The notes beneath the pieces were generated by a model. It did no database searches. It was not told where the DNA came from and saw only the letters and a list, made by a program, of their open reading frames with translations. The translations under genes were made by a program, and so were the position numbers. DNA of 60,679 bases from positions 1-60,679 of the forward strand of contig CAYSXT010000001.1 in assembly GCA_964435075.1 (NCBI GenBank). Direction: 5' to 3'. Below, piece by piece: positions 1-60,679 of the stretch (positions are counted from its first letter, which is position 1; the number at the start of each line of letters is the position of its first letter). This DNA is from an uncultured Candidatus Saccharibacteria bacterium. Lineage in GTDB: Bacteria; Patescibacteriota; JAUYIX01.

Positions 1-222
1 TTCAGTAGTAATCATTTTAGAAGATTTGGCTTTAAAGGTTAAGTATTTATGCCATAAGAAATTATGCCCGATCACAATAGCCACGCTTAAAATGTTGGCC
101 AATATTATATTGAGGCCAATTATTCTCGTAAAAACAAAAAATAGCCCAAGGTCCAAACTAAAACCAAGAGCACCTATCGCAGCATATTTGCTGAATTGCC
201 ACAGCACACCCTTATTCAACAT
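1..222 (-). CDS. GtrA-family membrane protein, N-terminal part only (rest lies beyond the window start)
   Basis: Not in the ORF track because it runs off the window. The reverse complement from the ATG at 222..220 reads MLNKGVLWQFSKYAAIGALGFSLDLGLFFVFTRIIGLNIILANILSVAIVIGHNFLWHKYLTFKAKSSKMITTE and stays open to position 1. The F-x-K-Y..G start, two hydrophobic helices and the NF.W.K..TF motif are typical of GtrA-like proteins. It starts 2 nt after the stop of the upstream gene. Confidence 0.6.
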   Translation of the reverse strand, partial: MLNKGVLWQFSKYAAIGALGFSLDLGLFFVFTRIIGLNIILANILSVAIVIGHNFLWHKYLTFKAKSSKMITTE

Positions 223-224
223 AA

Positions 225-929
225 CTATTCCTCTATTGGTGTTGCAGAAGAATTATTGGCTTTATCGATGCCCTCTTCGATGGGAATCGCTTGCTCTGTA
301 GATTTATCATATTCATTAGCAGCAGTTACTGCCTTTTTATTTTCGCGCTCGATCGAGTCAGAGTGTCGATTAAGCAGCATAGTTGCGTCTTTGTTAACCG
401 TCCTAATAATGTTTTCTACTGCGCCCCATTCCGAATGACCAGATTGCGGAACAATTAATGTAATCTCATCGCCCTCCGAGCCTTTGAAGTAAGTTACGGA
501 GGCTGTTAGAACTCGGTACTCCTTGCGCCCGGCTTTTACAAAACATTCTCCACGCTCATCTTTACATAGAGTTCCTTTTATATGTTTACGTTCAACAGGC
601 CCAATTTGTTTAAAGACAAAACTGCCATCATCCACGATTGTAAGTTTTAAGGTATCGCCTTCAACGAGTTTAGATTTAGATGCGTAATTTGCAGGAACAG
701 GATAAATCTTTTTGTCCTCACCAATCATTGAATGACCATCAAAGACACCTTCAATAATATTTGCCGAATGACTTTTTTCTAGCTTAGCTGGGACATTTTC
801 TTTTGCGCCAATTGATTTACTTGTCACTCCGCCTGATTCCGATTCCAAAAGATGGCGAACAGAAGAGAGTTTCTCTTCAGCGTCACGTAGTAGCTCAAAG
901 GCCATAGAAAGTTTTTGATCGGATGCCAT
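225..929 (-). CDS. hypothetical protein, no recognisable family
   Basis: 234-aa ORF in the track with an N-terminal helix, a central beta-rich region (IEGVFDGHSMIGEDKKIYPVPANYASKSKLVEGDTLKL...) and an acidic or polar tail. It has no TM segment and no catalytic motif I can name. Confidence 0.75.
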   Translation of the reverse strand: MASDQKLSMAFELLRDAEEKLSSVRHLLESESGGVTSKSIGAKENVPAKLEKSHSANIIEGVFDGHSMIGEDKKIYPVPANYASKSKLVEGDTLKLTIVDDGSFVFKQIGPVERKHIKGTLCKDERGECFVKAGRKEYRVLTASVTYFKGSEGDEITLIVPQSGHSEWGAVENIIRTVNKDATMLLNRHSDSIERENKKAVTAANEYDKSTEQAIPIEEGIDKANNSSATPIEE

Positions 930-937
930 CTAGTCGT

Positions 938-946
938 ATTTTAACA
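938..946 (-). promoter_or_regulatory. extended -10 element upstream of the 234-aa gene
   Basis: The minus strand reads TGtTAAAAT, with 8 nt to the ATG at 929. There is no convincing -35. Confidence 0.35.
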
Positions 947-963
947 TAGTCTAATATTTCGCA

Positions 964-3405
964 CTATATACTATTCTGGATTTTTCCACGCTCTTCGATT
1001 TCTCGCTCAACCACGCCGCGATCTCTACCGAATTTCAGTCGCGAAAGCTGCTTTAGCGCCTCCGCTACCTTTGGACGAATCTTACTTGGAGCACTTATTT
1101 CCCAAGGTGCCGGCACAGAAATAGAGAATGCGGGTAAAGAAGCTTTTTGAGTTGTGGCTTTAATGTATGCCTGTGCAAAGCCTAGATTAACTATGTCATT
1201 TAAATTAAAGACGGGTTCAAACTCTTTTTCCAGAACTTGGGCATCAGCGGCACCCACTCTGTACGAGCAAATAGTTCCAACGTTTCCAAAGACTGCGTCA
1301 CGGATTTCTTCTTTAACCTGAGTAATAAACTGATGAGCCAAATGTAAATTGAGATGATATTTCCTGGCCTCACTTAAGATTGTTGGAATTGAGTCCGTTG
1401 TAAAGTTCTGAAACTCATCAATATAGAGATAAAAATCTTCACGTTCATCTTCAGCCGTATCTACTCGCGAGAGAGCCGCCATTTGAATCTTTGTTACCAA
1501 AATCATTCCGATGAGATTGGCATTAATGTCCCCCATCTCACCTTTCGATAAATTGGCTAGGAATATTTTTTTATTATCCATAATTTCCCTAAAGTTAAAC
1601 GCGCTCTGTGATTGTCCGATTATGTTTCTCATCATGCTGTTCTCTACAAAACGACCAACCTTAGAAATTAAGTAACCCAACATTTCTGACTTATGGAAAT
1701 CAGTTGTTTGTGCCATCTCATTTTCCCAGAAGCTACGAACAATCGGATCTTTGACTTTACTGGCTTTATAGCGCTGGTAGGCTTCGTCACTAAACATACG
1801 CGGAATTTCTGCAATAGTACCCGGGTTTTCTTTATCCTCCATAAGAGTCAACATCACATTACGCATATTATGTTCAAACATGGGACCGATAATTTCTGGT
1901 GGAAACAGCTTATAAAATATTGCAATCATTTCACCCACCACAAAGTCTTTTAGCTCATCTGTTTCGTACTCCAGCATATTAAGACCCATTGGTCGCTCAA
2001 CGTCGCCAGGTCTAAACACGATCACATCATCTACTCGGTCTTTAGGGATAGATTTGAGAATTGATTCTATGGCATCACCGTGCGGATCCAAAAAGGCTGC
2101 TCCTTTACCTTCCTCAATATCCTGTCTAATCATATTAAGGAACATGGTGGTCTTACCTGTTCCTGTCTTACCAATTAAATAAAAGTGCTTTCTGCGATCC
2201 TCTTTGGGAAGCTTAAAATCACGCTCTACTCCTCGATACACATTTTTACCAATCAACCGGCCCTCTTTTGGTAGTCTGGCGGGCGCTGGGGCGGTCCTGG
2301 CCCCTAACCAGACAATGTTAGGAGTTTCAACATAACGGGAATCCGGAAAGTGCATAAAACTACCCAGCTCTTCTGAGGACATAACTTGAGAAGCTTCACT
2401 ATCAAATGTTCTGAAAGTTATTGCCGTTAATAATTTAGCCTGAGCGTCTTTTTGTTTCGGTCTTACAGGAACCAACTTGTTGAGACTTGGTGCCGTAAAT
2501 TGATCAAAGGCGGCCACTAGGTTTCGGACTTGGACCTTGGCACTTTCTGGTGTGTTTGAACTGGCTACAATTCTGATATTAACTTCAAAGGCTGCCTTGC
2601 TGGCCTTATTTTCTATAGATTTTACGGCGTCTTCTACTAGCGGCGTTAATTGTTTTTGTTCCTTAGACATACCGGGTTGCTTAGCTGTGATAATACCTTT
2701 AACGGTCCCGGTTAATTTGTTTTCTGCAAGACCAACTTTACCTGCTTGAATATCCTTAGCTAATTGATCGCCCTTTTTCTGCCAACGTCCAGAAGCCGGT
2801 TTAAAGGCTACTTGAATAATGGCTGCCTCGTCCTTGGAAATCTTTGAAAGAGTATTAGTTAACACATTTAAAGGATCAGACTCTATTTGCTGATAAGTGC
2901 GGATTGGCCAAGCATTACTTTTCTTAAACTTAAAAGTGGCGGCTTGCGCATGTCCCTTTTTAGGGATGTAAATATTGTATTCATCTGTTTCATCAATAAC
3001 TGCTTGTGAATAGACCGCGTGTAATTGTTTTTCAACTAGATCGGCGATCGGCTCTGGAACTCCTACGTAAAATAAGATCTCGTCATTTATCGCAGCTATT
3101 TCGAAGGTTATGTGATCTAAATCCTTCAGGGCTTGTTTACGCTCGCGGGCAATCGCTGAAACACTGGCTAGGAATTGTTCTACGACACCGATGACTTCGC
3201 GCTCTGTCTGTACATTATCTTGAACTTTTTCTTCTTCACGAGCACCGGCCTTGGGTAAGGTCACTTGATAAAGTTTTATTTTAAGAGAACTTCTAAACTT
3301 TTTTTTGCCGCCGACAAAGTCCAAAATTAACCAAATAAATAGTCCGGCAAAGGCAAGACCTGCCGCAATGGTAAAAGCTAGTACTAGGAAAGTTAATTGA
3401 CCCAC
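964..3405 (-). CDS. membrane-anchored fusion protein: N-terminal TM plus about 370-aa unknown domain fused to a VirD4/TrwB/TraG-like (FtsK-HerA superfamily) P-loop ATPase
   Basis: 813 aa with a GTG start. It has an N-terminal TM (LTFLVLAFTIAAGLAFAGLFIWLILDF), Walker A GKTGTGKTT (nt 2146..2172, aa 412-420), LDPHGD, Walker B FYLYIDEFQNF (nt 1402..1434) and SEARKYHLNLHLAHQ. It aligns by eye along its whole length with the 46758..48038 and 44867..46756 products. Confidence 0.85.
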   Translation of the reverse strand: MGQLTFLVLAFTIAAGLAFAGLFIWLILDFVGGKKKFRSSLKIKLYQVTLPKAGAREEEKVQDNVQTEREVIGVVEQFLASVSAIARERKQALKDLDHITFEIAAINDEILFYVGVPEPIADLVEKQLHAVYSQAVIDETDEYNIYIPKKGHAQAATFKFKKSNAWPIRTYQQIESDPLNVLTNTLSKISKDEAAIIQVAFKPASGRWQKKGDQLAKDIQAGKVGLAENKLTGTVKGIITAKQPGMSKEQKQLTPLVEDAVKSIENKASKAAFEVNIRIVASSNTPESAKVQVRNLVAAFDQFTAPSLNKLVPVRPKQKDAQAKLLTAITFRTFDSEASQVMSSEELGSFMHFPDSRYVETPNIVWLGARTAPAPARLPKEGRLIGKNVYRGVERDFKLPKEDRRKHFYLIGKTGTGKTTMFLNMIRQDIEEGKGAAFLDPHGDAIESILKSIPKDRVDDVIVFRPGDVERPMGLNMLEYETDELKDFVVGEMIAIFYKLFPPEIIGPMFEHNMRNVMLTLMEDKENPGTIAEIPRMFSDEAYQRYKASKVKDPIVRSFWENEMAQTTDFHKSEMLGYLISKVGRFVENSMMRNIIGQSQSAFNFREIMDNKKIFLANLSKGEMGDINANLIGMILVTKIQMAALSRVDTAEDEREDFYLYIDEFQNFTTDSIPTILSEARKYHLNLHLAHQFITQVKEEIRDAVFGNVGTICSYRVGAADAQVLEKEFEPVFNLNDIVNLGFAQAYIKATTQKASLPAFSISVPAPWEISAPSKIRPKVAEALKQLSRLKFGRDRGVVEREIEERGKIQNSI

Positions 3406-3411
3406 TTTAAG

Positions 3412-3900
3412 TTACTTTTTTTGTGTCATTGATAAATGAAATTGATCAAGAATCCAAGCGCCTCCGGGTTTGGAAGCAATACTCCTAAGAATACCTAAAG
3501 CTGTTTCAAATCCATTCGCGTTTTCCGTTGCCAGTTTTACCAGTGATGCTACGGCATCAGCTGAATCCATGCCCAATATGGCAGTAGCAGAAATCTTACC
3601 AAGGTTGGCAGCCGGGGTACCTCCCTTGATTGCTAAATCTTTCTTGTCTGCCTTTAATTCCTTATATTTTTCGTTGACCTGCTGCCGCTCTTGAAGCTCA
3701 CGTATTTCAGCAAGCTTAGCTTTACTCTCTTTGTCTTTGAGTTGTCTTATTTCCTCTAGCTGTGACTCTAGTTCAACAATCTTTTGTTCTACCTTCTCAT
3801 CTTCCTGTGATGATTTTTCGGGTGCTTTTTCAATGGAGACATCTCTATTCTGAAATCCCGTTTCTGGTCCCTTCTTTAGTTCTTCCTCACTTATTGCCAT
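3412..3900 (-). CDS. hypothetical coiled-coil protein with small C-terminal globular domain
   Basis: 162-aa ORF with an E/K/Q-rich heptad-like central region (VEQKIVELESQLEEIRQLKDKESKAKLAEIRELQERQQ). It ends 6 nt upstream of the ATPase fusion gene. Confidence 0.7.
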   Translation of the reverse strand: MAISEEELKKGPETGFQNRDVSIEKAPEKSSQEDEKVEQKIVELESQLEEIRQLKDKESKAKLAEIRELQERQQVNEKYKELKADKKDLAIKGGTPAANLGKISATAILGMDSADAVASLVKLATENANGFETALGILRSIASKPGGAWILDQFHLSMTQKK

Positions 3901-3946
3901 AAACTAAAGTAAGCCAAATTTTATGAAGCTAGTCAATGAGATATAC

Positions 3947-3975
3947 TTGACTAATGTACCTATTTTTGTTAAAAT
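3947..3975 (+). promoter_or_regulatory. sigma-70-type promoter of the CorA-like gene
   Basis: TTGACT (3947..3952), 17 nt, TAAAAT (3970..3975). The ATG at 3983 is only 7 nt after the -10, implying a leaderless transcript. Confidence 0.55.
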
Positions 3976-3982
3976 ATAGTTC

Positions 3983-4954
3983 ATGGTTAATACTTCCTCA
4001 AATTCCCCCAAAGCGTCTGCTAATGAAAAGCAATCAATGTTGAGTCGTGTTGAGGCTCATGGAATTGAATGGATTGACGTACAAGAACCTCACACTGCCA
4101 AGTTAAAGGAAATGCAGAAGGAGTACGGATTTCATCCACTGGATCTTGAAGATACATTGAGTCCTGTACAGAGACCTAAACTAGAGATGCAGAAAGACTA
4201 CGTTTTTTTGGTATTTAGGTTCCCGCTTGTATCTAAGAAAACAAAGCGACTGCATGCTATCGAACTAGATGTATTTTTATACAAGAACAAGCTAATAACA
4301 TTTCATTCACGCAACGCAAAGATGATTCGTTCTATCATGTCAGACGCGAAATTATTTAAAGACAAGCGTGATCTGCTATTAGGCAATGGTCCAGGACACC
4401 TACTCTACGAAATTCTTAAAAGATTATTTGAGCAGTCGTTTGCCTTAACGGATCAAATTTCTCTAGAGCTTGAAAAACTAGAAGCCAGAATTTTTAAAAA
4501 CGAAAAACGCAATAGCGTCATAAACGAGATCTCTGGTTTGCGTAGAATAATTATCGACTTTCGTAAAATCGCTAAACCTCAGTCCTCTTTTTTGAAGCAT
4601 GTCGTTGATTCTGTTAATGGATACGTCGGTGAGACTGAAGAATTATTCTGGCGTAACTTAATGGAGCTTGCTGATAACCAGTGGGAAATCCTTGAAACTC
4701 ATAAAGAGACAATTGATGGTCTGGCTACAACCAATGATTCGCTTGTCAGCAATCGATTAAATATTACATTTAGATTACTTACCATTATCAGCGTAATATT
4801 TATTCCGATTACATTCTTGCTGGACATTATAAGTACAGACATACCTGGTAATCCCCTAGTCAAATTTGAGCCTATCTTTTTGGTAGTCGTGGGGGCCTTA
4901 TTCATAACTGAAGTTGGTTTTATCTGGTACCTAAAACGTAAGGGAGTGCTCTAA
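3983..4954 (+). CDS. CorA-family divalent cation transporter-like protein with non-canonical pore motif
   Basis: 323 aa. The N-terminal domain is CorA-like (IEWIDVQEPH...FHPLDLEDTLSPVQRPKLE) and there are two C-terminal TMs. The position of the YGMNF signature reads DIISTDIPG. Confidence 0.75.
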   Translation: MVNTSSNSPKASANEKQSMLSRVEAHGIEWIDVQEPHTAKLKEMQKEYGFHPLDLEDTLSPVQRPKLEMQKDYVFLVFRFPLVSKKTKRLHAIELDVFLYKNKLITFHSRNAKMIRSIMSDAKLFKDKRDLLLGNGPGHLLYEILKRLFEQSFALTDQISLELEKLEARIFKNEKRNSVINEISGLRRIIIDFRKIAKPQSSFLKHVVDSVNGYVGETEELFWRNLMELADNQWEILETHKETIDGLATTNDSLVSNRLNITFRLLTIISVIFIPITFLLDIISTDIPGNPLVKFEPIFLVVVGALFITEVGFIWYLKRKGVL

Positions 4955-4980
4955 AAGCAAACTTGCGTTAGACTTAATCT

Positions 4981-6480
4981 GTGATTCGTTTTTACAATAC
5001 GCTTACAAAAAAGGTCGACGTTTTTAAACCTCTAATAAAAAAAGAGGTCAGTTTATATTCCTGTGGTCCGACGGTATACGATTTTCCTCACATAGGTAAT
5101 TTGCGACGTTATATTACAGACGACATATTGCATCGTCTCCTTAGAGCAAAAGGCTACAAAGTAAAACGTATTATTAATATTACAGATGTAGGTCATCTTA
5201 CTCAGGACGACTATGACTCTGGTGAAGATAAAATGGTTTTGGCAGCCAAACGCGAGGGAAAAAGCCCCTTAGAAATCGCCGATTTTTACACAAACATTTT
5301 TTATGAAGATTCCGCCGCGCTAAATTTTGTTCCGCCTGACCAATATACTAAAGCCACAGATCATATTAAGGAGATGCAGGATCTAGTAGCTGATCTGCTA
5401 GAGAAAGATGTAGCCTACGAAGTTAACGGCAATGTATATTATAACGTAGACAAATATAAGCAGTATGGTCAGTTATCTGGTAATACGTTAGAAAGTCTGC
5501 GCGAAAAGGTAAGGCCTGAACTCAATGCGGAGGCCTTTAAACAAAAAAAGTCGCCAGCAGATTTTGCACTGTGGATTAAAGCACAACCGAAACACTTATT
5601 GCAGTGGCCCAGCCCTTGGAGTAAGGGATATCCCGGTTGGCATATTGAATGTGCAGCCATGATTTTAAAACATCTTGGGCCAACGATTGATATTCATACT
5701 GGCGGTCAAGACAATATTTTTCCTCATCATGAGGATGAAATGGCTGAAGCAGAAGCTTCAACTGGCAAACAGCTAGCTCGCTATTGGCTCCATACGCGCT
5801 ACCTATTAGTCGACGGTAAAAAAATGTCCAAGAGTAAGGGCACGCTTATTAGACTGGCCGATTTGGTAGAAAAAAAGTTTAATCCCCTTGCCTTTCGCTA
5901 CTTAATATTAAGCGCGCATTTTTCATCGCTCCTAAACTTTACCTGGAAATCCATGCAGGCCGCTCAGGATGGCTGGGAAAAAATAAACAATTTTTATGAC
6001 AGTCTAAGAAATCACCAAGTGTCCGATGAAAAACCCAATAAAGCAGACTCGTCGTTGGTCAAACAAGTAAAGTCTATAGCTAAAGAGTTCTATCAAGCCC
6101 TAGAGGATAATTTAGGCACACCGCAAGCACTTGTTGCCTTGTCCAAACTAGTAACGCTTGGTAACTCGATTTTGGCAGAACGCAAACTCTCTCTCAAGGA
6201 AAAAGACTTATTGCAAGATGCGCTTACGGACTTTGACCACATACTAGCACTGATACCCAAAGAAATTATAAGCATAAAACCACTATCTAAAGAGGCTCTG
6301 TCCAAACTGACAAAACTTTTAGACCAACGCCTCAAATTTAAAAAGTCCAAGAATTACGGGAAAGCAGACAAAATAAGAGAAGATATTAATAACCTTGGTT
6401 TTGAGCTAGAAGATACGGCAGAGGGCTGGCACTGGCGCCAAATAAAATCTGGTAAGACCGGTTTTTATAAATTTAAATAG
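4981..6480 (+). CDS. cysS: cysteine--tRNA ligase
   Basis: 499 aa with a GTG start. It carries the class I motifs HIGN (FPHIGNLR) and KMSKS, and has the overall CysRS layout. Confidence 0.95.
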   Translation: MIRFYNTLTKKVDVFKPLIKKEVSLYSCGPTVYDFPHIGNLRRYITDDILHRLLRAKGYKVKRIINITDVGHLTQDDYDSGEDKMVLAAKREGKSPLEIADFYTNIFYEDSAALNFVPPDQYTKATDHIKEMQDLVADLLEKDVAYEVNGNVYYNVDKYKQYGQLSGNTLESLREKVRPELNAEAFKQKKSPADFALWIKAQPKHLLQWPSPWSKGYPGWHIECAAMILKHLGPTIDIHTGGQDNIFPHHEDEMAEAEASTGKQLARYWLHTRYLLVDGKKMSKSKGTLIRLADLVEKKFNPLAFRYLILSAHFSSLLNFTWKSMQAAQDGWEKINNFYDSLRNHQVSDEKPNKADSSLVKQVKSIAKEFYQALEDNLGTPQALVALSKLVTLGNSILAERKLSLKEKDLLQDALTDFDHILALIPKEIISIKPLSKEALSKLTKLLDQRLKFKKSKNYGKADKIREDINNLGFELEDTAEGWHWRQIKSGKTGFYKFK

Positions 6481-6579
6481 TTTTTCGCACAATAAGTTGG
6501 AAAAGGTGGGGATGATCTGCCTAAATACGCAGGACTGTTTGATTGAGTGTTGTTAGTTTTCTCGGTATCATTAAGGATC

Positions 6580-8028
6580 ATGTCCAACCAAGCCAAAACT
6601 CTCCCGAAAATTCCCGAACAAATTACAGCTGGAACACAAAGAATCCCACCACAGAATTTAGAAGCTGAGGCATCTGTTTTGGGCGCCTTAATGCTAGATA
6701 AGGATGCGATAATTAAAGTTGCCGACTTTTTAAATCCTGATGACTTTTACAAGGAAACTAATCGCCTAATTTATAGCTGTATTCAGGAGCTGTTTGAGTC
6801 ACGTGAGCCGATTGATGTTCTCTCAGTGGGTGAAAAACTTAAGGCTAAAAAAGAGCTAGAGACAATTGGCGGAACAGCTAATCTGACAAATCTAGTTAAT
6901 TTGGTCCCTTCTGCTGCTCATGTGCAACATTACGCTAAAATTGTTCACCAGAAAGGTACCTTACGTAATCTAATTGGTGCTGCCTCTAATATTACTGAGT
7001 TAGCTTATAAAGAAACTGAAGATGTTGAGGTCTTATTGGACGAGGCCGAGCAAAAACTTTTTAGCGTTTCTCAAAAACAGCTAAAACAAAACTTTGTTCC
7101 ATTAAAATCCATCTTGGCAGAAACTTTTGAACGCATTGATGATTTACATAGAAATCGGGGTGCTTTACGTGGACTGGCTACAGGTTTCAATGATTTGGAT
7201 GAGCTACTAGCTGGCTTCCAGAGATCTAACCTAATAATTTTGGCTGCAAGGCCCTCTATGGGTAAGACTACTTTTGCGTTGGATATAGTTCGGCATGTAA
7301 TAACAAAACAAAAATTACCTGTCGGCTTTTTCTCTTTGGAAATGTCAAAAGATGAGTTAGTAGATCGCCTGCTATCATCGCAAGCCCAAATAGATCTATG
7401 GAAACTTAGAACCGGTCGATTATCTGAGGGGCATAACAGCAATGATTTCGAAAAACTTAATGAAGCTATGGCGGTTTTATCAGAGGTTCCCTTATACATA
7501 GATGATTCAGCTTCAGCCAATATTATGGAACTGCGCACTAAAGCTCGTCGGCTTCACATGGAAAATGAGCTGGGCCTGATAGTTGTTGACTATCTTCAGC
7601 TTATGGAGGGACGCAGTGTAGACAACCGTGTTCAAGAAGTTTCAGAAATATCACGTGCTCTTAAGGGTATAGCTCGTGAACTGAATGTGCCTGTATTAGC
7701 ACTTTCTCAGCTTTCGCGTGCTGTTGAGCAGCGTGAGCCTAAGATACCGCAACTTTCGGATCTTAGAGACTCAGGATCAATTGAGCAGGACGCCGACGTT
7801 GTTATGTTTATCTATCGTGAATCAGTCTATAAACCTGATACGGATCGTCAAAATATTGCCGAGATTCACGTCAGAAAGCATCGCAACGGTCCAACCGGTC
7901 AATTAGAGTTATTCTTTAATGCACAACAGGTTAGATTCCAGAATTTAGCAAAGGTTAGTGCCAACAACGCACCGCCAGCCGAGAGTCCCCCACCGTTGAC
8001 AAAAGACCAAAATGCCGATAAGCTTTAA
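6580..8028 (+). CDS. dnaB: replicative DNA helicase DnaB
   Basis: PPQNLEAEASVLGALM N-terminal motif, Walker A ARPSMGKTTFAL, and RecA-like C-terminal motifs (SLEMS, IVVDYLQLM, ALSQLSR). I prefer the ATG at 6580 (MSNQAK..., preceded by AAGGA) over the track's GTG at 6547. Confidence 0.92.
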   Translation: MSNQAKTLPKIPEQITAGTQRIPPQNLEAEASVLGALMLDKDAIIKVADFLNPDDFYKETNRLIYSCIQELFESREPIDVLSVGEKLKAKKELETIGGTANLTNLVNLVPSAAHVQHYAKIVHQKGTLRNLIGAASNITELAYKETEDVEVLLDEAEQKLFSVSQKQLKQNFVPLKSILAETFERIDDLHRNRGALRGLATGFNDLDELLAGFQRSNLIILAARPSMGKTTFALDIVRHVITKQKLPVGFFSLEMSKDELVDRLLSSQAQIDLWKLRTGRLSEGHNSNDFEKLNEAMAVLSEVPLYIDDSASANIMELRTKARRLHMENELGLIVVDYLQLMEGRSVDNRVQEVSEISRALKGIARELNVPVLALSQLSRAVEQREPKIPQLSDLRDSGSIEQDADVVMFIYRESVYKPDTDRQNIAEIHVRKHRNGPTGQLELFFNAQQVRFQNLAKVSANNAPPAESPPPLTKDQNADKL

Positions 8029-8059
8029 AACACTTTTAAGTATTTAATTAAACATCAAC

Positions 8060-8392
8060 ATGACCCAAGTAAAAATCTCAGGTGATAATTTTCAGCCAGA
8101 AGTTATGGAGAGTGATGTTCCAGTTTTAGTAGATTTTTGGGCGGAATGGTGCGGCCCTTGTCGCATGGTTAATCCGATTTTAGATGAACTTTCAGAGCAA
8201 TATTCTGGTAAGTTAAAAATTGCCAAAGTAAACGTAGACGACAATCAAGAAATCGCTCAAAAATACGGTGTAATGAGTATTCCAACCTTTATTGTCTTTA
8301 ACGGAGGAGAAAAAATAGATCAGTTCGTTGGTGCTTTGCCTAAAGATGCTTTTGTTAAGCACATCGAAGAAATGTTAGGCAAAATTAAATAG
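8060..8392 (+). CDS. trxA: thioredoxin
   Basis: 110 aa with the WCGPC active site and a typical thioredoxin fold sequence. Confidence 0.95.
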   Translation: MTQVKISGDNFQPEVMESDVPVLVDFWAEWCGPCRMVNPILDELSEQYSGKLKIAKVNVDDNQEIAQKYGVMSIPTFIVFNGGEKIDQFVGALPKDAFVKHIEEMLGKIK

Positions 8393-8416
8393 CTTTGTTA
8401 GTAATTTAATATACTA

Positions 8417-8710
8417 ATGGTAAAAATTGGACGATTAAAACAGATTAGGGAGATGATGAAGACAAAGAAGTCTTTATCGCAGGAGGTTGTTGAGGGACAA
8501 GCCTTAAACGGACTAGTAAAAGTGACTGTCGATGGTACACAGGCTATGAGCAAAGTAGACATTGATAGTTCCCTTTTGAGTGCAGATAATAAGAGCAAAA
8601 TTGAAGAAGCCATTAAGGATGCCCACAAAGATGCCCTCAAGCAACTCCAAAAAATAATGGTTGAAAAAGTTAAATCCGGCGATTTGCAGCTTCCTGATCT
8701 GCAAGGCTAA
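8417..8710 (+). CDS. ybaB: YbaB/EbfC family nucleoid-associated protein
   Basis: 97 aa with GLVKVTVDGTQAMSKVDIDSSLL, which resembles the YbaB core. It sits in the classic position directly upstream of recR. Confidence 0.85.
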   Translation: MVKIGRLKQIREMMKTKKSLSQEVVEGQALNGLVKVTVDGTQAMSKVDIDSSLLSADNKSKIEEAIKDAHKDALKQLQKIMVEKVKSGDLQLPDLQG

Positions 8711-8719
8711 AATAGACAA

Positions 8720-9346
8720 ATGTCCATATTGCCAGAACCGGTCATAAATTTGATCGATGCACTTGCTAGTTTGCCAGGTATTGGTCCAAAATCGGCCTCT
8801 AGATTAGCACTTCATCTTATTCGACAATCCGATGACGACCTAAAAAAGTTAAGTCAGCTTTTTGGCAACCTTAAGCAAGAGCTAGTAATTTGTAGCACCT
8901 GCCAAAATATTGCTGCCAAATCACCTTGTATGCTCTGCTCTGATGAAAAACGTGCCAATGGCACTATTTGCGTTGTTGAAGATGCACTAGATGTTGTAGC
9001 GTTAGAGAGAGCCGGTGTTTTCCAGGGACGCTATCATGTTTTGCAGGGCGTACTCTCGCCTCTGGATGGTATTGGTCCAGATCAACTCAAAATAAAGGAA
9101 CTAGAACGTCGTGTAAAAACAGAAAACATCACCGAGGTAATTTTAGCCACCAATCCAACTATCGAGGGTGAGGCTACATCGATGTATATAACTAAAAGGC
9201 TAGCTGAAAAATCCAATCTCAAAATAACCCGCCTTGCGCATGGTTTACCTGTCGGAGCTGATTTAGAGTACGCAGATGAAGTAACGCTTGCACAAGCGCT
9301 TGAGGGCCGTCAGACCGTACAAAAGGACCCGTCTATTAAGCCTTAA
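8720..9346 (+). CDS. recR: recombination protein RecR
   Basis: 208 aa with LPGIGPKSA (HhH), a C4 zinc finger (CSTCQN...CMLC) and a Toprim region. Confidence 0.95.
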   Translation: MSILPEPVINLIDALASLPGIGPKSASRLALHLIRQSDDDLKKLSQLFGNLKQELVICSTCQNIAAKSPCMLCSDEKRANGTICVVEDALDVVALERAGVFQGRYHVLQGVLSPLDGIGPDQLKIKELERRVKTENITEVILATNPTIEGEATSMYITKRLAEKSNLKITRLAHGLPVGADLEYADEVTLAQALEGRQTVQKDPSIKP

Positions 9347-9671
9347 TACTTGTAACTTCTAGAGTTGTCAGATCAGCCCTAAAGCCCCTAGAGACTCTGA
9401 TACGAGCTTTATTTCTATAACGGAAGGCTACTCCTTTTGGCCCGCGACTGTGATCGACAATCTTTGCTTCTACTTGCGCGCCATTTACATGTGGAGAGCC
9501 AACATTAATACCTTTAGCAGTACTAGTTAAAAGAACCTCTTTAAAGGTTAGCTTTTTGTCCTGTTTACCTTCTATTCTACTAACGGTAATTGACTCTCCT
9601 TCAACTGCTATATGTTGCTTACCGTTGATGTCTAGAATAGCGAATTTATCTTTAATTTTGCTGTTTTTCAT
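9336..9671 (-). CDS. rplU: 50S ribosomal protein L21
   Basis: 111 aa with the FAILDINGKQH..VEG pattern typical of L21. Its 3' end overlaps the recR 3' end by 11 nt. Confidence 0.9.
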   Translation of the reverse strand: MKNSKIKDKFAILDINGKQHIAVEGESITVSRIEGKQDKKLTFKEVLLTSTAKGINVGSPHVNGAQVEAKIVDHSRGPKGVAFRYRNKARIRVSRGFRADLTTLEVTSIKA

Positions 9672-9711
9672 TAGGATCTAAGACTAATTTATGTTAGCGG
9701 CCAAGTCAATA

Positions 9712-10203
9712 TTAGTTAATTTCTATTTCTGAACCTGCCTTGATGCCCATTTCTGCTACCTGGCCGGCTGGTAACTCGATAACAAGATCGACTTTCTCAT
9801 TTGGTCTATAAAGTCTCAATTTGTCATCGGGTGTGCCTGGCTCGGGGCTAACATCTGCATCTAAATCAACTACTTTACCCTGACTTACCCAGATAATATC
9901 TATGTTTATTTGCATATCCTTCATCCAAAAAGCGGGCATTGTTGCGGGCTCAATAATAAAAAGCATACCGTCATATGGCACTTGAGTCTTGTCTGAGAGC
10001 CCTTGAGCTTGTTTTTCTGCATCGTCCGCTATGGCGAGAGTCACGTTCTGATTATTTATCGCAACCTCTGCAGTTTCATAGTCGGACTCTTGAAATATCT
10101 TTACTATTTTACTGTCGCCGTTATCGATAGTTGCTTGATTACTGGCAACACACCCGGCTAAAACAAATATGGCAATAATAGCGACAAGCGGCTTAATTAG
10201 CAT
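9712..10203 (-). CDS. DUF192 domain lipoprotein
   Basis: DGMLFII...FWMKDMQINIDIIWV is the DUF192 signature. I start it at the ATG at 10203 (MLIKPLVAIIAIFVLAGC, a lipobox) rather than the track's 10251. Confidence 0.8.
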   Translation of the reverse strand: MLIKPLVAIIAIFVLAGCVASNQATIDNGDSKIVKIFQESDYETAEVAINNQNVTLAIADDAEKQAQGLSDKTQVPYDGMLFIIEPATMPAFWMKDMQINIDIIWVSQGKVVDLDADVSPEPGTPDDKLRLYRPNEKVDLVIELPAGQVAEMGIKAGSEIEIN

Positions 10204-11914
10204 CGGAAGCTGCCAATTTATTTTCAGTATCTTTACTCTCACTGCTGTCACTTGTTCTTACCTTAGGCATGACCTGAAACTCCATATACTTACCAAGAGC
10301 AAGTCGTGTATGAGCATCCAATGCTGGAATAGAACCAAAAATAATAGTAACGAACGGAGTTAAAATCCACTGAAATACCACGCTAAGAATTTTTCGCTGC
10401 TTAAGGCCTTTTGGTCTTGGTGGAATCATCTTGATACTTACAATTATCGACACAAGCACACCTAGAAGTGCTATGGTCAAAATTGAGCGCGAAACGCTTA
10501 AGAAGTTCTGCCCCAGCACCGTATTATTAAACTCAGCGCCACCCAAAGCACCCGGTAACCAACCACCAATTGCCAATATAATAGCTGCAGTCCCCCAGGT
10601 GTAAAATGCCTCGACCATGCGCAAGGTATGTAACAGACGCTGTTTTAAAGGTATTCGCTGACCATTGCGACTAAAGAAATTTACCCCTAAATATGCGAGA
10701 TTTTCAGCGCCCCATGCCCAGCGCCTTTTTTGTTTATATAAGTTAACCAGGGTCTGCCACCAGTTACCCGCCTGCACCGCGTCCATTGAAACGGTTACCA
10801 ACAGCGGCACGGCTTTGTAATTGCCTTTGTAATAGACACAACACTGCCAAAAAATACGGCTATCCTCCGAGATACGAGAAACATCCCATCCGCCCACATT
10901 TATTACCGCTTGGAGTGGTATAGCGTGACTAGAAAAAGAAACAAGGCGCTGAGAGCGACTAGCCTCTATCATCTGCCAAAAAGTCGACCCAATGGCTGAT
11001 ACACGCGACAACATCGGAACAGTCCAATAATTATTATGGTAAACCGGAATAGGCTGAAAAGATGAATGTTGTCTATCGGGCTCAATAATAAAAGCTTCAG
11101 TAAGAACGGCTAAGTAGTCTTTATGAACCTGAGTATCAGCATCAAGATTAGAGACAAGCATGTTCTCTTTATTTATGCCTAGTTTCTCTATTTTAGGAAG
11201 AACAGTCTTTAAGGCATAAGTCGCATTAGCACTTTTAACCTTAGCTTCACCAGCAATGCCATCTGGGTGCAGTACGGTCCAAAAATGCGCAAATTTACCC
11301 TTGAAGTATTCTTCTAATTCCGCAGCTTTAGTGATTGATTCTGGGCCTGCTCTTTCTTCCAGTCCCACCAAAACTATCACATGGTCCATTGGATATTTAG
11401 ACTGTCTTAGCGCCTCTATGGACTCCTTAAGCACCTCAACCGGCTCGTTATAAGTAGTAAGGACAACTAAGTGCCACACATCCCGCCAAAGTGGCATTTT
11501 GTCAGCTCTATGAACAAGGGTCACTAATTCTTGGCGTCTTTTCTGAAGAGCACGAACTTCTCTTCTCTTTTTTAAATTAAGCCGATTACTACCAATTATA
11601 TTTTGGATCTCTGCGAGTTTACTAGTAACTAATATAAGAGCCTTACCGGGATCATCCAGACTTTGCAGACGCTCTTGCCAATTATATTTTTCTACCTGTT
11701 TTAAACCAAAATATGTATGGGCTAAATGAAACGAGACATGTATGGCCTTAACTAGCCAGTAAAGACTAAATAAAATAATAAAATACGAGACAAGAAAAGG
11801 TGCCAACCACGAGAGCAAAAATAACAATGCAAAAGTAGACCACTCCATTACTGCAGGTAAAATTTCCCAGAATCTTTCGTAGGGAGTCGCTATTCTTTTT
11901 ATAATAGAGTCCAT
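10193..11914 (-). CDS. polytopic family-2 glycosyltransferase, processive beta-glycan synthase type
   Basis: 573 aa with N- and C-terminal TM bundles. It has the GT2 motifs TTYNEP, NLDADT (DxD), SEDSRI (T/S-ED) and QKRRWAWG (QxxRW). Confidence 0.85.
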   Translation of the reverse strand: MDSIIKRIATPYERFWEILPAVMEWSTFALLFLLSWLAPFLVSYFIILFSLYWLVKAIHVSFHLAHTYFGLKQVEKYNWQERLQSLDDPGKALILVTSKLAEIQNIIGSNRLNLKKRREVRALQKRRQELVTLVHRADKMPLWRDVWHLVVLTTYNEPVEVLKESIEALRQSKYPMDHVIVLVGLEERAGPESITKAAELEEYFKGKFAHFWTVLHPDGIAGEAKVKSANATYALKTVLPKIEKLGINKENMLVSNLDADTQVHKDYLAVLTEAFIIEPDRQHSSFQPIPVYHNNYWTVPMLSRVSAIGSTFWQMIEASRSQRLVSFSSHAIPLQAVINVGGWDVSRISEDSRIFWQCCVYYKGNYKAVPLLVTVSMDAVQAGNWWQTLVNLYKQKRRWAWGAENLAYLGVNFFSRNGQRIPLKQRLLHTLRMVEAFYTWGTAAIILAIGGWLPGALGGAEFNNTVLGQNFLSVSRSILTIALLGVLVSIIVSIKMIPPRPKGLKQRKILSVVFQWILTPFVTIIFGSIPALDAHTRLALGKYMEFQVMPKVRTSDSSESKDTENKLAASDAN

Positions 11915-12258
11915 CTAGTAATTATTGTTGCTAATGAGGTTATTAATATTAGTCCGACGGTAAACCAAGCTAATAGTCTTGCTGCTAAGCGCTCTCTTTC
12001 AATCGCCCATAATGCCAAAATAAAATTAATCAATAAAATCAATAGGTTTATGCCTACAGGTATCAAATAAGCATAACCGGGTCCAACTAAATCTATGCCA
12101 AAATAGACGTTATAGTGTAGTGGAATTGCTTCTGCTTGTAAAGGGGTAAACTTGTACATCACAACAAAAAAAGCAGCTAACATAAATAGGCCTAAAACAA
12201 AACCACTTATCGTAATTTTGTCACTTAGAATTTTTTTTAAACTTTTAATTGGGGTCAT
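11899..12258 (-). CDS. small hydrophobic membrane protein (about 4 TM), unknown function
   Basis: 119-aa ORF that overlaps ftsQ by 4 nt and the GT2 gene by 16 nt on the same strand. Confidence 0.65.
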   Translation of the reverse strand: MTPIKSLKKILSDKITISGFVLGLFMLAAFFVVMYKFTPLQAEAIPLHYNVYFGIDLVGPGYAYLIPVGINLLILLINFILALWAIERERLAARLLAWFTVGLILITSLATIITRWTLL

Positions 12259-13124
12259 TGCACAAACACTCTACCGGGTATTCTAAGATCAATATATTCT
12301 AGAGTGTTAGTATCTTCTACCTCGCGCTCCAAAACTTCACGTAGTATTTTTATCTGTGACTCGCCATCACGCGAGGTATCAAAAAGGACTTTCCAACCTT
12401 CATTTGTAACAAGTGTTAAGTCAGGTGCTAATCTGCTAGGAGCTATAAAGAAATTAATACTTAAATCCTCTACCGTACTAAAAGCCGAATAGGTGCTAAT
12501 AACAAAGTCTAGCGTTTCCTTCGTCATGACTCGATCGCCTTCAACGGTTGCTTTATTATGTTCATCAACAATGACAGGAACACTGGCATCTCGAGACTCA
12601 CTTCGCATAATCTCATCATACGCTATACCTCTATCATCAACGAAGTAGAATTGTCCTGCGGCAGACCATATGGCAAGAGGTTCCCTTTCACTGATCACAA
12701 CCTTTAGAATATTAGGAAGCTCTTTTCTAACGTCCACAGTTTCGATAGCTGAAGAAGCATTAAGAATTGAAGCAGTTATAGCTTGTCTATTGATCGATAA
12801 AATAGCTCTCCTCGGAAATATCCCAAATAAATTTCCCGAAATATGCGAGTTTATTTGTTCCTGAATGAAGTCTGTACTAACCCTGGAATTACCAACTACA
12901 ATTGGCTCGGTAATTTTAAAAAGGGAAGACCAAAACAATACGTAATAAGCAGCCGAAATAATAATCACAGCAAACGCCACTAAAAGGTAAAAATAAATTT
13001 TCTTTTTTTTACTTAATGACTTACGCTTTGTCTTAAAAACTGTCCGTTTATTTGGATTTAATACAGGCGCTCGTCTACGTATAGGTTTTACGTCCTGAAT
13101 TAGGGTTTTTTTACGAAGTAACAT
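12255..13124 (-). CDS. ftsQ: cell division protein FtsQ/DivIB (POTRA domain)
   Basis: 289 aa with a basic N-terminus, a single TM, then a POTRA-like region (ITEPIVVGNSRVSTDFIQEQI). It sits after ddl-alr. Confidence 0.8.
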   Translation of the reverse strand: MLLRKKTLIQDVKPIRRRAPVLNPNKRTVFKTKRKSLSKKKKIYFYLLVAFAVIIISAAYYVLFWSSLFKITEPIVVGNSRVSTDFIQEQINSHISGNLFGIFPRRAILSINRQAITASILNASSAIETVDVRKELPNILKVVISEREPLAIWSAAGQFYFVDDRGIAYDEIMRSESRDASVPVIVDEHNKATVEGDRVMTKETLDFVISTYSAFSTVEDLSINFFIAPSRLAPDLTLVTNEGWKVLFDTSRDGESQIKILREVLEREVEDTNTLEYIDLRIPGRVFVQ

Positions 13125-14235
13125 TATTTCTTATTATATGTCCACCCAAGGAGGTAAAGACCTCGTATGGAATTCGTTGACTCATCCTACCAATTTCAGC
13201 CGCTCCAAGCACGTCAGAGCGCTTATTAGACAATAGAACTACAATGTCACCTATTCTTGGGCTTGGGACCTTTTTCAAATCTAATGCGGCACAGTTCATT
13301 GAAATACGACCAGCAAACTCTACCTTAGTTCCATTAATACTGGCCGCCTTTTGGTTACTGAGTGCTCTATCAAGTCCATCAGAATAACCAACGGGTATTA
13401 ACCCAATAGCATGACCGGTGGTTTGCTGCGTAAAAGTGCCGTCGTAGCCAATAGTTTCACCAGCCGGAACATTCTTGAGTTGCACTATTTGTGTTTTCCA
13501 AGTTAAAGCTGGGCTTAATTTTCTTGCCCAAGGTTGGGCGGTCTTTGGAATGTGCCCATACAGGGCTAATCCAACCCTAACCGCGTCATCGTCAATATTA
13601 TGTATGGTTGTGGCTGCTGAGTTAGCCGAGTGGAGCATAATAGTCTCTTCTATAAGTTTCGACAGGTTAGCCTTAGCATTGTTCCATCTATTGAGTTGTT
13701 TATTAAACAAGTTAAGATCAGAATCAGCTGAGGCAAAATGTGTCATTAAGCCAGTTATCTTTAGGTTAGGTAAATTTTTAGATGCACTAATGATTAACTG
13801 CGCCTCACCTTCAGTTAAGCCGAACCGCGACATTCCAGTATCTAATTTGAGATGAATATTAATTTTTTTACTATGTTTCTGCGCCCACTTTGCGTAATGA
13901 TTAAACCAAGTCGGATGACTTACCACTAAATGAGTATTAAGGTCGATATTATTTAAGTATATCTCGTTGACTAAACCGAGAATAATAACAGGTGTTTCAA
14001 TATTAAATTTTCTTATTTTGTGGTGTTCATGTTCAGCAAAGACCGCTAAATAACTTGCACCACCTTTAATAAAAGCCAGAGCAGATTTTTTAAATCCATG
14101 GCCGTACGCATTTGATTTGATAACAGCAATTAATTTTCTAGGTGCAACATTATCAACTACGATACGTGCATTTTTTTCCAACTGACCATAATCCACCTCA
14201 ATCCATGTTTGAGATGCATTAAGTTTAGTGCTCAT
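13111..14235 (-). CDS. alr: alanine racemase
   Basis: 374 aa with the PLP-lysine motif AVIKSNAYGHG and a typical C-terminal beta domain. Confidence 0.9.
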   Translation of the reverse strand: MSTKLNASQTWIEVDYGQLEKNARIVVDNVAPRKLIAVIKSNAYGHGFKKSALAFIKGGASYLAVFAEHEHHKIRKFNIETPVIILGLVNEIYLNNIDLNTHLVVSHPTWFNHYAKWAQKHSKKINIHLKLDTGMSRFGLTEGEAQLIISASKNLPNLKITGLMTHFASADSDLNLFNKQLNRWNNAKANLSKLIEETIMLHSANSAATTIHNIDDDAVRVGLALYGHIPKTAQPWARKLSPALTWKTQIVQLKNVPAGETIGYDGTFTQQTTGHAIGLIPVGYSDGLDRALSNQKAASINGTKVEFAGRISMNCAALDLKKVPSPRIGDIVVLLSNKRSDVLGAAEIGRMSQRIPYEVFTSLGGHIIRNNVTS

Positions 14236-15187
14236 TTAAGGCAAAAGTTATCACCTTGTCTAATAGTTCCGGGAATGTAATTCCAGCCGCAGCTGCACTT
14301 TTTGGCAATAAACTGGTTTGAGTCAGACCGGGCAACGTGTTTGTTTCTAGAATTTTTATGCGATTATCTGCCATTAGGATCATATCTGTTCTTGAATATC
14401 CGCGACAGTCTAGAACTTCGTGTGCTTTTAGGGCACAATTTTGGAGATTTTGTTTTACAACATCTGCAATGTCAGCTGGAACAATCTCTTCAGCTCCATT
14501 TTTTTGATATTTATTTTTATAATCAAAAAAACTACTTCCTTGGGGAATAATTTCAACCACAGGTAAAGCCTCCGCCTTAGTATTACCTAATACCGGAACG
14601 GTAACTTCACGACCACTTATTACTTGCTCAATCAAGGCACTTCCGTAGCTCGCTAAACTTTTTCTCACTGCTCTTACTAGCTCCTCTCTAGTTAAAACAA
14701 ATATAACACCTAAACTTGATCCGCCTTGATTGGGTTTTACTACGGCCGGTAACTCAATCTTGTCGTAATCTTCAGGTTCACTAGTTAACAACATGCTAGC
14801 CGGGACATCCAAGCCTGCCGCCATAAATAATTGACGACTCGTAAATTTATCCATTCCTAAAGCACTTGCTAAAACACCACTACCCGTATAAGGAATTCTT
14901 ACTACATCTAGATAGCCCTGCATTTGGCCGTCTTCACCGACAGCACCGTGCAGTGCGTTAAATACTAAATCTGTATTAGCTGGAGTTATTTTTTTACGCC
15001 AAAGACCAGGTTTATCCATTAGGACCTGCCTGACTGAATACTTACCTTTGTCTAAATATGCCTTTATGACCTTACCGGTAGCAATAGAGACGCTGCGCTC
15101 ATCGGATACACCGCCCATTAATATCGTAACTTTTAACGGGCTTTTTTTCTTCTTAGGTTTCTTTTTTGGCTGGCGTGAGGTACTCAT
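14225..15187 (-). CDS. ddl: D-alanine--D-alanine ligase
   Basis: 320 aa with an ATP-grasp layout (GGVSDERSVS, HGAVGEDGQMQG, LETNTLPG). The K-rich N-terminus overlaps the serS 3' end, so the exact start is uncertain. Confidence 0.9.
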   Translation of the reverse strand: MSTSRQPKKKPKKKKSPLKVTILMGGVSDERSVSIATGKVIKAYLDKGKYSVRQVLMDKPGLWRKKITPANTDLVFNALHGAVGEDGQMQGYLDVVRIPYTGSGVLASALGMDKFTSRQLFMAAGLDVPASMLLTSEPEDYDKIELPAVVKPNQGGSSLGVIFVLTREELVRAVRKSLASYGSALIEQVISGREVTVPVLGNTKAEALPVVEIIPQGSSFFDYKNKYQKNGAEEIVPADIADVVKQNLQNCALKAHEVLDCRGYSRTDMILMADNRIKILETNTLPGLTQTSLLPKSAAAAGITFPELLDKVITFALNEH

Positions 15188-16436
15188 TGTTGTCCATATA
15201 TGGCTGCAATACCTCCGGTATTCGAACCTTACCGTCTGCTTCCTGGAAGTTCTCCAGTATTACGACGGGAAAGCGCGAAAAGGTTATTGCTGTACCATTT
15301 AAAGTATGAGCATAACGCTTAGCTCCTTGTTTGTCGACATATTTTATATTCAATCTCCTGGCTTGGAAATCTCCGGCATTACTGATTGAGGCCATCTCCA
15401 AATAACGGTTTTCACTGGGTAGCCAGGCTTCTAAATCGTAAGTCTTTTGCATTTTTAAAGGTAAATCTCCTGTTGCTAGGATCGTCCTTCTAAAGTGCAA
15501 TCCTAACTTACTGAGTAAACCCTCGGCTAAGGGCAATAACTCGTTATCCAATAGCGACCAAGACTCTTCTTGACTTGAAAAAATGAACATTTCCAACTTA
15601 TCAAACTGGTGCCCTCTAATCAGTCCATGCATATCTTTTCCATAGGTTCCCGCTTCTCGTCTGTAATTTGTAGTAAAACCAGCGTATTTAATAGGTTGTT
15701 CAGCTAAGTCTAAAACTTCTTTTGCATGATAATTAAGCAGAGTAATCTCACTTGTTCCTATTAAATAGAGCTCGTCCTCCGGTAAATGATAGACCTCACC
15801 CTTATCGACTGGAAACATTCCTGCACCATACATTGCCTCTTCCTTAACCAAAGTTGGCGTTAACATTGGTAGATAATTTTTTTGAGCGAGCTCGTCCATA
15901 GCAAATCTAAGTAAGGCAAAATCAAGCCGAACTAAATCACCTTTTACGTAGCTAAAGCGCGAACCAGATATTTTTGCAGCCTTTTTTGTATCTAGCCAAT
16001 CCATTTCCTCAGCCAACTGCCAATGGTTCTTAATTTTAAAATCAAATATAGGCTTTTCTCCAAATATACCGTCAACTTTGTTGTCTGTTTCGCTCTTACC
16101 TACAGGAACAGTTTGATGCGCAAATGTTGGCAATAAAGAAACTAAGCTAAAAAATTTCTCATCTATTTTCTTTAGCTTAGGAGCTAAGCTTTTAATATCC
16201 TCTGCAATTTTCTTACCGGCAGCTATTGCCTTCTTTTTCTCAGAAGGCTCAAGTTTTGAAATCTGCTTTGATTGTTTTTTTTGTTCAGACCTTAAATCAT
16301 CTATCTCACTAATTAGTTGCCTGCGCTCTTCATCAATTTTAATAAGCTCATCAACATCGGGTTCTTTCAAGAACCTTTTTTCTAACTCAGCTTTGATCAG
16401 CTCTGGTTTATTTCTTAATAGATCTAAATCAATCAT
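15153..16436 (-). CDS. serS: serine--tRNA ligase
   Basis: It has the class II motifs and a coiled-coil N-terminal arm. I start it at MIDLDLLRNKPE (ATG 16436..16434), which shares one base with the upstream TAA (TAATG). Confidence 0.94.
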   Translation of the reverse strand: MIDLDLLRNKPELIKAELEKRFLKEPDVDELIKIDEERRQLISEIDDLRSEQKKQSKQISKLEPSEKKKAIAAGKKIAEDIKSLAPKLKKIDEKFFSLVSLLPTFAHQTVPVGKSETDNKVDGIFGEKPIFDFKIKNHWQLAEEMDWLDTKKAAKISGSRFSYVKGDLVRLDFALLRFAMDELAQKNYLPMLTPTLVKEEAMYGAGMFPVDKGEVYHLPEDELYLIGTSEITLLNYHAKEVLDLAEQPIKYAGFTTNYRREAGTYGKDMHGLIRGHQFDKLEMFIFSSQEESWSLLDNELLPLAEGLLSKLGLHFRRTILATGDLPLKMQKTYDLEAWLPSENRYLEMASISNAGDFQARRLNIKYVDKQGAKRYAHTLNGTAITFSRFPVVILENFQEADGKVRIPEVLQPYMDNNEYLTPAKKET

Positions 16437-17563
16437 TATTGTCTCCTTAGTCTCCCTCTCCACAGTAAAATGGTCAAGTTGCCAGCCCCCAGCAAAGCCA
16501 CAGCTAGAATCATCATCGGCCCCAACAGAGGAACAAACAATAATATAGAGATTAATAAGCTACCTAAGACTGCCGGCAGAAACCCAGATATTTTATTTTT
16601 CCAAAACAAATTACATATTTGACGTCCTGCCACATGAACAAAGAAGGCATACCCGTAAATCGCTGATACCAGCAAGTATGCGACCACAACCACCCCAAGT
16701 GGCCATAAAATTTTTGTAAGAAATGTGGAGAATAATAGTAAAAACCCGAACAAATAAATCCCAATACCAATCCAAGTTGTATTAAACAGTTTTCTACTTG
16801 CTTGAGTTCGACCTTTCTCTAATAACGGCTTACCAAAAAGATAGAATAATGAGGTAATTAATAACGTGACAATATAATAGGCCAAGAAAAGGACTGCATA
16901 GGCCCAGATACCCTCAAATATTCCCAACACTGTGAGTGTCGTAGGTTTAAACTGCAGTTCTTCCACTTGAGCACCTTGCTCTAAGATAGGTGCTACATTA
17001 CCAACATGCGAATACTTACCATTTATTACCGTCTTTTCAAGCACCTGGGCCAACCGTGATTTAGTATGAACATTCTCAAATATACCGTTTAAAAAAAGCT
17101 GATTAGCGTACGCCCAAGTGTCACCTGTGTGAATTCCGTTAATGCCAGCTGTTAGGGCAGCAACAAATAAATCACTGGTGGTCGCTTCTATAACCACCTG
17201 AACCGATGCCAAAGTACTAATGCCAACGACTTTGCCAGAAATTACCGTATTGTATGCGACAGCTCTTAGATCCCCCTTAATTATTCCGTTGATTTTTAAG
17301 TCTCGTGCCACAATAGTTACATCACCGTTAATTTCAGATTCTATTACGGCCTCATCCGCTAAAATATAAACGTCAGAGTTTAGATCAGCTTTGATCTCAA
17401 CTCTTTGTCCACTATAAAATAGTGGCGCAGATGATTCTGATCCCTCTGTAACAATTAAATTGGATTCAATTGTCGGTACAGCAGCATGAGTGCTACTAAA
17501 ACCAAAAACTAATCCTGTTAATCCTAATAATACACCCAGCAGTACTGCTATAAACTTTTTCAT
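16436..17563 (-). CDS. membrane protein: signal peptide, repeat-rich (bactofilin-like beta-helix pattern) ectodomain, polytopic C-terminal half
   Basis: 375 aa. The signal peptide is MKKFIAVLLGVLLGLTGLVFGFSSTHA. Repeats follow, of the form INGDVTIVARDLKINGIIKGDLRAVAYNTVISGKVVG, and then about 5 TM helices. Confidence 0.75.
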   Translation of the reverse strand: MKKFIAVLLGVLLGLTGLVFGFSSTHAAVPTIESNLIVTEGSESSAPLFYSGQRVEIKADLNSDVYILADEAVIESEINGDVTIVARDLKINGIIKGDLRAVAYNTVISGKVVGISTLASVQVVIEATTSDLFVAALTAGINGIHTGDTWAYANQLFLNGIFENVHTKSRLAQVLEKTVINGKYSHVGNVAPILEQGAQVEELQFKPTTLTVLGIFEGIWAYAVLFLAYYIVTLLITSLFYLFGKPLLEKGRTQASRKLFNTTWIGIGIYLFGFLLLFSTFLTKILWPLGVVVVAYLLVSAIYGYAFFVHVAGRQICNLFWKNKISGFLPAVLGSLLISILLFVPLLGPMMILAVALLGAGNLTILLWRGRLRRQ

Positions 17564-17566
17564 TAT

Positions 17567-19042
17567 TTATTTTTTGGGACGCAGAGTTGGGAAGAACACT
17601 ACCTCTCGCACATTTGAAGAATTTGTTGCTATCGCCATAACCCTATCAATGCCTAAGCCAAACCCAGCAGTCGGTGGCATGCCATACTCTAGCGCCTCAA
17701 CAAAGTCAGCGTCCATCACGTGTGCCTCTTGGTCACCTTCATCTCTTAGTTTCGCTGCCTTTTCGAATCTCTCTTTTTGATCTCGCGGGTCATTAAGCTC
17801 GGAATAAGCATTTGCAATTTCATAGCCCGCCACAACAATTTGGAATCTCTCTACTGTTCCGGGCCTATCTTGGTTTTTCTTAGCCAAAGGAGATATTTCT
17901 AAGGGATGTCCAGTTAAGATTGTTGGCTGAATAAGTTTTGGCCGTACGGCTATTTTATATAAGTTGTCCATAAGTCTACCCAAGCCCATACCTTCTTCAA
18001 CGTGCGCCTTAATTTTCCTGGCTTTTATCTCTTTAAGAAGCTTTTCTTTTGAATCTGTATTATGTAAATCTATTCCAGTTTCTTTCTTAATTGCCTCGAA
18101 GAAATCTATTCGTTGCCAGGGTAATGAGAAGTCAATCTCATGTTTTTCATAAGTAAACTTAAGAGTCTTAAATGTTTTTTTCAATACTCCAACAATCATT
18201 TTTTCAGACATTTCTATCAAGTCCTCATAATCTGCATAGGCTAAGTAATACTCCAGCATAGTAAACTCTTGAAGGTGTTGCGGTGATACTCCCTCGTTTC
18301 TAAAGTCCTTGCCGATCTCGTAAACCTTTTCGAAGCCACCAACTATCAACCTCTTTAAATAAAGTTCGGAAGCGATTCTCAAATAAAGATCTACATCCAA
18401 GGTTTCATGATGCGTAACAAAGGGTGTAGCTTCAGCACCACCCGGCAGTGGCTGTAAAATAGGCGTCTCTACTTCTAGAAAACCCTGTTGATCCAGAAAG
18501 TCGCGTAAATAGCGAATAAATAGCCCACGTTTTAAAAATATGTCTCGGGTCGTCTCGTTCATTACAAGATCAAGCTCTCTTCTTCTATACCTTGCTTCCA
18601 AATCCTTTAGTCCATGAAATTTATCTGGCAAGGGACGTAGAGCTTTAGTCAAAACTTCAAATGACTCTGCAGCTACTGTCTCCTCTTTTGTTTTTGTCTC
18701 CATGGCAGTACCTGTAACGCTAATAAAATCTCCAACTTCGATATTTTTTATGAGTTCGTACTTATCTTTTAAGGCATCTTTCTTAAGTAGAACCTGCACG
18801 GCACCCGAACCATCTTCTAGTATCCCAAAACTCACCTTGCCTAATCTTCTCAGTGCTTTTACACGCCCTACCACACTAACTTTATTGTCAGTACCTAGTA
18901 ATTTGGAAAAATCTTTTAGAAACTCTTGATTGGTGTGTGTTCTTTTGACTCGACTTGGGTATGCGTCAATACCAGTCTTTTGTAAAGCCGTTAATTTTTG
19001 CAAACGCTCTTTTAATATTCTTTTTTGCGCTGTATCTTTCAT
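17567..19042 (-). CDS. lysS: lysine--tRNA ligase (class II)
   Basis: 491 aa with an OB anticodon-binding domain and the class II motifs (FRNEG, GLGIDR). Confidence 0.95.
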   Translation of the reverse strand: MKDTAQKRILKERLQKLTALQKTGIDAYPSRVKRTHTNQEFLKDFSKLLGTDNKVSVVGRVKALRRLGKVSFGILEDGSGAVQVLLKKDALKDKYELIKNIEVGDFISVTGTAMETKTKEETVAAESFEVLTKALRPLPDKFHGLKDLEARYRRRELDLVMNETTRDIFLKRGLFIRYLRDFLDQQGFLEVETPILQPLPGGAEATPFVTHHETLDVDLYLRIASELYLKRLIVGGFEKVYEIGKDFRNEGVSPQHLQEFTMLEYYLAYADYEDLIEMSEKMIVGVLKKTFKTLKFTYEKHEIDFSLPWQRIDFFEAIKKETGIDLHNTDSKEKLLKEIKARKIKAHVEEGMGLGRLMDNLYKIAVRPKLIQPTILTGHPLEISPLAKKNQDRPGTVERFQIVVAGYEIANAYSELNDPRDQKERFEKAAKLRDEGDQEAHVMDADFVEALEYGMPPTAGFGLGIDRVMAIATNSSNVREVVFFPTLRPKK

Positions 19043-19056
19043 GTTTCTTTTAAAAC

Positions 19057-19086
19057 AGTCTAGCAGTAACTAGCCTAGTAAGACAA
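19057..19086 (-). promoter_or_regulatory. possible lysS promoter
   Basis: The minus strand reads TTGTCT, 18 nt, TAGACT, then 14 nt to the ATG at 19042. Confidence 0.3.
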
Positions 19087-19184
19087 AGAAAAAAGCCCGA
19101 CAGGCTAGACCGTCTTTATCTCACTTATTGAGAGAAAAACAGGCTGACCAGTCGGGCTTTAAACCGTTTTTACGATGAAAACGG
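19086..19184 (-). terminator. tandem hairpins downstream of the 102-aa gene
   Basis: Minus-strand RNA forms CCGUUUU-loop7-AAAACGG (19164..19184). Next comes AAAGCCCGAC...GUCGGGCUUU (19092..19160), which encloses about 50 nt and is followed by a U-run. Confidence 0.4.
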
Positions 19185-19200
19185 ACTCCTTTAAAAAGAA

Positions 19201-19509
19201 CTATTGATCGCGAGCGATTTGCTCACGTAACGCAGCAAGTTCCTCAACGAGGCCGGTGCGTTTTTGTTCCAAAAGCATGCGTCTTTCATGCTCTTCCCAG
19301 GTAAGACCACCCTGGGCAATTTCCAAGTCAAAAATGTCGTCGAGCCCCTCTCTTACGTCTTGAAGCTGTTCGTAAATAGACACGACTTGGCGGGCAACTT
19401 TATCAACCCGGCTCTGGACTGAGTCAGGTGTATTTGCTTTGCGAACTGCACTCCTCTGAAAAGGCAGCTTTTGTCGCTTAGGCGAGTCGCTTTTTGGGAA
19501 GTTATCCAT
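19201..19509 (-). CDS. hypothetical small protein (basic N-terminus, helical C-terminus)
   Basis: 102-aa ORF bracketed by a promoter-like element and hairpins. It is GC-enriched relative to its neighbours. Confidence 0.65.
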   Translation of the reverse strand: MDNFPKSDSPKRQKLPFQRSAVRKANTPDSVQSRVDKVARQVVSIYEQLQDVREGLDDIFDLEIAQGGLTWEEHERRMLLEQKRTGLVEELAALREQIARDQ

Positions 19510-19559
19510 TTATTTTTTGTGTTTATTTACAGCCCCGACGTTTTTTATGGGCAACATTA

Positions 19560-19588
19560 AGTTTATAATGGTTTAGCCATTCTGTCAA
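19560..19588 (-). promoter_or_regulatory. sigma-70-type promoter of the 102-aa gene
   Basis: The minus strand reads TTGACA (19588..19583), 17 nt, TAAACT (19565..19560), leaving about a 50-nt leader. Confidence 0.5.
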
Positions 19589-19609
19589 GGGATAACTCGG
19601 ATAAGACGT

Positions 19610-20068
19610 CTATCCTATCGAAATAATTTTATATTCAACTTCGCCGCCTGGAGTTTGAACAGAAACTTGCTCTCCTTCTTTCTTTCCGAGCAAGGCTTCA
19701 CCAACTGCTGACTCGTTTGATATTAGTCCCTTGCTTGGGTCTGCTTCATTACTACCGACTATTTCATAATCTATTTGTTCGCCGCCTAGATCCAACTTAA
19801 TTTTTGAGCCGATTATTACAGCCCCTTTAGACTTTTCTTTTGAAACTACCTCAACAGTTTTTAAAATAGTTTCTAACTCTTCGATGCGTCGCTCGACATG
19901 ATCCATCTCATCTTTTGCAGCAGCATAAGCTGCATTTTCAGATAGATCACCCTGTTCTTTAGCCTCTTGAATAGCTACAGCAAGTTCACGCTTCTTAACA
20001 TTTTTTAGGTTATCCAACTCGTCCTGATATTTTTTCAGACCAGATGGGGTTACAATCTTGTTTGGCAT
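19610..20068 (-). CDS. greA: transcription elongation factor GreA
   Basis: 152 aa with a coiled-coil N-terminal region (DLSENAAYAAAK) and a C-terminal FKBP-like domain. Confidence 0.93.
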   Translation of the reverse strand: MPNKIVTPSGLKKYQDELDNLKNVKKRELAVAIQEAKEQGDLSENAAYAAAKDEMDHVERRIEELETILKTVEVVSKEKSKGAVIIGSKIKLDLGGEQIDYEIVGSNEADPSKGLISNESAVGEALLGKKEGEQVSVQTPGGEVEYKIISIG

Positions 20069-20075
20069 GCGGGAG

Positions 20076-20104
20076 AGACTACCACGTTATGATTACACAA
20101 TCAA
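20076..20104 (-). promoter_or_regulatory. possible greA promoter
   Basis: The minus strand reads TTGATT, 17 nt, TAGTCT, then 7 nt to the ATG at 20068. Confidence 0.4.
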
Positions 20105-20114
20105 ATTTAATAGA

Positions 20115-20933
20115 TTATCGGCGTTTAGCTGCATCTAACACATTATTTAAAAGGGCCATGACAGTCATTGGACCGACACCCCCGGGTACCGCAGCGATAC
20201 TTTTAACAACTGATTCTACTTCCTCTGTTTTTACGTCACCCTTAGGTCGACCATTCACCACCTTAAACCCTGCATCGATTACGACTTGCCCAGGTGCGAC
20301 ATGCCGAGCATCAATTAATCCGGGATGACCGGTAGCTGTTACAACAAGGTCGGCTTTTTTTGTAAATTTTGTTAGGTCCTGTGTTGAAATATCTAGTAGA
20401 TCTACTTTAGCACCGATATTCTCTAATTTTTTAGCCAATGGTTTACCTACCAGCAGACCCGCACCAACAATTGTAACTTTTAATTTGTTGATCTTAAGAT
20501 TTTGTTCGTCAATGATTTTCAATATGCCTCTAACCGTAGCAGGAATAAAAATTTCTTCCCCCTTTTCCAAAGCAAGCTGGCTTTTAGTTGAAAGAGCGTC
20601 TACATCTTTTGCTAATGGAATTGAATCTAAGATTTTTTTTCTGTCTAAGTGTTTCGGTAATGGAAGTTGAACAATTAACCCATCAAAATCTTTAATGCGT
20701 TTATTGATTTCTTCTAGTATAGCTTCTTCTGAGTCACTACTTTCAAACTTAAGCAATTTTGCATCTATTCCGACTTTTACTGCGGTGGTAAGTTTTTGCC
20801 TCACATAGATACTCGAACCCTCATCATCACCAACTAAAATAATTCCCAGCCTAGGCTTTAGTAAAAGTTGTTCCACATCTTTTTTTATTTCTTGCTGCCA
20901 TTTATTTGCCAGCGCTTTTCCATCAATCCGCAT
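20115..20933 (-). CDS. folD: bifunctional methylenetetrahydrofolate dehydrogenase/cyclohydrolase
   Basis: 272 aa with the YVRQK, GAGLLVGKPLA and PGGVGPMT motifs. Confidence 0.93.
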   Translation of the reverse strand: MRIDGKALANKWQQEIKKDVEQLLLKPRLGIILVGDDEGSSIYVRQKLTTAVKVGIDAKLLKFESSDSEEAILEEINKRIKDFDGLIVQLPLPKHLDRKKILDSIPLAKDVDALSTKSQLALEKGEEIFIPATVRGILKIIDEQNLKINKLKVTIVGAGLLVGKPLAKKLENIGAKVDLLDISTQDLTKFTKKADLVVTATGHPGLIDARHVAPGQVVIDAGFKVVNGRPKGDVKTEEVESVVKSIAAVPGGVGPMTVMALLNNVLDAAKRR

Positions 20934-20942
20934 AGCTATACC

Positions 20943-22883
20943 TTACTCGTTCTGATTGTCTCTAGTAAAGTAATAGTTTAAAACCTCATGAGCCACTGGC
21001 ACAGAAAAGTCCGATCCCTCTCCCGCCTCTTCAACCAAGACGGCCAGTGCAATCGTCGGTTCTTCATATGGCGCAAAGGCAGTAAACCAAGCATGCGGCT
21101 CACCAGTACCAAATTGAGCTGTACCAGTTTTTCCGGCAGCGGCTACCGGCAAATCAGCAAGAAGACGACCAGTACCTCCATCTACTGTTGCTCGCATGCC
21201 GCGTCTGACAATTTGGATGGCTTTTTTGCCTTCAGCAGCGAGTTCATTTATCAGCTTGGGTTCTATTGGCCCATCATCACTTCCCTGCCCCTCCACGAGC
21301 TTGCCAAAATGGGGCCACCAAACATTACCACCATTTGCGATAGCTGCTGTTGCGTTAGCCAATTGCAAAGGAGTAACTAGCACAAACCCCTGACCGATGG
21401 AAGCATTATATGTATCACCCAAGTACCACGGCTCGTTCCAATTTTCTTCTTTCCATTCCGGAGTTGGCAATAACCCCTCAGCACTCCCCGGTAAATCCAG
21501 TTCTAAATCGTTTGCAAAACCAAATGCCTTTGCAATATTAACAATTCCCTTTATTCCTATGCCGGATATGTCACCATACCCTCCCCCTATCGAGTAAAAG
21601 AAGCCATTTACTGAATTAGCAATTGCATCAATTACATTTACATCTCCATGACCTCCGGGTTTCCAACCCTTAAACTCCTGGCCGCCGACCTCTATGACAC
21701 CAGTATCAAAAAATCTAGTATTTTCATCTATAACTCCCTCGGCTAAAGCGCCGACAGCAACAAAAGGTTTAAAAGTTGATCCTGGAGAATAACTGCCGGC
21801 CACAGGTCTGTTAAATAAAGGCTGATCTGGATCTTCAATTAATTGAGCATACTTATCTCCCTCAATCCCCTTTGAAAAATCATTTAAATCAAAGCTTGGG
21901 ATTGAAACCATTGCTAGGATCTCACCATTTCGAGGATCGATCGCTACAGCTGAACCTCTTTTTTCATCACTGCGCTCAACCGCTTTTGATAAAGACTCAT
22001 AAAGTTTTTCTTGTAAGCCTTTATCAATTGTCAATCTTAAGTTTGAACCAGACACAGGGGGTTCCGTCCCCAAAACGTTAATCACTTGTCCTAAAGCATC
22101 GACTTCTACATATTGTGCGCCATTTTTTCCTTTAAGAATCCCTTCATAAGAGAGCTCTATTCCTGACTTACCAATAGAATCAGTGAGCTCATAGTCTGGG
22201 TTTTCTGCATATTCCTCTGCGGTTAGCTTGCCTACATATCCAGAAATATGAGCCATTGCGAATGGAGATTCATATTCACGGATGGCCGTAGCCTCTGCTG
22301 AAAATCCAGGATAATCTGCAGATTTAGCTTGGAGGAGCAAGGCTTGATCACGAGGAATGTCTCTAAGCACAGGTACTGGATTAAAGGATAGAACATCTTG
22401 GGCCGAGTAAATTTCATTAAGTTGATCCAGACTAATTTCATATTCCTTGGCTATCTTTTTAAATAATTTTTCTTGCTGCTCTTTGTCTGTGGGTACGTCA
22501 ACAGGCCTCATTACAAGCTGATAACTAGGGACGTTTTCTACAAGCTGTTCGCCATGGCGGTCATATAATATGCCGCGTGGCGCAGCAAGCGTCACAGATC
22601 TCAAACGATTGCCTTCAGCTAGACCTCGATATTTATCACTTTGACCAATTTGAAGAAAGGCCCCCCGGCTGAGCAGGCTCACCATTAGAATTATTGAAAT
22701 TATATAAAGCCAGCGAAAATTTCTAATTTCATCTTTATTTTTAAAACGTCTTTGCTCAGCTTCGGGGTTAGCTAAGACTTCCTCAAACTCATAAACTTTT
22801 TTTCCGGAGCCTTTTATAAATCTTTCCCTGTGTTCTTGTGGCGTTGGTTCAGGCTGTATATATAGTTCGTCATGATCAGACAT
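20943..22883 (-). CDS. mrdA: penicillin-binding protein 2 (elongation transpeptidase)
   Basis: 646 aa with an N-terminal TM, a dimerisation domain, STFK (SxxK) and KTGTA motifs. It sits after mreBCD. Confidence 0.9.
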   Translation of the reverse strand: MSDHDELYIQPEPTPQEHRERFIKGSGKKVYEFEEVLANPEAEQRRFKNKDEIRNFRWLYIISIILMVSLLSRGAFLQIGQSDKYRGLAEGNRLRSVTLAAPRGILYDRHGEQLVENVPSYQLVMRPVDVPTDKEQQEKLFKKIAKEYEISLDQLNEIYSAQDVLSFNPVPVLRDIPRDQALLLQAKSADYPGFSAEATAIREYESPFAMAHISGYVGKLTAEEYAENPDYELTDSIGKSGIELSYEGILKGKNGAQYVEVDALGQVINVLGTEPPVSGSNLRLTIDKGLQEKLYESLSKAVERSDEKRGSAVAIDPRNGEILAMVSIPSFDLNDFSKGIEGDKYAQLIEDPDQPLFNRPVAGSYSPGSTFKPFVAVGALAEGVIDENTRFFDTGVIEVGGQEFKGWKPGGHGDVNVIDAIANSVNGFFYSIGGGYGDISGIGIKGIVNIAKAFGFANDLELDLPGSAEGLLPTPEWKEENWNEPWYLGDTYNASIGQGFVLVTPLQLANATAAIANGGNVWWPHFGKLVEGQGSDDGPIEPKLINELAAEGKKAIQIVRRGMRATVDGGTGRLLADLPVAAAGKTGTAQFGTGEPHAWFTAFAPYEEPTIALAVLVEEAGEGSDFSVPVAHEVLNYYFTRDNQNE

Positions 22884-23385
22884 TGGCTGCTGGGTTAAAT
22901 GTCTTTATTAACTTTCTCGCTAACCAAAGACTTAGAGCAAAGATAATAAGATCCAAGGGTAGGCGTAGTAAATAATTTGATAGTAGACTAAATATGTGAC
23001 TGCCCAGTGAAAGATTAGATCCAGCTAAATTTCCGAAAAATAAAACCAATAAGCCTCCTAGCAAACCTAGGCCAGCAGTTAATATTAAGCCAATATTTGT
23101 CATCCTGGGTAGCACTTTATGGTTAAGAAATAATGTTATAGAGGCTACTAACAAGCTAGCAATAATCCAAAGCCCAAAATGAGAAGGTAACCAAAGATCC
23201 ATTAGAGCTCCCGCTACTAGAGCTATCCAAAGAACCGCCGTAATTGGCTTAACAAAAGTAGCAATCAAAACAACCGCAATAAATATAAAATCTATGGTTA
23301 AATATGCAGGTAGAACCATACTCGGAAAAGTAAGTTGCAAAAAACTAGCAAAGATAGCCAGACTAACTGGAAAAATATATTTCAT
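22876..23385 (-). CDS. mreD: rod shape-determining protein MreD
   Basis: 169-aa polytopic hydrophobic ORF lying between mreC and PBP2. The call rests mainly on position. Confidence 0.7.
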   Translation of the reverse strand: MKYIFPVSLAIFASFLQLTFPSMVLPAYLTIDFIFIAVVLIATFVKPITAVLWIALVAGALMDLWLPSHFGLWIIASLLVASITLFLNHKVLPRMTNIGLILTAGLGLLGGLLVLFFGNLAGSNLSLGSHIFSLLSNYLLRLPLDLIIFALSLWLARKLIKTFNPAANV

Positions 23386-24188
23386 TAAAAATCAGTTACC
23401 ACATGAACAAATTCCAAACTAGTTACGTTTACTAATGGTCTGAGTCTGGCTACTTGGAATAAAGCGTTGGCCTGGTCTTCTATGGCTTCAATCGAACCAA
23501 TGACCAGACCTTTTGGTAGTTGTCCGCTAAGACCAGAGGTCACTACTAAATCGCCCACCTTAACTGCATCCTGTTGGGGTATGTCCGTCATTTTAAGTCC
23601 GAGTCCCAGTTCTCCTTTGAGTAGGCCTGTCGCTCTTGATTCTCCAATCCTGGCTGGCACAACACTCCGATCGTCGGTGATGAGCATAATTTCAGATTGT
23701 ATTGCCGATACTTTTTCTATTCTGCCAATAAAGGATCCACCCGCACTCAACACTGCACTCCCCTCTTTTATGCCGTCGCTATCTCCTTTGTTTATCACTA
23801 GTCTCTTTGTAGCACTTATACCATCATGTCCTATGACTCCTGCCATAATAGTTTTAACTTCGCTCGGCAGATCAGCTGAAAGTCTCGCCCTTAAGTCTTC
23901 GACTTCAGCTTGTACCTCACTCAGCTGAGCTACCTGAGATTTGCTTTGTTCTAACTCAAGTACTAGTTTACGATTTTCCTCTGCTAGCTCACCGATATTT
24001 CCAATTATAGAGACCGCGTTGCCAATACGCGTAGAAACAACTCGCATACCGCGCACAATAGGCTGAAAAACAAAACTAACAGCTGTCTCAACTGGCCTCA
24101 ACCAACCAAGCCAATGAAAGGCCAATAAAATAATAACTACTAAAAATACGGCTACGCTGGACTGAAAAAGAGTACGGGCCTTAGGCAT
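23385..24188 (-). CDS. mreC: rod shape-determining protein MreC
   Basis: 267 aa with an N-terminal TM, a coiled coil, then beta domains (GDLVVTSGLSGQLPKGL). Confidence 0.88.
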   Translation of the reverse strand: MPKARTLFQSSVAVFLVVIILLAFHWLGWLRPVETAVSFVFQPIVRGMRVVSTRIGNAVSIIGNIGELAEENRKLVLELEQSKSQVAQLSEVQAEVEDLRARLSADLPSEVKTIMAGVIGHDGISATKRLVINKGDSDGIKEGSAVLSAGGSFIGRIEKVSAIQSEIMLITDDRSVVPARIGESRATGLLKGELGLGLKMTDIPQQDAVKVGDLVVTSGLSGQLPKGLVIGSIEAIEDQANALFQVARLRPLVNVTSLEFVHVVTDF

Positions 24189-24197
24189 AAGAAAACT

Positions 24198-25256
24198 CTA
24201 GCGAGGAGCTTTTTCGTATTGTGTAGTGACTAGGACATCCTGAAGATGATCTAAATCCTCAAGCACAATGCCACAGCCGCGCACAACCGCCGTTAAAGGA
24301 TCATCCGCCAAATGTACTGGCATTTGGGTCTGTTCGCTTATTAGTCGTTTAAGCCCACGCAATAATGCTCCACCACCAGCTAACACAATGCCTCTGCGGT
24401 AAATATCAGCAACTAATTCAGGAGGCGTGTCCTCAACGGTTGCCTTAATATTATTTACAAGCGTATTGATAGAGCGATTCAGTGCTTGTCGAACTTGCTC
24501 ATCCGATATCCTGACCTCTTTAGGCAATCCTGTAATCAAATCACGACCTTGCATAGTAGTCTCTAAAGGCTCTTTTAGCGGATAGACAGAGCCAATCGCT
24601 ATCTTAACTTCTTCTGCTGTTCTCTCACCCAAGAGAAGATTAAACTCGTCACGAGCATATTGAATTATATTTTCGTTTAGTTCATCACCGGCAATCCGGA
24701 GGCTCCTGCTCTCGACAATTCCTCCTAGTGAAATTACTGCCACTTCAGTAGTACCACCGCCAATATCTACAATCATATTACCGGCCGGATCTTGCACTGG
24801 AAGGCGTGAACCCATTGCCGCAGCCATCGGTTCCTCAATCAAGAACGCCTGCCTGGCACCTGCATTAGTAGCAGCGTCAACGACAGCCCTTTTTTCTACC
24901 TCAGTAACACCCGACGGTATACCAATTACTACTCGTGGTCTTGGAAAAAGAGAAAAACTTTCTTTATGAACCTTTTCAATAAAATACTTCAGCATCTGCT
25001 CGGTTACTTCAAAATCAGAAATAACGCCATCCACTAAAGGCCGATTGGCCACAATATGTCCTGGTGTGCGACCAACCATTCGCTTGGCTTCGCTTCCGAT
25101 CGCTAGGACCTGCTCTGTATTTTTATTGATTGCTACTACCGACGGTTCATTAATAACAATCCCTTTTCCTCGTACGTAAACCAAAGTATTGGCAGTACCA
25201 AGATCGATACCAATATCTTGAGAAAACAGCCCGAAAAAATTATCAATAAGCTTCAT
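24198..25256 (-). CDS. mreB: rod shape-determining actin homologue MreB
   Basis: 352 aa with DLGTANTLVY, DIGGGTTEVAV and LAGGGALLRGL. Confidence 0.95.
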   Translation of the reverse strand: MKLIDNFFGLFSQDIGIDLGTANTLVYVRGKGIVINEPSVVAINKNTEQVLAIGSEAKRMVGRTPGHIVANRPLVDGVISDFEVTEQMLKYFIEKVHKESFSLFPRPRVVIGIPSGVTEVEKRAVVDAATNAGARQAFLIEEPMAAAMGSRLPVQDPAGNMIVDIGGGTTEVAVISLGGIVESRSLRIAGDELNENIIQYARDEFNLLLGERTAEEVKIAIGSVYPLKEPLETTMQGRDLITGLPKEVRISDEQVRQALNRSINTLVNNIKATVEDTPPELVADIYRRGIVLAGGGALLRGLKRLISEQTQMPVHLADDPLTAVVRGCGIVLEDLDHLQDVLVTTQYEKAPR

Positions 25257-25330
25257 ATAGACACTAAGCTCTACCTTTTTTTAGGCTAAATGGCAAGCTG
25301 TTTTCTTTCCCAAACTATCCACTACTAGAG

Positions 25331-26440
25331 CTAAAATAAATTTTTTATGTTATCGACCACTTCAAATCTAAAGAAGTCTCTAAAAGTAATTAGTACCACT
25401 AAAATTATTAATATCCCAAAACCTATCGTATGGGTCATATTCTCGACTTTTTCACTTATTTTTTTTCTACGTATTTTCTCTATTAGCAAAAACAGCAGCC
25501 GCCCACCGTCTAATGCAGGGAATGGCAAAGCGTTGATAATTCCTAAATTAATAGATAATACTGCGGCAAATTGTAGTAGCGGCACAAATCCTAGCTCTAA
25601 CACTTGTCCAGCTATAACGGCAATGCCGATAGGCCCCGCAATATTTGGATCAAGCGTTCCCGTAGTAAATAGGTCTCTTACGATCCCACCAAATAAAATA
25701 AATATAGCACCCGTGAGCAACACAGTTTGCTTGGCTCCCTGCCATATTGCTAAATACCAAGGATAGCTAACTTTGGCAGTTTTGACTAAACCAATACCTA
25801 GAGGTCCCTGTCCCTCCGGAGGATCTTGTCTAGGAGTTAGCTGGAATACTTCTTGAGACTGACCCCTAATAATTTCCACATCAAGCTGTTCTCCAATATT
25901 GTCATTGATTATGCTGATCAATTTTTCCTGTTCTAGAATTTCTTCGCCATTTACTTTGGCAACAATATCACCGGAGTGAATACCTGCCTCATCAGCCGGA
26001 GAATTCTGCTCAACAACGGTTATGCTTATAGACGACTCAGATATTGTAGCCTTTGGCGAAATTTCAATGGAATCGTCCACAACAGTAGTCGCTCCAGAAA
26101 AATTGACTATTGCTAAAAGAACAAAGGCTAAGAAGAAATTCATAATTACGCCCGCAGCAATTATAATAGCTCTAACCCAAATTGGCTTGCTGGCAAAACT
26201 TTTAGGATTGTCTTTTTCTTCGCCGCCCTCACCAAGAATCTTCACAAATCCACCAAATGGAATCCAATTAATAGAATAAATTGTATCCCCTCTTTTAAAA
26301 CCAAATATCCTTGGTGGAAACCCAAAACCAAATTCTTCTACTTTTAGGCCAGCTTTTTTTGCAGTAATAAAATGGCCAAATTCATGAACTAAAACCAATA
26401 GACCCAGTACTACAATAAAGGCAATTATAGTTGTGAACAT
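25331..26440 (-). CDS. rseP: RIP metalloprotease RseP (site-2 protease)
   Basis: 369 aa with HEFGH, one PDZ domain and NALPFPALDGG. Confidence 0.9.
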   Translation of the reverse strand: MFTTIIAFIVVLGLLVLVHEFGHFITAKKAGLKVEEFGFGFPPRIFGFKRGDTIYSINWIPFGGFVKILGEGGEEKDNPKSFASKPIWVRAIIIAAGVIMNFFLAFVLLAIVNFSGATTVVDDSIEISPKATISESSISITVVEQNSPADEAGIHSGDIVAKVNGEEILEQEKLISIINDNIGEQLDVEIIRGQSQEVFQLTPRQDPPEGQGPLGIGLVKTAKVSYPWYLAIWQGAKQTVLLTGAIFILFGGIVRDLFTTGTLDPNIAGPIGIAVIAGQVLELGFVPLLQFAAVLSINLGIINALPFPALDGGRLLFLLIEKIRRKKISEKVENMTHTIGFGILIILVVLITFRDFFRFEVVDNIKNLF

Positions 26441-26989
26441 CTAAATTTTGCTTATTTCTTCTGTCTTGTTTTCGGTGAGGGTTTTCACAGTCTCATTCAT
26501 TTCATCAATAATTTTTTGTACTTCTTTTTTACCCTTCTCTAATTCATCATCACCAAGATTATCTTCCTCGACCTTGCTTTTTAATGCCTGCAAAAAATCC
26601 TCACGAATATTGCGTAAAGAAATCCTAGCTTCTTCGGCCTGACTGTTTACGACCTTTATTAACTCCTCACGGCGTTCTGCGGTTAGTTCTGGCAATGATA
26701 ACTTTATTTGTTCACCCATACTGACAGGATTTAAACCTAAATCAGAGGACTCAATAGCTTTTATAATTTCAGCCACACTAGACTTATCCCAAGGGCTTAT
26801 AAGTATCTCTCTAGGACTTGGCGTGCTTATGCTGGCCAAACCTTTCAGAGGTTGTCTACTCCCATAGACCTCAATTTGCATGTCTTCTACGAGACTTGGA
26901 GTAGCTCTTCCAGTTCTAACTTTGTTTAAACCCTCTTTAAGATGGGCCAAAGCTTTGTCCATATTGGTTTTTACTTGATTTATATCCAT
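26441..26989 (-). CDS. frr: ribosome recycling factor
   Basis: 182 aa with a typical RRF sequence (VRTGRATPSLVE, LSLPELTAERREEL). Confidence 0.95.
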   Translation of the reverse strand: MDINQVKTNMDKALAHLKEGLNKVRTGRATPSLVEDMQIEVYGSRQPLKGLASISTPSPREILISPWDKSSVAEIIKAIESSDLGLNPVSMGEQIKLSLPELTAERREELIKVVNSQAEEARISLRNIREDFLQALKSKVEEDNLGDDELEKGKKEVQKIIDEMNETVKTLTENKTEEISKI

Positions 26990-27031
26990 GGCCAGGAGAA
27001 TGAACTTTTATCAACAAATAGTCAACTTAAC

Positions 27032-28084
27032 TTATATAACCCGTTCAACAAAAGAGGTTCCCTCACCCGCAACACCAACTAGGAAATTACTTGGATCGAT
27101 AATTACGATGGTTTTTGCAAGACGCTCGCTAGCAACCGCTCTTGTAAACCAGGATTTGCCGCCATCATCGCTTTTTGCAATATTATTACCCGCTAAAATA
27201 AATATTTGGGAACTATTCTGCGGAACAACCAGTAAATCTGTTACCGGAACATCGGCGGAACTTAATGGATCATTCACAATAGTCCAGTTGCGTCCTAAAT
27301 CACTCGTCATAAATAATCCTTTAGTAGTTGCTGCAAATAAAGGACTATTTGACTGTTCAGATTGAGCAAGAACAAGTGCTGAATCCTGTCTCTCGCTTAA
27401 GCCAGGTGTATTTGTGCTAGTTGGGGTTCGTTCTTCAAAACTGACACCTTGATCAGCTGACACATGCAATCCACTGCCCTGGGTTGCTACAACAATAGCG
27501 CCATTTATTGGCGATACTAGCACATCCGTAACCGCCCTTCTAAAACTTGTAGCTACACTCCATGAGCGTCCTCCGTTTTTAGAGTTTAGCAACTGGCCTG
27601 TCTGAGTTCCGATCCATAGATTTGCCGGAGCATTCGGATTGATTGCAATCGTTGTAATCAAAGCTGGATCTGCATAAAGTGTCTCGAAAGTTTGACCGCC
27701 GTCCTGAGAAATAATTACTTGCTGCTCATAGGCTGCGTATAATATTTCATCATTCTGGGGGTGAAAAACTAATTCTCTCGCAGTTCCCGTGTTTAGAGAA
27801 GTCGAGGTCCAATTTTGACCTGCATCATTACTCATCACCACGCCCTGAGACGCTACAGCCCCAAATATCACCTGAGGCTGGGACGGGCGATTCACTAAGT
27901 CTAGTATTTCTGCAGACGCTAAAGTGCCCTCAACGTCTAGAGTGTTACTTTGAATATACGAGGCACCGCCATCTACTGATTTAAATATTCCGGCATCACT
28001 ACTCGAACCACAACCTGATAACAATGTCAGGGCTAATACGGCTACGGAACCTAAAATAATCTGACGAGGAAGTATTGAATTCAT
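27032..28084 (-). CDS. BNR/Asp-box repeat beta-propeller lipoprotein
   Basis: 350 aa with a lipobox (LLSGCGS) and at least six SxDxGxxW/F boxes (SNDAGQNWT, SQDGGQTF, SKNGGRSWS, SADQGVSF, TSDLGRNWT, SDDGGKSWF). Confidence 0.8.
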   Translation of the reverse strand: MNSILPRQIILGSVAVLALTLLSGCGSSSDAGIFKSVDGGASYIQSNTLDVEGTLASAEILDLVNRPSQPQVIFGAVASQGVVMSNDAGQNWTSTSLNTGTARELVFHPQNDEILYAAYEQQVIISQDGGQTFETLYADPALITTIAINPNAPANLWIGTQTGQLLNSKNGGRSWSVATSFRRAVTDVLVSPINGAIVVATQGSGLHVSADQGVSFEERTPTSTNTPGLSERQDSALVLAQSEQSNSPLFAATTKGLFMTSDLGRNWTIVNDPLSSADVPVTDLLVVPQNSSQIFILAGNNIAKSDDGGKSWFTRAVASERLAKTIVIIDPSNFLVGVAGEGTSFVERVI

Positions 28085-28088
28085 GAGA

Positions 28089-28907
28089 TTATTCTAACAT
28101 AGCGAGAGCCTCTAACACCCCTTTAGCAGAAACATTATTGTTTAGACGACGATTCGCCGCATTCAATCCTCTTCTGGCCTTTATTGAGTCAATAAGAGAC
28201 ATTTCATAGAGCAAATCCTTCGCCAGCGCCTTATCCTTACCATAAATAGTCGCTATTTTTAGGCGAGTATTTGTATCGCCACTGACCCACGTTTCTACAT
28301 CCTGCGCTAGTCGACTTAATTTTGTTTGAACTTTTTTATCTTGCAATATTTTTATTGCACGGGCCGGTAGTCCATGCGCTACTTTAACCACTTGATCTAG
28401 GCTTTTATCATCCAGACCCTCAACCATTTTTAGCAATCCGGCTTTAATCTCGGAATTAGGCACCTTTGTTAAACTAATCGAAATACAACGAGACCTTATA
28501 GTAGGTAATACATTTTCCAGCATATCGGTTGTTAAAATCATAAGGCTATTTCCACGTGGCTCTTCCAAAGAGATCAACATTGAATTCGCTGCCTCCTTTG
28601 TCATTTTGTCTGCACCGTTAATTATTATGCAACTTCGCTTAGCACTCAGAGGTCTATTTGCAACCATTTTATTAACGGCAGCAATCTGCGAAATGCTTAT
28701 TTGATTAGCATCCTCTGCTTTTGCCACTGCCATAAAATCAGAATCACCAGCCTCATTGATTTTTCTTGCCATTGCTAGTTCGCAGATACTTTTGGCAAAA
28801 CTAAATTTGCCCACCTCAGTAGGACCAGTTAATAAAATTGCATGAACGGCTCCCTCCTTAATCAAGCGCTCGGCCCGGTCTCTAGCTTCTTTATTTCCTA
28901 TTATCAT
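28089..28907 (-). CDS. holB: DNA polymerase III subunit delta prime
   Basis: 272 aa AAA+ clamp-loader-like protein with LLTGPTEVGK, a DK Walker B region and the IRSRC sensor motif. Confidence 0.8.
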   Translation of the reverse strand: MIIGNKEARDRAERLIKEGAVHAILLTGPTEVGKFSFAKSICELAMARKINEAGDSDFMAVAKAEDANQISISQIAAVNKMVANRPLSAKRSCIIINGADKMTKEAANSMLISLEEPRGNSLMILTTDMLENVLPTIRSRCISISLTKVPNSEIKAGLLKMVEGLDDKSLDQVVKVAHGLPARAIKILQDKKVQTKLSRLAQDVETWVSGDTNTRLKIATIYGKDKALAKDLLYEMSLIDSIKARRGLNAANRRLNNNVSAKGVLEALAMLE

Positions 28908-29472
28908 TTTGCTCGGAGTTTAGCTTTTTGGCAGGCATCTCATAAATATAACAATGTGTCTTTGAAAAGTTTGGGGCAATTAAAGTTTGATCTGCTTTCC
29001 AGTTCGGCATCCGGAAAGAAACTGTGCCCACAACGGCACCTTTTTTAAGTTCTTTCTCCAACTTTGGTCTTAATTTTAAATTTGGCTTTGGCATGAGATA
29101 AAAAGCAACGGCGTCGACTTTCGAAAGATCAACATTATGAAAATTAGCCAATACAAACGAGATACGAGTCTTATTTTTACTAAAAAGTCGCCTTAACTTT
29201 GCCACCAGATATGGAGCCGGAGATAGCTCAATACCCACTATCTTTGCGTTTGGTATGTAATTGGCAAGCTTAAAAACAAAATCACCCTTACCTGACCCCA
29301 GCTCATAAACTAAATCTGGGTTTCCTTTATTAATATATTCAGCGATCTGTTTTTGGGCTGCCGCAGCAGAGGCAATAGTTGGAACGCCAGTTCGCAATAA
29401 ACTAATCAAAATTGAGATTAGTAAAAAAGAACTGAGAATAAAAATTGAGAAAGTTATTGCTAATCCAAGCAT
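28891..29472 (-). CDS. membrane-anchored class I SAM-dependent methyltransferase
   Basis: 193 aa with an N-terminal TM and motif I VYELGSGKGDF. Confidence 0.75.
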   Translation of the reverse strand: MLGLAITFSIFILSSFLLISILISLLRTGVPTIASAAAAQKQIAEYINKGNPDLVYELGSGKGDFVFKLANYIPNAKIVGIELSPAPYLVAKLRRLFSKNKTRISFVLANFHNVDLSKVDAVAFYLMPKPNLKLRPKLEKELKKGAVVGTVSFRMPNWKADQTLIAPNFSKTHCYIYEMPAKKLNSEQNDNRK

Positions 29473-29473
29473 A

Positions 29474-30484
29474 CTACTTCTTTGCTGCGACTATGCTGCG
29501 TTTGTAAGAGTCCAGATTTTCTAGTGCCATTCCAGTCCCTTTGGCAACACACAAAAGAGAATCTTCCGCCAAATAACAAGGTACACCAGTAGCCTTAGAC
29601 AATAATTGATCTAGATTTCTTAATAATCCCCCGCCACCGGAGAGTACCATTCCCTTATCAATAATATCAGCGGACAGCTCTGGTGGCGTGTCTTGCAACA
29701 CGACTTTTACTGCTTTAATAATCTCTCTTAACTCTTCTTGTAGGGCTTCAGTTACTTCGTTTGAAGTAAACGTTATCGTTTTCGGTAAGCCGGATACCAT
29801 ATCTCTCCCCCTAATATCAATGCCTTCATTTTTTTCCAATGGCAAGGCCGAACCAATTTCAATTTTGATTCTTTCTGCTGTTCGATCTCCAATGGCAAGT
29901 CCGTGCTTTTTACGAATATAGTCACTTACCGCTGAATCTAATTTATTGCCGCCGACCCTAACACTATTAACGGCCACAATCCCGCCCAAGGAAATTACTG
30001 CAATTTCGGTAGTACCACCCCCAATATCAATAATCATGTTGCCCGAAGAGTCGCCAATAGGGATACCTGCACCAATTGCGGCTGCCACTGGTTCTTTAAT
30101 AATGTAGGCGGCTTTTGCGCCAGCAGAGACTGTTGCGTCTACAACGGCTCGCCTCTCGGTAGAGGTTATGCCGGCTGGAACAGAAACCATTACTTCAGGA
30201 CGTAAAAAGCGCACTCCACCTGTTGCTTTATCAATTAAATATCTCAAGAGTGCTTCTGTAATGCGATAATCAGCAATAACGCCATCCTTCAGCGGACGAC
30301 TCGCAATTATAGTGTCTGGAGTGCGCCCTAACATTTCTTTTGCTTCGGCTCCAACAGCTAAAATTCGGTTGTCGTCAACAGAAACGGCCACGACAGAAGG
30401 CTCATTGATAACAATGCCTTTTTTTGGAATATAGACCAATGTATTTGCGGTACCGAGATCAATACCAACTTTTTTGTTAAACAT
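29474..30484 (-). CDS. second MreB-family actin homologue
   Basis: 336 aa carrying the same MreB motifs (DLGTANTLVY, DIGGGTTEIAV, LSGGGGLLRNL). It is clearly paralogous to 24198..25256. Confidence 0.93.
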   Translation of the reverse strand: MFNKKVGIDLGTANTLVYIPKKGIVINEPSVVAVSVDDNRILAVGAEAKEMLGRTPDTIIASRPLKDGVIADYRITEALLRYLIDKATGGVRFLRPEVMVSVPAGITSTERRAVVDATVSAGAKAAYIIKEPVAAAIGAGIPIGDSSGNMIIDIGGGTTEIAVISLGGIVAVNSVRVGGNKLDSAVSDYIRKKHGLAIGDRTAERIKIEIGSALPLEKNEGIDIRGRDMVSGLPKTITFTSNEVTEALQEELREIIKAVKVVLQDTPPELSADIIDKGMVLSGGGGLLRNLDQLLSKATGVPCYLAEDSLLCVAKGTGMALENLDSYKRSIVAAKK

Positions 30485-30504
30485 GGGCCAAAAAGAATAT
30501 CAGT

Positions 30505-31785
30505 TTAAAAATAATCTGTCTCCTCACGCTTTATATCTGCTCCAAGAGCTGATAATCGCTCGTCAATACGCTCATATCCCCTATCGATCTGGTAGATATT
30601 GCCAATCGTTGTTTTACCTTCGGCTATTAAGCCTGCAATCACTAAACCTATACCAGCTCTAATATCAGGAGATACAATTTTTCTACCGCGCATAGGAGAT
30701 GGACCTTCTATTATTACTCTATAAGGATCAGCCATAATTATTTTAGCACCCATCTGCTTTAATTTATCCGTATAGAATAAGCGGCCTTCAAAAATAGTCT
30801 CTCTGAGCACTGAAATACCTTGAGCCTGGCTGAGCATTACTACGAATGGCGGTTGATAGTCAGTCGCAAGGCCTGGGTACTCATGGGTTACAACTTCCAA
30901 CGGCTTTAAAGGTTTGGTTCTTTTTTTAATTAACAAGCTGTCACTTTCTCTTTTATATTCAACACCAGCTAGAGATATCATTTTTAGAAAGACATCCATG
31001 TGATCTGGAATGCAATTTTTTATTAATATTTCACTTTTTGAAGCTGCAGCCATACAGGCAAATGTTCCTGCTTCTATTCTATCTGGTGCAATCCTAGCGG
31101 GTTCATCAATAGCATTTAATGTTTCTACACCTTCAATAATTATTGTGGGCGAACCAGCACCTGAGATACGAGCTCCTCTTTTATTAAGAAATTCTGCCAG
31201 TTCGACAACACCCGGCTCCATAGCTGCGTTTACTAAAGTTGTTTTACCTTCGGCTAAACAAGCTGCCATTATTAAATTTTCCGTAACAGTTACACTGACA
31301 CTGCGAAAAACAAATTTTGCTCCCTTAAGTTTATCTGCCTTAATGTGATACATATGATCACCAACCTCAACTTTTGCTCCAAGGGTTTCCAGACCGTCCA
31401 GCAAACGATCAAGAGGACGCTCTCCAATAACATCTCCACCTGGATGTCGCATTTTTATTTCACCAAATCGTGCCAAGAGTGGACCTGCAAACATACTTGA
31501 TGACCTCTCTTTGGTCATCAGGTCATCTAGCAGCTCTGTTTTATTTATTGATTCTGCGTTTATCTCCAATTTATGACCATCGCTACTTCGCTCCACCTTT
31601 CCGCCAAGGGATTCTACTAATTTGGACATTACACCAGTACCAACAATATTTGGAACATTTTCTAACTTTGTAACGCCCGGAATAAGCATCGCCGCTGGTA
31701 TCAATTTTAAGGCGATATTCTTATCACCTGCCACCTCAATTTCACCGGATAAAGTTTTCTGACCCTGAATAATAAATTTTTGCAT
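30505..31785 (-). CDS. murA: UDP-N-acetylglucosamine 1-carboxyvinyltransferase
   Basis: 426-aa EPSP-synthase-fold sequence with MRHPGGDVIGERPLD in the region that aligns with the MurA catalytic loop. Confidence 0.94.
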   Translation of the reverse strand: MQKFIIQGQKTLSGEIEVAGDKNIALKLIPAAMLIPGVTKLENVPNIVGTGVMSKLVESLGGKVERSSDGHKLEINAESINKTELLDDLMTKERSSSMFAGPLLARFGEIKMRHPGGDVIGERPLDRLLDGLETLGAKVEVGDHMYHIKADKLKGAKFVFRSVSVTVTENLIMAACLAEGKTTLVNAAMEPGVVELAEFLNKRGARISGAGSPTIIIEGVETLNAIDEPARIAPDRIEAGTFACMAAASKSEILIKNCIPDHMDVFLKMISLAGVEYKRESDSLLIKKRTKPLKPLEVVTHEYPGLATDYQPPFVVMLSQAQGISVLRETIFEGRLFYTDKLKQMGAKIIMADPYRVIIEGPSPMRGRKIVSPDIRAGIGLVIAGLIAEGKTTIGNIYQIDRGYERIDERLSALGADIKREETDYF

Positions 31786-31793
31786 ATAGAATT

Positions 31794-31822
31794 ATGCTAA
31801 CTAGGGTCTGGAGAAACAGCAA
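31794..31822 (-). promoter_or_regulatory. possible murA promoter
   Basis: The minus strand reads TTGCTG, 17 nt, TAGCAT, then 8 nt to the ATG at 31785. Confidence 0.4.
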
Positions 31823-31841
31823 GTAGTCTTTTTAACGGAAG

Positions 31842-31869
31842 TTGACTTACACACAAATAAATGTAATAA
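31842..31869 (+). promoter_or_regulatory. possible promoter of the PEGA/propeller gene
   Basis: TTGACT, 16 nt, TAATAA, then 8 nt to the ATG at 31878. Confidence 0.45.
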
Positions 31870-31877
31870 CGCGGTAA

Positions 31878-33281
31878 ATGAAAAAGGTAACTCGCAACAT
31901 CTTATTTGGTGCCATATTGCTTATATTCTTCGTAGTAGCCCCTATTTTAATATTTTATGCTCGGGGGTTTTCTATTGATACAGACAATGGCGAAGTAATA
32001 CGGACAGGTATTATTTACGTTGATTCCAACGTAGATAGAGGCTCCATAAGCATTGATGACGAGGCACCAAAATCAGAAAATAACCCATTTTTAGCAAAAG
32101 GGGTTTTACCAGGCCATCACCACCTAGAAATCACCGCCGAGGGCTTTCAAACCTGGAGCGCAGAGGTACCTGTAGTAGCAGAAAAAGTTACCAGGATTGA
32201 GAATCTACTTTTATTATTGCAAGAACCAATACTCGAGCGCCCCATTAAAGGAGAATTAGGGGCATATGCGGTTTCCTCTAATGGTAAATATACTATTTTT
32301 ACTGTTTTGGATGATAAGGATAAAGGACTATGGCTGCACACAACTGATGAAGAAAACAACCGCCAATTATTAGCCGATGACGAAATTGAGTTCCAGGATT
32401 TTGAAACTATAACTTGGTCAGATAACTCTAAAATTGTTCTATTGAAAAATACGAGCGACGACTATTATTTGTTATCGCCACATGTTAGTTCGCCGGTTTT
32501 ATTAGAATTACCAGCGCTCTCAAAAATAAAGGCAGATGACATCTTTTTTGATCAGGATGAACCAACTACTCTATTTTATATAAAGAATAATGAGCTATTT
32601 GAATGGAAAACTACACCGATTACCAATAAGCCAGAAAGAATTGCCAGAAATGTTATCGACGTAGCAGTCCGCAATCCAAAAGTCTTTATTTTGCAGTCAG
32701 GAGAGCTTAATGATCGCTTAGCCTCTATTGATCTGAGACTCGATACAAATAATTTAGCTGAAATTATCACTTTGCCATCAGCAAAATCTGGTAAGAAACT
32801 TTTTGTATCTAATGGACGACATGTAGCGGTAATAACTGATGACAGCGACCTATTACTACTTGAACGCGATAAGGGCAATTTTACCTGGGCCGAAATAGAA
32901 TCAACCGGCATTGACCTAGCCGCTTGGTCACCGGATTCAAGATATTTGATGTATTTGAAGGAGGCTGAGATATGGGTTTATGATCAGGAAGCCCCAGAAG
33001 ACGAGCCAGAATCATATATCCTCACTAGACTTTCTACCATGCCAACAGATATCAGTTGGCATCCAGAAAGCGGGCAATTACTTGTACATACAAATTCTGC
33101 AGAAGCATCCCTATACCGTTTGCTTCATGTAAGTCGATTTAGTCCCCAGTTCTCTGATCTAGATCTTCCCGCTGACATATCTAATGTCAGCATCGTAGGC
33201 AGCGGAGAACAAATCTACTTTAAGGAAAAACTTAAAGACCAGGATGCCTTATCTATCCTGACTTTTACAGAGTTAAATTAA
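31878..33281 (+). CDS. membrane-anchored protein with PEGA-like domain and probable beta-propeller (TolB/WD40-like) region
   Basis: 467 aa with an N-terminal TM, a PEGA-like segment (GSISIDDEAP...LPGHHHLEITAEGFQTWSAEVPV), then repeated beta-strand blocks. Confidence 0.7.
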   Translation: MKKVTRNILFGAILLIFFVVAPILIFYARGFSIDTDNGEVIRTGIIYVDSNVDRGSISIDDEAPKSENNPFLAKGVLPGHHHLEITAEGFQTWSAEVPVVAEKVTRIENLLLLLQEPILERPIKGELGAYAVSSNGKYTIFTVLDDKDKGLWLHTTDEENNRQLLADDEIEFQDFETITWSDNSKIVLLKNTSDDYYLLSPHVSSPVLLELPALSKIKADDIFFDQDEPTTLFYIKNNELFEWKTTPITNKPERIARNVIDVAVRNPKVFILQSGELNDRLASIDLRLDTNNLAEIITLPSAKSGKKLFVSNGRHVAVITDDSDLLLLERDKGNFTWAEIESTGIDLAAWSPDSRYLMYLKEAEIWVYDQEAPEDEPESYILTRLSTMPTDISWHPESGQLLVHTNSAEASLYRLLHVSRFSPQFSDLDLPADISNVSIVGSGEQIYFKEKLKDQDALSILTFTELN

Positions 33282-33291
33282 TAAATACTAA

Positions 33292-33777
33292 TTAACGCTT
33301 TGAGAACTGTGGTGCACGGCGAGCACGCTTTAAGCCATATTTTTTACGTTCTTTAGCTCTCGAGTCCCTAGTCAAATAACCAGCCTTTTTTAGGGTTCCT
33401 CTTAGATCAGCATCAAGTTTTTCTAAGGCTCTAGCAATACCATGACGAGCAGCATGTGCTTGTCCATTTACTCCACCACCCCTAGTAATAATAGAAATAT
33501 CTAAAGTTTTAAGATTGCCTGTTAAAACAAGCGGTGAGACCAAGGCTCTTTGCCAATGCTCGTCCGGGAAAAATGACTTCATATCTTTTTCATTTACCGT
33601 AATTTTCCCTGTTCCCTTCATGATTCTTACTCTTGCAACGGCACTTTTTCTTCGGCCTACTGCAGCAAAATATTTAGCATTTACGTTTTTGCTTTTAGCT
33701 GCCGTACGCTTTGGCTTTGCTGTGGCTGCAGACTTCTTAACTGCTTTTTTTGTAGTTGCTTTAGCTTTTTTGGGCAT
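33292..33777 (-). CDS. rpsI: 30S ribosomal protein S9 with K/A-rich N-terminal extension
   Basis: 161 aa with the S9 core (GRRKSAVARV...GGGVNGQA...RDSRAKERKKYG). Confidence 0.95.
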   Translation of the reverse strand: MPKKAKATTKKAVKKSAATAKPKRTAAKSKNVNAKYFAAVGRRKSAVARVRIMKGTGKITVNEKDMKSFFPDEHWQRALVSPLVLTGNLKTLDISIITRGGGVNGQAHAARHGIARALEKLDADLRGTLKKAGYLTRDSRAKERKKYGLKRARRAPQFSKR

Positions 33778-33782
33778 TATCT

Positions 33783-34220
33783 TTATTTAATTTTAGCTGC
33801 AAAATCGTGCTTATCATCTTTAAAAGCATGTAATCTCTTAAGCATTCCACCTCTAAGATTATTTTTAGGCAACATTCCATTTACCGCTCGTCTTATAACC
33901 TCTTCCGGACGAACCATAATCAAGTCTTTATAAGTTTTAACTTTTAAATGTCCAGGATAAGTGGAGTGGCGGTAATATTCTTTTGTTTCTAGCTTGTTAC
34001 CAGACAATTTCACTTTAGCCGCGTTAATAACAACGACGTGGTCACCTATATCTTGCATAGGGCTCCAGTCTGCCTTGTACTTACCTCTGAGTAAATCTGC
34101 GACCTCCGTTGCTAATCGCCCTAAAATACGATCCTTGGCGTCAATAAGGTGCCATTTAGCCTGTCTTTCTGCAACAGGAGTAACTTGTCTTGTAGTTAGA
34201 ATATTCTGTACTGTTTTCAT
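33783..34220 (-). CDS. rplM: 50S ribosomal protein L13
   Basis: 145 aa with WHLIDAKDRILGRLA, typical of L13. Confidence 0.95.
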   Translation of the reverse strand: MKTVQNILTTRQVTPVAERQAKWHLIDAKDRILGRLATEVADLLRGKYKADWSPMQDIGDHVVVINAAKVKLSGNKLETKEYYRHSTYPGHLKVKTYKDLIMVRPEEVIRRAVNGMLPKNNLRGGMLKRLHAFKDDKHDFAAKIK

Positions 34221-34579
34221 TTCTTTGCATCAATAATAGATAAGCTAGCCAGCTCAGCACCATCTCCCTGCCTAAAACCAATTTTTCTTAAAACTGTATA
34301 GCCACCTTCTCTATCTGCCATGGCAACTGATACTTTTTTAAGAATCTTATCTACCGCTTTAGTATCCTCTAACTTTGTTAGCAGTTGTCGTTTAGCCGCT
34401 CTGTCTTGTTTTTTCCCAATCGTAATCAATTTTTCAGCATAAGACTGAACCGTCTTAGCTTTTGCGACAGTAGTCTCAATTTTATTTTCTAAAAATAAAG
34501 ATCTGGCTAACGATCTTACCAACGCTTCCCTTGAGGCTTTTACTCTCTTAAGTTTTCTACCAGCTACTCTATGTCGCAT
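34217..34579 (-). CDS. rplQ: 50S ribosomal protein L17
   Basis: 120 aa with MRHRVAGRKL...RSLARSL, typical of L17. Confidence 0.93.
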   Translation of the reverse strand: MRHRVAGRKLKRVKASREALVRSLARSLFLENKIETTVAKAKTVQSYAEKLITIGKKQDRAAKRQLLTKLEDTKAVDKILKKVSVAMADREGGYTVLRKIGFRQGDGAELASLSIIDAKK

Positions 34580-34585
34580 TATTTT

Positions 34586-35671
34586 TTATTCTTCGTCTAC
34601 TGCTTCTTTTTTTGAATCAGAATTAACCACTCCTAAACCGCCAGATAAACTAAGACCAATTTTCTTTAGAGCCTTTGAAATTTCCGCCAGCGCTTTACCA
34701 CCAAGACCTTGCAAGTCTGCAAGTTCTTGCTCACTCATTTTTACGATATCCTTAACTTTCTTAACGTCATTATTGTAAAGCGCATTCAGAGTACGAGTGG
34801 ACAAAGTTAGTTCCTCAATTGCCATTTCTAGATTTGATTCAGCTCCACTCTTGGGTGTTTCTCCCTCATTAGCCGAATCTGTACCTTCGGTCACTACGGC
34901 GCCAATTTTGGTTGGCTTGGTTTGCTCAGCTTGCGGCAATCTTTTTTCCGTGTCTGACTCAATCTTAATATCCTTCAGGAAAAGATTTAGATGGTCCTGC
35001 AGAAGAGCTGCTGCCCTTTCGATCGCCTCTTTTGGAGTTAATGTACCATCAGTCTCAATGCCCATTGATAATTTATCAAAGTCAGTAATCTGACCAACGC
35101 GAGCGCTAGAAACATCCATGCTTACATTTTTTACCGGCGTATATATAGAATCGACGGCGATTGTACCAATCTCAAGCTGCTCTTTTTCACGATCCTCTAT
35201 TGGAACATATCCGCGACCTTTTTCTACAGTAACTTCCAAACTAAATTCAGTATCCTTATCTGTTATATTCGCAATCACTTGATCACCATTTACAACTTCT
35301 ACAGAGCTGCTCTTTTCAAAATCACTAGCCAGTACCGGACCTTCACCTTTTTTAGTAAGAGTAAGTTTAGCTGGTGCATCCTCGTGCATTTTCAAGCGCA
35401 CCTTTTTTAAGTTTAAAATAATAGTTACCATATCCTCTTTAACACCACTTAAAGTTGAGAACTCATGCTCAACTCCCTTAATATTTACAGCAGTGATTGC
35501 TGCTCCCGGTAATGAAGATAATAGAATTCGTCTTAAGGCGTTGCCGAGAGTCACACCATAACCAGGATGTAGTGGCTCCAATACCAAGTCAGCCCGCCAT
35601 TTGTTTTTTTTGTCAGGAGTAAATGATACTTGATTAGGTAATTTGATTTTGTCGAGCATAGTTTTAGTCAA
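34586..35671 (-). CDS. rpoA: DNA-directed RNA polymerase subunit alpha
   Basis: 361 aa with an NTD (GNALRRILLSSLPG) and a CTD (LSTRTLNALYNNDV). The inter-domain linker is unusually long and acidic. Confidence 0.95.
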   Translation of the reverse strand: MTKTMLDKIKLPNQVSFTPDKKNKWRADLVLEPLHPGYGVTLGNALRRILLSSLPGAAITAVNIKGVEHEFSTLSGVKEDMVTIILNLKKVRLKMHEDAPAKLTLTKKGEGPVLASDFEKSSSVEVVNGDQVIANITDKDTEFSLEVTVEKGRGYVPIEDREKEQLEIGTIAVDSIYTPVKNVSMDVSSARVGQITDFDKLSMGIETDGTLTPKEAIERAAALLQDHLNLFLKDIKIESDTEKRLPQAEQTKPTKIGAVVTEGTDSANEGETPKSGAESNLEMAIEELTLSTRTLNALYNNDVKKVKDIVKMSEQELADLQGLGGKALAEISKALKKIGLSLSGGLGVVNSDSKKEAVDEE

Positions 35672-35678
35672 TAATTAT

Positions 35679-36308
35679 TTAGCGTGAGTAAAATTCAACG
35701 ATTTGTTGTACGTTGATTTCTTGTTCAACATCTGCTGAGCCAGGGATTCCTGTAACCTCGGCAGATAGATTCTTTGTATCCAAATCCAACCAACCGGGAA
35801 CCATTTTGGTTTGCATTCCTTTTTCTTGAATTTCGAAATAAGGCATTTTTAAGGATTTCTCAGCCACTGTTACTACATCTCCAACTTTAACCTGATAAGA
35901 AGGTAAATTGTTTGGATTGTCGTTTACAACTATATGTCCGTGCCTAATTAATTGTCTTGCTGTTCGTCGGGACTTAGCTAATTGCATACGATATACAACA
36001 TTGTCCAAACGTCTTTCTAGTAATCCAAGTAGATTATCTCCTGTTACGCCTTTTTGTTTTGAGGCAGTTTCAAAATATTCTCTGAATTGACGTTCTAAAA
36101 CATCGTAGCTATTACGAGCTTTTTGCTTCTCGCGCAGTTGCTGACCGAATTCAGACAATCTATTAAAAGATCCCTGACCGTGCTGTCCTGGTGCATAGCT
36201 TCTACGAGTAAAAGCACACTTTGGAGTAAAACAACGATCGCCTTTGAGAAACAATTTTTCTCCGAGACGACGACATCGATCACATTTTGCATCTAAATTT
36301 CTAGCCAT
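35679..36308 (-). CDS. rpsD: 30S ribosomal protein S4
   Basis: 209 aa with CRRLGEKLFLKGDRC and an S4 RNA-binding domain. Confidence 0.95.
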   Translation of the reverse strand: MARNLDAKCDRCRRLGEKLFLKGDRCFTPKCAFTRRSYAPGQHGQGSFNRLSEFGQQLREKQKARNSYDVLERQFREYFETASKQKGVTGDNLLGLLERRLDNVVYRMQLAKSRRTARQLIRHGHIVVNDNPNNLPSYQVKVGDVVTVAEKSLKMPYFEIQEKGMQTKMVPGWLDLDTKNLSAEVTGIPGSADVEQEINVQQIVEFYSR

Positions 36309-36309
36309 A

Positions 36310-36762
36310 TTAAACCCTTCTTACCTTTTTTGGACGAACACCATTGTGTGGAATAGGTGTTACGTCTTTAATTAAGTTAACGTTTACTCCTCTCGCTTGA
36401 AATGCTCGAATAGCAGCGTCACGACCAGAACCAATACCTTTGACATACACATCTATATCTCTTAAGCCTACAGATTCTATACGATCCATTAGCTGATGAA
36501 CGACTTGTCCGGCTGCGTATGGGGTTGCTTTCTTAGCACCTCTAAATCCTGCGGAACCCGACGAAGCCCAACCCAGGGAATTACCGCTTAAGTCTGTCAC
36601 AGTAACGATTGTATTATTGTAAGTAGCCTGAATATGTGCGGCACCCTGCGTAAGAGTTCTACGGGCCTTTTTATTTTTTGCCTTTGGCGCAGCTTTTTTC
36701 TTGGTCGTATTTTCTGCAGTCTTTGTTTTCGACGCAGTTTTTGTTTTTTGTTCTTCAGTCAT
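36310..36762 (-). CDS. rpsK: 30S ribosomal protein S11 with K-rich N-terminal extension
   Basis: 150 aa with the S11 core (HIQATYNNTIVTVTD...GFRGAKKATPYAA). Confidence 0.95.
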   Translation of the reverse strand: MTEEQKTKTASKTKTAENTTKKKAAPKAKNKKARRTLTQGAAHIQATYNNTIVTVTDLSGNSLGWASSGSAGFRGAKKATPYAAGQVVHQLMDRIESVGLRDIDVYVKGIGSGRDAAIRAFQARGVNVNLIKDVTPIPHNGVRPKKVRRV

Positions 36763-36764
36763 AA

Positions 36765-37154
36765 TTATGTTTTCTCAGAGGCAGCTCTTCGACCTGAACC
36801 CATAGTTATTCGAACATTTCCTCTGACCGTTCTTGAATTACGTCGCGTACTTTGACCTCTAGCTGGCAGATGACGCGTATGTCTGGTGCCTCTAAAACTA
36901 TTAATTTCTTTTAAGCGTCTGATGTTCATCTGTGTCTCTCGTCTAAGATCACCCTCTACACGAAACTCTTTTTCGATATATGTCTTAAGTTTATTTTCTT
37001 GCTCGCGTGTTAAATCTTTAGCTTTTATATCGCGATCAATACTTACTTTATCTAAAATTTCATTCGACCTAGAAAGACCAATACCATAAACATATGTGAG
37101 AGCTATCTCCATACGCTTTAGTGGTGGCAAATTAACTCCTGATATACGCGCCAT
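36765..37154 (-). CDS. rpsM: 30S ribosomal protein S13
   Basis: 129 aa starting MARISGVNLP, typical of S13. Confidence 0.95.
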   Translation of the reverse strand: MARISGVNLPPLKRMEIALTYVYGIGLSRSNEILDKVSIDRDIKAKDLTREQENKLKTYIEKEFRVEGDLRRETQMNIRRLKEINSFRGTRHTRHLPARGQSTRRNSRTVRGNVRITMGSGRRAASEKT

Positions 37155-37156
37155 AA

Positions 37157-37270
37157 CTATCCTTGTCTTTGCTTATGTCTTGCATTCTTACAAACCACTA
37201 CTAATCGACCCCGTCTTTTGACAATCTTACACTTTTCACAAATTTTTTTAACTGAAGCTTTTACTTTCAT
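37157..37270 (-). CDS. rpmJ: 50S ribosomal protein L36
   Basis: Below the ORF-track size cutoff. The reverse complement reads [37 protein letters not shown] plus a stop. It sits in the canonical position between infA and rpsM. Confidence 0.9.
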
Positions 37271-37275
37271 GTGGT

Positions 37276-37572
37276 TTATTTTTCTCTTCTTGTTATGCGA
37301 CCTTTTGTCAGGTCGTAAGGTGTCATTTGTACTGTAACACCATCTCCTGCAAGCACTTTTATGTGATTTAAGCGCATTCTGCCCGATAAGTGAGCCAAGA
37401 TTTCTTGACCACTGTTCAAGCTCACCCTGTAAAGGGAATTAGGTAGAACTTCGTCTACTGTTCCTTGGACCTCAAGGACGTCAGTTCGCTTTTTGTTCTC
37501 CCTGGCTGCCCTCCGGTCTCTATTGGACCCAGAATTCTTCTTTTTTTTATAATACTGTTTTGATTTCGGCAA
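37276..37572 (-). CDS. infA: translation initiation factor IF-1 with about 25-aa basic N-terminal extension
   Basis: S1/OB core [18 protein letters not shown]...[33 protein letters not shown]. The only in-frame start upstream of the core is the TTG at 37572. Confidence 0.88.
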
Positions 37573-37622
37573 TGAAGTCTGTGGATAATGACAATAATAA
37601 AATACTAAGTCAAGACCAAAAG

Positions 37623-37651
37623 AGAATACGATATCAGACTATAAGTGTCAA
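37623..37651 (-). promoter_or_regulatory. possible promoter of infA-rpmJ-rpsM-rpsK-rpsD-rpoA-rplQ-rplM-rpsI
   Basis: The minus strand reads TTGACA (37651..37646), 17 nt, TATTCT (37628..37623), leaving about a 50-nt leader to the TTG start. Confidence 0.4.
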
Positions 37652-37654
37652 CCC

Positions 37655-39439
37655 TTAATTATAGCGAAATTTCAGCCTCTTATGACTGCTAGGCAATGAT
37701 CTACGCCAAAAAGGAGTAATTGACACTTTAGCCTCCTGTATCTCATTCATGCTGTTTAGGGCATCCAAAGCCTCTTTCTTTGCTAATCCTGCTATTTCTG
37801 TTCTCAGTTTATCCTCATCAAAATTGAAAACGGCCTCTTGTTCACCTTTAACCTCTAAAATTAACCTTTTTTGCCTAAAATCAATTTCTTTGAAGCTATA
37901 GCTAATCTTCGTTTCATCTTTGTTAATAAGCTCTTGATTATCGTTTAACGTAGCCTCTAGCTCGGCCAGAATCTTGTCTTCAACTTCCGTGGAGTTATTC
38001 ACTATCGCCTGTCCACTAACTTTAAGCTTAATTTCTACTTTTTCAGCCTCTGTGCCGACTAAAACACTTGATTCAGGCGAACCCACATTAATTTTTTCTG
38101 CACCTTCCACAATTTCTTGATCATCACCAACCTGCTCAGCGATTTTGGCTTTAACTTTTGGCTTAAGCTCGTTGTCTAACTCCTCTTTTGCTTTATCAAC
38201 ATCCTCCGCGGTTAAAATTGTAACTGTTTCTAAAGTTCCACCGCTAGTTGCCGATTGGCTGGTGGCAGTTACTTTAGCCTGTTCCTCAGCAGATAAACCT
38301 CCGATAGTGAATGAAGTTGGACCAATATTGTATTGCTCACCAAATGTATCAGCAACTATTCCGGCCGTTACAGTCCCAGGCACTGTTTTACCTTTCTCTA
38401 CTTTTGCTCCGGGTACAGTTACTTGTGACGTAAAACGAAATATAAGACCCTCGGATGTGATCAGGTCCGTTCCTACACCTAAGCCCCTAGGTTTATCAGA
38501 ATATGAGTTGCTTATGACGATGGAACCTACTGCCTTTTCGCCAGTCTCTTTTTCTCCAGTAGGCTTAATCGACTTTTTGCCCTCCTCGCTGACATCGATT
38601 AGCTTGCCACTAACTTCTTTCTTATTAGTATCTGGTTCAGGTTTTACAGTTAATTCAGTATCTAAAGTCATTAATTCTTTATTGGCATCAATTGTCACTG
38701 TAGCTCCCGCAAATCCAAATGTTAGGACCAGAAATGCCAGAACAGTCACCCCACCTGCAACTAAACCGATTATTTTCCAAGGCCACTTTGGCAATAGTCT
38801 GACTTTTTGTCGTAAAGGTTTTTGATTTCCAGACATATGTCCAGCTACTTGTCTCGGTTTTTTGTTTAAAACACTTTTCGGTGTCGCATTGACTTCTTGC
38901 TTAATTATTTTTGTCCTGGTCGGCACTGTTCTAACAGGTTTTACTGGTACTGACCGACTTGCTTTGGAGCTCCCCTTGGATGAATACGCTAAACTAGAGC
39001 CTTGATTCCGTGCTGCTCGCTCAGCCTCTACCACTGCTCTTAGCCCCTTCCTTTTTGGTTCTGGCTCTGGTCCACTTATGGCACTAGAACCATTCTCAGA
39101 ACTATTTCTGTACTCCTTAATCGTGACACTATTGTCTTGACTAGCAATATGTTTTGGTGCAGTAATCAATTTGCCATTGAGACTAGTTTTAACGGCAAAG
39201 CCTGACTTTAAAGCAAGATTTAGACCAGTTTCATCTTTAGTAACAATAACAACCTTTTTCTTTAACCGACTAGCTGCCTTCTTAAGCAGTCTAAGATTCA
39301 CAATGCTTCTTAAAACTATGGCTCCTTTTGGTATAACCAGCGTTGCTTCTTGTCCCTGAGCATTGCCTAACTTATCAATGACAGAAGTAATTTCATCGTC
39401 AACATCTAGGTATATGGTTTGTAGCTTATCCTCAGACAC
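37655..39439 (-). CDS. bitopic membrane protein of unknown function (cytoplasmic globular domain, disordered S/P/K linker, TM, about 345-aa external beta-rich domain)
   Basis: 594 aa with a GTG start 3 nt after the ftsA stop. The TM is WKIIGLVAGGVTVLAFLVLTFGFAGA (nt 38705..38779). No motif I can assign. Confidence 0.8.
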   Translation of the reverse strand: MSEDKLQTIYLDVDDEITSVIDKLGNAQGQEATLVIPKGAIVLRSIVNLRLLKKAASRLKKKVVIVTKDETGLNLALKSGFAVKTSLNGKLITAPKHIASQDNSVTIKEYRNSSENGSSAISGPEPEPKRKGLRAVVEAERAARNQGSSLAYSSKGSSKASRSVPVKPVRTVPTRTKIIKQEVNATPKSVLNKKPRQVAGHMSGNQKPLRQKVRLLPKWPWKIIGLVAGGVTVLAFLVLTFGFAGATVTIDANKELMTLDTELTVKPEPDTNKKEVSGKLIDVSEEGKKSIKPTGEKETGEKAVGSIVISNSYSDKPRGLGVGTDLITSEGLIFRFTSQVTVPGAKVEKGKTVPGTVTAGIVADTFGEQYNIGPTSFTIGGLSAEEQAKVTATSQSATSGGTLETVTILTAEDVDKAKEELDNELKPKVKAKIAEQVGDDQEIVEGAEKINVGSPESSVLVGTEAEKVEIKLKVSGQAIVNNSTEVEDKILAELEATLNDNQELINKDETKISYSFKEIDFRQKRLILEVKGEQEAVFNFDEDKLRTEIAGLAKKEALDALNSMNEIQEAKVSITPFWRRSLPSSHKRLKFRYN

Positions 39440-39442
39440 GAC

Positions 39443-40708
39443 TTAATTTTGCAAAAGTTTAACCACTTTTTTAAGTAAACCAGCTGTCATTTCTTCCTCA
39501 CCTGCTAGGTCAATAGCCAGATTAGCCAAGCCCATCGGTGTAATATCATCCTGGCCCTTTAACAATCCCGTATTATCACTAATGGTTTTTACATCCCCTG
39601 GACTAATAAATTTAATAACTGGTTTCTTAGAAAACGGTAGGCGCTTATACCAGTCGCTGCTCTCAAGTATATCTTTTAATTCCGGCAAATAAGATCCTCC
39701 GCCACACATTAAGATCCTGCTAGGTAATAAATCCATATCCTCGAACTCTGCCAATGAAATCTCAATTCCGTCGCGCCAAACTTGGGCGTCTTTCCGCAAA
39801 GCACTCTGCACTTTTTCTTTTTTTTCACCAGTAAGTTTACCGGCTGAATAATCTAATTTTATTTTTTCTGCTTCTTCAAATGAGGTGCCCAGTACGTCAG
39901 AGAGTCTTTTGGTAAAGGCTCTTCCGCCCAGAGCGAACATCCGTGTGCCTTCAATACCACCGTTACTGACAACCGCAATATCAGTTGTGCCACCACCAAC
40001 ATCAATAAATATTGCACTAAACTCTCCAGCCTCTTCTAGACCGATTGAGCGAGCGACGGCGTATGGTTCCGCGGCTATATTGAGAAGGTCTAAACTAAGC
40101 TCGGCAGCTATAGATTGTAAGGCTCCTAAATGAACTAGTGGTGCATAGGCATTAAAGATTACTATCTTCATATCCTTACCCTGAAAACCAATCGGATTTG
40201 TTACCCGATGGCCATCAATAGTCACGTCTACAAGTACTGCATTAATTAGTTTAACGTCGATCTCGTTAAGACCCGTCTCGTCGGCAAGCTGCTTTCTTAC
40301 TTTGTCAAAAGCTTTCCACTGGACTTTATGCAAAATATTTTTTAACTCAGGTAAATCAATCTTGGTCTGAGGTCTTGCTCTTTGATACCTGACTGTGGTC
40401 GTTGTCCCTTTTACAAGTTCACCAGCTATTCCGAGTATAACTTGCTCTGGCTGTACACCGGCCTGCTGTACCGCTTCTTCTATAGCGTCTGCTGAGTTTC
40501 TGACAACGCCGGCAATATCAGCAATTGCACCAGAATGCATATCGCCAAGCGTTTGTGGCTTTCTGCCAACGCCTAAAACACGGCCCTTCTGCATGTCAGG
40601 GTCCAATTCCACCACCAACGCCTTAACAACAGCCGTACCAATATCCAGGGCTATCACATGCGGCCCCTGAACCTGTTCTGGCTTCTTATTACGGGAAAAT
40701 AATTTCAT
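39443..40708 (-). CDS. ftsA: cell division actin homologue FtsA
   Basis: 421 aa with ALDIGTAVVKA and IDVGGGTTDIAVV, a subdomain-1C-like insert, and a C-terminal amphipathic helix (TAGLLKKVVKLLQN) like the FtsA membrane-targeting sequence. Confidence 0.82.
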   Translation of the reverse strand: MKLFSRNKKPEQVQGPHVIALDIGTAVVKALVVELDPDMQKGRVLGVGRKPQTLGDMHSGAIADIAGVVRNSADAIEEAVQQAGVQPEQVILGIAGELVKGTTTTVRYQRARPQTKIDLPELKNILHKVQWKAFDKVRKQLADETGLNEIDVKLINAVLVDVTIDGHRVTNPIGFQGKDMKIVIFNAYAPLVHLGALQSIAAELSLDLLNIAAEPYAVARSIGLEEAGEFSAIFIDVGGGTTDIAVVSNGGIEGTRMFALGGRAFTKRLSDVLGTSFEEAEKIKLDYSAGKLTGEKKEKVQSALRKDAQVWRDGIEISLAEFEDMDLLPSRILMCGGGSYLPELKDILESSDWYKRLPFSKKPVIKFISPGDVKTISDNTGLLKGQDDITPMGLANLAIDLAGEEEMTAGLLKKVVKLLQN

Positions 40709-40771
40709 AGCTATCCCTATAGAATAGCCTAATTAATACCCCAAAAGCCACCAATATTTGTTTATTAAAGA

Positions 40772-42568
40772 CTAAGATTGGCCGTTCTTAAGGGCTTTAT
40801 CGCCAACTATAGCTTTAATTCTCCTGATTCCGGCAGAACTAGATTTTTCCTTCGTGATAATAAACTTCTTAATATCGCTTGTATTAGACACATGTGGTCC
40901 TCCACAAAGTTCCTTTGAGTACATTTTGCCGTTTTCTTCCACAGAACATACCTGCACCTTATCTCCATATTTTTCCTCAAAAAGTCCTAGAGCACCAAAC
41001 TTTTTTGCCTCAGCTAGGGGCATTATATTTAATTTTACGGGTAGCGCTGCCTTAATTTTTGAGTTTACTATTTCCTCTACTTTTTTCTTCTCTTCATTGG
41101 ACATTTTTTCTCCATGACGAAAATCAAAAGATAGCTCATCGTCAAAAAGTCTAGAACCAGCCTGCGTTACATGCTCACCTAAAACGTCTCTCAAAGCTTG
41201 CTGTAACAGATGAGTTGCCGTGTGAGCTTTTTTTACTTCTTCGCCCTGACCACCACCTTTGCGCTCAAATTTACTACGCGCTCCTATCCGGGAGATTTCC
41301 TGGTGTTTTTTAAGGGATTCCGTGTAACCTTTTTTATCAAAACTAATTTTTCTCTCTGCCGCCAACTCTTTAACAAGTTCTATAGGAAATCCGTAGGTCT
41401 GGAACAAATCAAACGCTGTCTTACCATTTAGAAAACCATCCGCTGTTTCTTTTTCAAATATTTTTAGACCACGAGCGAGTGTTTTTCTAAACTGACTTTC
41501 TTCTTTGTTTAGTTCTTCAATTATTTTGTTTTTATTTTCCTCTAGCTCCGGATAGAACTCCTTATATTCATTGATAACTACCAGAGCTAGTTCTCCTAAA
41601 ATTGTCTGACTATAGCCCAAGCGTTCGGCTTGTCTTATCGCTCGGCGAATGACTCTTCTTAAAATGTAGTCACGTCCGTTTTTCCCTGGGATTACTCCAT
41701 CGGCCAATAAGAATGCCGCACCACGAACATGATCAGCAATAATTCTAAATACTCTTTCATTATTGGCATACTCTTTTTTAGTAATCGTTTCAATCTTTGA
41801 CAATAAGTCCTTAAACAAATCTGTTTCAAAAATATTTTTTTTACCTTGTAAAACCATAGCAATTCGCTCCAAGCCAGCACCGGTATCAATATTTTTATTA
41901 GGCAAATCAGACAGAATACCGTCTTCAGCACAAAAATTTTGCATAAAGACTAAGTTCCACAATTCTAAAAAACGACCACAGTCACAATTAGGACCACAGT
42001 CATGACTTTTCTTAATGCTTGAAAATTCTTCTCCACGATCATAATGGAGTTCAGAACTAGGACCACAAGGACCGGATTCGCCAGGTGGGCCCCAAAAGTT
42101 ACTTTCTTTACCCAAGGCGATAATGCGATCCGGGCTAACCCCTATTTTTTTCCAAATCTTTTCAGCCTCAATATCACGTTCAACTTGATCTTCGCCAGAA
42201 AATATTGTCACCCATAATTTTTCAGGCGATATTTTAAGATTAACTGTAAAAAATTCCCAAGCCCATTTGATAGCATCCTCTTTAAAATAATCCCCTACAG
42301 AAAAATTACCCAACATCTCAAAGAATGTGTTATGCGATTCGTCGCCTACTTCATCAATATCAGGCGTACGAAAACATTTTTGACTTGATGTAAACCTGGT
42401 AACCTTTGTCGTCTTGTCCCCTAAAAAATAAGGAATAAACTGTTGCATGCCAGCCGTTGTCAGTAATACAGTCGGATCAGCACTAACCAGTGATGATGAT
42501 TTTTTTAATGTATGCCCCCTCTTAACAAAGAAATCAAGAAAGGACGAACGAATTTCACTGGATTGCAT
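40772..42568 (-). CDS. alaS: alanine--tRNA ligase, short form lacking the C-terminal (C-Ala) domain
   Basis: The start is taken at MQSSEIRSSFLDFF (ATG 42568). It has a class II catalytic core and editing-domain motifs HTATHLL and CGGPHV, and ends about 40 aa after the latter. Confidence 0.92.
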   Translation of the reverse strand: MQSSEIRSSFLDFFVKRGHTLKKSSSLVSADPTVLLTTAGMQQFIPYFLGDKTTKVTRFTSSQKCFRTPDIDEVGDESHNTFFEMLGNFSVGDYFKEDAIKWAWEFFTVNLKISPEKLWVTIFSGEDQVERDIEAEKIWKKIGVSPDRIIALGKESNFWGPPGESGPCGPSSELHYDRGEEFSSIKKSHDCGPNCDCGRFLELWNLVFMQNFCAEDGILSDLPNKNIDTGAGLERIAMVLQGKKNIFETDLFKDLLSKIETITKKEYANNERVFRIIADHVRGAAFLLADGVIPGKNGRDYILRRVIRRAIRQAERLGYSQTILGELALVVINEYKEFYPELEENKNKIIEELNKEESQFRKTLARGLKIFEKETADGFLNGKTAFDLFQTYGFPIELVKELAAERKISFDKKGYTESLKKHQEISRIGARSKFERKGGGQGEEVKKAHTATHLLQQALRDVLGEHVTQAGSRLFDDELSFDFRHGEKMSNEEKKKVEEIVNSKIKAALPVKLNIMPLAEAKKFGALGLFEEKYGDKVQVCSVEENGKMYSKELCGGPHVSNTSDIKKFIITKEKSSSAGIRRIKAIVGDKALKNGQS

Positions 42569-42578
42569 ACCACTAAAA

Positions 42579-43682
42579 CTAAGCGGCCTTAGGCAATCTT
42601 GCAAGCCGTATACCCTGCCGATTAAGTGAGGAACTTAATTGCTGCAGTTTTTTTACTGAATCATTCCCTGACGCGGCTGATTCTATTTTATTTTCCAATT
42701 GATTTAACTCTCTTAGTTGAGCCTCGTAGGATGGTAATTCACTATCGAGATTTTTTAACTCAGCCTTGAGTTTTCTTACTTGATCTGCAGCTTCTTTAAA
42801 ACCCTTTTTGTTTTCTTGTAGTTCTTGACGTTCCGCTCTGAGTTTAAACTCCAAGACAGTGCCTTGGCTGTTTAATTTTTTGAGATCACTTTTATTTTTC
42901 TTTTTATTCTCATCCCTGGCCATACTTTGGAGCGTTCTACTCTCTTGCTCAGTATTATGTAAATCTTGCTCAATTTTTCTAAGCTCCGTCTGATCTTTTT
43001 GCGCTGCCCGCCGATATACATCCGCCTCCTTCTGCAGATTTCTCATCTCTATTCTATGATTTTTTATAGTAGCTAATATTTTATCAACAGCCTGACTTAA
43101 ATTATTTTGCTTGCTATCTATATCTCTTAACACTTGATTAACTACTAGATCAATCTGTCTCGATTTTTTTGACTGCAAACGGCGATGTTTTAAAGCTTCC
43201 TCTTGTTTGGCGAGTATCTCTTTTCTCTTGTTCTCCTGCTCTTGCTTTATTTCTTCTCGACGTGCTTTTTTTTCGTTTTCATATTTTTGTTGTTTTTTCT
43301 TTAGGGCTTCTGCACGCTCTAACCTTTTTTTGTTCGCAGCTTCTCGCTCTGCTTGACGCCTAATTTCAAGTGAATTTTTTGATAAAGCTTTGGCATCTGC
43401 CAAGGCAGTCCTAGCTTCAATTTTTTGTTTTCGTGCTTGCCTGGCAACCACAGCGGCTGTAACATCTCGCCGTAATTTCAGCCCGGACTGCTTCATTGCC
43501 CTAACTTCTGCAGATTCAGCTAATACATCGTGTTGACGCTGAAAAACATCTTCACGAGTTAAAGCACCCCGCTTTTTTTTGCCCAGTTCACGCTTTTTGA
43601 GTAAAACATCACCTGCAACTTTTGCGCTTTTTTGTCTAGCTAACCTGCCGCCCTTTTTAGCTTTTGATTGTCGCGTATTCAT
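42579..43682 (-). CDS. highly charged K/R/E/Q-rich coiled-coil protein, unknown function
   Basis: 367-aa ORF that is almost entirely predicted helix, with no TM. It overlaps the mnmA 3' end by 26 nt and stops 10 nt before alaS. Confidence 0.7.
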   Translation of the reverse strand: MNTRQSKAKKGGRLARQKSAKVAGDVLLKKRELGKKKRGALTREDVFQRQHDVLAESAEVRAMKQSGLKLRRDVTAAVVARQARKQKIEARTALADAKALSKNSLEIRRQAEREAANKKRLERAEALKKKQQKYENEKKARREEIKQEQENKRKEILAKQEEALKHRRLQSKKSRQIDLVVNQVLRDIDSKQNNLSQAVDKILATIKNHRIEMRNLQKEADVYRRAAQKDQTELRKIEQDLHNTEQESRTLQSMARDENKKKNKSDLKKLNSQGTVLEFKLRAERQELQENKKGFKEAADQVRKLKAELKNLDSELPSYEAQLRELNQLENKIESAASGNDSVKKLQQLSSSLNRQGIRLARLPKAA

Positions 43683-44835
43683 TCTGGGAAGATTTTAATA
43701 CTTGTTTAGAAATATTCTTGATAATTCCTCCACCAATTACCTCCTCATTATCATACAACACTAATGATTGTCCCGTAGCCAATAGATCAATTTTAGCTTG
43801 TGGAATAGCTTGCCACCTACTACCAGACATCCTTAATTTTACCCTAAATAAAGCCTGAACATGCCTACCTCTAGCTTGATATATGTAATCCATTTTCGGC
43901 TCTGACCCCACAAAGCTTACTTGTTGCAGATCTATAATAGAGTTTGTCATATCAACTTCAGCAGGATTGTCAGTAACGACAAGCTTATTCTTTTTGACAT
44001 CCTTACTGACTACGTAGTGAGGTTTTTGGCCAAGAGCACCAAGTCCTCGTCTTTGGCCCAGAGTATAAAGTTCTGCCCCTTGGTGCTTACCCAGTTTATT
44101 TCCCTTTTTATCGGTTATGGTTCCAGATTTAGTAGTAATTTGGGTCTTTAAAAATTTTGCTACTTCACCCTTAGGAACAAAACAAACTTCCTGAGAATCA
44201 TGTTTGGAGGCTGTTGGAAGCCCCATCTTTTTGGCAAGGGCTCTTACTTCTGACTTTTGCATACCACCTAGAGGAAATAATATTTTATTCAATTCAGATT
44301 GCCCCAACCTGTAAAGAAAATAAGTCTGATCCTTTTGCCTATCATGCGCACGTAATAATTTCGCTTTTTTGTTTGGCGGAAGACAATCTATACTTTTCCA
44401 GCTATTTTGATGGTCTCTAATTGCATAATGACCAGTGGCTAAATAGTCCGCCTTGTATACATTAAGGGCCTTATTCAACATAGCCCCAAATCGTAATTTT
44501 GTATTACAAACTACGCAAGGATTTGGAGTCCTACCTGCTTTGTACTCCTCAATAAAATAATCGACTACTAATTTCTTAAAATCTTTAGATATGTCAGACC
44601 TAAAAAGCGGAATACCTAATTTCTTAGCAACTTTTTGCGCGTCTTGATACGCCTCGAGTGAACAACAGTTATTTTCCCAGGCCTTTCCTAATTTAGGTTC
44701 TGGCGACCAGAGTTCATAAAAAACACCCGAACAATCATAGCCCTGCTTACTTAACAGGGCAGCTGCTACAGAACTATCTACCCCGCCAGACATAGCGATT
44801 AATACTCTAGGACTGTTTTTTCGTTTACTAGACAT
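43657..44835 (-). CDS. mnmA: tRNA 2-thiouridine(34) synthase MnmA
   Basis: 392 aa with the PP-loop AMSGGVDSS and a conserved catalytic Cys context (NPCVVCN). Confidence 0.93.
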   Translation of the reverse strand: MSSKRKNSPRVLIAMSGGVDSSVAAALLSKQGYDCSGVFYELWSPEPKLGKAWENNCCSLEAYQDAQKVAKKLGIPLFRSDISKDFKKLVVDYFIEEYKAGRTPNPCVVCNTKLRFGAMLNKALNVYKADYLATGHYAIRDHQNSWKSIDCLPPNKKAKLLRAHDRQKDQTYFLYRLGQSELNKILFPLGGMQKSEVRALAKKMGLPTASKHDSQEVCFVPKGEVAKFLKTQITTKSGTITDKKGNKLGKHQGAELYTLGQRRGLGALGQKPHYVVSKDVKKNKLVVTDNPAEVDMTNSIIDLQQVSFVGSEPKMDYIYQARGRHVQALFRVKLRMSGSRWQAIPQAKIDLLATGQSLVLYDNEEVIGGGIIKNISKQVLKSSQNEYATIKS

Positions 44836-44851
44836 CCGGAAAATTCTACTG

Positions 44852-44857
44852 ATTATA
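44852..44857 (-). promoter_or_regulatory. consensus -10 box upstream of mnmA
   Basis: The minus strand reads TATAAT 16 nt before the mnmA ATG. The -35 region is poor (it falls in the ATPase stop region). Confidence 0.3.
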
Positions 44858-44866
44858 GCGGCTTAG

Positions 44867-46756
44867 TCAATCTTCAAAAGAAACTGCCTGGCCCTCTTTT
44901 AGTTGTCGTTTACCTCGTTTATTTGACTTTTTTTCAGTCTTTTTATCCGTTTTTTTACCAGTCATTGCTTTTTTTATTGGACTAAGTGCCTCTTTGAGAG
45001 AGACAGTTTTAGGTGTTGGAATTACGACCGGCTCTCCACCAGAGGCCTTAACGGTAACTTTATCGCGCTGATTGCTCCTATCTCTCGGTCGTCTATTCGG
45101 TCGTCTATCCCTATTTTGACTTACTCTGCGATCCTGATTGTTTAAATTAGTATTTTTTCTATCATTTCTAGAATCACGATTTCTCTGCGCTTCGGGTAAG
45201 CATTCTCGACAATAAACTGGACGCATTGGATCTGGCTTAAATGGAACTTCAACAACCTTGTTGCAGGTGTGACAAATTGCATTAAACATTTCACGATCAT
45301 CTGGCCGTCTGTTCTGACTCCCGCCGCTACGTCCACCTCGCTCTCGATTACCTCGGTTATCATGATTATCAGATCGGCCTCCACCCTTCCGTCTATCAAT
45401 TTTTTGTTTCATTCGATCTTCTGCGCTACGAGGACCACGATTATCATTATCCGAAGATCCTGACCAGCGTTTGATTTTATCTTCTACTTCCTCGCGACCC
45501 CTTGCATATCTCTCCCTAGAAACTGCAATGACTTTGTCTCGAGCACTGGTTCTAAACTCGTCAAAGCGTGGGATTGTAACAGCAGAAAAACCTTGACTCG
45601 TTAGTCCATCAATCATCATCTTCAAATAGATATTGTACGCTGGAATATTAACTAGATCTGTCTGCATAAATACAGGTTCAAATTCTTTTTCTAAAAATTC
45701 AGCATCCTGAGCACCAACTCTAAATGCCACCAATGAGCCTACGTTACCAAAGACCGCCTCTCTAACTTCATCACTCATTTGCTCTATATATTGGTGAGCA
45801 ACCGTTAAATTGAGGCGATATTTTCGTGCCTCTGACAAAATAGTAGCGAATGACTCTGTTGCAAAGTTTTGAAACTCATCAACGTAAAGATAAAAGTCGT
45901 TCCTCTCTTCTTCTGGAATGTTCGCTCTAGACATAGCTGCTAGTTGAATCTTAGTAATCATCATAGAGCCAAGCAGTGCGGTATTGTCCTCACCAATTTT
46001 TCCTTTTGAAAGACTCATTATCAAAATCTTGTTGTTGTCCATCACATCTCTAAGATCAAAACTGGATTTAACCTGTCCCACAATATTTCTCACAATTGCC
46101 GAAGACAAGAACTGACCCACTTTATTTTGGATAGGCGAGATCGCCTCAGAGGCAAATCTTTCATTGTAGTTGGCAAACTCATCGACCCAAAAACTTTTAA
46201 CGACCGGGTCTTCAACATTTCTAACAACCTCATTGCGATATTTTTTATCGGCTAATAGTCGCAATATCCCCAACATTGTAGCTTCTGGATAGTCCAACAA
46301 AGCCAGAATTGTATTACGTAGAATATACTCCAAACGGGGCCCCCATGATTCGGCGTACATCTTTTTAAAGACACCCACTAGACCCGAGGCAATTAAATAC
46401 TTGTGCTCATGTTCTACTTTTTCAAAAACATTGAAGCCAATCGGAAAATCTATATCTGCCGGATTAAAATATATGACGTCATTGACCCTGTGGGGCGGTA
46501 TAAAATCTAAAATGTCTTCGGCAACATCACCGTGAGGATCAACTATACAGAGTCCCCTACCAGCATTAATATCTCCAATAATCATGTTTTGCAGCATGGT
46601 CGTCTTACCCATACCAGTTTTTCCAATTACGTAGACATGATTGCGACGATCTTTTTGTTTTATGCCAAATAATTTTTCCTCACCTCTAAAAGTTGTTTTA
46701 GCAAAAACCGTAACGTCATCTGGTAATTTTGGTTGTTCTTTCTCTGGAATATCCAT
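44867..46756 (-). CDS. VirD4/TrwB/TraG-like (FtsK-HerA superfamily) P-loop ATPase with R/G/D/N-rich tail and CxxC-x17-CxxC zinc ribbon
   Basis: 629 aa with Walker A GKTGMGKT (nt 46601..46624), DPHGD, Walker B FYLYVDEFQNF and SEARKYRLNLTVAHQ. It has no TM. It is a paralogue of the C-terminal half of 964..3405. Confidence 0.88.
   Translation of the reverse strand: MDIPEKEQPKLPDDVTVFAKTTFRGEEKLFGIKQKDRRNHVYVIGKTGMGKTTMLQNMIIGDINAGRGLCIVDPHGDVAEDILDFIPPHRVNDVIYFNPADIDFPIGFNVFEKVEHEHKYLIASGLVGVFKKMYAESWGPRLEYILRNTILALLDYPEATMLGILRLLADKKYRNEVVRNVEDPVVKSFWVDEFANYNERFASEAISPIQNKVGQFLSSAIVRNIVGQVKSSFDLRDVMDNNKILIMSLSKGKIGEDNTALLGSMMITKIQLAAMSRANIPEEERNDFYLYVDEFQNFATESFATILSEARKYRLNLTVAHQYIEQMSDEVREAVFGNVGSLVAFRVGAQDAEFLEKEFEPVFMQTDLVNIPAYNIYLKMMIDGLTSQGFSAVTIPRFDEFRTSARDKVIAVSRERYARGREEVEDKIKRWSGSSDNDNRGPRSAEDRMKQKIDRRKGGGRSDNHDNRGNRERGGRSGGSQNRRPDDREMFNAICHTCNKVVEVPFKPDPMRPVYCRECLPEAQRNRDSRNDRKNTNLNNQDRRVSQNRDRRPNRRPRDRSNQRDKVTVKASGGEPVVIPTPKTVSLKEALSPIKKAMTGKKTDKKTEKKSNKRGKRQLKEGQAVSFED
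45200..45274 (-). other. CxxC-x17-CxxC zinc-ribbon motif inside the ATPase tail
   Basis: aa 495-519 read CHTCNKVVEVPFKPDPMRPVYCREC. The motif is flanked on both sides by R/D/N/G low-complexity sequence (GGGRSDNHDNRGNRERGGRSGGSQNRR; RNRDSRNDRK...RRPNRRPRDRSNQRDK). Confidence 0.8.
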
Positions 46757-46757
46757 G

Positions 46758-48038
46758 TTAGAGATTAGGTACCTCAGTTAATGGTAAATTAGTTGGAGCA
46801 CTGCCCTTCTTGGCCATTGTTCTCTCCAGGCGCGGCGTCTTAACCGTAATATCCGGAATATGAAATAGCGAAGCTAAAGATTCTGTTGTAAGAATTTGCG
46901 GAGCAGGGCCCTTTGTAAAGGATCTCGTCTTATATGCTTTGAGTAACAGATTCTTTCTAACTCTTACACGTGGCTTTTTGAAAAAATAATCCACCCTCGT
47001 AAATGTATTCTTATACGGTTTAAAACCATTCATGTCATAGGTGTTAAAGAGCTTATATGAACCCATAATGGCCTTGAAGCGATTTTTATCAAAAGTCTCA
47101 GCGTTACCCAGGTACATTAACCGGCCTTTAAACTGAAAAGCTAACTTAGAAACATTTCTTTCTATATTTTCAACGACCTTACGCTCATTTGGCGGTATCA
47201 AAAACATACTGGTTGGAAATTCTTCTGAGGCCCCTTCACCACCACCGGCTCCAGCCAGCGTGCCGGCAAATTCACCGGCCTTTGACAAAGCTTCTAATAC
47301 GACTGGGTTTGGCTTGGGGACATCTTGCCCCATCAACTCCTTAGCAAATTTTTGGCCTTCCATAGCCCAATCGGTCATGACTGGACGAATAACAAACTGA
47401 ACCCACAGTTGCTCATCGGGATTAAGCTTGTTCATTACTTCTGCAGCAGTTGCAATTGGGTCAATTATTCTTTGAGTCATCTGATGCTCAAAGTTTGGAT
47501 AGGTCCGGATCGGATAAAAATCTTTATTTACCAAAACCATGTCAGCACCAAATAAATCTAGGCCGGCTTTTTCAAAATCAGCGGGAAATTTTTCGGCGTA
47601 ATCATCCACTTGCTTAATTTCAACATCAGGAAATTGAGCATATAGATGAGCCTCAACGGCATCCTTAAAGTAATCAGGACAGCGCACAATAAAATGTACG
47701 TCTCCGCCCAAGCCCACAATCTCAATTGAGTACCACTCTTGTATCTTACCTTTCCAAAAACGATCTAAAAAATTGGGATTAGTTTGGACAGAGTGCAAAG
47801 CGTTAAAAAATTCCTCCATAACTTTTGGACTTTGCTCATTTTCGGGAGGAACACTAATTTCCAAATTAATAAAATTTATACTCTTAACAAATTGAGTCAC
47901 CATGTAGTCTTTCCAATACCATGCCATCATGTAGAACAAGACGATTGGAACAAATATAAACCAACCCTCCCGCCAAACGGAATTAAAAACAGCAAAAGAG
48001 TTTTGAAACCCTTGTCCTACGCTATCTAAAATCTCCAT
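46758..48038 (-). CDS. membrane-tethered protein homologous to the N-terminal unknown domain of 964..3405
   Basis: 426 aa with one N-terminal TM (GWFIFVPIVLFYMMAWYW). Blocks align with the fusion protein: YSIEIVGLGGDVHFIVRCPDYFKDAVEAHLYAQFP vs ITFEIAAINDEILFYVGVPEPIADLVEKQLHAVYS; YPIRTY vs WPIRTY; LFHIPD vs FMHFPD. Its stop lies 1 nt before the ATPase ATG. Confidence 0.8.
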   Translation of the reverse strand: MEILDSVGQGFQNSFAVFNSVWREGWFIFVPIVLFYMMAWYWKDYMVTQFVKSINFINLEISVPPENEQSPKVMEEFFNALHSVQTNPNFLDRFWKGKIQEWYSIEIVGLGGDVHFIVRCPDYFKDAVEAHLYAQFPDVEIKQVDDYAEKFPADFEKAGLDLFGADMVLVNKDFYPIRTYPNFEHQMTQRIIDPIATAAEVMNKLNPDEQLWVQFVIRPVMTDWAMEGQKFAKELMGQDVPKPNPVVLEALSKAGEFAGTLAGAGGGEGASEEFPTSMFLIPPNERKVVENIERNVSKLAFQFKGRLMYLGNAETFDKNRFKAIMGSYKLFNTYDMNGFKPYKNTFTRVDYFFKKPRVRVRKNLLLKAYKTRSFTKGPAPQILTTESLASLFHIPDITVKTPRLERTMAKKGSAPTNLPLTEVPNL

Positions 48039-48057
48039 GTCGGGAAGTAAATTATAG

Positions 48058-49194
48058 TTATTCCTTAATTGCTAAATCGTAATCTTCGCGACCAACCTTT
48101 TTAAATTTGACCTTATCCTGCAAACCAATAAGAACTGTATTTCTCTTAACCATACGTCTTTTTAAGACCTCTTGGAGTAAATCGTTGCGGTTCATGGGCC
48201 CGCCTTGTTGCTGCAAAATTTCAGTAAGAACATCAGCAACGGTACCTGGCTTATATCCCCATTCACTTAAGGCATACATTCCACGACCAACTAATACAAA
48301 GCGCTTGTCTTTAATCAGCTCATTGTGAACTGTTTGCGGATATGCTTTTCTCTTGTCAAATTTGGCAGCGTTAATAGCCTCTGTAATTTTCATAAAGTGC
48401 ATTGGCTTGTTTGTACGTCGCACAACCATGTAAGCCTTGTCTCTGACACCCTTAGGTACAATATCCGTCCAATCGACAAGTCCAAACTCACCAAATGGAT
48501 TTTTGGCTATGTTTTTTGAGGCAGCCATAGCAGCTTGAATTTCAGCCTCAGTCGCAACTGACTGACCTTCTTTTCCTTGGTGCTCGTTTATAGCCAAGAC
48601 TAATTTTTCTAAATTCATAGGCTTGCCGCTCTCCTTAAAAATACCCTCTATCGTTTTTAGTAAATTAGATAGTTTTTCGAATGATGGCTTATTTGAAACC
48701 CAGATAGTCTTTAATCGATCACTTTCATCTATTTTTTGGACCTCATCTGCCAGATTAAAAATAAATAGTAATGCAGCCCTGTTGGTAGGATTATTATTTT
48801 CAGAACCAAGAATGCGAGTAAGCAGGGCTTCCTGTTCCATAACTCCACCCGCATCAGTTAAAGTGGCGTGAACCACTTTAGTGGCTCTTCCAATTTCGCG
48901 GGATCGCGCGCTCTTTTTGAGCTCCTTTATCGCTAGGGATTGTATTTGTCGTACACGCTCTCTGGTAATACCGTATTGCTTCCCTAAACTCTCAAGAGTT
49001 TTTGACTTGGTTCCATCCAGGCCAAAACGTTTCATTAAAATATTTTTTGCTCGGCTATCTGTATCATTTAGTAGATCCAACACAAAACGATGGGGCTCAA
49101 AAGCCTGTAAATCTAGTTCTTTTTGAGAACTTAAGACCTCATCGAGGATTGCTCGCTGGTCTGTATTTTCCTTGGTGTCGTTTGTGTTAGTCAT
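48058..49194 (-). CDS. DNA-binding protein with sigma-70 region-4 HTH and C-terminal HARE-HTH-like winged-helix modules
   Basis: RFGLDGTKSKTLESLGKQYGITRERVRQIQSLAIKELKK is region-4-like, and no region 2 is present. The C-terminal FVLVGRGMYALSEWGY and GEFGLVDW resemble the HARE-HTH signature. The start is set at MTNTND (ATG 49194) because promoter-like elements occupy 49205..49279. Confidence 0.78.
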   Translation of the reverse strand: MTNTNDTKENTDQRAILDEVLSSQKELDLQAFEPHRFVLDLLNDTDSRAKNILMKRFGLDGTKSKTLESLGKQYGITRERVRQIQSLAIKELKKSARSREIGRATKVVHATLTDAGGVMEQEALLTRILGSENNNPTNRAALLFIFNLADEVQKIDESDRLKTIWVSNKPSFEKLSNLLKTIEGIFKESGKPMNLEKLVLAINEHQGKEGQSVATEAEIQAAMAASKNIAKNPFGEFGLVDWTDIVPKGVRDKAYMVVRRTNKPMHFMKITEAINAAKFDKRKAYPQTVHNELIKDKRFVLVGRGMYALSEWGYKPGTVADVLTEILQQQGGPMNRNDLLQEVLKRRMVKRNTVLIGLQDKVKFKKVGREDYDLAIKE

Positions 49195-49204
49195 AATTGC
49201 TAGG

Positions 49205-49233
49205 GTTATACCATGCCTTAATAAATAAGTCAA
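49205..49233 (-). promoter_or_regulatory. proximal promoter of the sigma4/HARE-HTH - membrane domain - ATPase unit
   Basis: The minus strand reads TTGACT (49233..49228), 17 nt, TATAAC (49210..49205), then 10 nt to the ATG at 49194. Confidence 0.5.
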
Positions 49234-49250
49234 GACTTTGTTATGAGCCC

Positions 49251-49279
49251 AAAATATCACTTACTTTACAAACTGTCAA
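49251..49279 (-). promoter_or_regulatory. distal promoter of the same unit
   Basis: The minus strand reads TTGACA (49279..49274), 17 nt, TATTTT (49256..49251). Confidence 0.4.
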
Positions 49280-49303
49280 CAAGCTGGCTTAAACCTATTT
49301 TAA

Positions 49304-50230
49304 CTAGTTTGTTGCTCTTTTTCTCTGACGTCTTTCGCGAAATCTATTCCAATCAATAAGTAATGGACTGGCAATGAAAATGCTAGAAAAAGTACCAATT
49401 AGCAGACCAGCCATAAGAGCCAACACAAAATCTTGTAAGGATCTCCCTCCAAATGCGAGCAAAGCCGTTAATGGGATTAGAGTAGTTAAACTTGTATTAA
49501 TTGATCTAGTTATTGTTTGGTTAGTTGCTAATGTCACCGCTTTTTCAAACTTATCGCCGCCCATCTCAAGCAAATTGGCTCGGGTTCGATCAAAAACAAC
49601 GATCGTATCGTGAACTGAATAGCCCAGAGTTGTGAGAACAGCAATCACAAAAAGCGAATCTATCTCCGCTCCCCTCAAATAACTGAGAATTGCAAAAACA
49701 CCAAGTAGTATCGTGACGTCATGCGTAACAGCAACAATAGCTAGAACCCCATACTTCCAAGATTGTATTGGCTGAGAGACTTTTCGAAAAGCGTAGGTCA
49801 GATATAAAATGATCGCAGCCAAAACTAAGAGTACTGCCCAGATCGCTTTTTGCCTTAGCTCCTGACCAATTGTTGGACCAATCGATTCAAACCTTTCTTC
49901 TTCTACGGCGCCATAATTATCCGACAAAGTATCAAGAATATTTTGTCGAGTTGCATTATCTACATTTTGATAGCGAAGCAATATGCTTTGGTCGCCAATC
50001 GGTTGTACTGAAGAAATATCAGCTAGCTCAGCTAAGGAATCTGCAACTGCGTCATTAGCAGGTCGCTCTTGTTCGAATTTGATTTCATGGAGGGTTCCCC
50101 CTACGAAATCAATTCCTAAACTAAGACCTTGCGTAAATAGAACTACAAGCGTCGCCACGATTAGCGTAATTGATATTCCGTACCAAACCTTACGGAGCTT
50201 AACTATTGGTAGTGGTTTACGCTGTTTCAT
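49304..50230 (-). CDS. secF: protein translocase subunit SecF
   Basis: 308 aa with SecF topology and motifs (GIDFVGGT, VHDTIVVFDR). Confidence 0.93.
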   Translation of the reverse strand: MKQRKPLPIVKLRKVWYGISITLIVATLVVLFTQGLSLGIDFVGGTLHEIKFEQERPANDAVADSLAELADISSVQPIGDQSILLRYQNVDNATRQNILDTLSDNYGAVEEERFESIGPTIGQELRQKAIWAVLLVLAAIILYLTYAFRKVSQPIQSWKYGVLAIVAVTHDVTILLGVFAILSYLRGAEIDSLFVIAVLTTLGYSVHDTIVVFDRTRANLLEMGGDKFEKAVTLATNQTITRSINTSLTTLIPLTALLAFGGRSLQDFVLALMAGLLIGTFSSIFIASPLLIDWNRFRERRQRKRATN

Positions 50231-51624
50231 TATATTGACCCTCCTGCTTCTTTTGTTTTAAGAGGCTCTTCTTTTTTCTTCTTTACACCCAATAACCAGC
50301 TGGCTTGTAATAATCTAAAGCCGAGCAACCATCTCAGGAGCGTTCTTGAGACCGTTATTGCCGAGAAAAGAGAAACAACTACTCCAATACCCAGGGTCAG
50401 AGCAAAGCCTCGCACTAAGCTCGTTGTGAAGGTATACATAATAACTACGGAGATGATGGAACTTAAATTTGAGTCTCTAATAGAAGGCCAAGCCATCTTA
50501 AAACCATCTTCTACAGCTGCCACTGGAGACAAATCATCCCGCAGAGCTTCCTTAATTCTCTCAAAAATAAGAACGTTAGCATCTACAGCAATACCAATAG
50601 ACAAATAGAGACCAGCTAGGCCAGGTAATGTAAGAGTTACAGAGAATAGCTTAAAGATAACAACCACTACGGCGGTATAAATAAATAAGGCAATCACTGC
50701 GACCAGTCCCAAGAGGCGGTAATAAACCAACATAAATAAGATAACTCCTACTAAACCAATTAAACCGGCAAGCAAGCTGAGTTGTACCGACTCATTACCT
50801 AGCGAAGCACCAATATTAGCCTGACTAATCAGTGATATTGGCACAGGCAATGCACCGGCGTTTAAGTTCTTTTTTAATTCCCGAGCTTCTTCAATTGTAA
50901 AATCTCCGGTAATTGTAGCTTGTCCTGAGGTTATTTTTTGCTGCACAACGGGAGCTGATAATATTTCATTGTCTAAGTAAATTGCTACCTGACTACCGAT
51001 GTTCCTTTCTGTTATCTCTCCAAAAAGTTTTTTTCCCTCACTATTAAAAGAAAGTAAAATTGTGGGCTGACCGGTTTGTCCAAAATCAATATCGGCTCTC
51101 TCAAACTGAGCACCAGTTAAACCAGTAGGAACAAATTCCGGACCAGTAGCAGCTACATCAATCGACTGGGTTCCATCTTCATTTGTAATAACTTCAGGAT
51201 TCGAAGTTTCTGTTTTATCACCTTCAGACTCATTGCTTAACTCCCTAAACTCTAAGAACGGAGTTTTTCCTATTTCAGCGACAGCATCATTGATATCCGT
51301 AACGCCGGGTAGCTCTACTAAGAGACGGCTCTCACCTTGAACTTGAATTACAGGCTCAGAAACACCAAAAGAGTTAACACGTCGCTCTATAACGTCCCTT
51401 ACTCCATTTATCGACTCTTCTTTTTCATCGGAGCGTATTTGGCTTAGATCAGCCTCATAAATCAACTGGCTTCCACCTTGTAAGTCTAATCCCAATCTAA
51501 AAACTAATGAATTAATAGAATCCACAGGAATTTTGCCCGGGCCATTTGGAGTTGCAAGATAAGCTGCTGCCGTAGCAACAACTGCAATGCCTAATAATGA
51601 TAACCATACTCTTGCTCGAGTCAT
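50230..51624 (-). CDS. secD: protein translocase subunit SecD
   Basis: 464 aa with LGLDLQGG, a periplasmic-type domain and a C-terminal 6-TM region (AVDANVLIFERI). Confidence 0.93.
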   Translation of the reverse strand: MTRARVWLSLLGIAVVATAAAYLATPNGPGKIPVDSINSLVFRLGLDLQGGSQLIYEADLSQIRSDEKEESINGVRDVIERRVNSFGVSEPVIQVQGESRLLVELPGVTDINDAVAEIGKTPFLEFRELSNESEGDKTETSNPEVITNEDGTQSIDVAATGPEFVPTGLTGAQFERADIDFGQTGQPTILLSFNSEGKKLFGEITERNIGSQVAIYLDNEILSAPVVQQKITSGQATITGDFTIEEARELKKNLNAGALPVPISLISQANIGASLGNESVQLSLLAGLIGLVGVILFMLVYYRLLGLVAVIALFIYTAVVVVIFKLFSVTLTLPGLAGLYLSIGIAVDANVLIFERIKEALRDDLSPVAAVEDGFKMAWPSIRDSNLSSIISVVIMYTFTTSLVRGFALTLGIGVVVSLFSAITVSRTLLRWLLGFRLLQASWLLGVKKKKEEPLKTKEAGGSI

Positions 51625-51649
51625 GCCAGATAGTCTATCACAACTTTTT

Positions 51650-52957
51650 TTAGGGAACTCGGTTTTTTGATATTAGATCCGGCAAATCGGCAGTCGTCAA
51701 GGCTTCAGCCTCGAGTCCCTGCATGGGCTTATTGAAAAGCATAAACGTGACAGCTTGTTTTCGATTTAAGCCACCGTGAACTGCAAATCTAGTGAGCAAA
51801 TTAAAACCCTTACCGGGCGCACTTGTTATAAGTAGATCTCCGCTTGATGGTGCTTTTAAAAGTTCGTAAACTTGGAAAAGACTATCTGGATAATTAGTCG
51901 AACCTGAAATTGTAATACACTTTTGCCGATCGGAACCCTCAGCAAGTTGATCTTTATTTTGAGGATTAACAATACCTAAAGGATCTGTTCCTTTCTCAAG
52001 CTTGTAGCAATATTTAGATTCATTTTTAGTTATCACACCAACACCCTTTTTAGATTGAACAACGGCACGCATCTCAGCGCCTTGACCTCGCCTATAGATT
52101 GTCAGATCTACTGCATCACGCTCAGCCAACGTGCCCGGTAAAGCCCCCAAAAAACTCTCATCAAGCCGCTCCTTGTATGTGCCATCTTTTTTAAAATATA
52201 TCTGACCAAAACCACCACCATCTAGAAACAAGCGGTTGGAAGTCAGCCCATAGCCCAGCTTGCGCAGTTCATTTTTTAAAGAAAAGGGCACACCGTCAGT
52301 TCTTTCCATGCCATGATCAGAACATAAAACTATGGTTGTATTATCATCCATCTCCTTCTCAAACTTCAATAGATACCTATCTAAATCAATTAGAGATTTT
52401 TCTACTTTTTGTTTGTTGGGCGACAAATGAGCTAAAGCGTCGGTTTCATGTAGCCAACCGATAATCAGATCCCTGCCTGCACGATACTCATATAAGACTG
52501 TGCGCATTACATACCAGTTGGCTGGTCCCCTAATTTTGGCCCAGTCTGCCAGAGCAAAAATATTTTTTCGATATGTTGTTGCACCGACTCTAAAGGGCTC
52601 ACTTATAGAAACCGAATTATCAAACTGGTGATAGAGAGTTTTGCGATCGCCGTACTTTTTTGAGAAAAGATTATACGACAGCAAGTAGTTCTCAAGTTTA
52701 CCATTCGACCGATGAAACTGATTATGACCGACGAAATCTATTGATGCGGGATTTATTCCAGAAAAAAGTGGAATGTGACCAGGACCTGTAACCGTCGGAA
52801 AAGAGGCAACCACATTGTCATGATAAGCCCCCTGTTTAACATACCTCTGCAAGGTGGGCAGATTGCCTTGATTTAATAACTCATTAAAGGTCTCAGCTGA
52901 TATTCCATCAACCAAGAAGACTACATATCGTTCTAAGTTTGGTTTGATCCGTGGCAC
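51650..52957 (-). CDS. alkaline-phosphatase-superfamily enzyme (nucleotide pyrophosphatase/phosphodiesterase-like)
   Basis: 435 aa with metal and nucleophile motifs VFLVDGIS, FPTVTGPGH, CSDHGM and HGG. No signal peptide is visible. Confidence 0.8.
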   Translation of the reverse strand: MPRIKPNLERYVVFLVDGISAETFNELLNQGNLPTLQRYVKQGAYHDNVVASFPTVTGPGHIPLFSGINPASIDFVGHNQFHRSNGKLENYLLSYNLFSKKYGDRKTLYHQFDNSVSISEPFRVGATTYRKNIFALADWAKIRGPANWYVMRTVLYEYRAGRDLIIGWLHETDALAHLSPNKQKVEKSLIDLDRYLLKFEKEMDDNTTIVLCSDHGMERTDGVPFSLKNELRKLGYGLTSNRLFLDGGGFGQIYFKKDGTYKERLDESFLGALPGTLAERDAVDLTIYRRGQGAEMRAVVQSKKGVGVITKNESKYCYKLEKGTDPLGIVNPQNKDQLAEGSDRQKCITISGSTNYPDSLFQVYELLKAPSSGDLLITSAPGKGFNLLTRFAVHGGLNRKQAVTFMLFNKPMQGLEAEALTTADLPDLISKNRVP

Positions 52958-55560
52958 TTTTTATATTTCTTTCCAGAACCACAATAACACGGATCATTGC
53001 GTCCTGGTTCCTTTTTAGTTTTTTGTGGTCTTGAACTTACCGCCCCTTCGCCTTGGCTTTGTAACTTTTCTGCTCCAGCAGTCGGGGCCGCTTGTTGGGT
53101 TGCAATATTGGACTTAAAAATACGATATACAATGCCATTTTGAATGTTATCCAACAGACGCTCAAACAACCCAAATCCATCTTTTTTATATTCGACTAAT
53201 GGATCGTGTTGACCATAACTTCTTAGGCGCACTGATTCTCTTAAGGCCTCCATTGTATCCAGATGATCAACCCAAAGTGTGTCAATAGTCATCAAATAAA
53301 CACCAATCTCTACTCTGCGCATGACTTCCACAGTCAACTCTTGTTCTCTAGCCTCATAAGTCTTTTTAGCAGTGTCGATCAATAGACCTATTACAGCATC
53401 ACGAGCCGCTGCATCCTGCTTGGGATTTCCACCCTTTGACCGGGCCTCTTCAATTTTATCAGCCAGATCATTTGGTACAGGCATCAACGTCTGCATAGTT
53501 TCAACGATTTCCTTAATGTCCCAACGTTGCTCCTTTTCTCCTAAAGTATGAGCCGCAACTACTTGCTCAATTTCCGCATTAATTAAATCCTCAATACGCG
53601 CTTTGAGAGTTTCGCCTTTTACATCCTCACCGGCTAATCTTTTTTTCTCTAATGACCAAATGTCTAATAACTCACGTCTTTTCCCATATATAACCTCACG
53701 CTGTTTATTCAAGACATCATCAAACTCGACTAAGTGCTTTCTAATATCAAAATTATTACCTTCGACCTTTTTTTGTGCTGATTCCAGCGATCTGCTAATT
53801 ACTTTGTTCTCAATTGCCTGATCTTCAGATAGGCCCAATTTCTCCATCATGGATTTCATCCGATCGGATCCAAAGATCCTCATGAGGTCGTCCTCCATAG
53901 ACACAAAGAACTGAGTAGAACCTGCATCTCCCTGTCGACCTGATCGTCCACGCAGCTGATTATCAATACGTCTGGATTCATGTCGTTCAGTACCAATTAC
54001 ATGCAAGCCTCCAATCTCTGCAACCCCTTCACCTAGCTTAATATCTGTTCCCCGACCAGCCATATTTGTAGAAATAGTCACATTACCTTTTTGCCCAGCT
54101 TTAGAAACTATCTGGGCCTCACGCTCATGATTTTTAGCGTTGAGAACCTCATGTGTAATGCCCTCACGCTTAAGATAGGCCGACAACCGCTCAGACTTAT
54201 CAACCGAAACCGTACCAACCAGCACAGGCTGACCTTTAACATTTCTATTTTTTATGTCTGCGACAACTGCTTTAAATTTACCTAATTCGCTTTTATAGAT
54301 CTTGTCTCCAAGATCAAGGCGGGCGGTTGGTTTATTTGTTGGAATTACAACAACATCAAGTTCGTATATTTTTGCAAACTCTTCAGCCTCAGTAGCTGCT
54401 GTACCAGTCATTCCCGAGAGCTTATCGTAAAGCCTAAAATAATTTTGAAAAGTAATAGTCGCTAGGGTTCTCGATTCTCTCTGAACTTTTACACCTTCTT
54501 TTGCTTCGATGGCTTGATGTAACCCTTCCGAGTAGCGACGTCCGGGCATTAAACGACCCGTAAATTCATCAACAATGATTACCTCATTATCCTTAATGAC
54601 ATAATCACGGTCCTTAACAAACAAAGCTTTGGCTCTAACCGCCGATTCCACGTGAGTGACCATGCGTATACCAGCCTCTTCATAAAGATTATCGATCCCC
54701 AGTTTCTTCTCGACCTTACTAATACCTTCTTCACTGAGCGTTACAGCTTTTAGTTTTTCGTCCAGATTATAGTCGACGTTTTCTTTTAAGTCTTGGGCCA
54801 GCTTTGCCATCTGATAGTACTGATCTGTAGAATCTTGAGCAGGTGCCGAAATAATCAATGGGGTTCTTGCTTCATCAATTAAAATGGAGTCTACCTCGTC
54901 GACAATACCAAAAGGTTGTCCCCGCTGCGTCAGTTGATCGTCGTCATGAACCATATTGTCGCGTAAATAATCAAACCCAAACTCATTATTAGTTCCATAT
55001 GTAATATCTGCCTGATAGGCCTCCCGCTTATCCGCTGGAGTTTGACCATGCTGGGTAACACCAACTGACAGACCTAAAAAGTTATAGACACCACCCATCC
55101 ATTCTGCATCTCTCTGAGCTAGATAATCGTTAACCGTAATTACATGAACGCCTTTACCATTCAGGGCATTTAGGTAGGCAGGCAATACGGCAACAAGGGT
55201 TTTACCTTCACCGGTACGCATTTCAGCTATGCGCCCCTGATGTAAAACAATGCCTCCAATAATCTGCACATCAAAGGGAACCATGTTCCATTTTGTTTCC
55301 TCTCCGCGCACTTCCCACGAGCGACCTTGCAGGCGTCGCATGGCATCCACTACAACAGCAAATGCGTCTGGCAATAATTCGTCTAAGGTTTTTGTCTTGT
55401 CGGCAATGAGTTTCTTAAACTCAAATGTTTTGTTTTTAAGTTCCTCGTCGCTCAGAGATTCTAATGATTTGGCTTTAGCACGAACATCCTGCACGATCGG
55501 CTCGAGCTTTTTAATAACCTTTACGTTTGGATCACCCAAAATTTTCGTAAACAATCCCAT
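52933..55560 (-). CDS. secA: preprotein translocase ATPase SecA
   Basis: 875 aa with a DEAD-like motor (MRTGEGKTL, DEVDSILIDEARTPLIIS) and a C-terminal zinc site CYCGSGKKYKKCHG. Confidence 0.97.
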   Translation of the reverse strand: MGLFTKILGDPNVKVIKKLEPIVQDVRAKAKSLESLSDEELKNKTFEFKKLIADKTKTLDELLPDAFAVVVDAMRRLQGRSWEVRGEETKWNMVPFDVQIIGGIVLHQGRIAEMRTGEGKTLVAVLPAYLNALNGKGVHVITVNDYLAQRDAEWMGGVYNFLGLSVGVTQHGQTPADKREAYQADITYGTNNEFGFDYLRDNMVHDDDQLTQRGQPFGIVDEVDSILIDEARTPLIISAPAQDSTDQYYQMAKLAQDLKENVDYNLDEKLKAVTLSEEGISKVEKKLGIDNLYEEAGIRMVTHVESAVRAKALFVKDRDYVIKDNEVIIVDEFTGRLMPGRRYSEGLHQAIEAKEGVKVQRESRTLATITFQNYFRLYDKLSGMTGTAATEAEEFAKIYELDVVVIPTNKPTARLDLGDKIYKSELGKFKAVVADIKNRNVKGQPVLVGTVSVDKSERLSAYLKREGITHEVLNAKNHEREAQIVSKAGQKGNVTISTNMAGRGTDIKLGEGVAEIGGLHVIGTERHESRRIDNQLRGRSGRQGDAGSTQFFVSMEDDLMRIFGSDRMKSMMEKLGLSEDQAIENKVISRSLESAQKKVEGNNFDIRKHLVEFDDVLNKQREVIYGKRRELLDIWSLEKKRLAGEDVKGETLKARIEDLINAEIEQVVAAHTLGEKEQRWDIKEIVETMQTLMPVPNDLADKIEEARSKGGNPKQDAAARDAVIGLLIDTAKKTYEAREQELTVEVMRRVEIGVYLMTIDTLWVDHLDTMEALRESVRLRSYGQHDPLVEYKKDGFGLFERLLDNIQNGIVYRIFKSNIATQQAAPTAGAEKLQSQGEGAVSSRPQKTKKEPGRNDPCYCGSGKKYKKCHGSNQT

Positions 55561-55566
55561 TAGTTT

Positions 55567-55595
55567 TTGTTAGCAATAAACACCTAGACTGCCAA
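55567..55595 (-). promoter_or_regulatory. possible secA promoter
   Basis: The minus strand reads TTGGCA, 17 nt, TAACAA, then 6 nt to the ATG at 55560. Confidence 0.35.
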
Positions 55596-55618
55596 AAAAA
55601 GACCTCAAAATCAAGTCT
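55594..55618 (-). terminator. Rho-independent terminator after hpf
   Basis: Minus-strand RNA forms AGACUU-GAUUUUG-AGGUCU (6 bp including one G-U pair) followed by U7. The wobble pair makes it specific to the minus strand. Confidence 0.45.
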
Positions 55619-55638
55619 TATCTCCTACCCCTTTTTTG

Positions 55639-56022
55639 TTAATTTTGAGGTGCTCTTAGTGCTTCTTTTGCGTAGCGACGTTGAACACTCGTTTTTTCTT
55701 TAAGATTACGTCGCTTAGAGTGCTGGATTATATACTTATCCTTATAATCAGCTATTTGATTAATTAGATCGTTGAGTAAAAGATCCACCGACTCAAAGGC
55801 TTCTTTTGCACCTTGTGACGCATAGATAGTTTTCTTAGCCACAGCTAATCTTGCCTCAGCGCGATAAACCTCACCTTTACGATGATGTCGATCGTGAGCA
55901 AGCTCTAAATCTGCCGATAGAATCGGCTTATAATAATGCTCTAAGTGCTCAATTTTGTGCCTAAAATAATCCTCGAGCGCAGCACTTGTTTTTAAGTTTG
56001 TCCATTTGATACGTATTTCCAT
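55639..56022 (-). CDS. hpf: ribosome hibernation promoting factor / RaiA family (short form)
   Basis: 127 aa starting MEIRIKWTNLKTSAALEDYFRHKI, with a beta-alpha-beta-beta-beta-alpha pattern typical of HPF/YfiA. Confidence 0.85.
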   Translation of the reverse strand: MEIRIKWTNLKTSAALEDYFRHKIEHLEHYYKPILSADLELAHDRHHRKGEVYRAEARLAVAKKTIYASQGAKEAFESVDLLLNDLINQIADYKDKYIIQHSKRRNLKEKTSVQRRYAKEALRAPQN

Positions 56023-56041
56023 AAAGGTATTTTAGCTTTTT

Positions 56042-57157
56042 TCACCTGCTCTTACTAGTACTTTTACCTAACGGATTTCCCAAAAAACCCATTAATCTCA
56101 CTTCCGAAATTAAATCGACATCAAAGGTACTCTTTACCGCCTTTTGCATTTTTCTGGCAAGACTGATGATGTCAGACGCCGTAGCATTATCACAATTAAT
56201 TATGGCCAATGAATGTTTAGGCGAGATGCCGACCGAACCCTCTTTGTACCCCTTATTAAACTTTGTGAACTCAAGCAAAAAAGCTGGCGCAATTTTTACC
56301 GTGCCCTCATCCGTATCCCAATACCAAGGCATGAGTTTTTCTGTCTTTACTTTATCTAGATCGCTAGCTTTAGTTTTGATTTCTTTAAATTTCTTCTTAG
56401 TTACAAGCGGAGCCATAAAAAAAGAACCAGCACTTTTATAACTATTATATTCAGGCAGCATGACCATGCCTTTTTTAGCCCTAATTGAAACTACAGCGTC
56501 ACGCACATCTGTGGCGGTCGGATTTTTACTTGTCACTTCCGAATCAATACTAAATCGATTGTCTTTATAGTGCAGCCCTGACTCTGACTTATTACTTAAC
56601 TCTAAAACTATTTCCGTGATTACAAATCGCCCAATATTTTTTTTGAACAAGCTTGTTCTATAGGCAAATTCCGATTCCTTATTGCTAAAGACCTTAAATT
56701 TATTCTTTTTTAAGTCGTATGCTCTAACGCTTTTCACTGCTTCTGATATTGATTGACCATAGGCACCAATATTTTGAACTGGTGCTGCGCCGGCCGTACC
56801 AGGAATACCCGCGAGTCCCTCAATGCCTGACCAGCCTTTTTCAACAACAAAGTCCACGAGTGTAGGCCAGTCTTCACCAGAACCCACAGTTAACTCAATA
56901 ATTTTATCTTTTTTAACGGCTTTACGCTTTTTAATGGCATTTCTTAGCACCAGACCATCGAACCCCTCGTCACTAACTAAAACGTTACTGCCAGAACCCA
57001 AAAAAAAGACTTCTAAGCTATTGTCTTTGGCAAATTTAAGCCCGGCTAATAATTCTTTTTCACTTGAAAACTCTAAAAAATACTTAGCAGGTCCACCAAC
57101 TCCAAAAGAAGTCATTGGTGCCAAACTTACATTTTTCTTAATCTTTTTTTTAATCAC
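56042..57157 (-). CDS. murB: UDP-N-acetylmuramate dehydrogenase
   Basis: 371 aa with an FAD-binding domain (MTSFGVGGPA, LGSGSNVLV) and a C-terminal MurB domain. Confidence 0.9.
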   Translation of the reverse strand: MIKKKIKKNVSLAPMTSFGVGGPAKYFLEFSSEKELLAGLKFAKDNSLEVFFLGSGSNVLVSDEGFDGLVLRNAIKKRKAVKKDKIIELTVGSGEDWPTLVDFVVEKGWSGIEGLAGIPGTAGAAPVQNIGAYGQSISEAVKSVRAYDLKKNKFKVFSNKESEFAYRTSLFKKNIGRFVITEIVLELSNKSESGLHYKDNRFSIDSEVTSKNPTATDVRDAVVSIRAKKGMVMLPEYNSYKSAGSFFMAPLVTKKKFKEIKTKASDLDKVKTEKLMPWYWDTDEGTVKIAPAFLLEFTKFNKGYKEGSVGISPKHSLAIINCDNATASDIISLARKMQKAVKSTFDVDLISEVRLMGFLGNPLGKSTSKSR

Positions 57158-58559
57158 TAAGTGCTTTTAGTATTTTAGGTCCTAACTCAGTAACATCCCC
57201 TGCTCCAATAGTTAATACCACATCTCCCTTTTTAATGGTTGCCATACCGGCTGCCAAGGCAGCATTCATATCTGGGGCTGCAATTGATCGGGTTCCTTTA
57301 TGATTTACAGCCTCTGATAAAGTCTGATTATTATAGTTGCTGCGTAACTGTCCAATATTTTCTCTACCAGGAACGTAAAAGACTGGCGGAATAATAACTA
57401 AGTCAGCCAAAGTCAAAGCAATAGCAAATTCCTTAAAGAAATCCTTAAGTCGTCCATAAAAGTGAGGTTGGAATATAGCCACCAAGCGTCGCTTGCCAAA
57501 TCTATTTCGCGCGGCTTTAAGTGTTGCTGTGAGTTCAGTTGGATGATGAGCAAAATCATCTATGACCGTAATACCCTTTTCTTCTCCCTTGTATTCAAAC
57601 CGACGCCATGTGCCAGAAAAATTTTCTAGGGCGTTCTGCATATCCTTAACGGGCACTCCTAAGTGCGAACCAACTCCGATGGCAGCCAGGGCATTTTTTA
57701 CATTATGGGCTCCCGGTGCTCTTAACTTGAATGAGCCTAAACTCCTGTCATGAAAATCAACTTTAAAAGTTGTAACCGGTCCTTTTAGGTTTACATTAGT
57801 TGCTCTTAATTCACTGCGGCTGTCTAAGCCATACCACAAAACGCAACAGTCGCGGGTTTCGGTTACCATTCTGGCACCCGGATCGTCCCCATTTGCCAAA
57901 ACTAATCCTCCCCGGGGTACTTGTGCAATAAATGCGCTAAAAGCCTTGCGAATATTGTCCAGATTTTTATAAAAATTAAGATGGTCGGCCTCCACATTTG
58001 TCACTACAGCAATCTTGGGAATGTAATTTAGAAATGCTTTTTTATATTCATCTGCCTCCACAACGGCATACTCACCCTCTCCTAATCTTGCGTTCCCTTT
58101 TAAGGACTCTATGTATGATCCTGCGACTACTGTAGGATCCCAGCCACTCTTGAGTAATATATCTCCGACCATGGCCGTAGTGGTGGTTTTGCCATGGGTT
58201 CCGCTAATACCAATAATTTTCTTAGATTCTAAAATTATTGGTAAGGCTTGCGGATAAGATAAAGTATCAATCTTTAATTTCTTAGCTCTGATGATCTCAG
58301 GATTTTGTTGATCAGTATCATTAGTATAAACCACAAGATCAATCTTGTTATTAATGTTGGCAGCTTTGTGCAGACCTATTGCAATAGGCACTTTTAATTT
58401 TGCCAACCTGTCCGTGTTTGTGGACATTTTTAAATCAGACCCAGAAACATAAATCCCCTTCTCTAAAAATAGTTGGGCCATAGCCGACACACCTGCACCA
58501 CCAATTCCAACAAAATAAACTCTTTTAATTTTCTTAAGGTCCTTGGTTTTTACGGACAT
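57150..58559 (-). CDS. murC: UDP-N-acetylmuramate--L-alanine ligase
   Basis: 469 aa with FVGIGGAGVSAMA and the Mur ligase P-loop GTHGKTTT. Confidence 0.93.
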   Translation of the reverse strand: MSVKTKDLKKIKRVYFVGIGGAGVSAMAQLFLEKGIYVSGSDLKMSTNTDRLAKLKVPIAIGLHKAANINNKIDLVVYTNDTDQQNPEIIRAKKLKIDTLSYPQALPIILESKKIIGISGTHGKTTTTAMVGDILLKSGWDPTVVAGSYIESLKGNARLGEGEYAVVEADEYKKAFLNYIPKIAVVTNVEADHLNFYKNLDNIRKAFSAFIAQVPRGGLVLANGDDPGARMVTETRDCCVLWYGLDSRSELRATNVNLKGPVTTFKVDFHDRSLGSFKLRAPGAHNVKNALAAIGVGSHLGVPVKDMQNALENFSGTWRRFEYKGEEKGITVIDDFAHHPTELTATLKAARNRFGKRRLVAIFQPHFYGRLKDFFKEFAIALTLADLVIIPPVFYVPGRENIGQLRSNYNNQTLSEAVNHKGTRSIAAPDMNAALAAGMATIKKGDVVLTIGAGDVTELGPKILKALSD

Positions 58560-58562
58560 TGC

Positions 58563-59660
58563 TTAGCGAATTTCTGCCAATCTAAAGGTCCAGTAGGCTA
58601 GCTTCTTAGCTGCCAAGGGGGTTTCAAACTGCTTAATAGTGTTGCCGAGTCTAAGTCTCATAGCGTTATTATGTAAAAGATTTGTTAACTCACCCACAAA
58701 AATTTTCGGCGTTAAATTTGCCTCTTGAATGGAAATTGCTGCCTGCTTTTTGGCAAAACTTTCAGCATTATTCACTTGATGATTGCTGGCTGATGTAGCT
58801 AGCGGCAATAGTACTACGGGCTTGCCCAAAGCTGCCAGCTCATGAACTTGCCCACCGGATCTTGCCACAATAATGTCAGCTAAAGCATATACATCCCACA
58901 AATTATCTGTAAAAAAGCCTTCTGCTCGATAACCATTGGACCCAAATTTTTCTAGGTACAATCTCGCTTCGTCAATATTTTTTGGACCGACTTGATGAAT
59001 AATTTGAAAATGCGGGAGTAATTCAGGCAAGCTATTAAATACCACCTTGTTTATAGATTTAGCCCCCTGTGATCCGCCAAAAATTGCTAAAACAGGGCGA
59101 TCGTCAGATAATGCTAATGCTTTCTTTGCTTTACTAGCATCACCACTAGCCACCATTGCTCTAATAGGCTGACCTGTAAATATGGTTTTGTCTTCTGGCA
59201 ACTCAGCCGGCATCTCTTTAAAGCTAGTAGTGATTAAAGTAGCCTTTTTTAAAAGTCGACGATTAGCAAGTCCCGGCACACTATCAGTCTCGTGCAACAA
59301 AATTGGTATATCTCTTAGCCAAGCAGCAAACACTGTTGGATAGCTAACATAGCCACCTTTTGAGAATAAAACGTCTGGCCTAAAAACCCCAAGAATAAAG
59401 AAAGCCTTCAAAATCCCGAAAGGAATTTTAAAAATGTCGATAATATTTGAAAAAGAAAAATAACGCCTAAGTTTACCAGTCGGCACTGATGCAAAAGAGA
59501 TGCCGGCTTGTTGGGCAATTTCTTTCTCTAAACCCTTCTCGGAACCTATCCAAAGAAACTTAACCTTAGGATCTAGACTCTTTATCTCATCTGCAACCGC
59601 CACTACAGGAAATACATGTCCTCCTGTTCCTCCTCCTGTTAATGCAACTTTTAGTGCCAT
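58563..59660 (-). CDS. murG: undecaprenyldiphospho-muramoylpentapeptide beta-N-acetylglucosaminyltransferase
   Basis: 365 aa with GGGTGGHVFP and a GT28 C-terminal domain (ARSGGQVHELAALGKP). Confidence 0.93.
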   Translation of the reverse strand: MALKVALTGGGTGGHVFPVVAVADEIKSLDPKVKFLWIGSEKGLEKEIAQQAGISFASVPTGKLRRYFSFSNIIDIFKIPFGILKAFFILGVFRPDVLFSKGGYVSYPTVFAAWLRDIPILLHETDSVPGLANRRLLKKATLITTSFKEMPAELPEDKTIFTGQPIRAMVASGDASKAKKALALSDDRPVLAIFGGSQGAKSINKVVFNSLPELLPHFQIIHQVGPKNIDEARLYLEKFGSNGYRAEGFFTDNLWDVYALADIIVARSGGQVHELAALGKPVVLLPLATSASNHQVNNAESFAKKQAAISIQEANLTPKIFVGELTNLLHNNAMRLRLGNTIKQFETPLAAKKLAYWTFRLAEIR

Positions 59661-59661
59661 A

Positions 59662-60679
59662 TTATTTTTCTCCGCTTAATGCTTTATGGTGTTGTAATAA
59701 ATTTCTGCGCCGTAAACTCCAGGGAGCCTGACGTTTGGATGGGCTATCCTTAGTATACCTAGATATATTAATAAGAATACCCGCAGCTGCCATTGATACA
59801 ACTAACGCAGTTCCGCCAAAACTAACAAATGGCAAGGGAATACCAGTTAAAGGCAAAATACCTATTAATGCCCCTATATTAATAAAGGCTTGCGCTACAA
59901 ACCAGGTTGTAATACCAGTAGCGAGCAGACGCCCAAAGTTATCAGGCGCTTTTCTCGCAACTTGAAACCCTTGATAGGCCAGCAGTAAGAACACGACCAG
60001 CACAAGCATTACGCGGATAAAACCTAACTCTTCTGCCAGTATGGCAAAAATTGAGTCTCCTGCTGGCTCGGGTAAATAATTAAATTTTTGTCTGCTCTGC
60101 CCGAGACCCAAGCCAAATAATCCGCCCGAACCTACCGCCAGTAAGGCTTGGTTAATTTGATAACCGGCACCCTCCGGATCCAGCGCCGGATTAAGAAAAA
60201 TTGTAAAACGTTGAAGCCTGTAAGGCTCGAGCTTTATGGCGATAGCTAAAAAGCCTACCCCTAAGGAAAACAAAGCAGCTATGTGCCAAAGTCTAGCTCC
60301 AGCAACGAAAAACATGGCCACCGCAGAGGCCGCGATAACGGTTAAGGTACCTAGATCCGGCTGCGCAATAATAAGAGCGGTCGCGACACCCAATATCGCG
60401 ACAAACGGGATGACGCCAGTCGTAAATTCTTTAATTCCTTTTCCGCGTTTGTCCAGCCAGGCAGCCAAGAACAAAACTATAGTCAGCTTTGTTAACTCTG
60501 AAGGCTGAAAAGAGGCAAAGCCAAGATTAATCCAACGCTGCGCTCCACCAACATCAATGCCGAGACCTGGTATAAAGACGGCTACTAAAAGTAGCAAAGT
60601 CAGAATCAGCAATAAGATATTAATTTTTTTCCAAAACTTATAAGGAACAAAAGCAAAAGCAACCAACGCAACAAGACCC
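59662..60679 (-). CDS. ftsW: SEDS-family protein FtsW (5' end beyond window)
   Basis: The frame is open to the window edge. The protein is polytopic with PDLGT, LPEPAGDSIFA and PLPFVSFGG motifs. Its position upstream of murG favours FtsW over RodA. Confidence 0.88.
   Translation of the reverse strand, partial: GLVALVAFAFVPYKFWKKINILLLILTLLLLVAVFIPGLGIDVGGAQRWINLGFASFQPSELTKLTIVLFLAAWLDKRGKGIKEFTTGVIPFVAILGVATALIIAQPDLGTLTVIAASAVAMFFVAGARLWHIAALFSLGVGFLAIAIKLEPYRLQRFTIFLNPALDPEGAGYQINQALLAVGSGGLFGLGLGQSRQKFNYLPEPAGDSIFAILAEELGFIRVMLVLVVFLLLAYQGFQVARKAPDNFGRLLATGITTWFVAQAFINIGALIGILPLTGIPLPFVSFGGTALVVSMAAAGILINISRYTKDSPSKRQAPWSLRRRNLLQHHKALSGEK

Follow-up and report, generated by a model that had tools for sequence, protein, structure and literature searches.

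A secDF-linked three-gene module of Patescibacteria that may encode a membrane-tethered T4CP-type motor

The three genes of Locus B, found in a 60,679-nt stretch of DNA from an uncultured Candidatus Saccharibacteria bacterium (hereafter the window, meaning the whole stretch that was analyzed), encode a predicted DNA-binding protein (gene 1), a single-TM protein of the DUF8128 family (gene 2) and a soluble T4CP-type ATPase (gene 3), and they are linked across many classes of Patescibacteria. We hold with about even confidence that this module is a membrane-tethered motor that acts on DNA at the membrane, independently of a T4SS. Gene 2 would supply the membrane helix and a cytoplasmic platform resembling the VirB4 N-terminal domain, gene 3 would supply a T4CP-type (TrwB/VirD4-like) motor of the FtsK/HerA superfamily with a disordered basic tail that often carries a zinc ribbon, and the two would most likely assemble as a membrane-tethered ring on the cytoplasmic face. 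Gene 1 would be co-transcribed and may cooperate with the motor as its DNA-recognition partner, while also having an essential role of its own that is probably tied to RNA polymerase or the nucleoid. What the motor handles at the membrane would be DNA or nucleoprotein; DNA seems a reasonable substrate because phage relatives adjoin a nickase and an actin, their cluster has been proposed as a DNA translocation operon, and gene 1 has four HTH modules. The observations on which this reading builds are gene structure and domains (Table 1), linkage and conservation, a split/fused paralogy and the relatives in phages.

Table 1. Features of Loci A and B, with positions in the window.
Feature	Position	Strand	Length or residues	Description	Basis
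Locus A	964..3405	-	813 aa	Fused paralogue: one TM, DUF8128 domain and T4CP-type ATPase in a single chain	
Gene 3	44867..46756	-	629 aa	Soluble T4CP-type (VirD4/TrwB/TraD-like) P-loop ATPase with low-complexity tail	Pfam, NCBIfam
Zinc ribbon, gene 3	45200..45274	-	aa 495-519	Treble-clef CxxC-x17-CxxC (CHTC-x17-CREC)	
Walker B, gene 3	45875..45895	-	aa 288-294	FYLYVDE	
Walker A, gene 3	46601..46624	-	aa 45-52	GKTGMGKT	Invariant in fused family alignment
Gene 2	46758..48038	-	426 aa	DUF8128 (PF26449); one N-terminal TM helix and ~380-aa cytoplasmic domain, VirB4-N-terminal-domain-like fold	
Probable TM helix, gene 2	47913..47966	-	aa 25-42	GWFIFVPIVLFYMMAWYW; N-out, C-in	Hydropathy
Gene 1	48058..49194	-	378 aa	Predicted DNA-binding protein: sigma-70 region 4.2, then three HARE-HTH-type winged helices	Pfam, NCBIfam
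HARE-HTH, gene 1	48259..48441	-	aa 252-312	Best-scoring winged helix	Pfam HARE-HTH 1.7e-14
Sigma-70 region 4 HTH, gene 1	48913..49059	-	aa 46-94 of the 378-aa protein		Pfam Sigma70_r4 at 68-116 of the 400-aa ORF
Promoter-like site	49204..49232	-		TTGACT-17-TATAAC, 9 nt 5' of ATG 49194	Read from sequence
Promoter-like site	49251..49279	-		TTGACA-17-TATTTT with TG extension, secF/gene 1 spacer	Consensus match only

The three ORFs of Locus B lie on the strand and at the coordinates given in the original prediction, with the same gaps of 19 nt (gene 1/gene 2) and 1 nt (gene 2/gene 3). The longest ORF of gene 1 (48058..49260, GTG start) would give 400 aa, and the correct product is the 378-aa version from ATG 49194: this is where orthologue alignments begin, and P0216, the public gene call, has 378 aa at 100% identity. 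Both proposed promoter strings are present and plausible but lack statistical support, as promoter-like matches in the Locus B region did not exceed shuffles (9 found vs. 11.6 expected); the scanner demanded a T as the sixth base of the second hexamer and thus did not report the TTGACT-17-TATAAC site. The neighbors of Locus B are secA, a phosphodiesterase gene, secD and secF at one end and mnmA, a coiled-coil protein gene and alaS at the opposite end. Profile scans of 33 ORFs in the 60-kb window detected no domain of a T4SS, relaxase or integrase; an integrase, a relaxase, repeats and a tRNA were likewise lacking around Locus B, and the module is accompanied by neither a nuclease nor a relaxase. 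With core genes in the flanks and in the rest of the window, and a uniform GC content (~0.40) free of composition anomaly, the locus is, as had been proposed, chromosomal and housekeeping-like rather than an ICE.

The expectation that gene 1 carries only sigma-70 region 4 and HARE-HTH-like winged helices was borne out by Pfam (Sigma70_r4, 1.7e-9; HARE-HTH, 1.7e-14, three stretches). More than 7,986 proteins belong to its family, all with PF04545 and PF05066, and the JGI label for members is "RNA polymerase delta subunit". The region 4 HTH has the motif TLE.IG..YGITRERVRQIE (invariant R, E, R, R and Q in the family alignment), also matches the RpoD and RpoS C-terminal models, and is primary-sigma-like in its region 4.2 with the RERxRQIE motif. 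The likeness to the RNA polymerase delta subunit (RpoE) lies in a delta-type HARE-HTH that scores 51 bits against TIGR04567 (cut-off 42), and aa 252-312 form the best conserved stretch within the family. Sigma regions 2 and 3 are both missing from gene 1, which therefore cannot be a sigma factor, and it lacks the acidic C-terminal tail of delta; it further differs from RpoE and sigma-70 in its three HARE-type repeats and its fixed place upstream of a T4CP-type ATPase.

Gene 2 is identical to the public protein P0001, and almost all of the 95 proteins from a homologue search carry the PF26449 tag; at least 552 relatives were found in a scan of one genome per species. It is a single-TM protein, as predicted: the N-terminal helix is aromatic-rich, with no second hydrophobic helix after it, and across 36 family members the best N-terminal 18-mer has a median KD of 1.87, with none past aa 90. 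Lysine plus arginine around the helix amount to 0.6 before and 2.1 after it in these 36 proteins. One TM helix with the positive residues following it, together with a fused form that runs straight into the ATPase, suggests that gene 2 is a cytoplasmic tether. The earlier description of the fold as unknown no longer holds at the level of structure, since all 13 Foldseek matches in the PDB with E <= 0.001 for the AF2 model (pLDDT 80, pTM 0.75) are TrwK/VirB4 (E 2e-5 to 5e-4). The TM-scores are low (0.3–0.38), and no profile signal for a link to the VirB4 N-terminal domain was found against PDB sequences, Pfam or TrwK, so by its model gene 2 resembles only the VirB4/TrwK N-terminal domain, and at fold level only.

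For gene 3, Pfam matches above cut-offs (TrwB_AAD_bind, T4SS-DNA_transf, DUF87, TraG-D_C) and a closest PDB sequence match to TrwB (5.7e-6) agree with the proposed VirD4/TrwB/TraG-like identity; there is no TM segment, and the zinc ribbon is recognized by zf_Tbcl_2 (47.7 bits, 1.2e-12) and TIGR04272 (48.7 bits, 4.4e-13). It sits inside a disordered charged C-terminal tail (aa 431–629; 199 aa with R 16%, K 11%, N 9%, D 9% and G 8%). Orthologue tails have a median of 162 aa, and 30 of the 70 complete ones contain the zinc-ribbon motif. An ordinary FtsK/SpoIIIE orthologue was considered and rejected, as the FtsK_SpoIIIE score of 19.1 bits falls below the cut-off of 24 and covers the P-loop only. 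From the intact Walker A and B motifs and the conservation, gene 3 is probably an active enzyme under strong constraint. Like VirD4, TrwB, TraD and Cagbeta it has a P-loop motor with an all-alpha domain; in contrast to these T4CPs it has no N-terminal two-helix TM domain, its anchor being the separate DUF8128 protein, it has no relaxase or T4SS neighborhood, and it is chromosomal, very highly conserved and near-universal in the phylum, with about two copies to a genome.

A single machine made of genes 2 and 3, as argued in the original prediction, is supported by the fused paralogue at Locus A, in which aa 74–379 match gene 2 (E 7e-20) and aa 377–804 match gene 3 (44% identity, E 4e-120), and in which one TM is followed by KKK and then by the cytoplasmic ATPase. 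Fused paralogues occur across the phylum besides this one. The C-terminal motif of gene 2 and the N-terminus of gene 3 match the linker of the fused consensus, so that the break between the two chains falls precisely on that linker. Measured in 76 loci, the gap between the stop of gene 2 and the projected start of gene 3 has a median of about −8 nt; the two genes are probably translationally coupled. Locus A-type proteins and gene 3 form separate clades, the former ancient. Genes 2 and 3 represent the split version of the DUF8128 plus T4CP-type ATPase, with Locus A as the ancient fused paralogue. The AF2 model of the Locus A protein (pLDDT 85.5) matches TrwK/VirB4 over its full length (Foldseek E about 1e-15, ~900 columns), and its ATPase half matches TrwB (TMt 0.61) and Cagbeta (0.54–0.56). 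The architecture thus recalls VirB4 (TrwK of R388), with a ~400-aa N-terminal domain followed by an FtsK/HerA-type ATPase, but differs from it in the absence of sequence-level similarity in the N-terminal domain, in an ATPase half that scores as T4CP rather than VirB4 (no CagE_TrbE_VirB, AAA_10 or P-loop_TraG matches), and in having no VirB3, VirB6 or VirB8 genes nearby.

FtsK gamma and the C-terminal wHTH of TraB are winged-helix DNA-recognition modules. The logic proposed for Locus B is similar to that of FtsK/SpoIIIE and Streptomyces TraB, which are membrane-anchored ring ATPases of the same superfamily with such a module; in Locus B the recognition module is a separate protein, and one TM is provided in trans rather than four to five in cis.

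Linkage was counted in 80 species-level Patescibacteria genomes/loci. Gene 1 lies directly upstream of gene 2 in 73/80 (median spacing about 40 nt), gene 3 directly downstream of gene 2 in 76/80, and secF directly before gene 1 in 48 of the 61 loci with room, so the three genes are linked in relatives from many classes. The order secD-secF-gene 1-gene 2-gene 3 on one strand is seen in Andersen-, Azam-, Kerfeld-, Buchanan-, Morani-, Uhr-, Doudna-, Yanofsky- and Spechtbacteria and in a Microgenomates-named MAG (Ca. Microgenomatus). A DNA-handling role leaves this conserved secDF linkage unexplained. In the same loci the median identity of the gene 3 ATPase core is 64%, vs. 52% for SecD, 47% for SecF and 38% for MnmA.

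In the distant class of S. epibionticum the same pairing is present, with SEML1_0294 (sigma4 plus HARE-HTH) adjoining SEML1_0293 (T4CP-like, 921 aa), away from secDF. Tn-seq scored the former as essential (ES/ES/ES) and the latter as dispensable (NE/NE/NE), and therefore gene 1 cannot serve the motor alone; the suggestion that the HTH protein is a regulator or targeting factor for the motor probably makes it too much of an accessory. It is possible, though we consider it doubtful, that the locus holds two units, gene 1 being an essential RNA-polymerase-associated delta/sigma4-like housekeeping transcription factor merely co-transcribed with secDF, and genes 2 and 3 an independent accessory system. 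The Tn-seq contrast, the two RNA-polymerase-related modules of gene 1 and its JGI name are consistent with this, as are two loci (L062 and L080) that keep genes 2 and 3 without gene 1, and the adjacency of gene 1 to the motor could reflect co-expression rather than physical cooperation. Against it stands the close spacing and the adjacency of genes 1 and 2 across many classes, including Saccharimonadia, since gene-order conservation of this depth usually means physical or functional coupling. As a separate observation, a core housekeeping role does not sit easily with a near-universal motor that exceeds SecD in conservation but can be dispensed with in culture.

Full-length relatives occur in Bacillales phages (SPO1 gp27.4, phage G gp156, 0305phi8-36 orf201 and TP-84 gp48; family phrog_5156), so the DUF8128 plus ATPase architecture is not specific to Patescibacteria. 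Locus A matches phrog_5156 at 6e-81, gene 3 at 2e-64 and gene 2 at 1.5e-8, tblastn to the phage relatives reaches E 6e-34, the gene 2 family aligns to gp27.4 at E 2.5e-5 in hhalign, and BFVD matches of the gene 2 model include phage G gp156, JL and Slash (TMq 0.53–0.55). The phage genes adjoin a Replic_Relax or MobC-like nickase and an Alp7A-type actin, and the cluster was earlier proposed as a "DNA translocation operon", with a coupling ATPase reported to lack a TM helix and no laboratory growth defect upon deletion of the 0305phi8-36 operon (PMC3357382). The likeness covers the DUF8128-like region and the ATPase, and extends to an HTH-bearing partner and separate membrane/anchor partners encoded nearby. 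Identity to the Patescibacteria proteins is only about 22%, and the partners differ, with the nickase and actin-like protein in phages and the sigma4/HARE-HTH protein, without a nuclease, in Patescibacteria; gene 1 is unrelated to the relaxase-like protein of the phage operon.

Orphan T4CP homologues of Patescibacteria have already been counted and flagged as possibly exapted (PMC12102498), gene 2 belongs to DUF8128 and Tn-seq exists for a relative, so the module can be called undescribed only in part. We regard it as unlikely that genes 2 and 3 or the fused paralogue are a dispersed T4SS coupling protein that docks through its VirB4-like N-terminal domain on VirB3/VirB4/VirB6 and feeds substrates into the channel of a T4SS cluster without a local T4CP. 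The motor is T4CP-type, its N-terminal domain is similar to the VirB4 one, a contact site for VirB3 and VirB8 in R388, T4CP genes often lie away from virB4, the S. epibionticum T4SS cluster has no recognizable coupling protein (PMC10633639), and in phage G a gene that is VirB4-like by sequence (gp155, which also matches the gene 2 model) stands beside the DUF8128-T4CP gene. This must be weighed against the finding that T4CP homologues occur in 2,918/3,035 Patescibacteria genomes (96%) vs. 2,417 (80%) for VirB4, at about two per genome, with only 148 of 5,713 near virB4 (PMC12102498), which also agrees with the prediction that relatives are not beside T4SS genes. Moreover, the S. epibionticum T4SS is essential and SEML1_0293 is not, the motor is conserved far above what is usual for coupling proteins, and its conserved neighbors are secDF and the sigma4/HARE protein rather than T4SS genes.

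FtsK/HerA-superfamily ATPases drive protein secretion in other systems, secF often directly precedes gene 1, and secA is a near neighbor in the window; a motor for protein export or membrane biogenesis that is functionally tied to SecDF, in the manner of the FtsK-like EssC (type VII secretion) or of T4CPs recruiting protein effectors, has also to be considered. We judge this improbable, as no channel, substrate or chaperone genes lie alongside, the phage relatives are in DNA-handling contexts, gene 1 is a predicted multi-HTH DNA binder, and the S. epibionticum pair is not beside secDF. A mobile-element remnant (ICE/prophage) or anti-phage defense system, suggested by PADLOC matches of gene 3 to mad8 (8e-17) and HerA and of gene 1 to MzaA via sigma4, and by the PHROG family match, is very improbable and already disfavored given the syntenic core-gene position across the phylum, the uniform GC content, the lack of mobile-element features noted above, conservation above SecD, and PADLOC matches that are generic ATPase and sigma4 similarities.

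Returning to the membrane-tethered motor acting on DNA, the most likely reading is that the Locus B motor is under very strong purifying selection in Patescibacteria and yet conditionally dispensable.

The three minus-strand ORFs of the module were confirmed at the positions assigned to them in the original prediction (see the table), with gene 1 followed after 19 nt by gene 2 and, after a further 1 nt, by gene 3. The ATG at 49194 is the preferred start of gene 1, since the public protein P0216 is identical over the resulting 378 aa and the orthologs align from the same methionine. Two promoters had been proposed in the 109-nt spacer following secF; both promoter-like strings are indeed present, but their frequency is no higher than in shuffled sequence. 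A scan of one genome per species returned at least 552 relatives of gene 2, essentially all of them from Patescibacteria, and the linkage of the three genes holds in the 80 loci fetched from many classes, where gene 1 lies directly upstream of gene 2 in 73 (at a distance of about 40 nt) and gene 3 directly downstream in 76. The median spacing between the gene 2 stop and the projected gene 3 start is −8 nt, with 50 nt or less in 63 of the 76 loci, none of which carries a single-ORF fusion of gene 2 and gene 3 within the split clade. Median identity is 64% for the gene 3 core, vs. 52% for SecD, 47% for SecF, 38% for MnmA, 37% for gene 1 and 36% for gene 2.

Coordinates of the module, its paralogs and the loci used for comparison (L handles denote loci fetched from other genomes or phages)
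Feature	Source	Coordinates	Strand	Remark
Gene 1	window	48058..49194	−	sigma4/HARE-HTH protein, 378 aa
Gene 2	window	46758..48038	−	DUF8128 membrane protein, 426 aa
Gene 3	window	44867..46756	−	T4CP-type ATPase, 629 aa
Locus A	window	964..3405	−	fused DUF8128 and ATPase, 813 aa
Locus A flank	window	225..929		
Locus A flank	window	3412..3900		
Fused paralog flank	L081	11188-11919		
Fused paralog flank	L083	11177-11782		
Third DUF8128 context	L046	7361-9206		orphan gene of 432-438 aa (range over both loci)
Third DUF8128 context	L074	893-2911		
Two ORFs near module	window	37655..39439; 42579..43682	−	no Pfam match; one 594 aa, the other 367 aa (K/E/Q-rich coiled coil)
ORF	window	16436..17563	−	375 aa, no Pfam match
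ORF	window	31878..33281	+	467 aa
SPO1 locus	L085	86188-102131		
TP-84 locus	L086			
Phage G locus	L087	85952-98057		

The coupling-protein likeness claimed for gene 3 is borne out by matches to TrwB_AAD_bind, T4SS-DNA_transf, DUF87 and TraG-D_C as well as to the NCBIfam T4CP profiles, with a Walker A motif (GKTGMGKT) at aa 45 and a Walker B motif (FYLYVDE) at aa 288. The all-alpha domain in its NBD is indicated by TrwB_AAD_bind, at 41.9 bits against a cut-off of 20.5 over aa 34–330. As had been read from the sequence, no hydrophobic segment is found in gene 3; its C-terminal tail (199 aa) is rich in R/K/N/D/G, and the CxxC-x17-CxxC zinc ribbon is a treble-clef finger by profile search. Tails in relatives are charged and of low complexity, with a median of 162 aa, and since 30 of the 70 complete tails carry the zinc ribbon, it is a recurrent but optional element. 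The possibility that gene 3 is simply the FtsK/SpoIIIE ortholog of the genome, which the original prediction had named as fatal to its own reading, was rejected: the FtsK_SpoIIIE profile reaches 19.1 bits (cut-off 24) over aa 32–60 only, and gene 3 has no TM segment, whereas FtsK/SpoIIIE carries several TM helices at its N-terminus and a gamma winged helix.

The membrane protein encoded by gene 2 had been described as having an unknown fold. It has a family name: P0001, the public protein identical to it, is tagged PF26449 (DUF8128), as are nearly all of the 95 homologs, although no mention of PF26449 or DUF8128 was found in the literature; a search of gene 2 against local copies of Pfam and NCBIfam gave no match, the PF26449 model being absent from that Pfam copy. 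The family shows one N-terminal hydrophobic helix, with K/R commoner after the helix than before, and the fused paralog runs in the order TM, KKK, DUF8128, ATPase, so the DUF8128 domain is cytoplasmic. In the AF2 model of gene 2, which is of good quality (pLDDT 80, pTM 0.75), a long helix at the N-terminus leads into an alpha/beta domain that contains one disordered loop. When this model is compared to the PDB with Foldseek, 13 matches fall at E ≤ 0.001 and all are TrwK/VirB4 chains of the R388 T4SS (E 2e-5 to 5e-4, Foldseek probability 1.0, TMq ~0.36); rank 14 is also a TrwK chain (E 7.9e-3, the last below 0.01), and the next match, at E 0.025, is unrelated. At the level of sequence, the gene 2 family profile matched no PDB sequence even at E 10, neither a VirB4 nor a TrsD family came up when 36 DUF8128 members were searched in Pfam, also at E 10, the VirB4 profiles CagE_TrbE_VirB, AAA_10 and P-loop_TraG matched neither these 36 members nor gene 2, gene 3 or Locus A, and hhalign of the gene 2 family and the fused family to R388 TrwK aligned the P-loop alone. 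Because every sequence-level bridge failed, the link to VirB4 is drawn from Foldseek only, and we propose with moderate confidence a VirB4-like fold for DUF8128 as a fold-level assignment.

Locus A was predicted to combine the same two parts in one chain, and this is what its ORF encodes: the N-terminal half matches gene 2 (E 7e-20) and the C-terminal half is 44% identical to gene 3 (E 4e-120). The family of Locus A comprises 2,539 matches at ~47% identity, with DUF8128 and T4CP domains in a single chain. The best alignment of its model (pLDDT 85.5) is to full-length TrwK/VirB4 (E ~1e-15, ~900 columns) with a global TM of only ~0.3 and an rmsd of 15 Å, meaning that the domains match while their relative orientation differs. 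The ATPase half superposes well on the coupling proteins TrwB (424 columns, TMt 0.61, rmsd ~5.5 Å) and Cagbeta (0.54–0.56), and given both alignments the fused architecture would, as modeled, be a VirB4-like layout with a VirD4-like motor. The split point of genes 2 and 3 falls in the inter-domain linker, as seen when the C-terminal motif of gene 2 (...AKKG.AP.NLP) and the N-terminus of gene 3 are compared with the fused consensus (...AK.APAP.N.P.EG..LG.N.YRG). The ATPases separate cleanly into a split and a fused clade, with the own type nearer in 69/69 and 41/41 cases, and judged from these sequences the duplication is older than the sampled classes.

The surroundings of the fused form were also recorded. 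Downstream of it lies a ~200–240-aa protein without a Pfam match that is conserved across genomes (42–57% identity), and upstream a small charged ORF (119–162 aa) with no similarity detected. Both other genomes have dnaX 1.5–3 kb downstream, and two of the three have corA and cysS close by. A third context is that of an orphan DUF8128 gene (L046 and L074) without an adjacent ATPase, gene 1 or secDF, preceded in both loci by a homologous ~165-aa membrane protein; in L046 it is directly downstream of three ORFs that are PilB/PilT/PilC-like by size and order alone.

Profile searches of gene 1 bear out Sigma70_r4 and three HARE-HTH stretches. It was rejected as a sigma-70 family sigma factor, as region 4 matches without region 2, the part for core binding and −10 recognition, and every sigma-factor equivalog falls well short of its cut-off. 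Its domain-level score against the RNA polymerase delta profile TIGR04567 is 51 (cut-off 42); RpoE, however, has a single N-terminal HARE-HTH and an acidic disordered C-terminal region, whereas gene 1 has an N-terminal sigma4 and three HARE-type repeats without the acidic tail. SEML1_0294, the gene 1-type protein of S. epibionticum ML1, carries the PROKKA name “RNA polymerase sigma factor RpoS” and gene 1-type proteins elsewhere the JGI name “RNA polymerase delta subunit”. Since a gene 1-type protein has only sigma region 4 and HARE-HTH domains, this family, which is essential and enriched in Patescibacteria, is likely misannotated under either name. To judge from its domains, the combination of sigma region 4.2 with delta-type HARE-HTH would point to RNA polymerase or the nucleoid.

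Relatives of the motor are also found in phages. The PHROG family phrog_5156, of unknown function, aligns to aa 87–805 of Locus A at its positions 67–806 of 824 (E 5.9e-81), and to gene 3 (E 2.1e-64) and gene 2 (E 1.5e-8). A tblastn search returned 76 phage records, nearly all from Bacillales phages and including phage G gp156, SPO1 gp27.4, TP-84 gp48 and D6E; hhalign of the gene 2 family to gp27.4 gives E 2.5e-5 over 312 columns, and the gene 2 model matches phage G gp156, JL and Slash with a TMq of 0.53–0.55. In SPO1, gp27.4 is flanked by gp27.9, an Alp7A-type actin, and gp27.3, a Replic_Relax protein, while phage G gp156 adjoins an HNH endonuclease and the ATPase gp155, which is VirB4-like by sequence (P-loop_TraG, AAA_10 and a weak CagE_TrbE_VirB trace) and is matched by the gene 2 fold as well. 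The “MsbA-like” annotation of gp156 and D6E looks like a misannotation. The phage cluster has been described as a “DNA translocation operon” in which membrane anchors accompany a relaxase with an HTH and a coupling ATPase that lacks a TM domain; deletion of the operon gave no laboratory phenotype (Pathria et al., 2012, PMC3357382). Unlike that operon, which has an adjacent relaxase of the MobC or Replic_Relax type, the window shows no relaxase among the ORFs scanned, and an analogy of gene 1 to the relaxase was discarded when hhalign of its family to gp27.3 gave no similarity.

The original observation stands, and its interpretation is partly supported. The best-supported reading of genes 2 and 3 is a membrane-tethered, putative ring motor of the T4CP type, in which gene 3 would be docked at the cytoplasmic face of the membrane through gene 2. 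VirD4, TrwB and TraD differ in having an N-terminal TM domain in the same chain, whereas here the anchor is gene 2, with its one TM. The motor would be co-expressed with the multi-HTH DNA-binding gene 1, with which it probably works, and it most likely handles DNA or nucleoprotein without involvement of a T4SS; DNA is favored as the substrate because of the T4CP ancestry of the family, the company of the phage relatives, and gene 1.

One rival explanation is a coupling protein dispersed from its T4SS. In the 3,035 genomes surveyed by Quinonero-Coronel et al. (2025), 5,713 homologs of the VirD4-type T4CP occur in 2,918 genomes, or about two per genome, and VirB4 in 2,417 (PMC12102498). T4CPs are genetically tied to relaxase and/or mating-pair-formation genes, of which there are none among the 33 window ORFs scanned, and in line with the expectation that relatives would not sit beside T4SS genes, only 148 of the 5,713 homologs are near virB4; exaptation of the T4CP homologs has been suggested (PMC12102498). 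That the module holds two functionally separate units is a rival which draws on the Tn-seq experiments of Wang et al. (2023) in S. epibionticum (PMC10633639). There, SEML1_0294 (349 aa, Sigma70_r4 and HARE-HTH) was scored ES/ES/ES, with insertions going from 24 in the input to 1, 1 and 2 at T0, T1 and T2, whereas the T4CP-like SEML1_0293 (921 aa) directly downstream was scored NE/NE/NE (82 to 87, 120 and 110), its normalized reads falling about fourfold over passages (5,817, 2,940 and 1,372). The second T4CP-like paralog, SEML1_0142 (1,019 aa), was scored ES/ES/ES (114 to 11, 11 and 9), and all three genes were flagged as core, Patescibacteria-enriched families (PMC10633639). SEML1_0141, the small ORF upstream of SEML1_0142, is the counterpart of the small ORF upstream of the fused paralog and counts as essential, with scores of GD/ES/ES (9 to 0, 0 and 0). 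We infer from context only that the two T4CP-like genes are orthologous to the two window paralogs. That SEML1_0294 is essential and SEML1_0293 dispensable shows gene 1 to have a further function in its own right. The motor reading gives no account of why gene 3 is so extremely conserved when the nearest relative with test data is dispensable.

It likewise gives no account of the secDF linkage, where secF (with secD) precedes gene 1 in 48 of the 61 loci with room, and which counts in favor of another rival, a Sec-linked protein-export motor; the evidence for DNA as the substrate points away from this rival. A mobile or defence element is clearly disfavored: the window, a complete MAG contig of 60.7 kb, consists of core genes (secA, secD, secF, mnmA, alaS, ftsA-like, murB/C/G, ftsW, PBP2, mreB, rpoA, murA, dnaB, recR and several aminoacyl-tRNA synthetases among them) at a flat GC of ~0.40, the window has no tRNA or Rfam family and its 33 profile-scanned ORFs no integrase, relaxase or T4SS domain, so the module is not an ICE, as had been argued, and a defence or phage origin was rejected since the PADLOC matches are generic (the ATPases mad8 and HerA, with a sigma4 match to MzaA) and the context is housekeeping.

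Among the other ORFs of the window, the 367-aa coiled-coil ORF lies directly downstream of mnmA, overlaps its end, and has a weak relative at the same position in L004, a locus from another genome (25% identity, E 4e-15). The 467-aa ORF, whose sole Pfam match is a sub-threshold beta-propeller, is among the few plus-strand genes in a long minus-strand run. From ~9.7 kb to the contig end, nearly all genes are encoded on the minus strand. Over 10000..60679 the GC skew stays negative (cumulative −3.9), and it is positive only in the 4–10 kb stretch with plus-strand genes; the contig probably falls inside a single replichore that has a strong gene-strand bias.

The module belongs to the VirB4/VirD4-family ATPase systems, and the T4CP counts, the Pfam family DUF8128 and the Tn-seq data are already public. 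No description was found in the literature of the three-gene operon and its secDF linkage, nor of the split/fused paralogy, the VirB4-like DUF8128 fold or the tie to the phage family. Taken as a whole, we consider it possible, if rather doubtful, that the family is a phylum-wide, T4SS-independent, membrane-tethered DNA translocase with a VirB4-like N-terminal domain and a VirD4-like motor, existing as two ancient paralogs of which one is wired to an essential sigma4/delta-like DNA-binding protein, that serves a lineage-specific DNA transaction at the membrane (e.g., chromosome or nucleoid handling, or DNA import or export) and represents an evolutionary intermediate between both T4SS signature ATPases, common to Bacillales phages.

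Much of bacterial diversity belongs to Patescibacteria, whose conserved, lineage-enriched genes are for the most part without a known function. The puzzle of about two orphan T4CP homologs per genome, unlinked to a T4SS, is here turned into defined split and fused genetic units with fixed partners: the split form goes with secDF and the sigma4/HARE-HTH protein, the fused form with small conserved ORFs. DUF8128 also gains a structural hypothesis. The module is further tied to tractable phage relatives (SPO1 gp27.4) and to a cultivable relative whose existing Tn-seq data show the HTH partner and the second paralog to be essential, which makes targeted experiments possible. Confirmation of the VirB4-like N-terminal domain would make the family informative on the divergence of VirB4 and VirD4.
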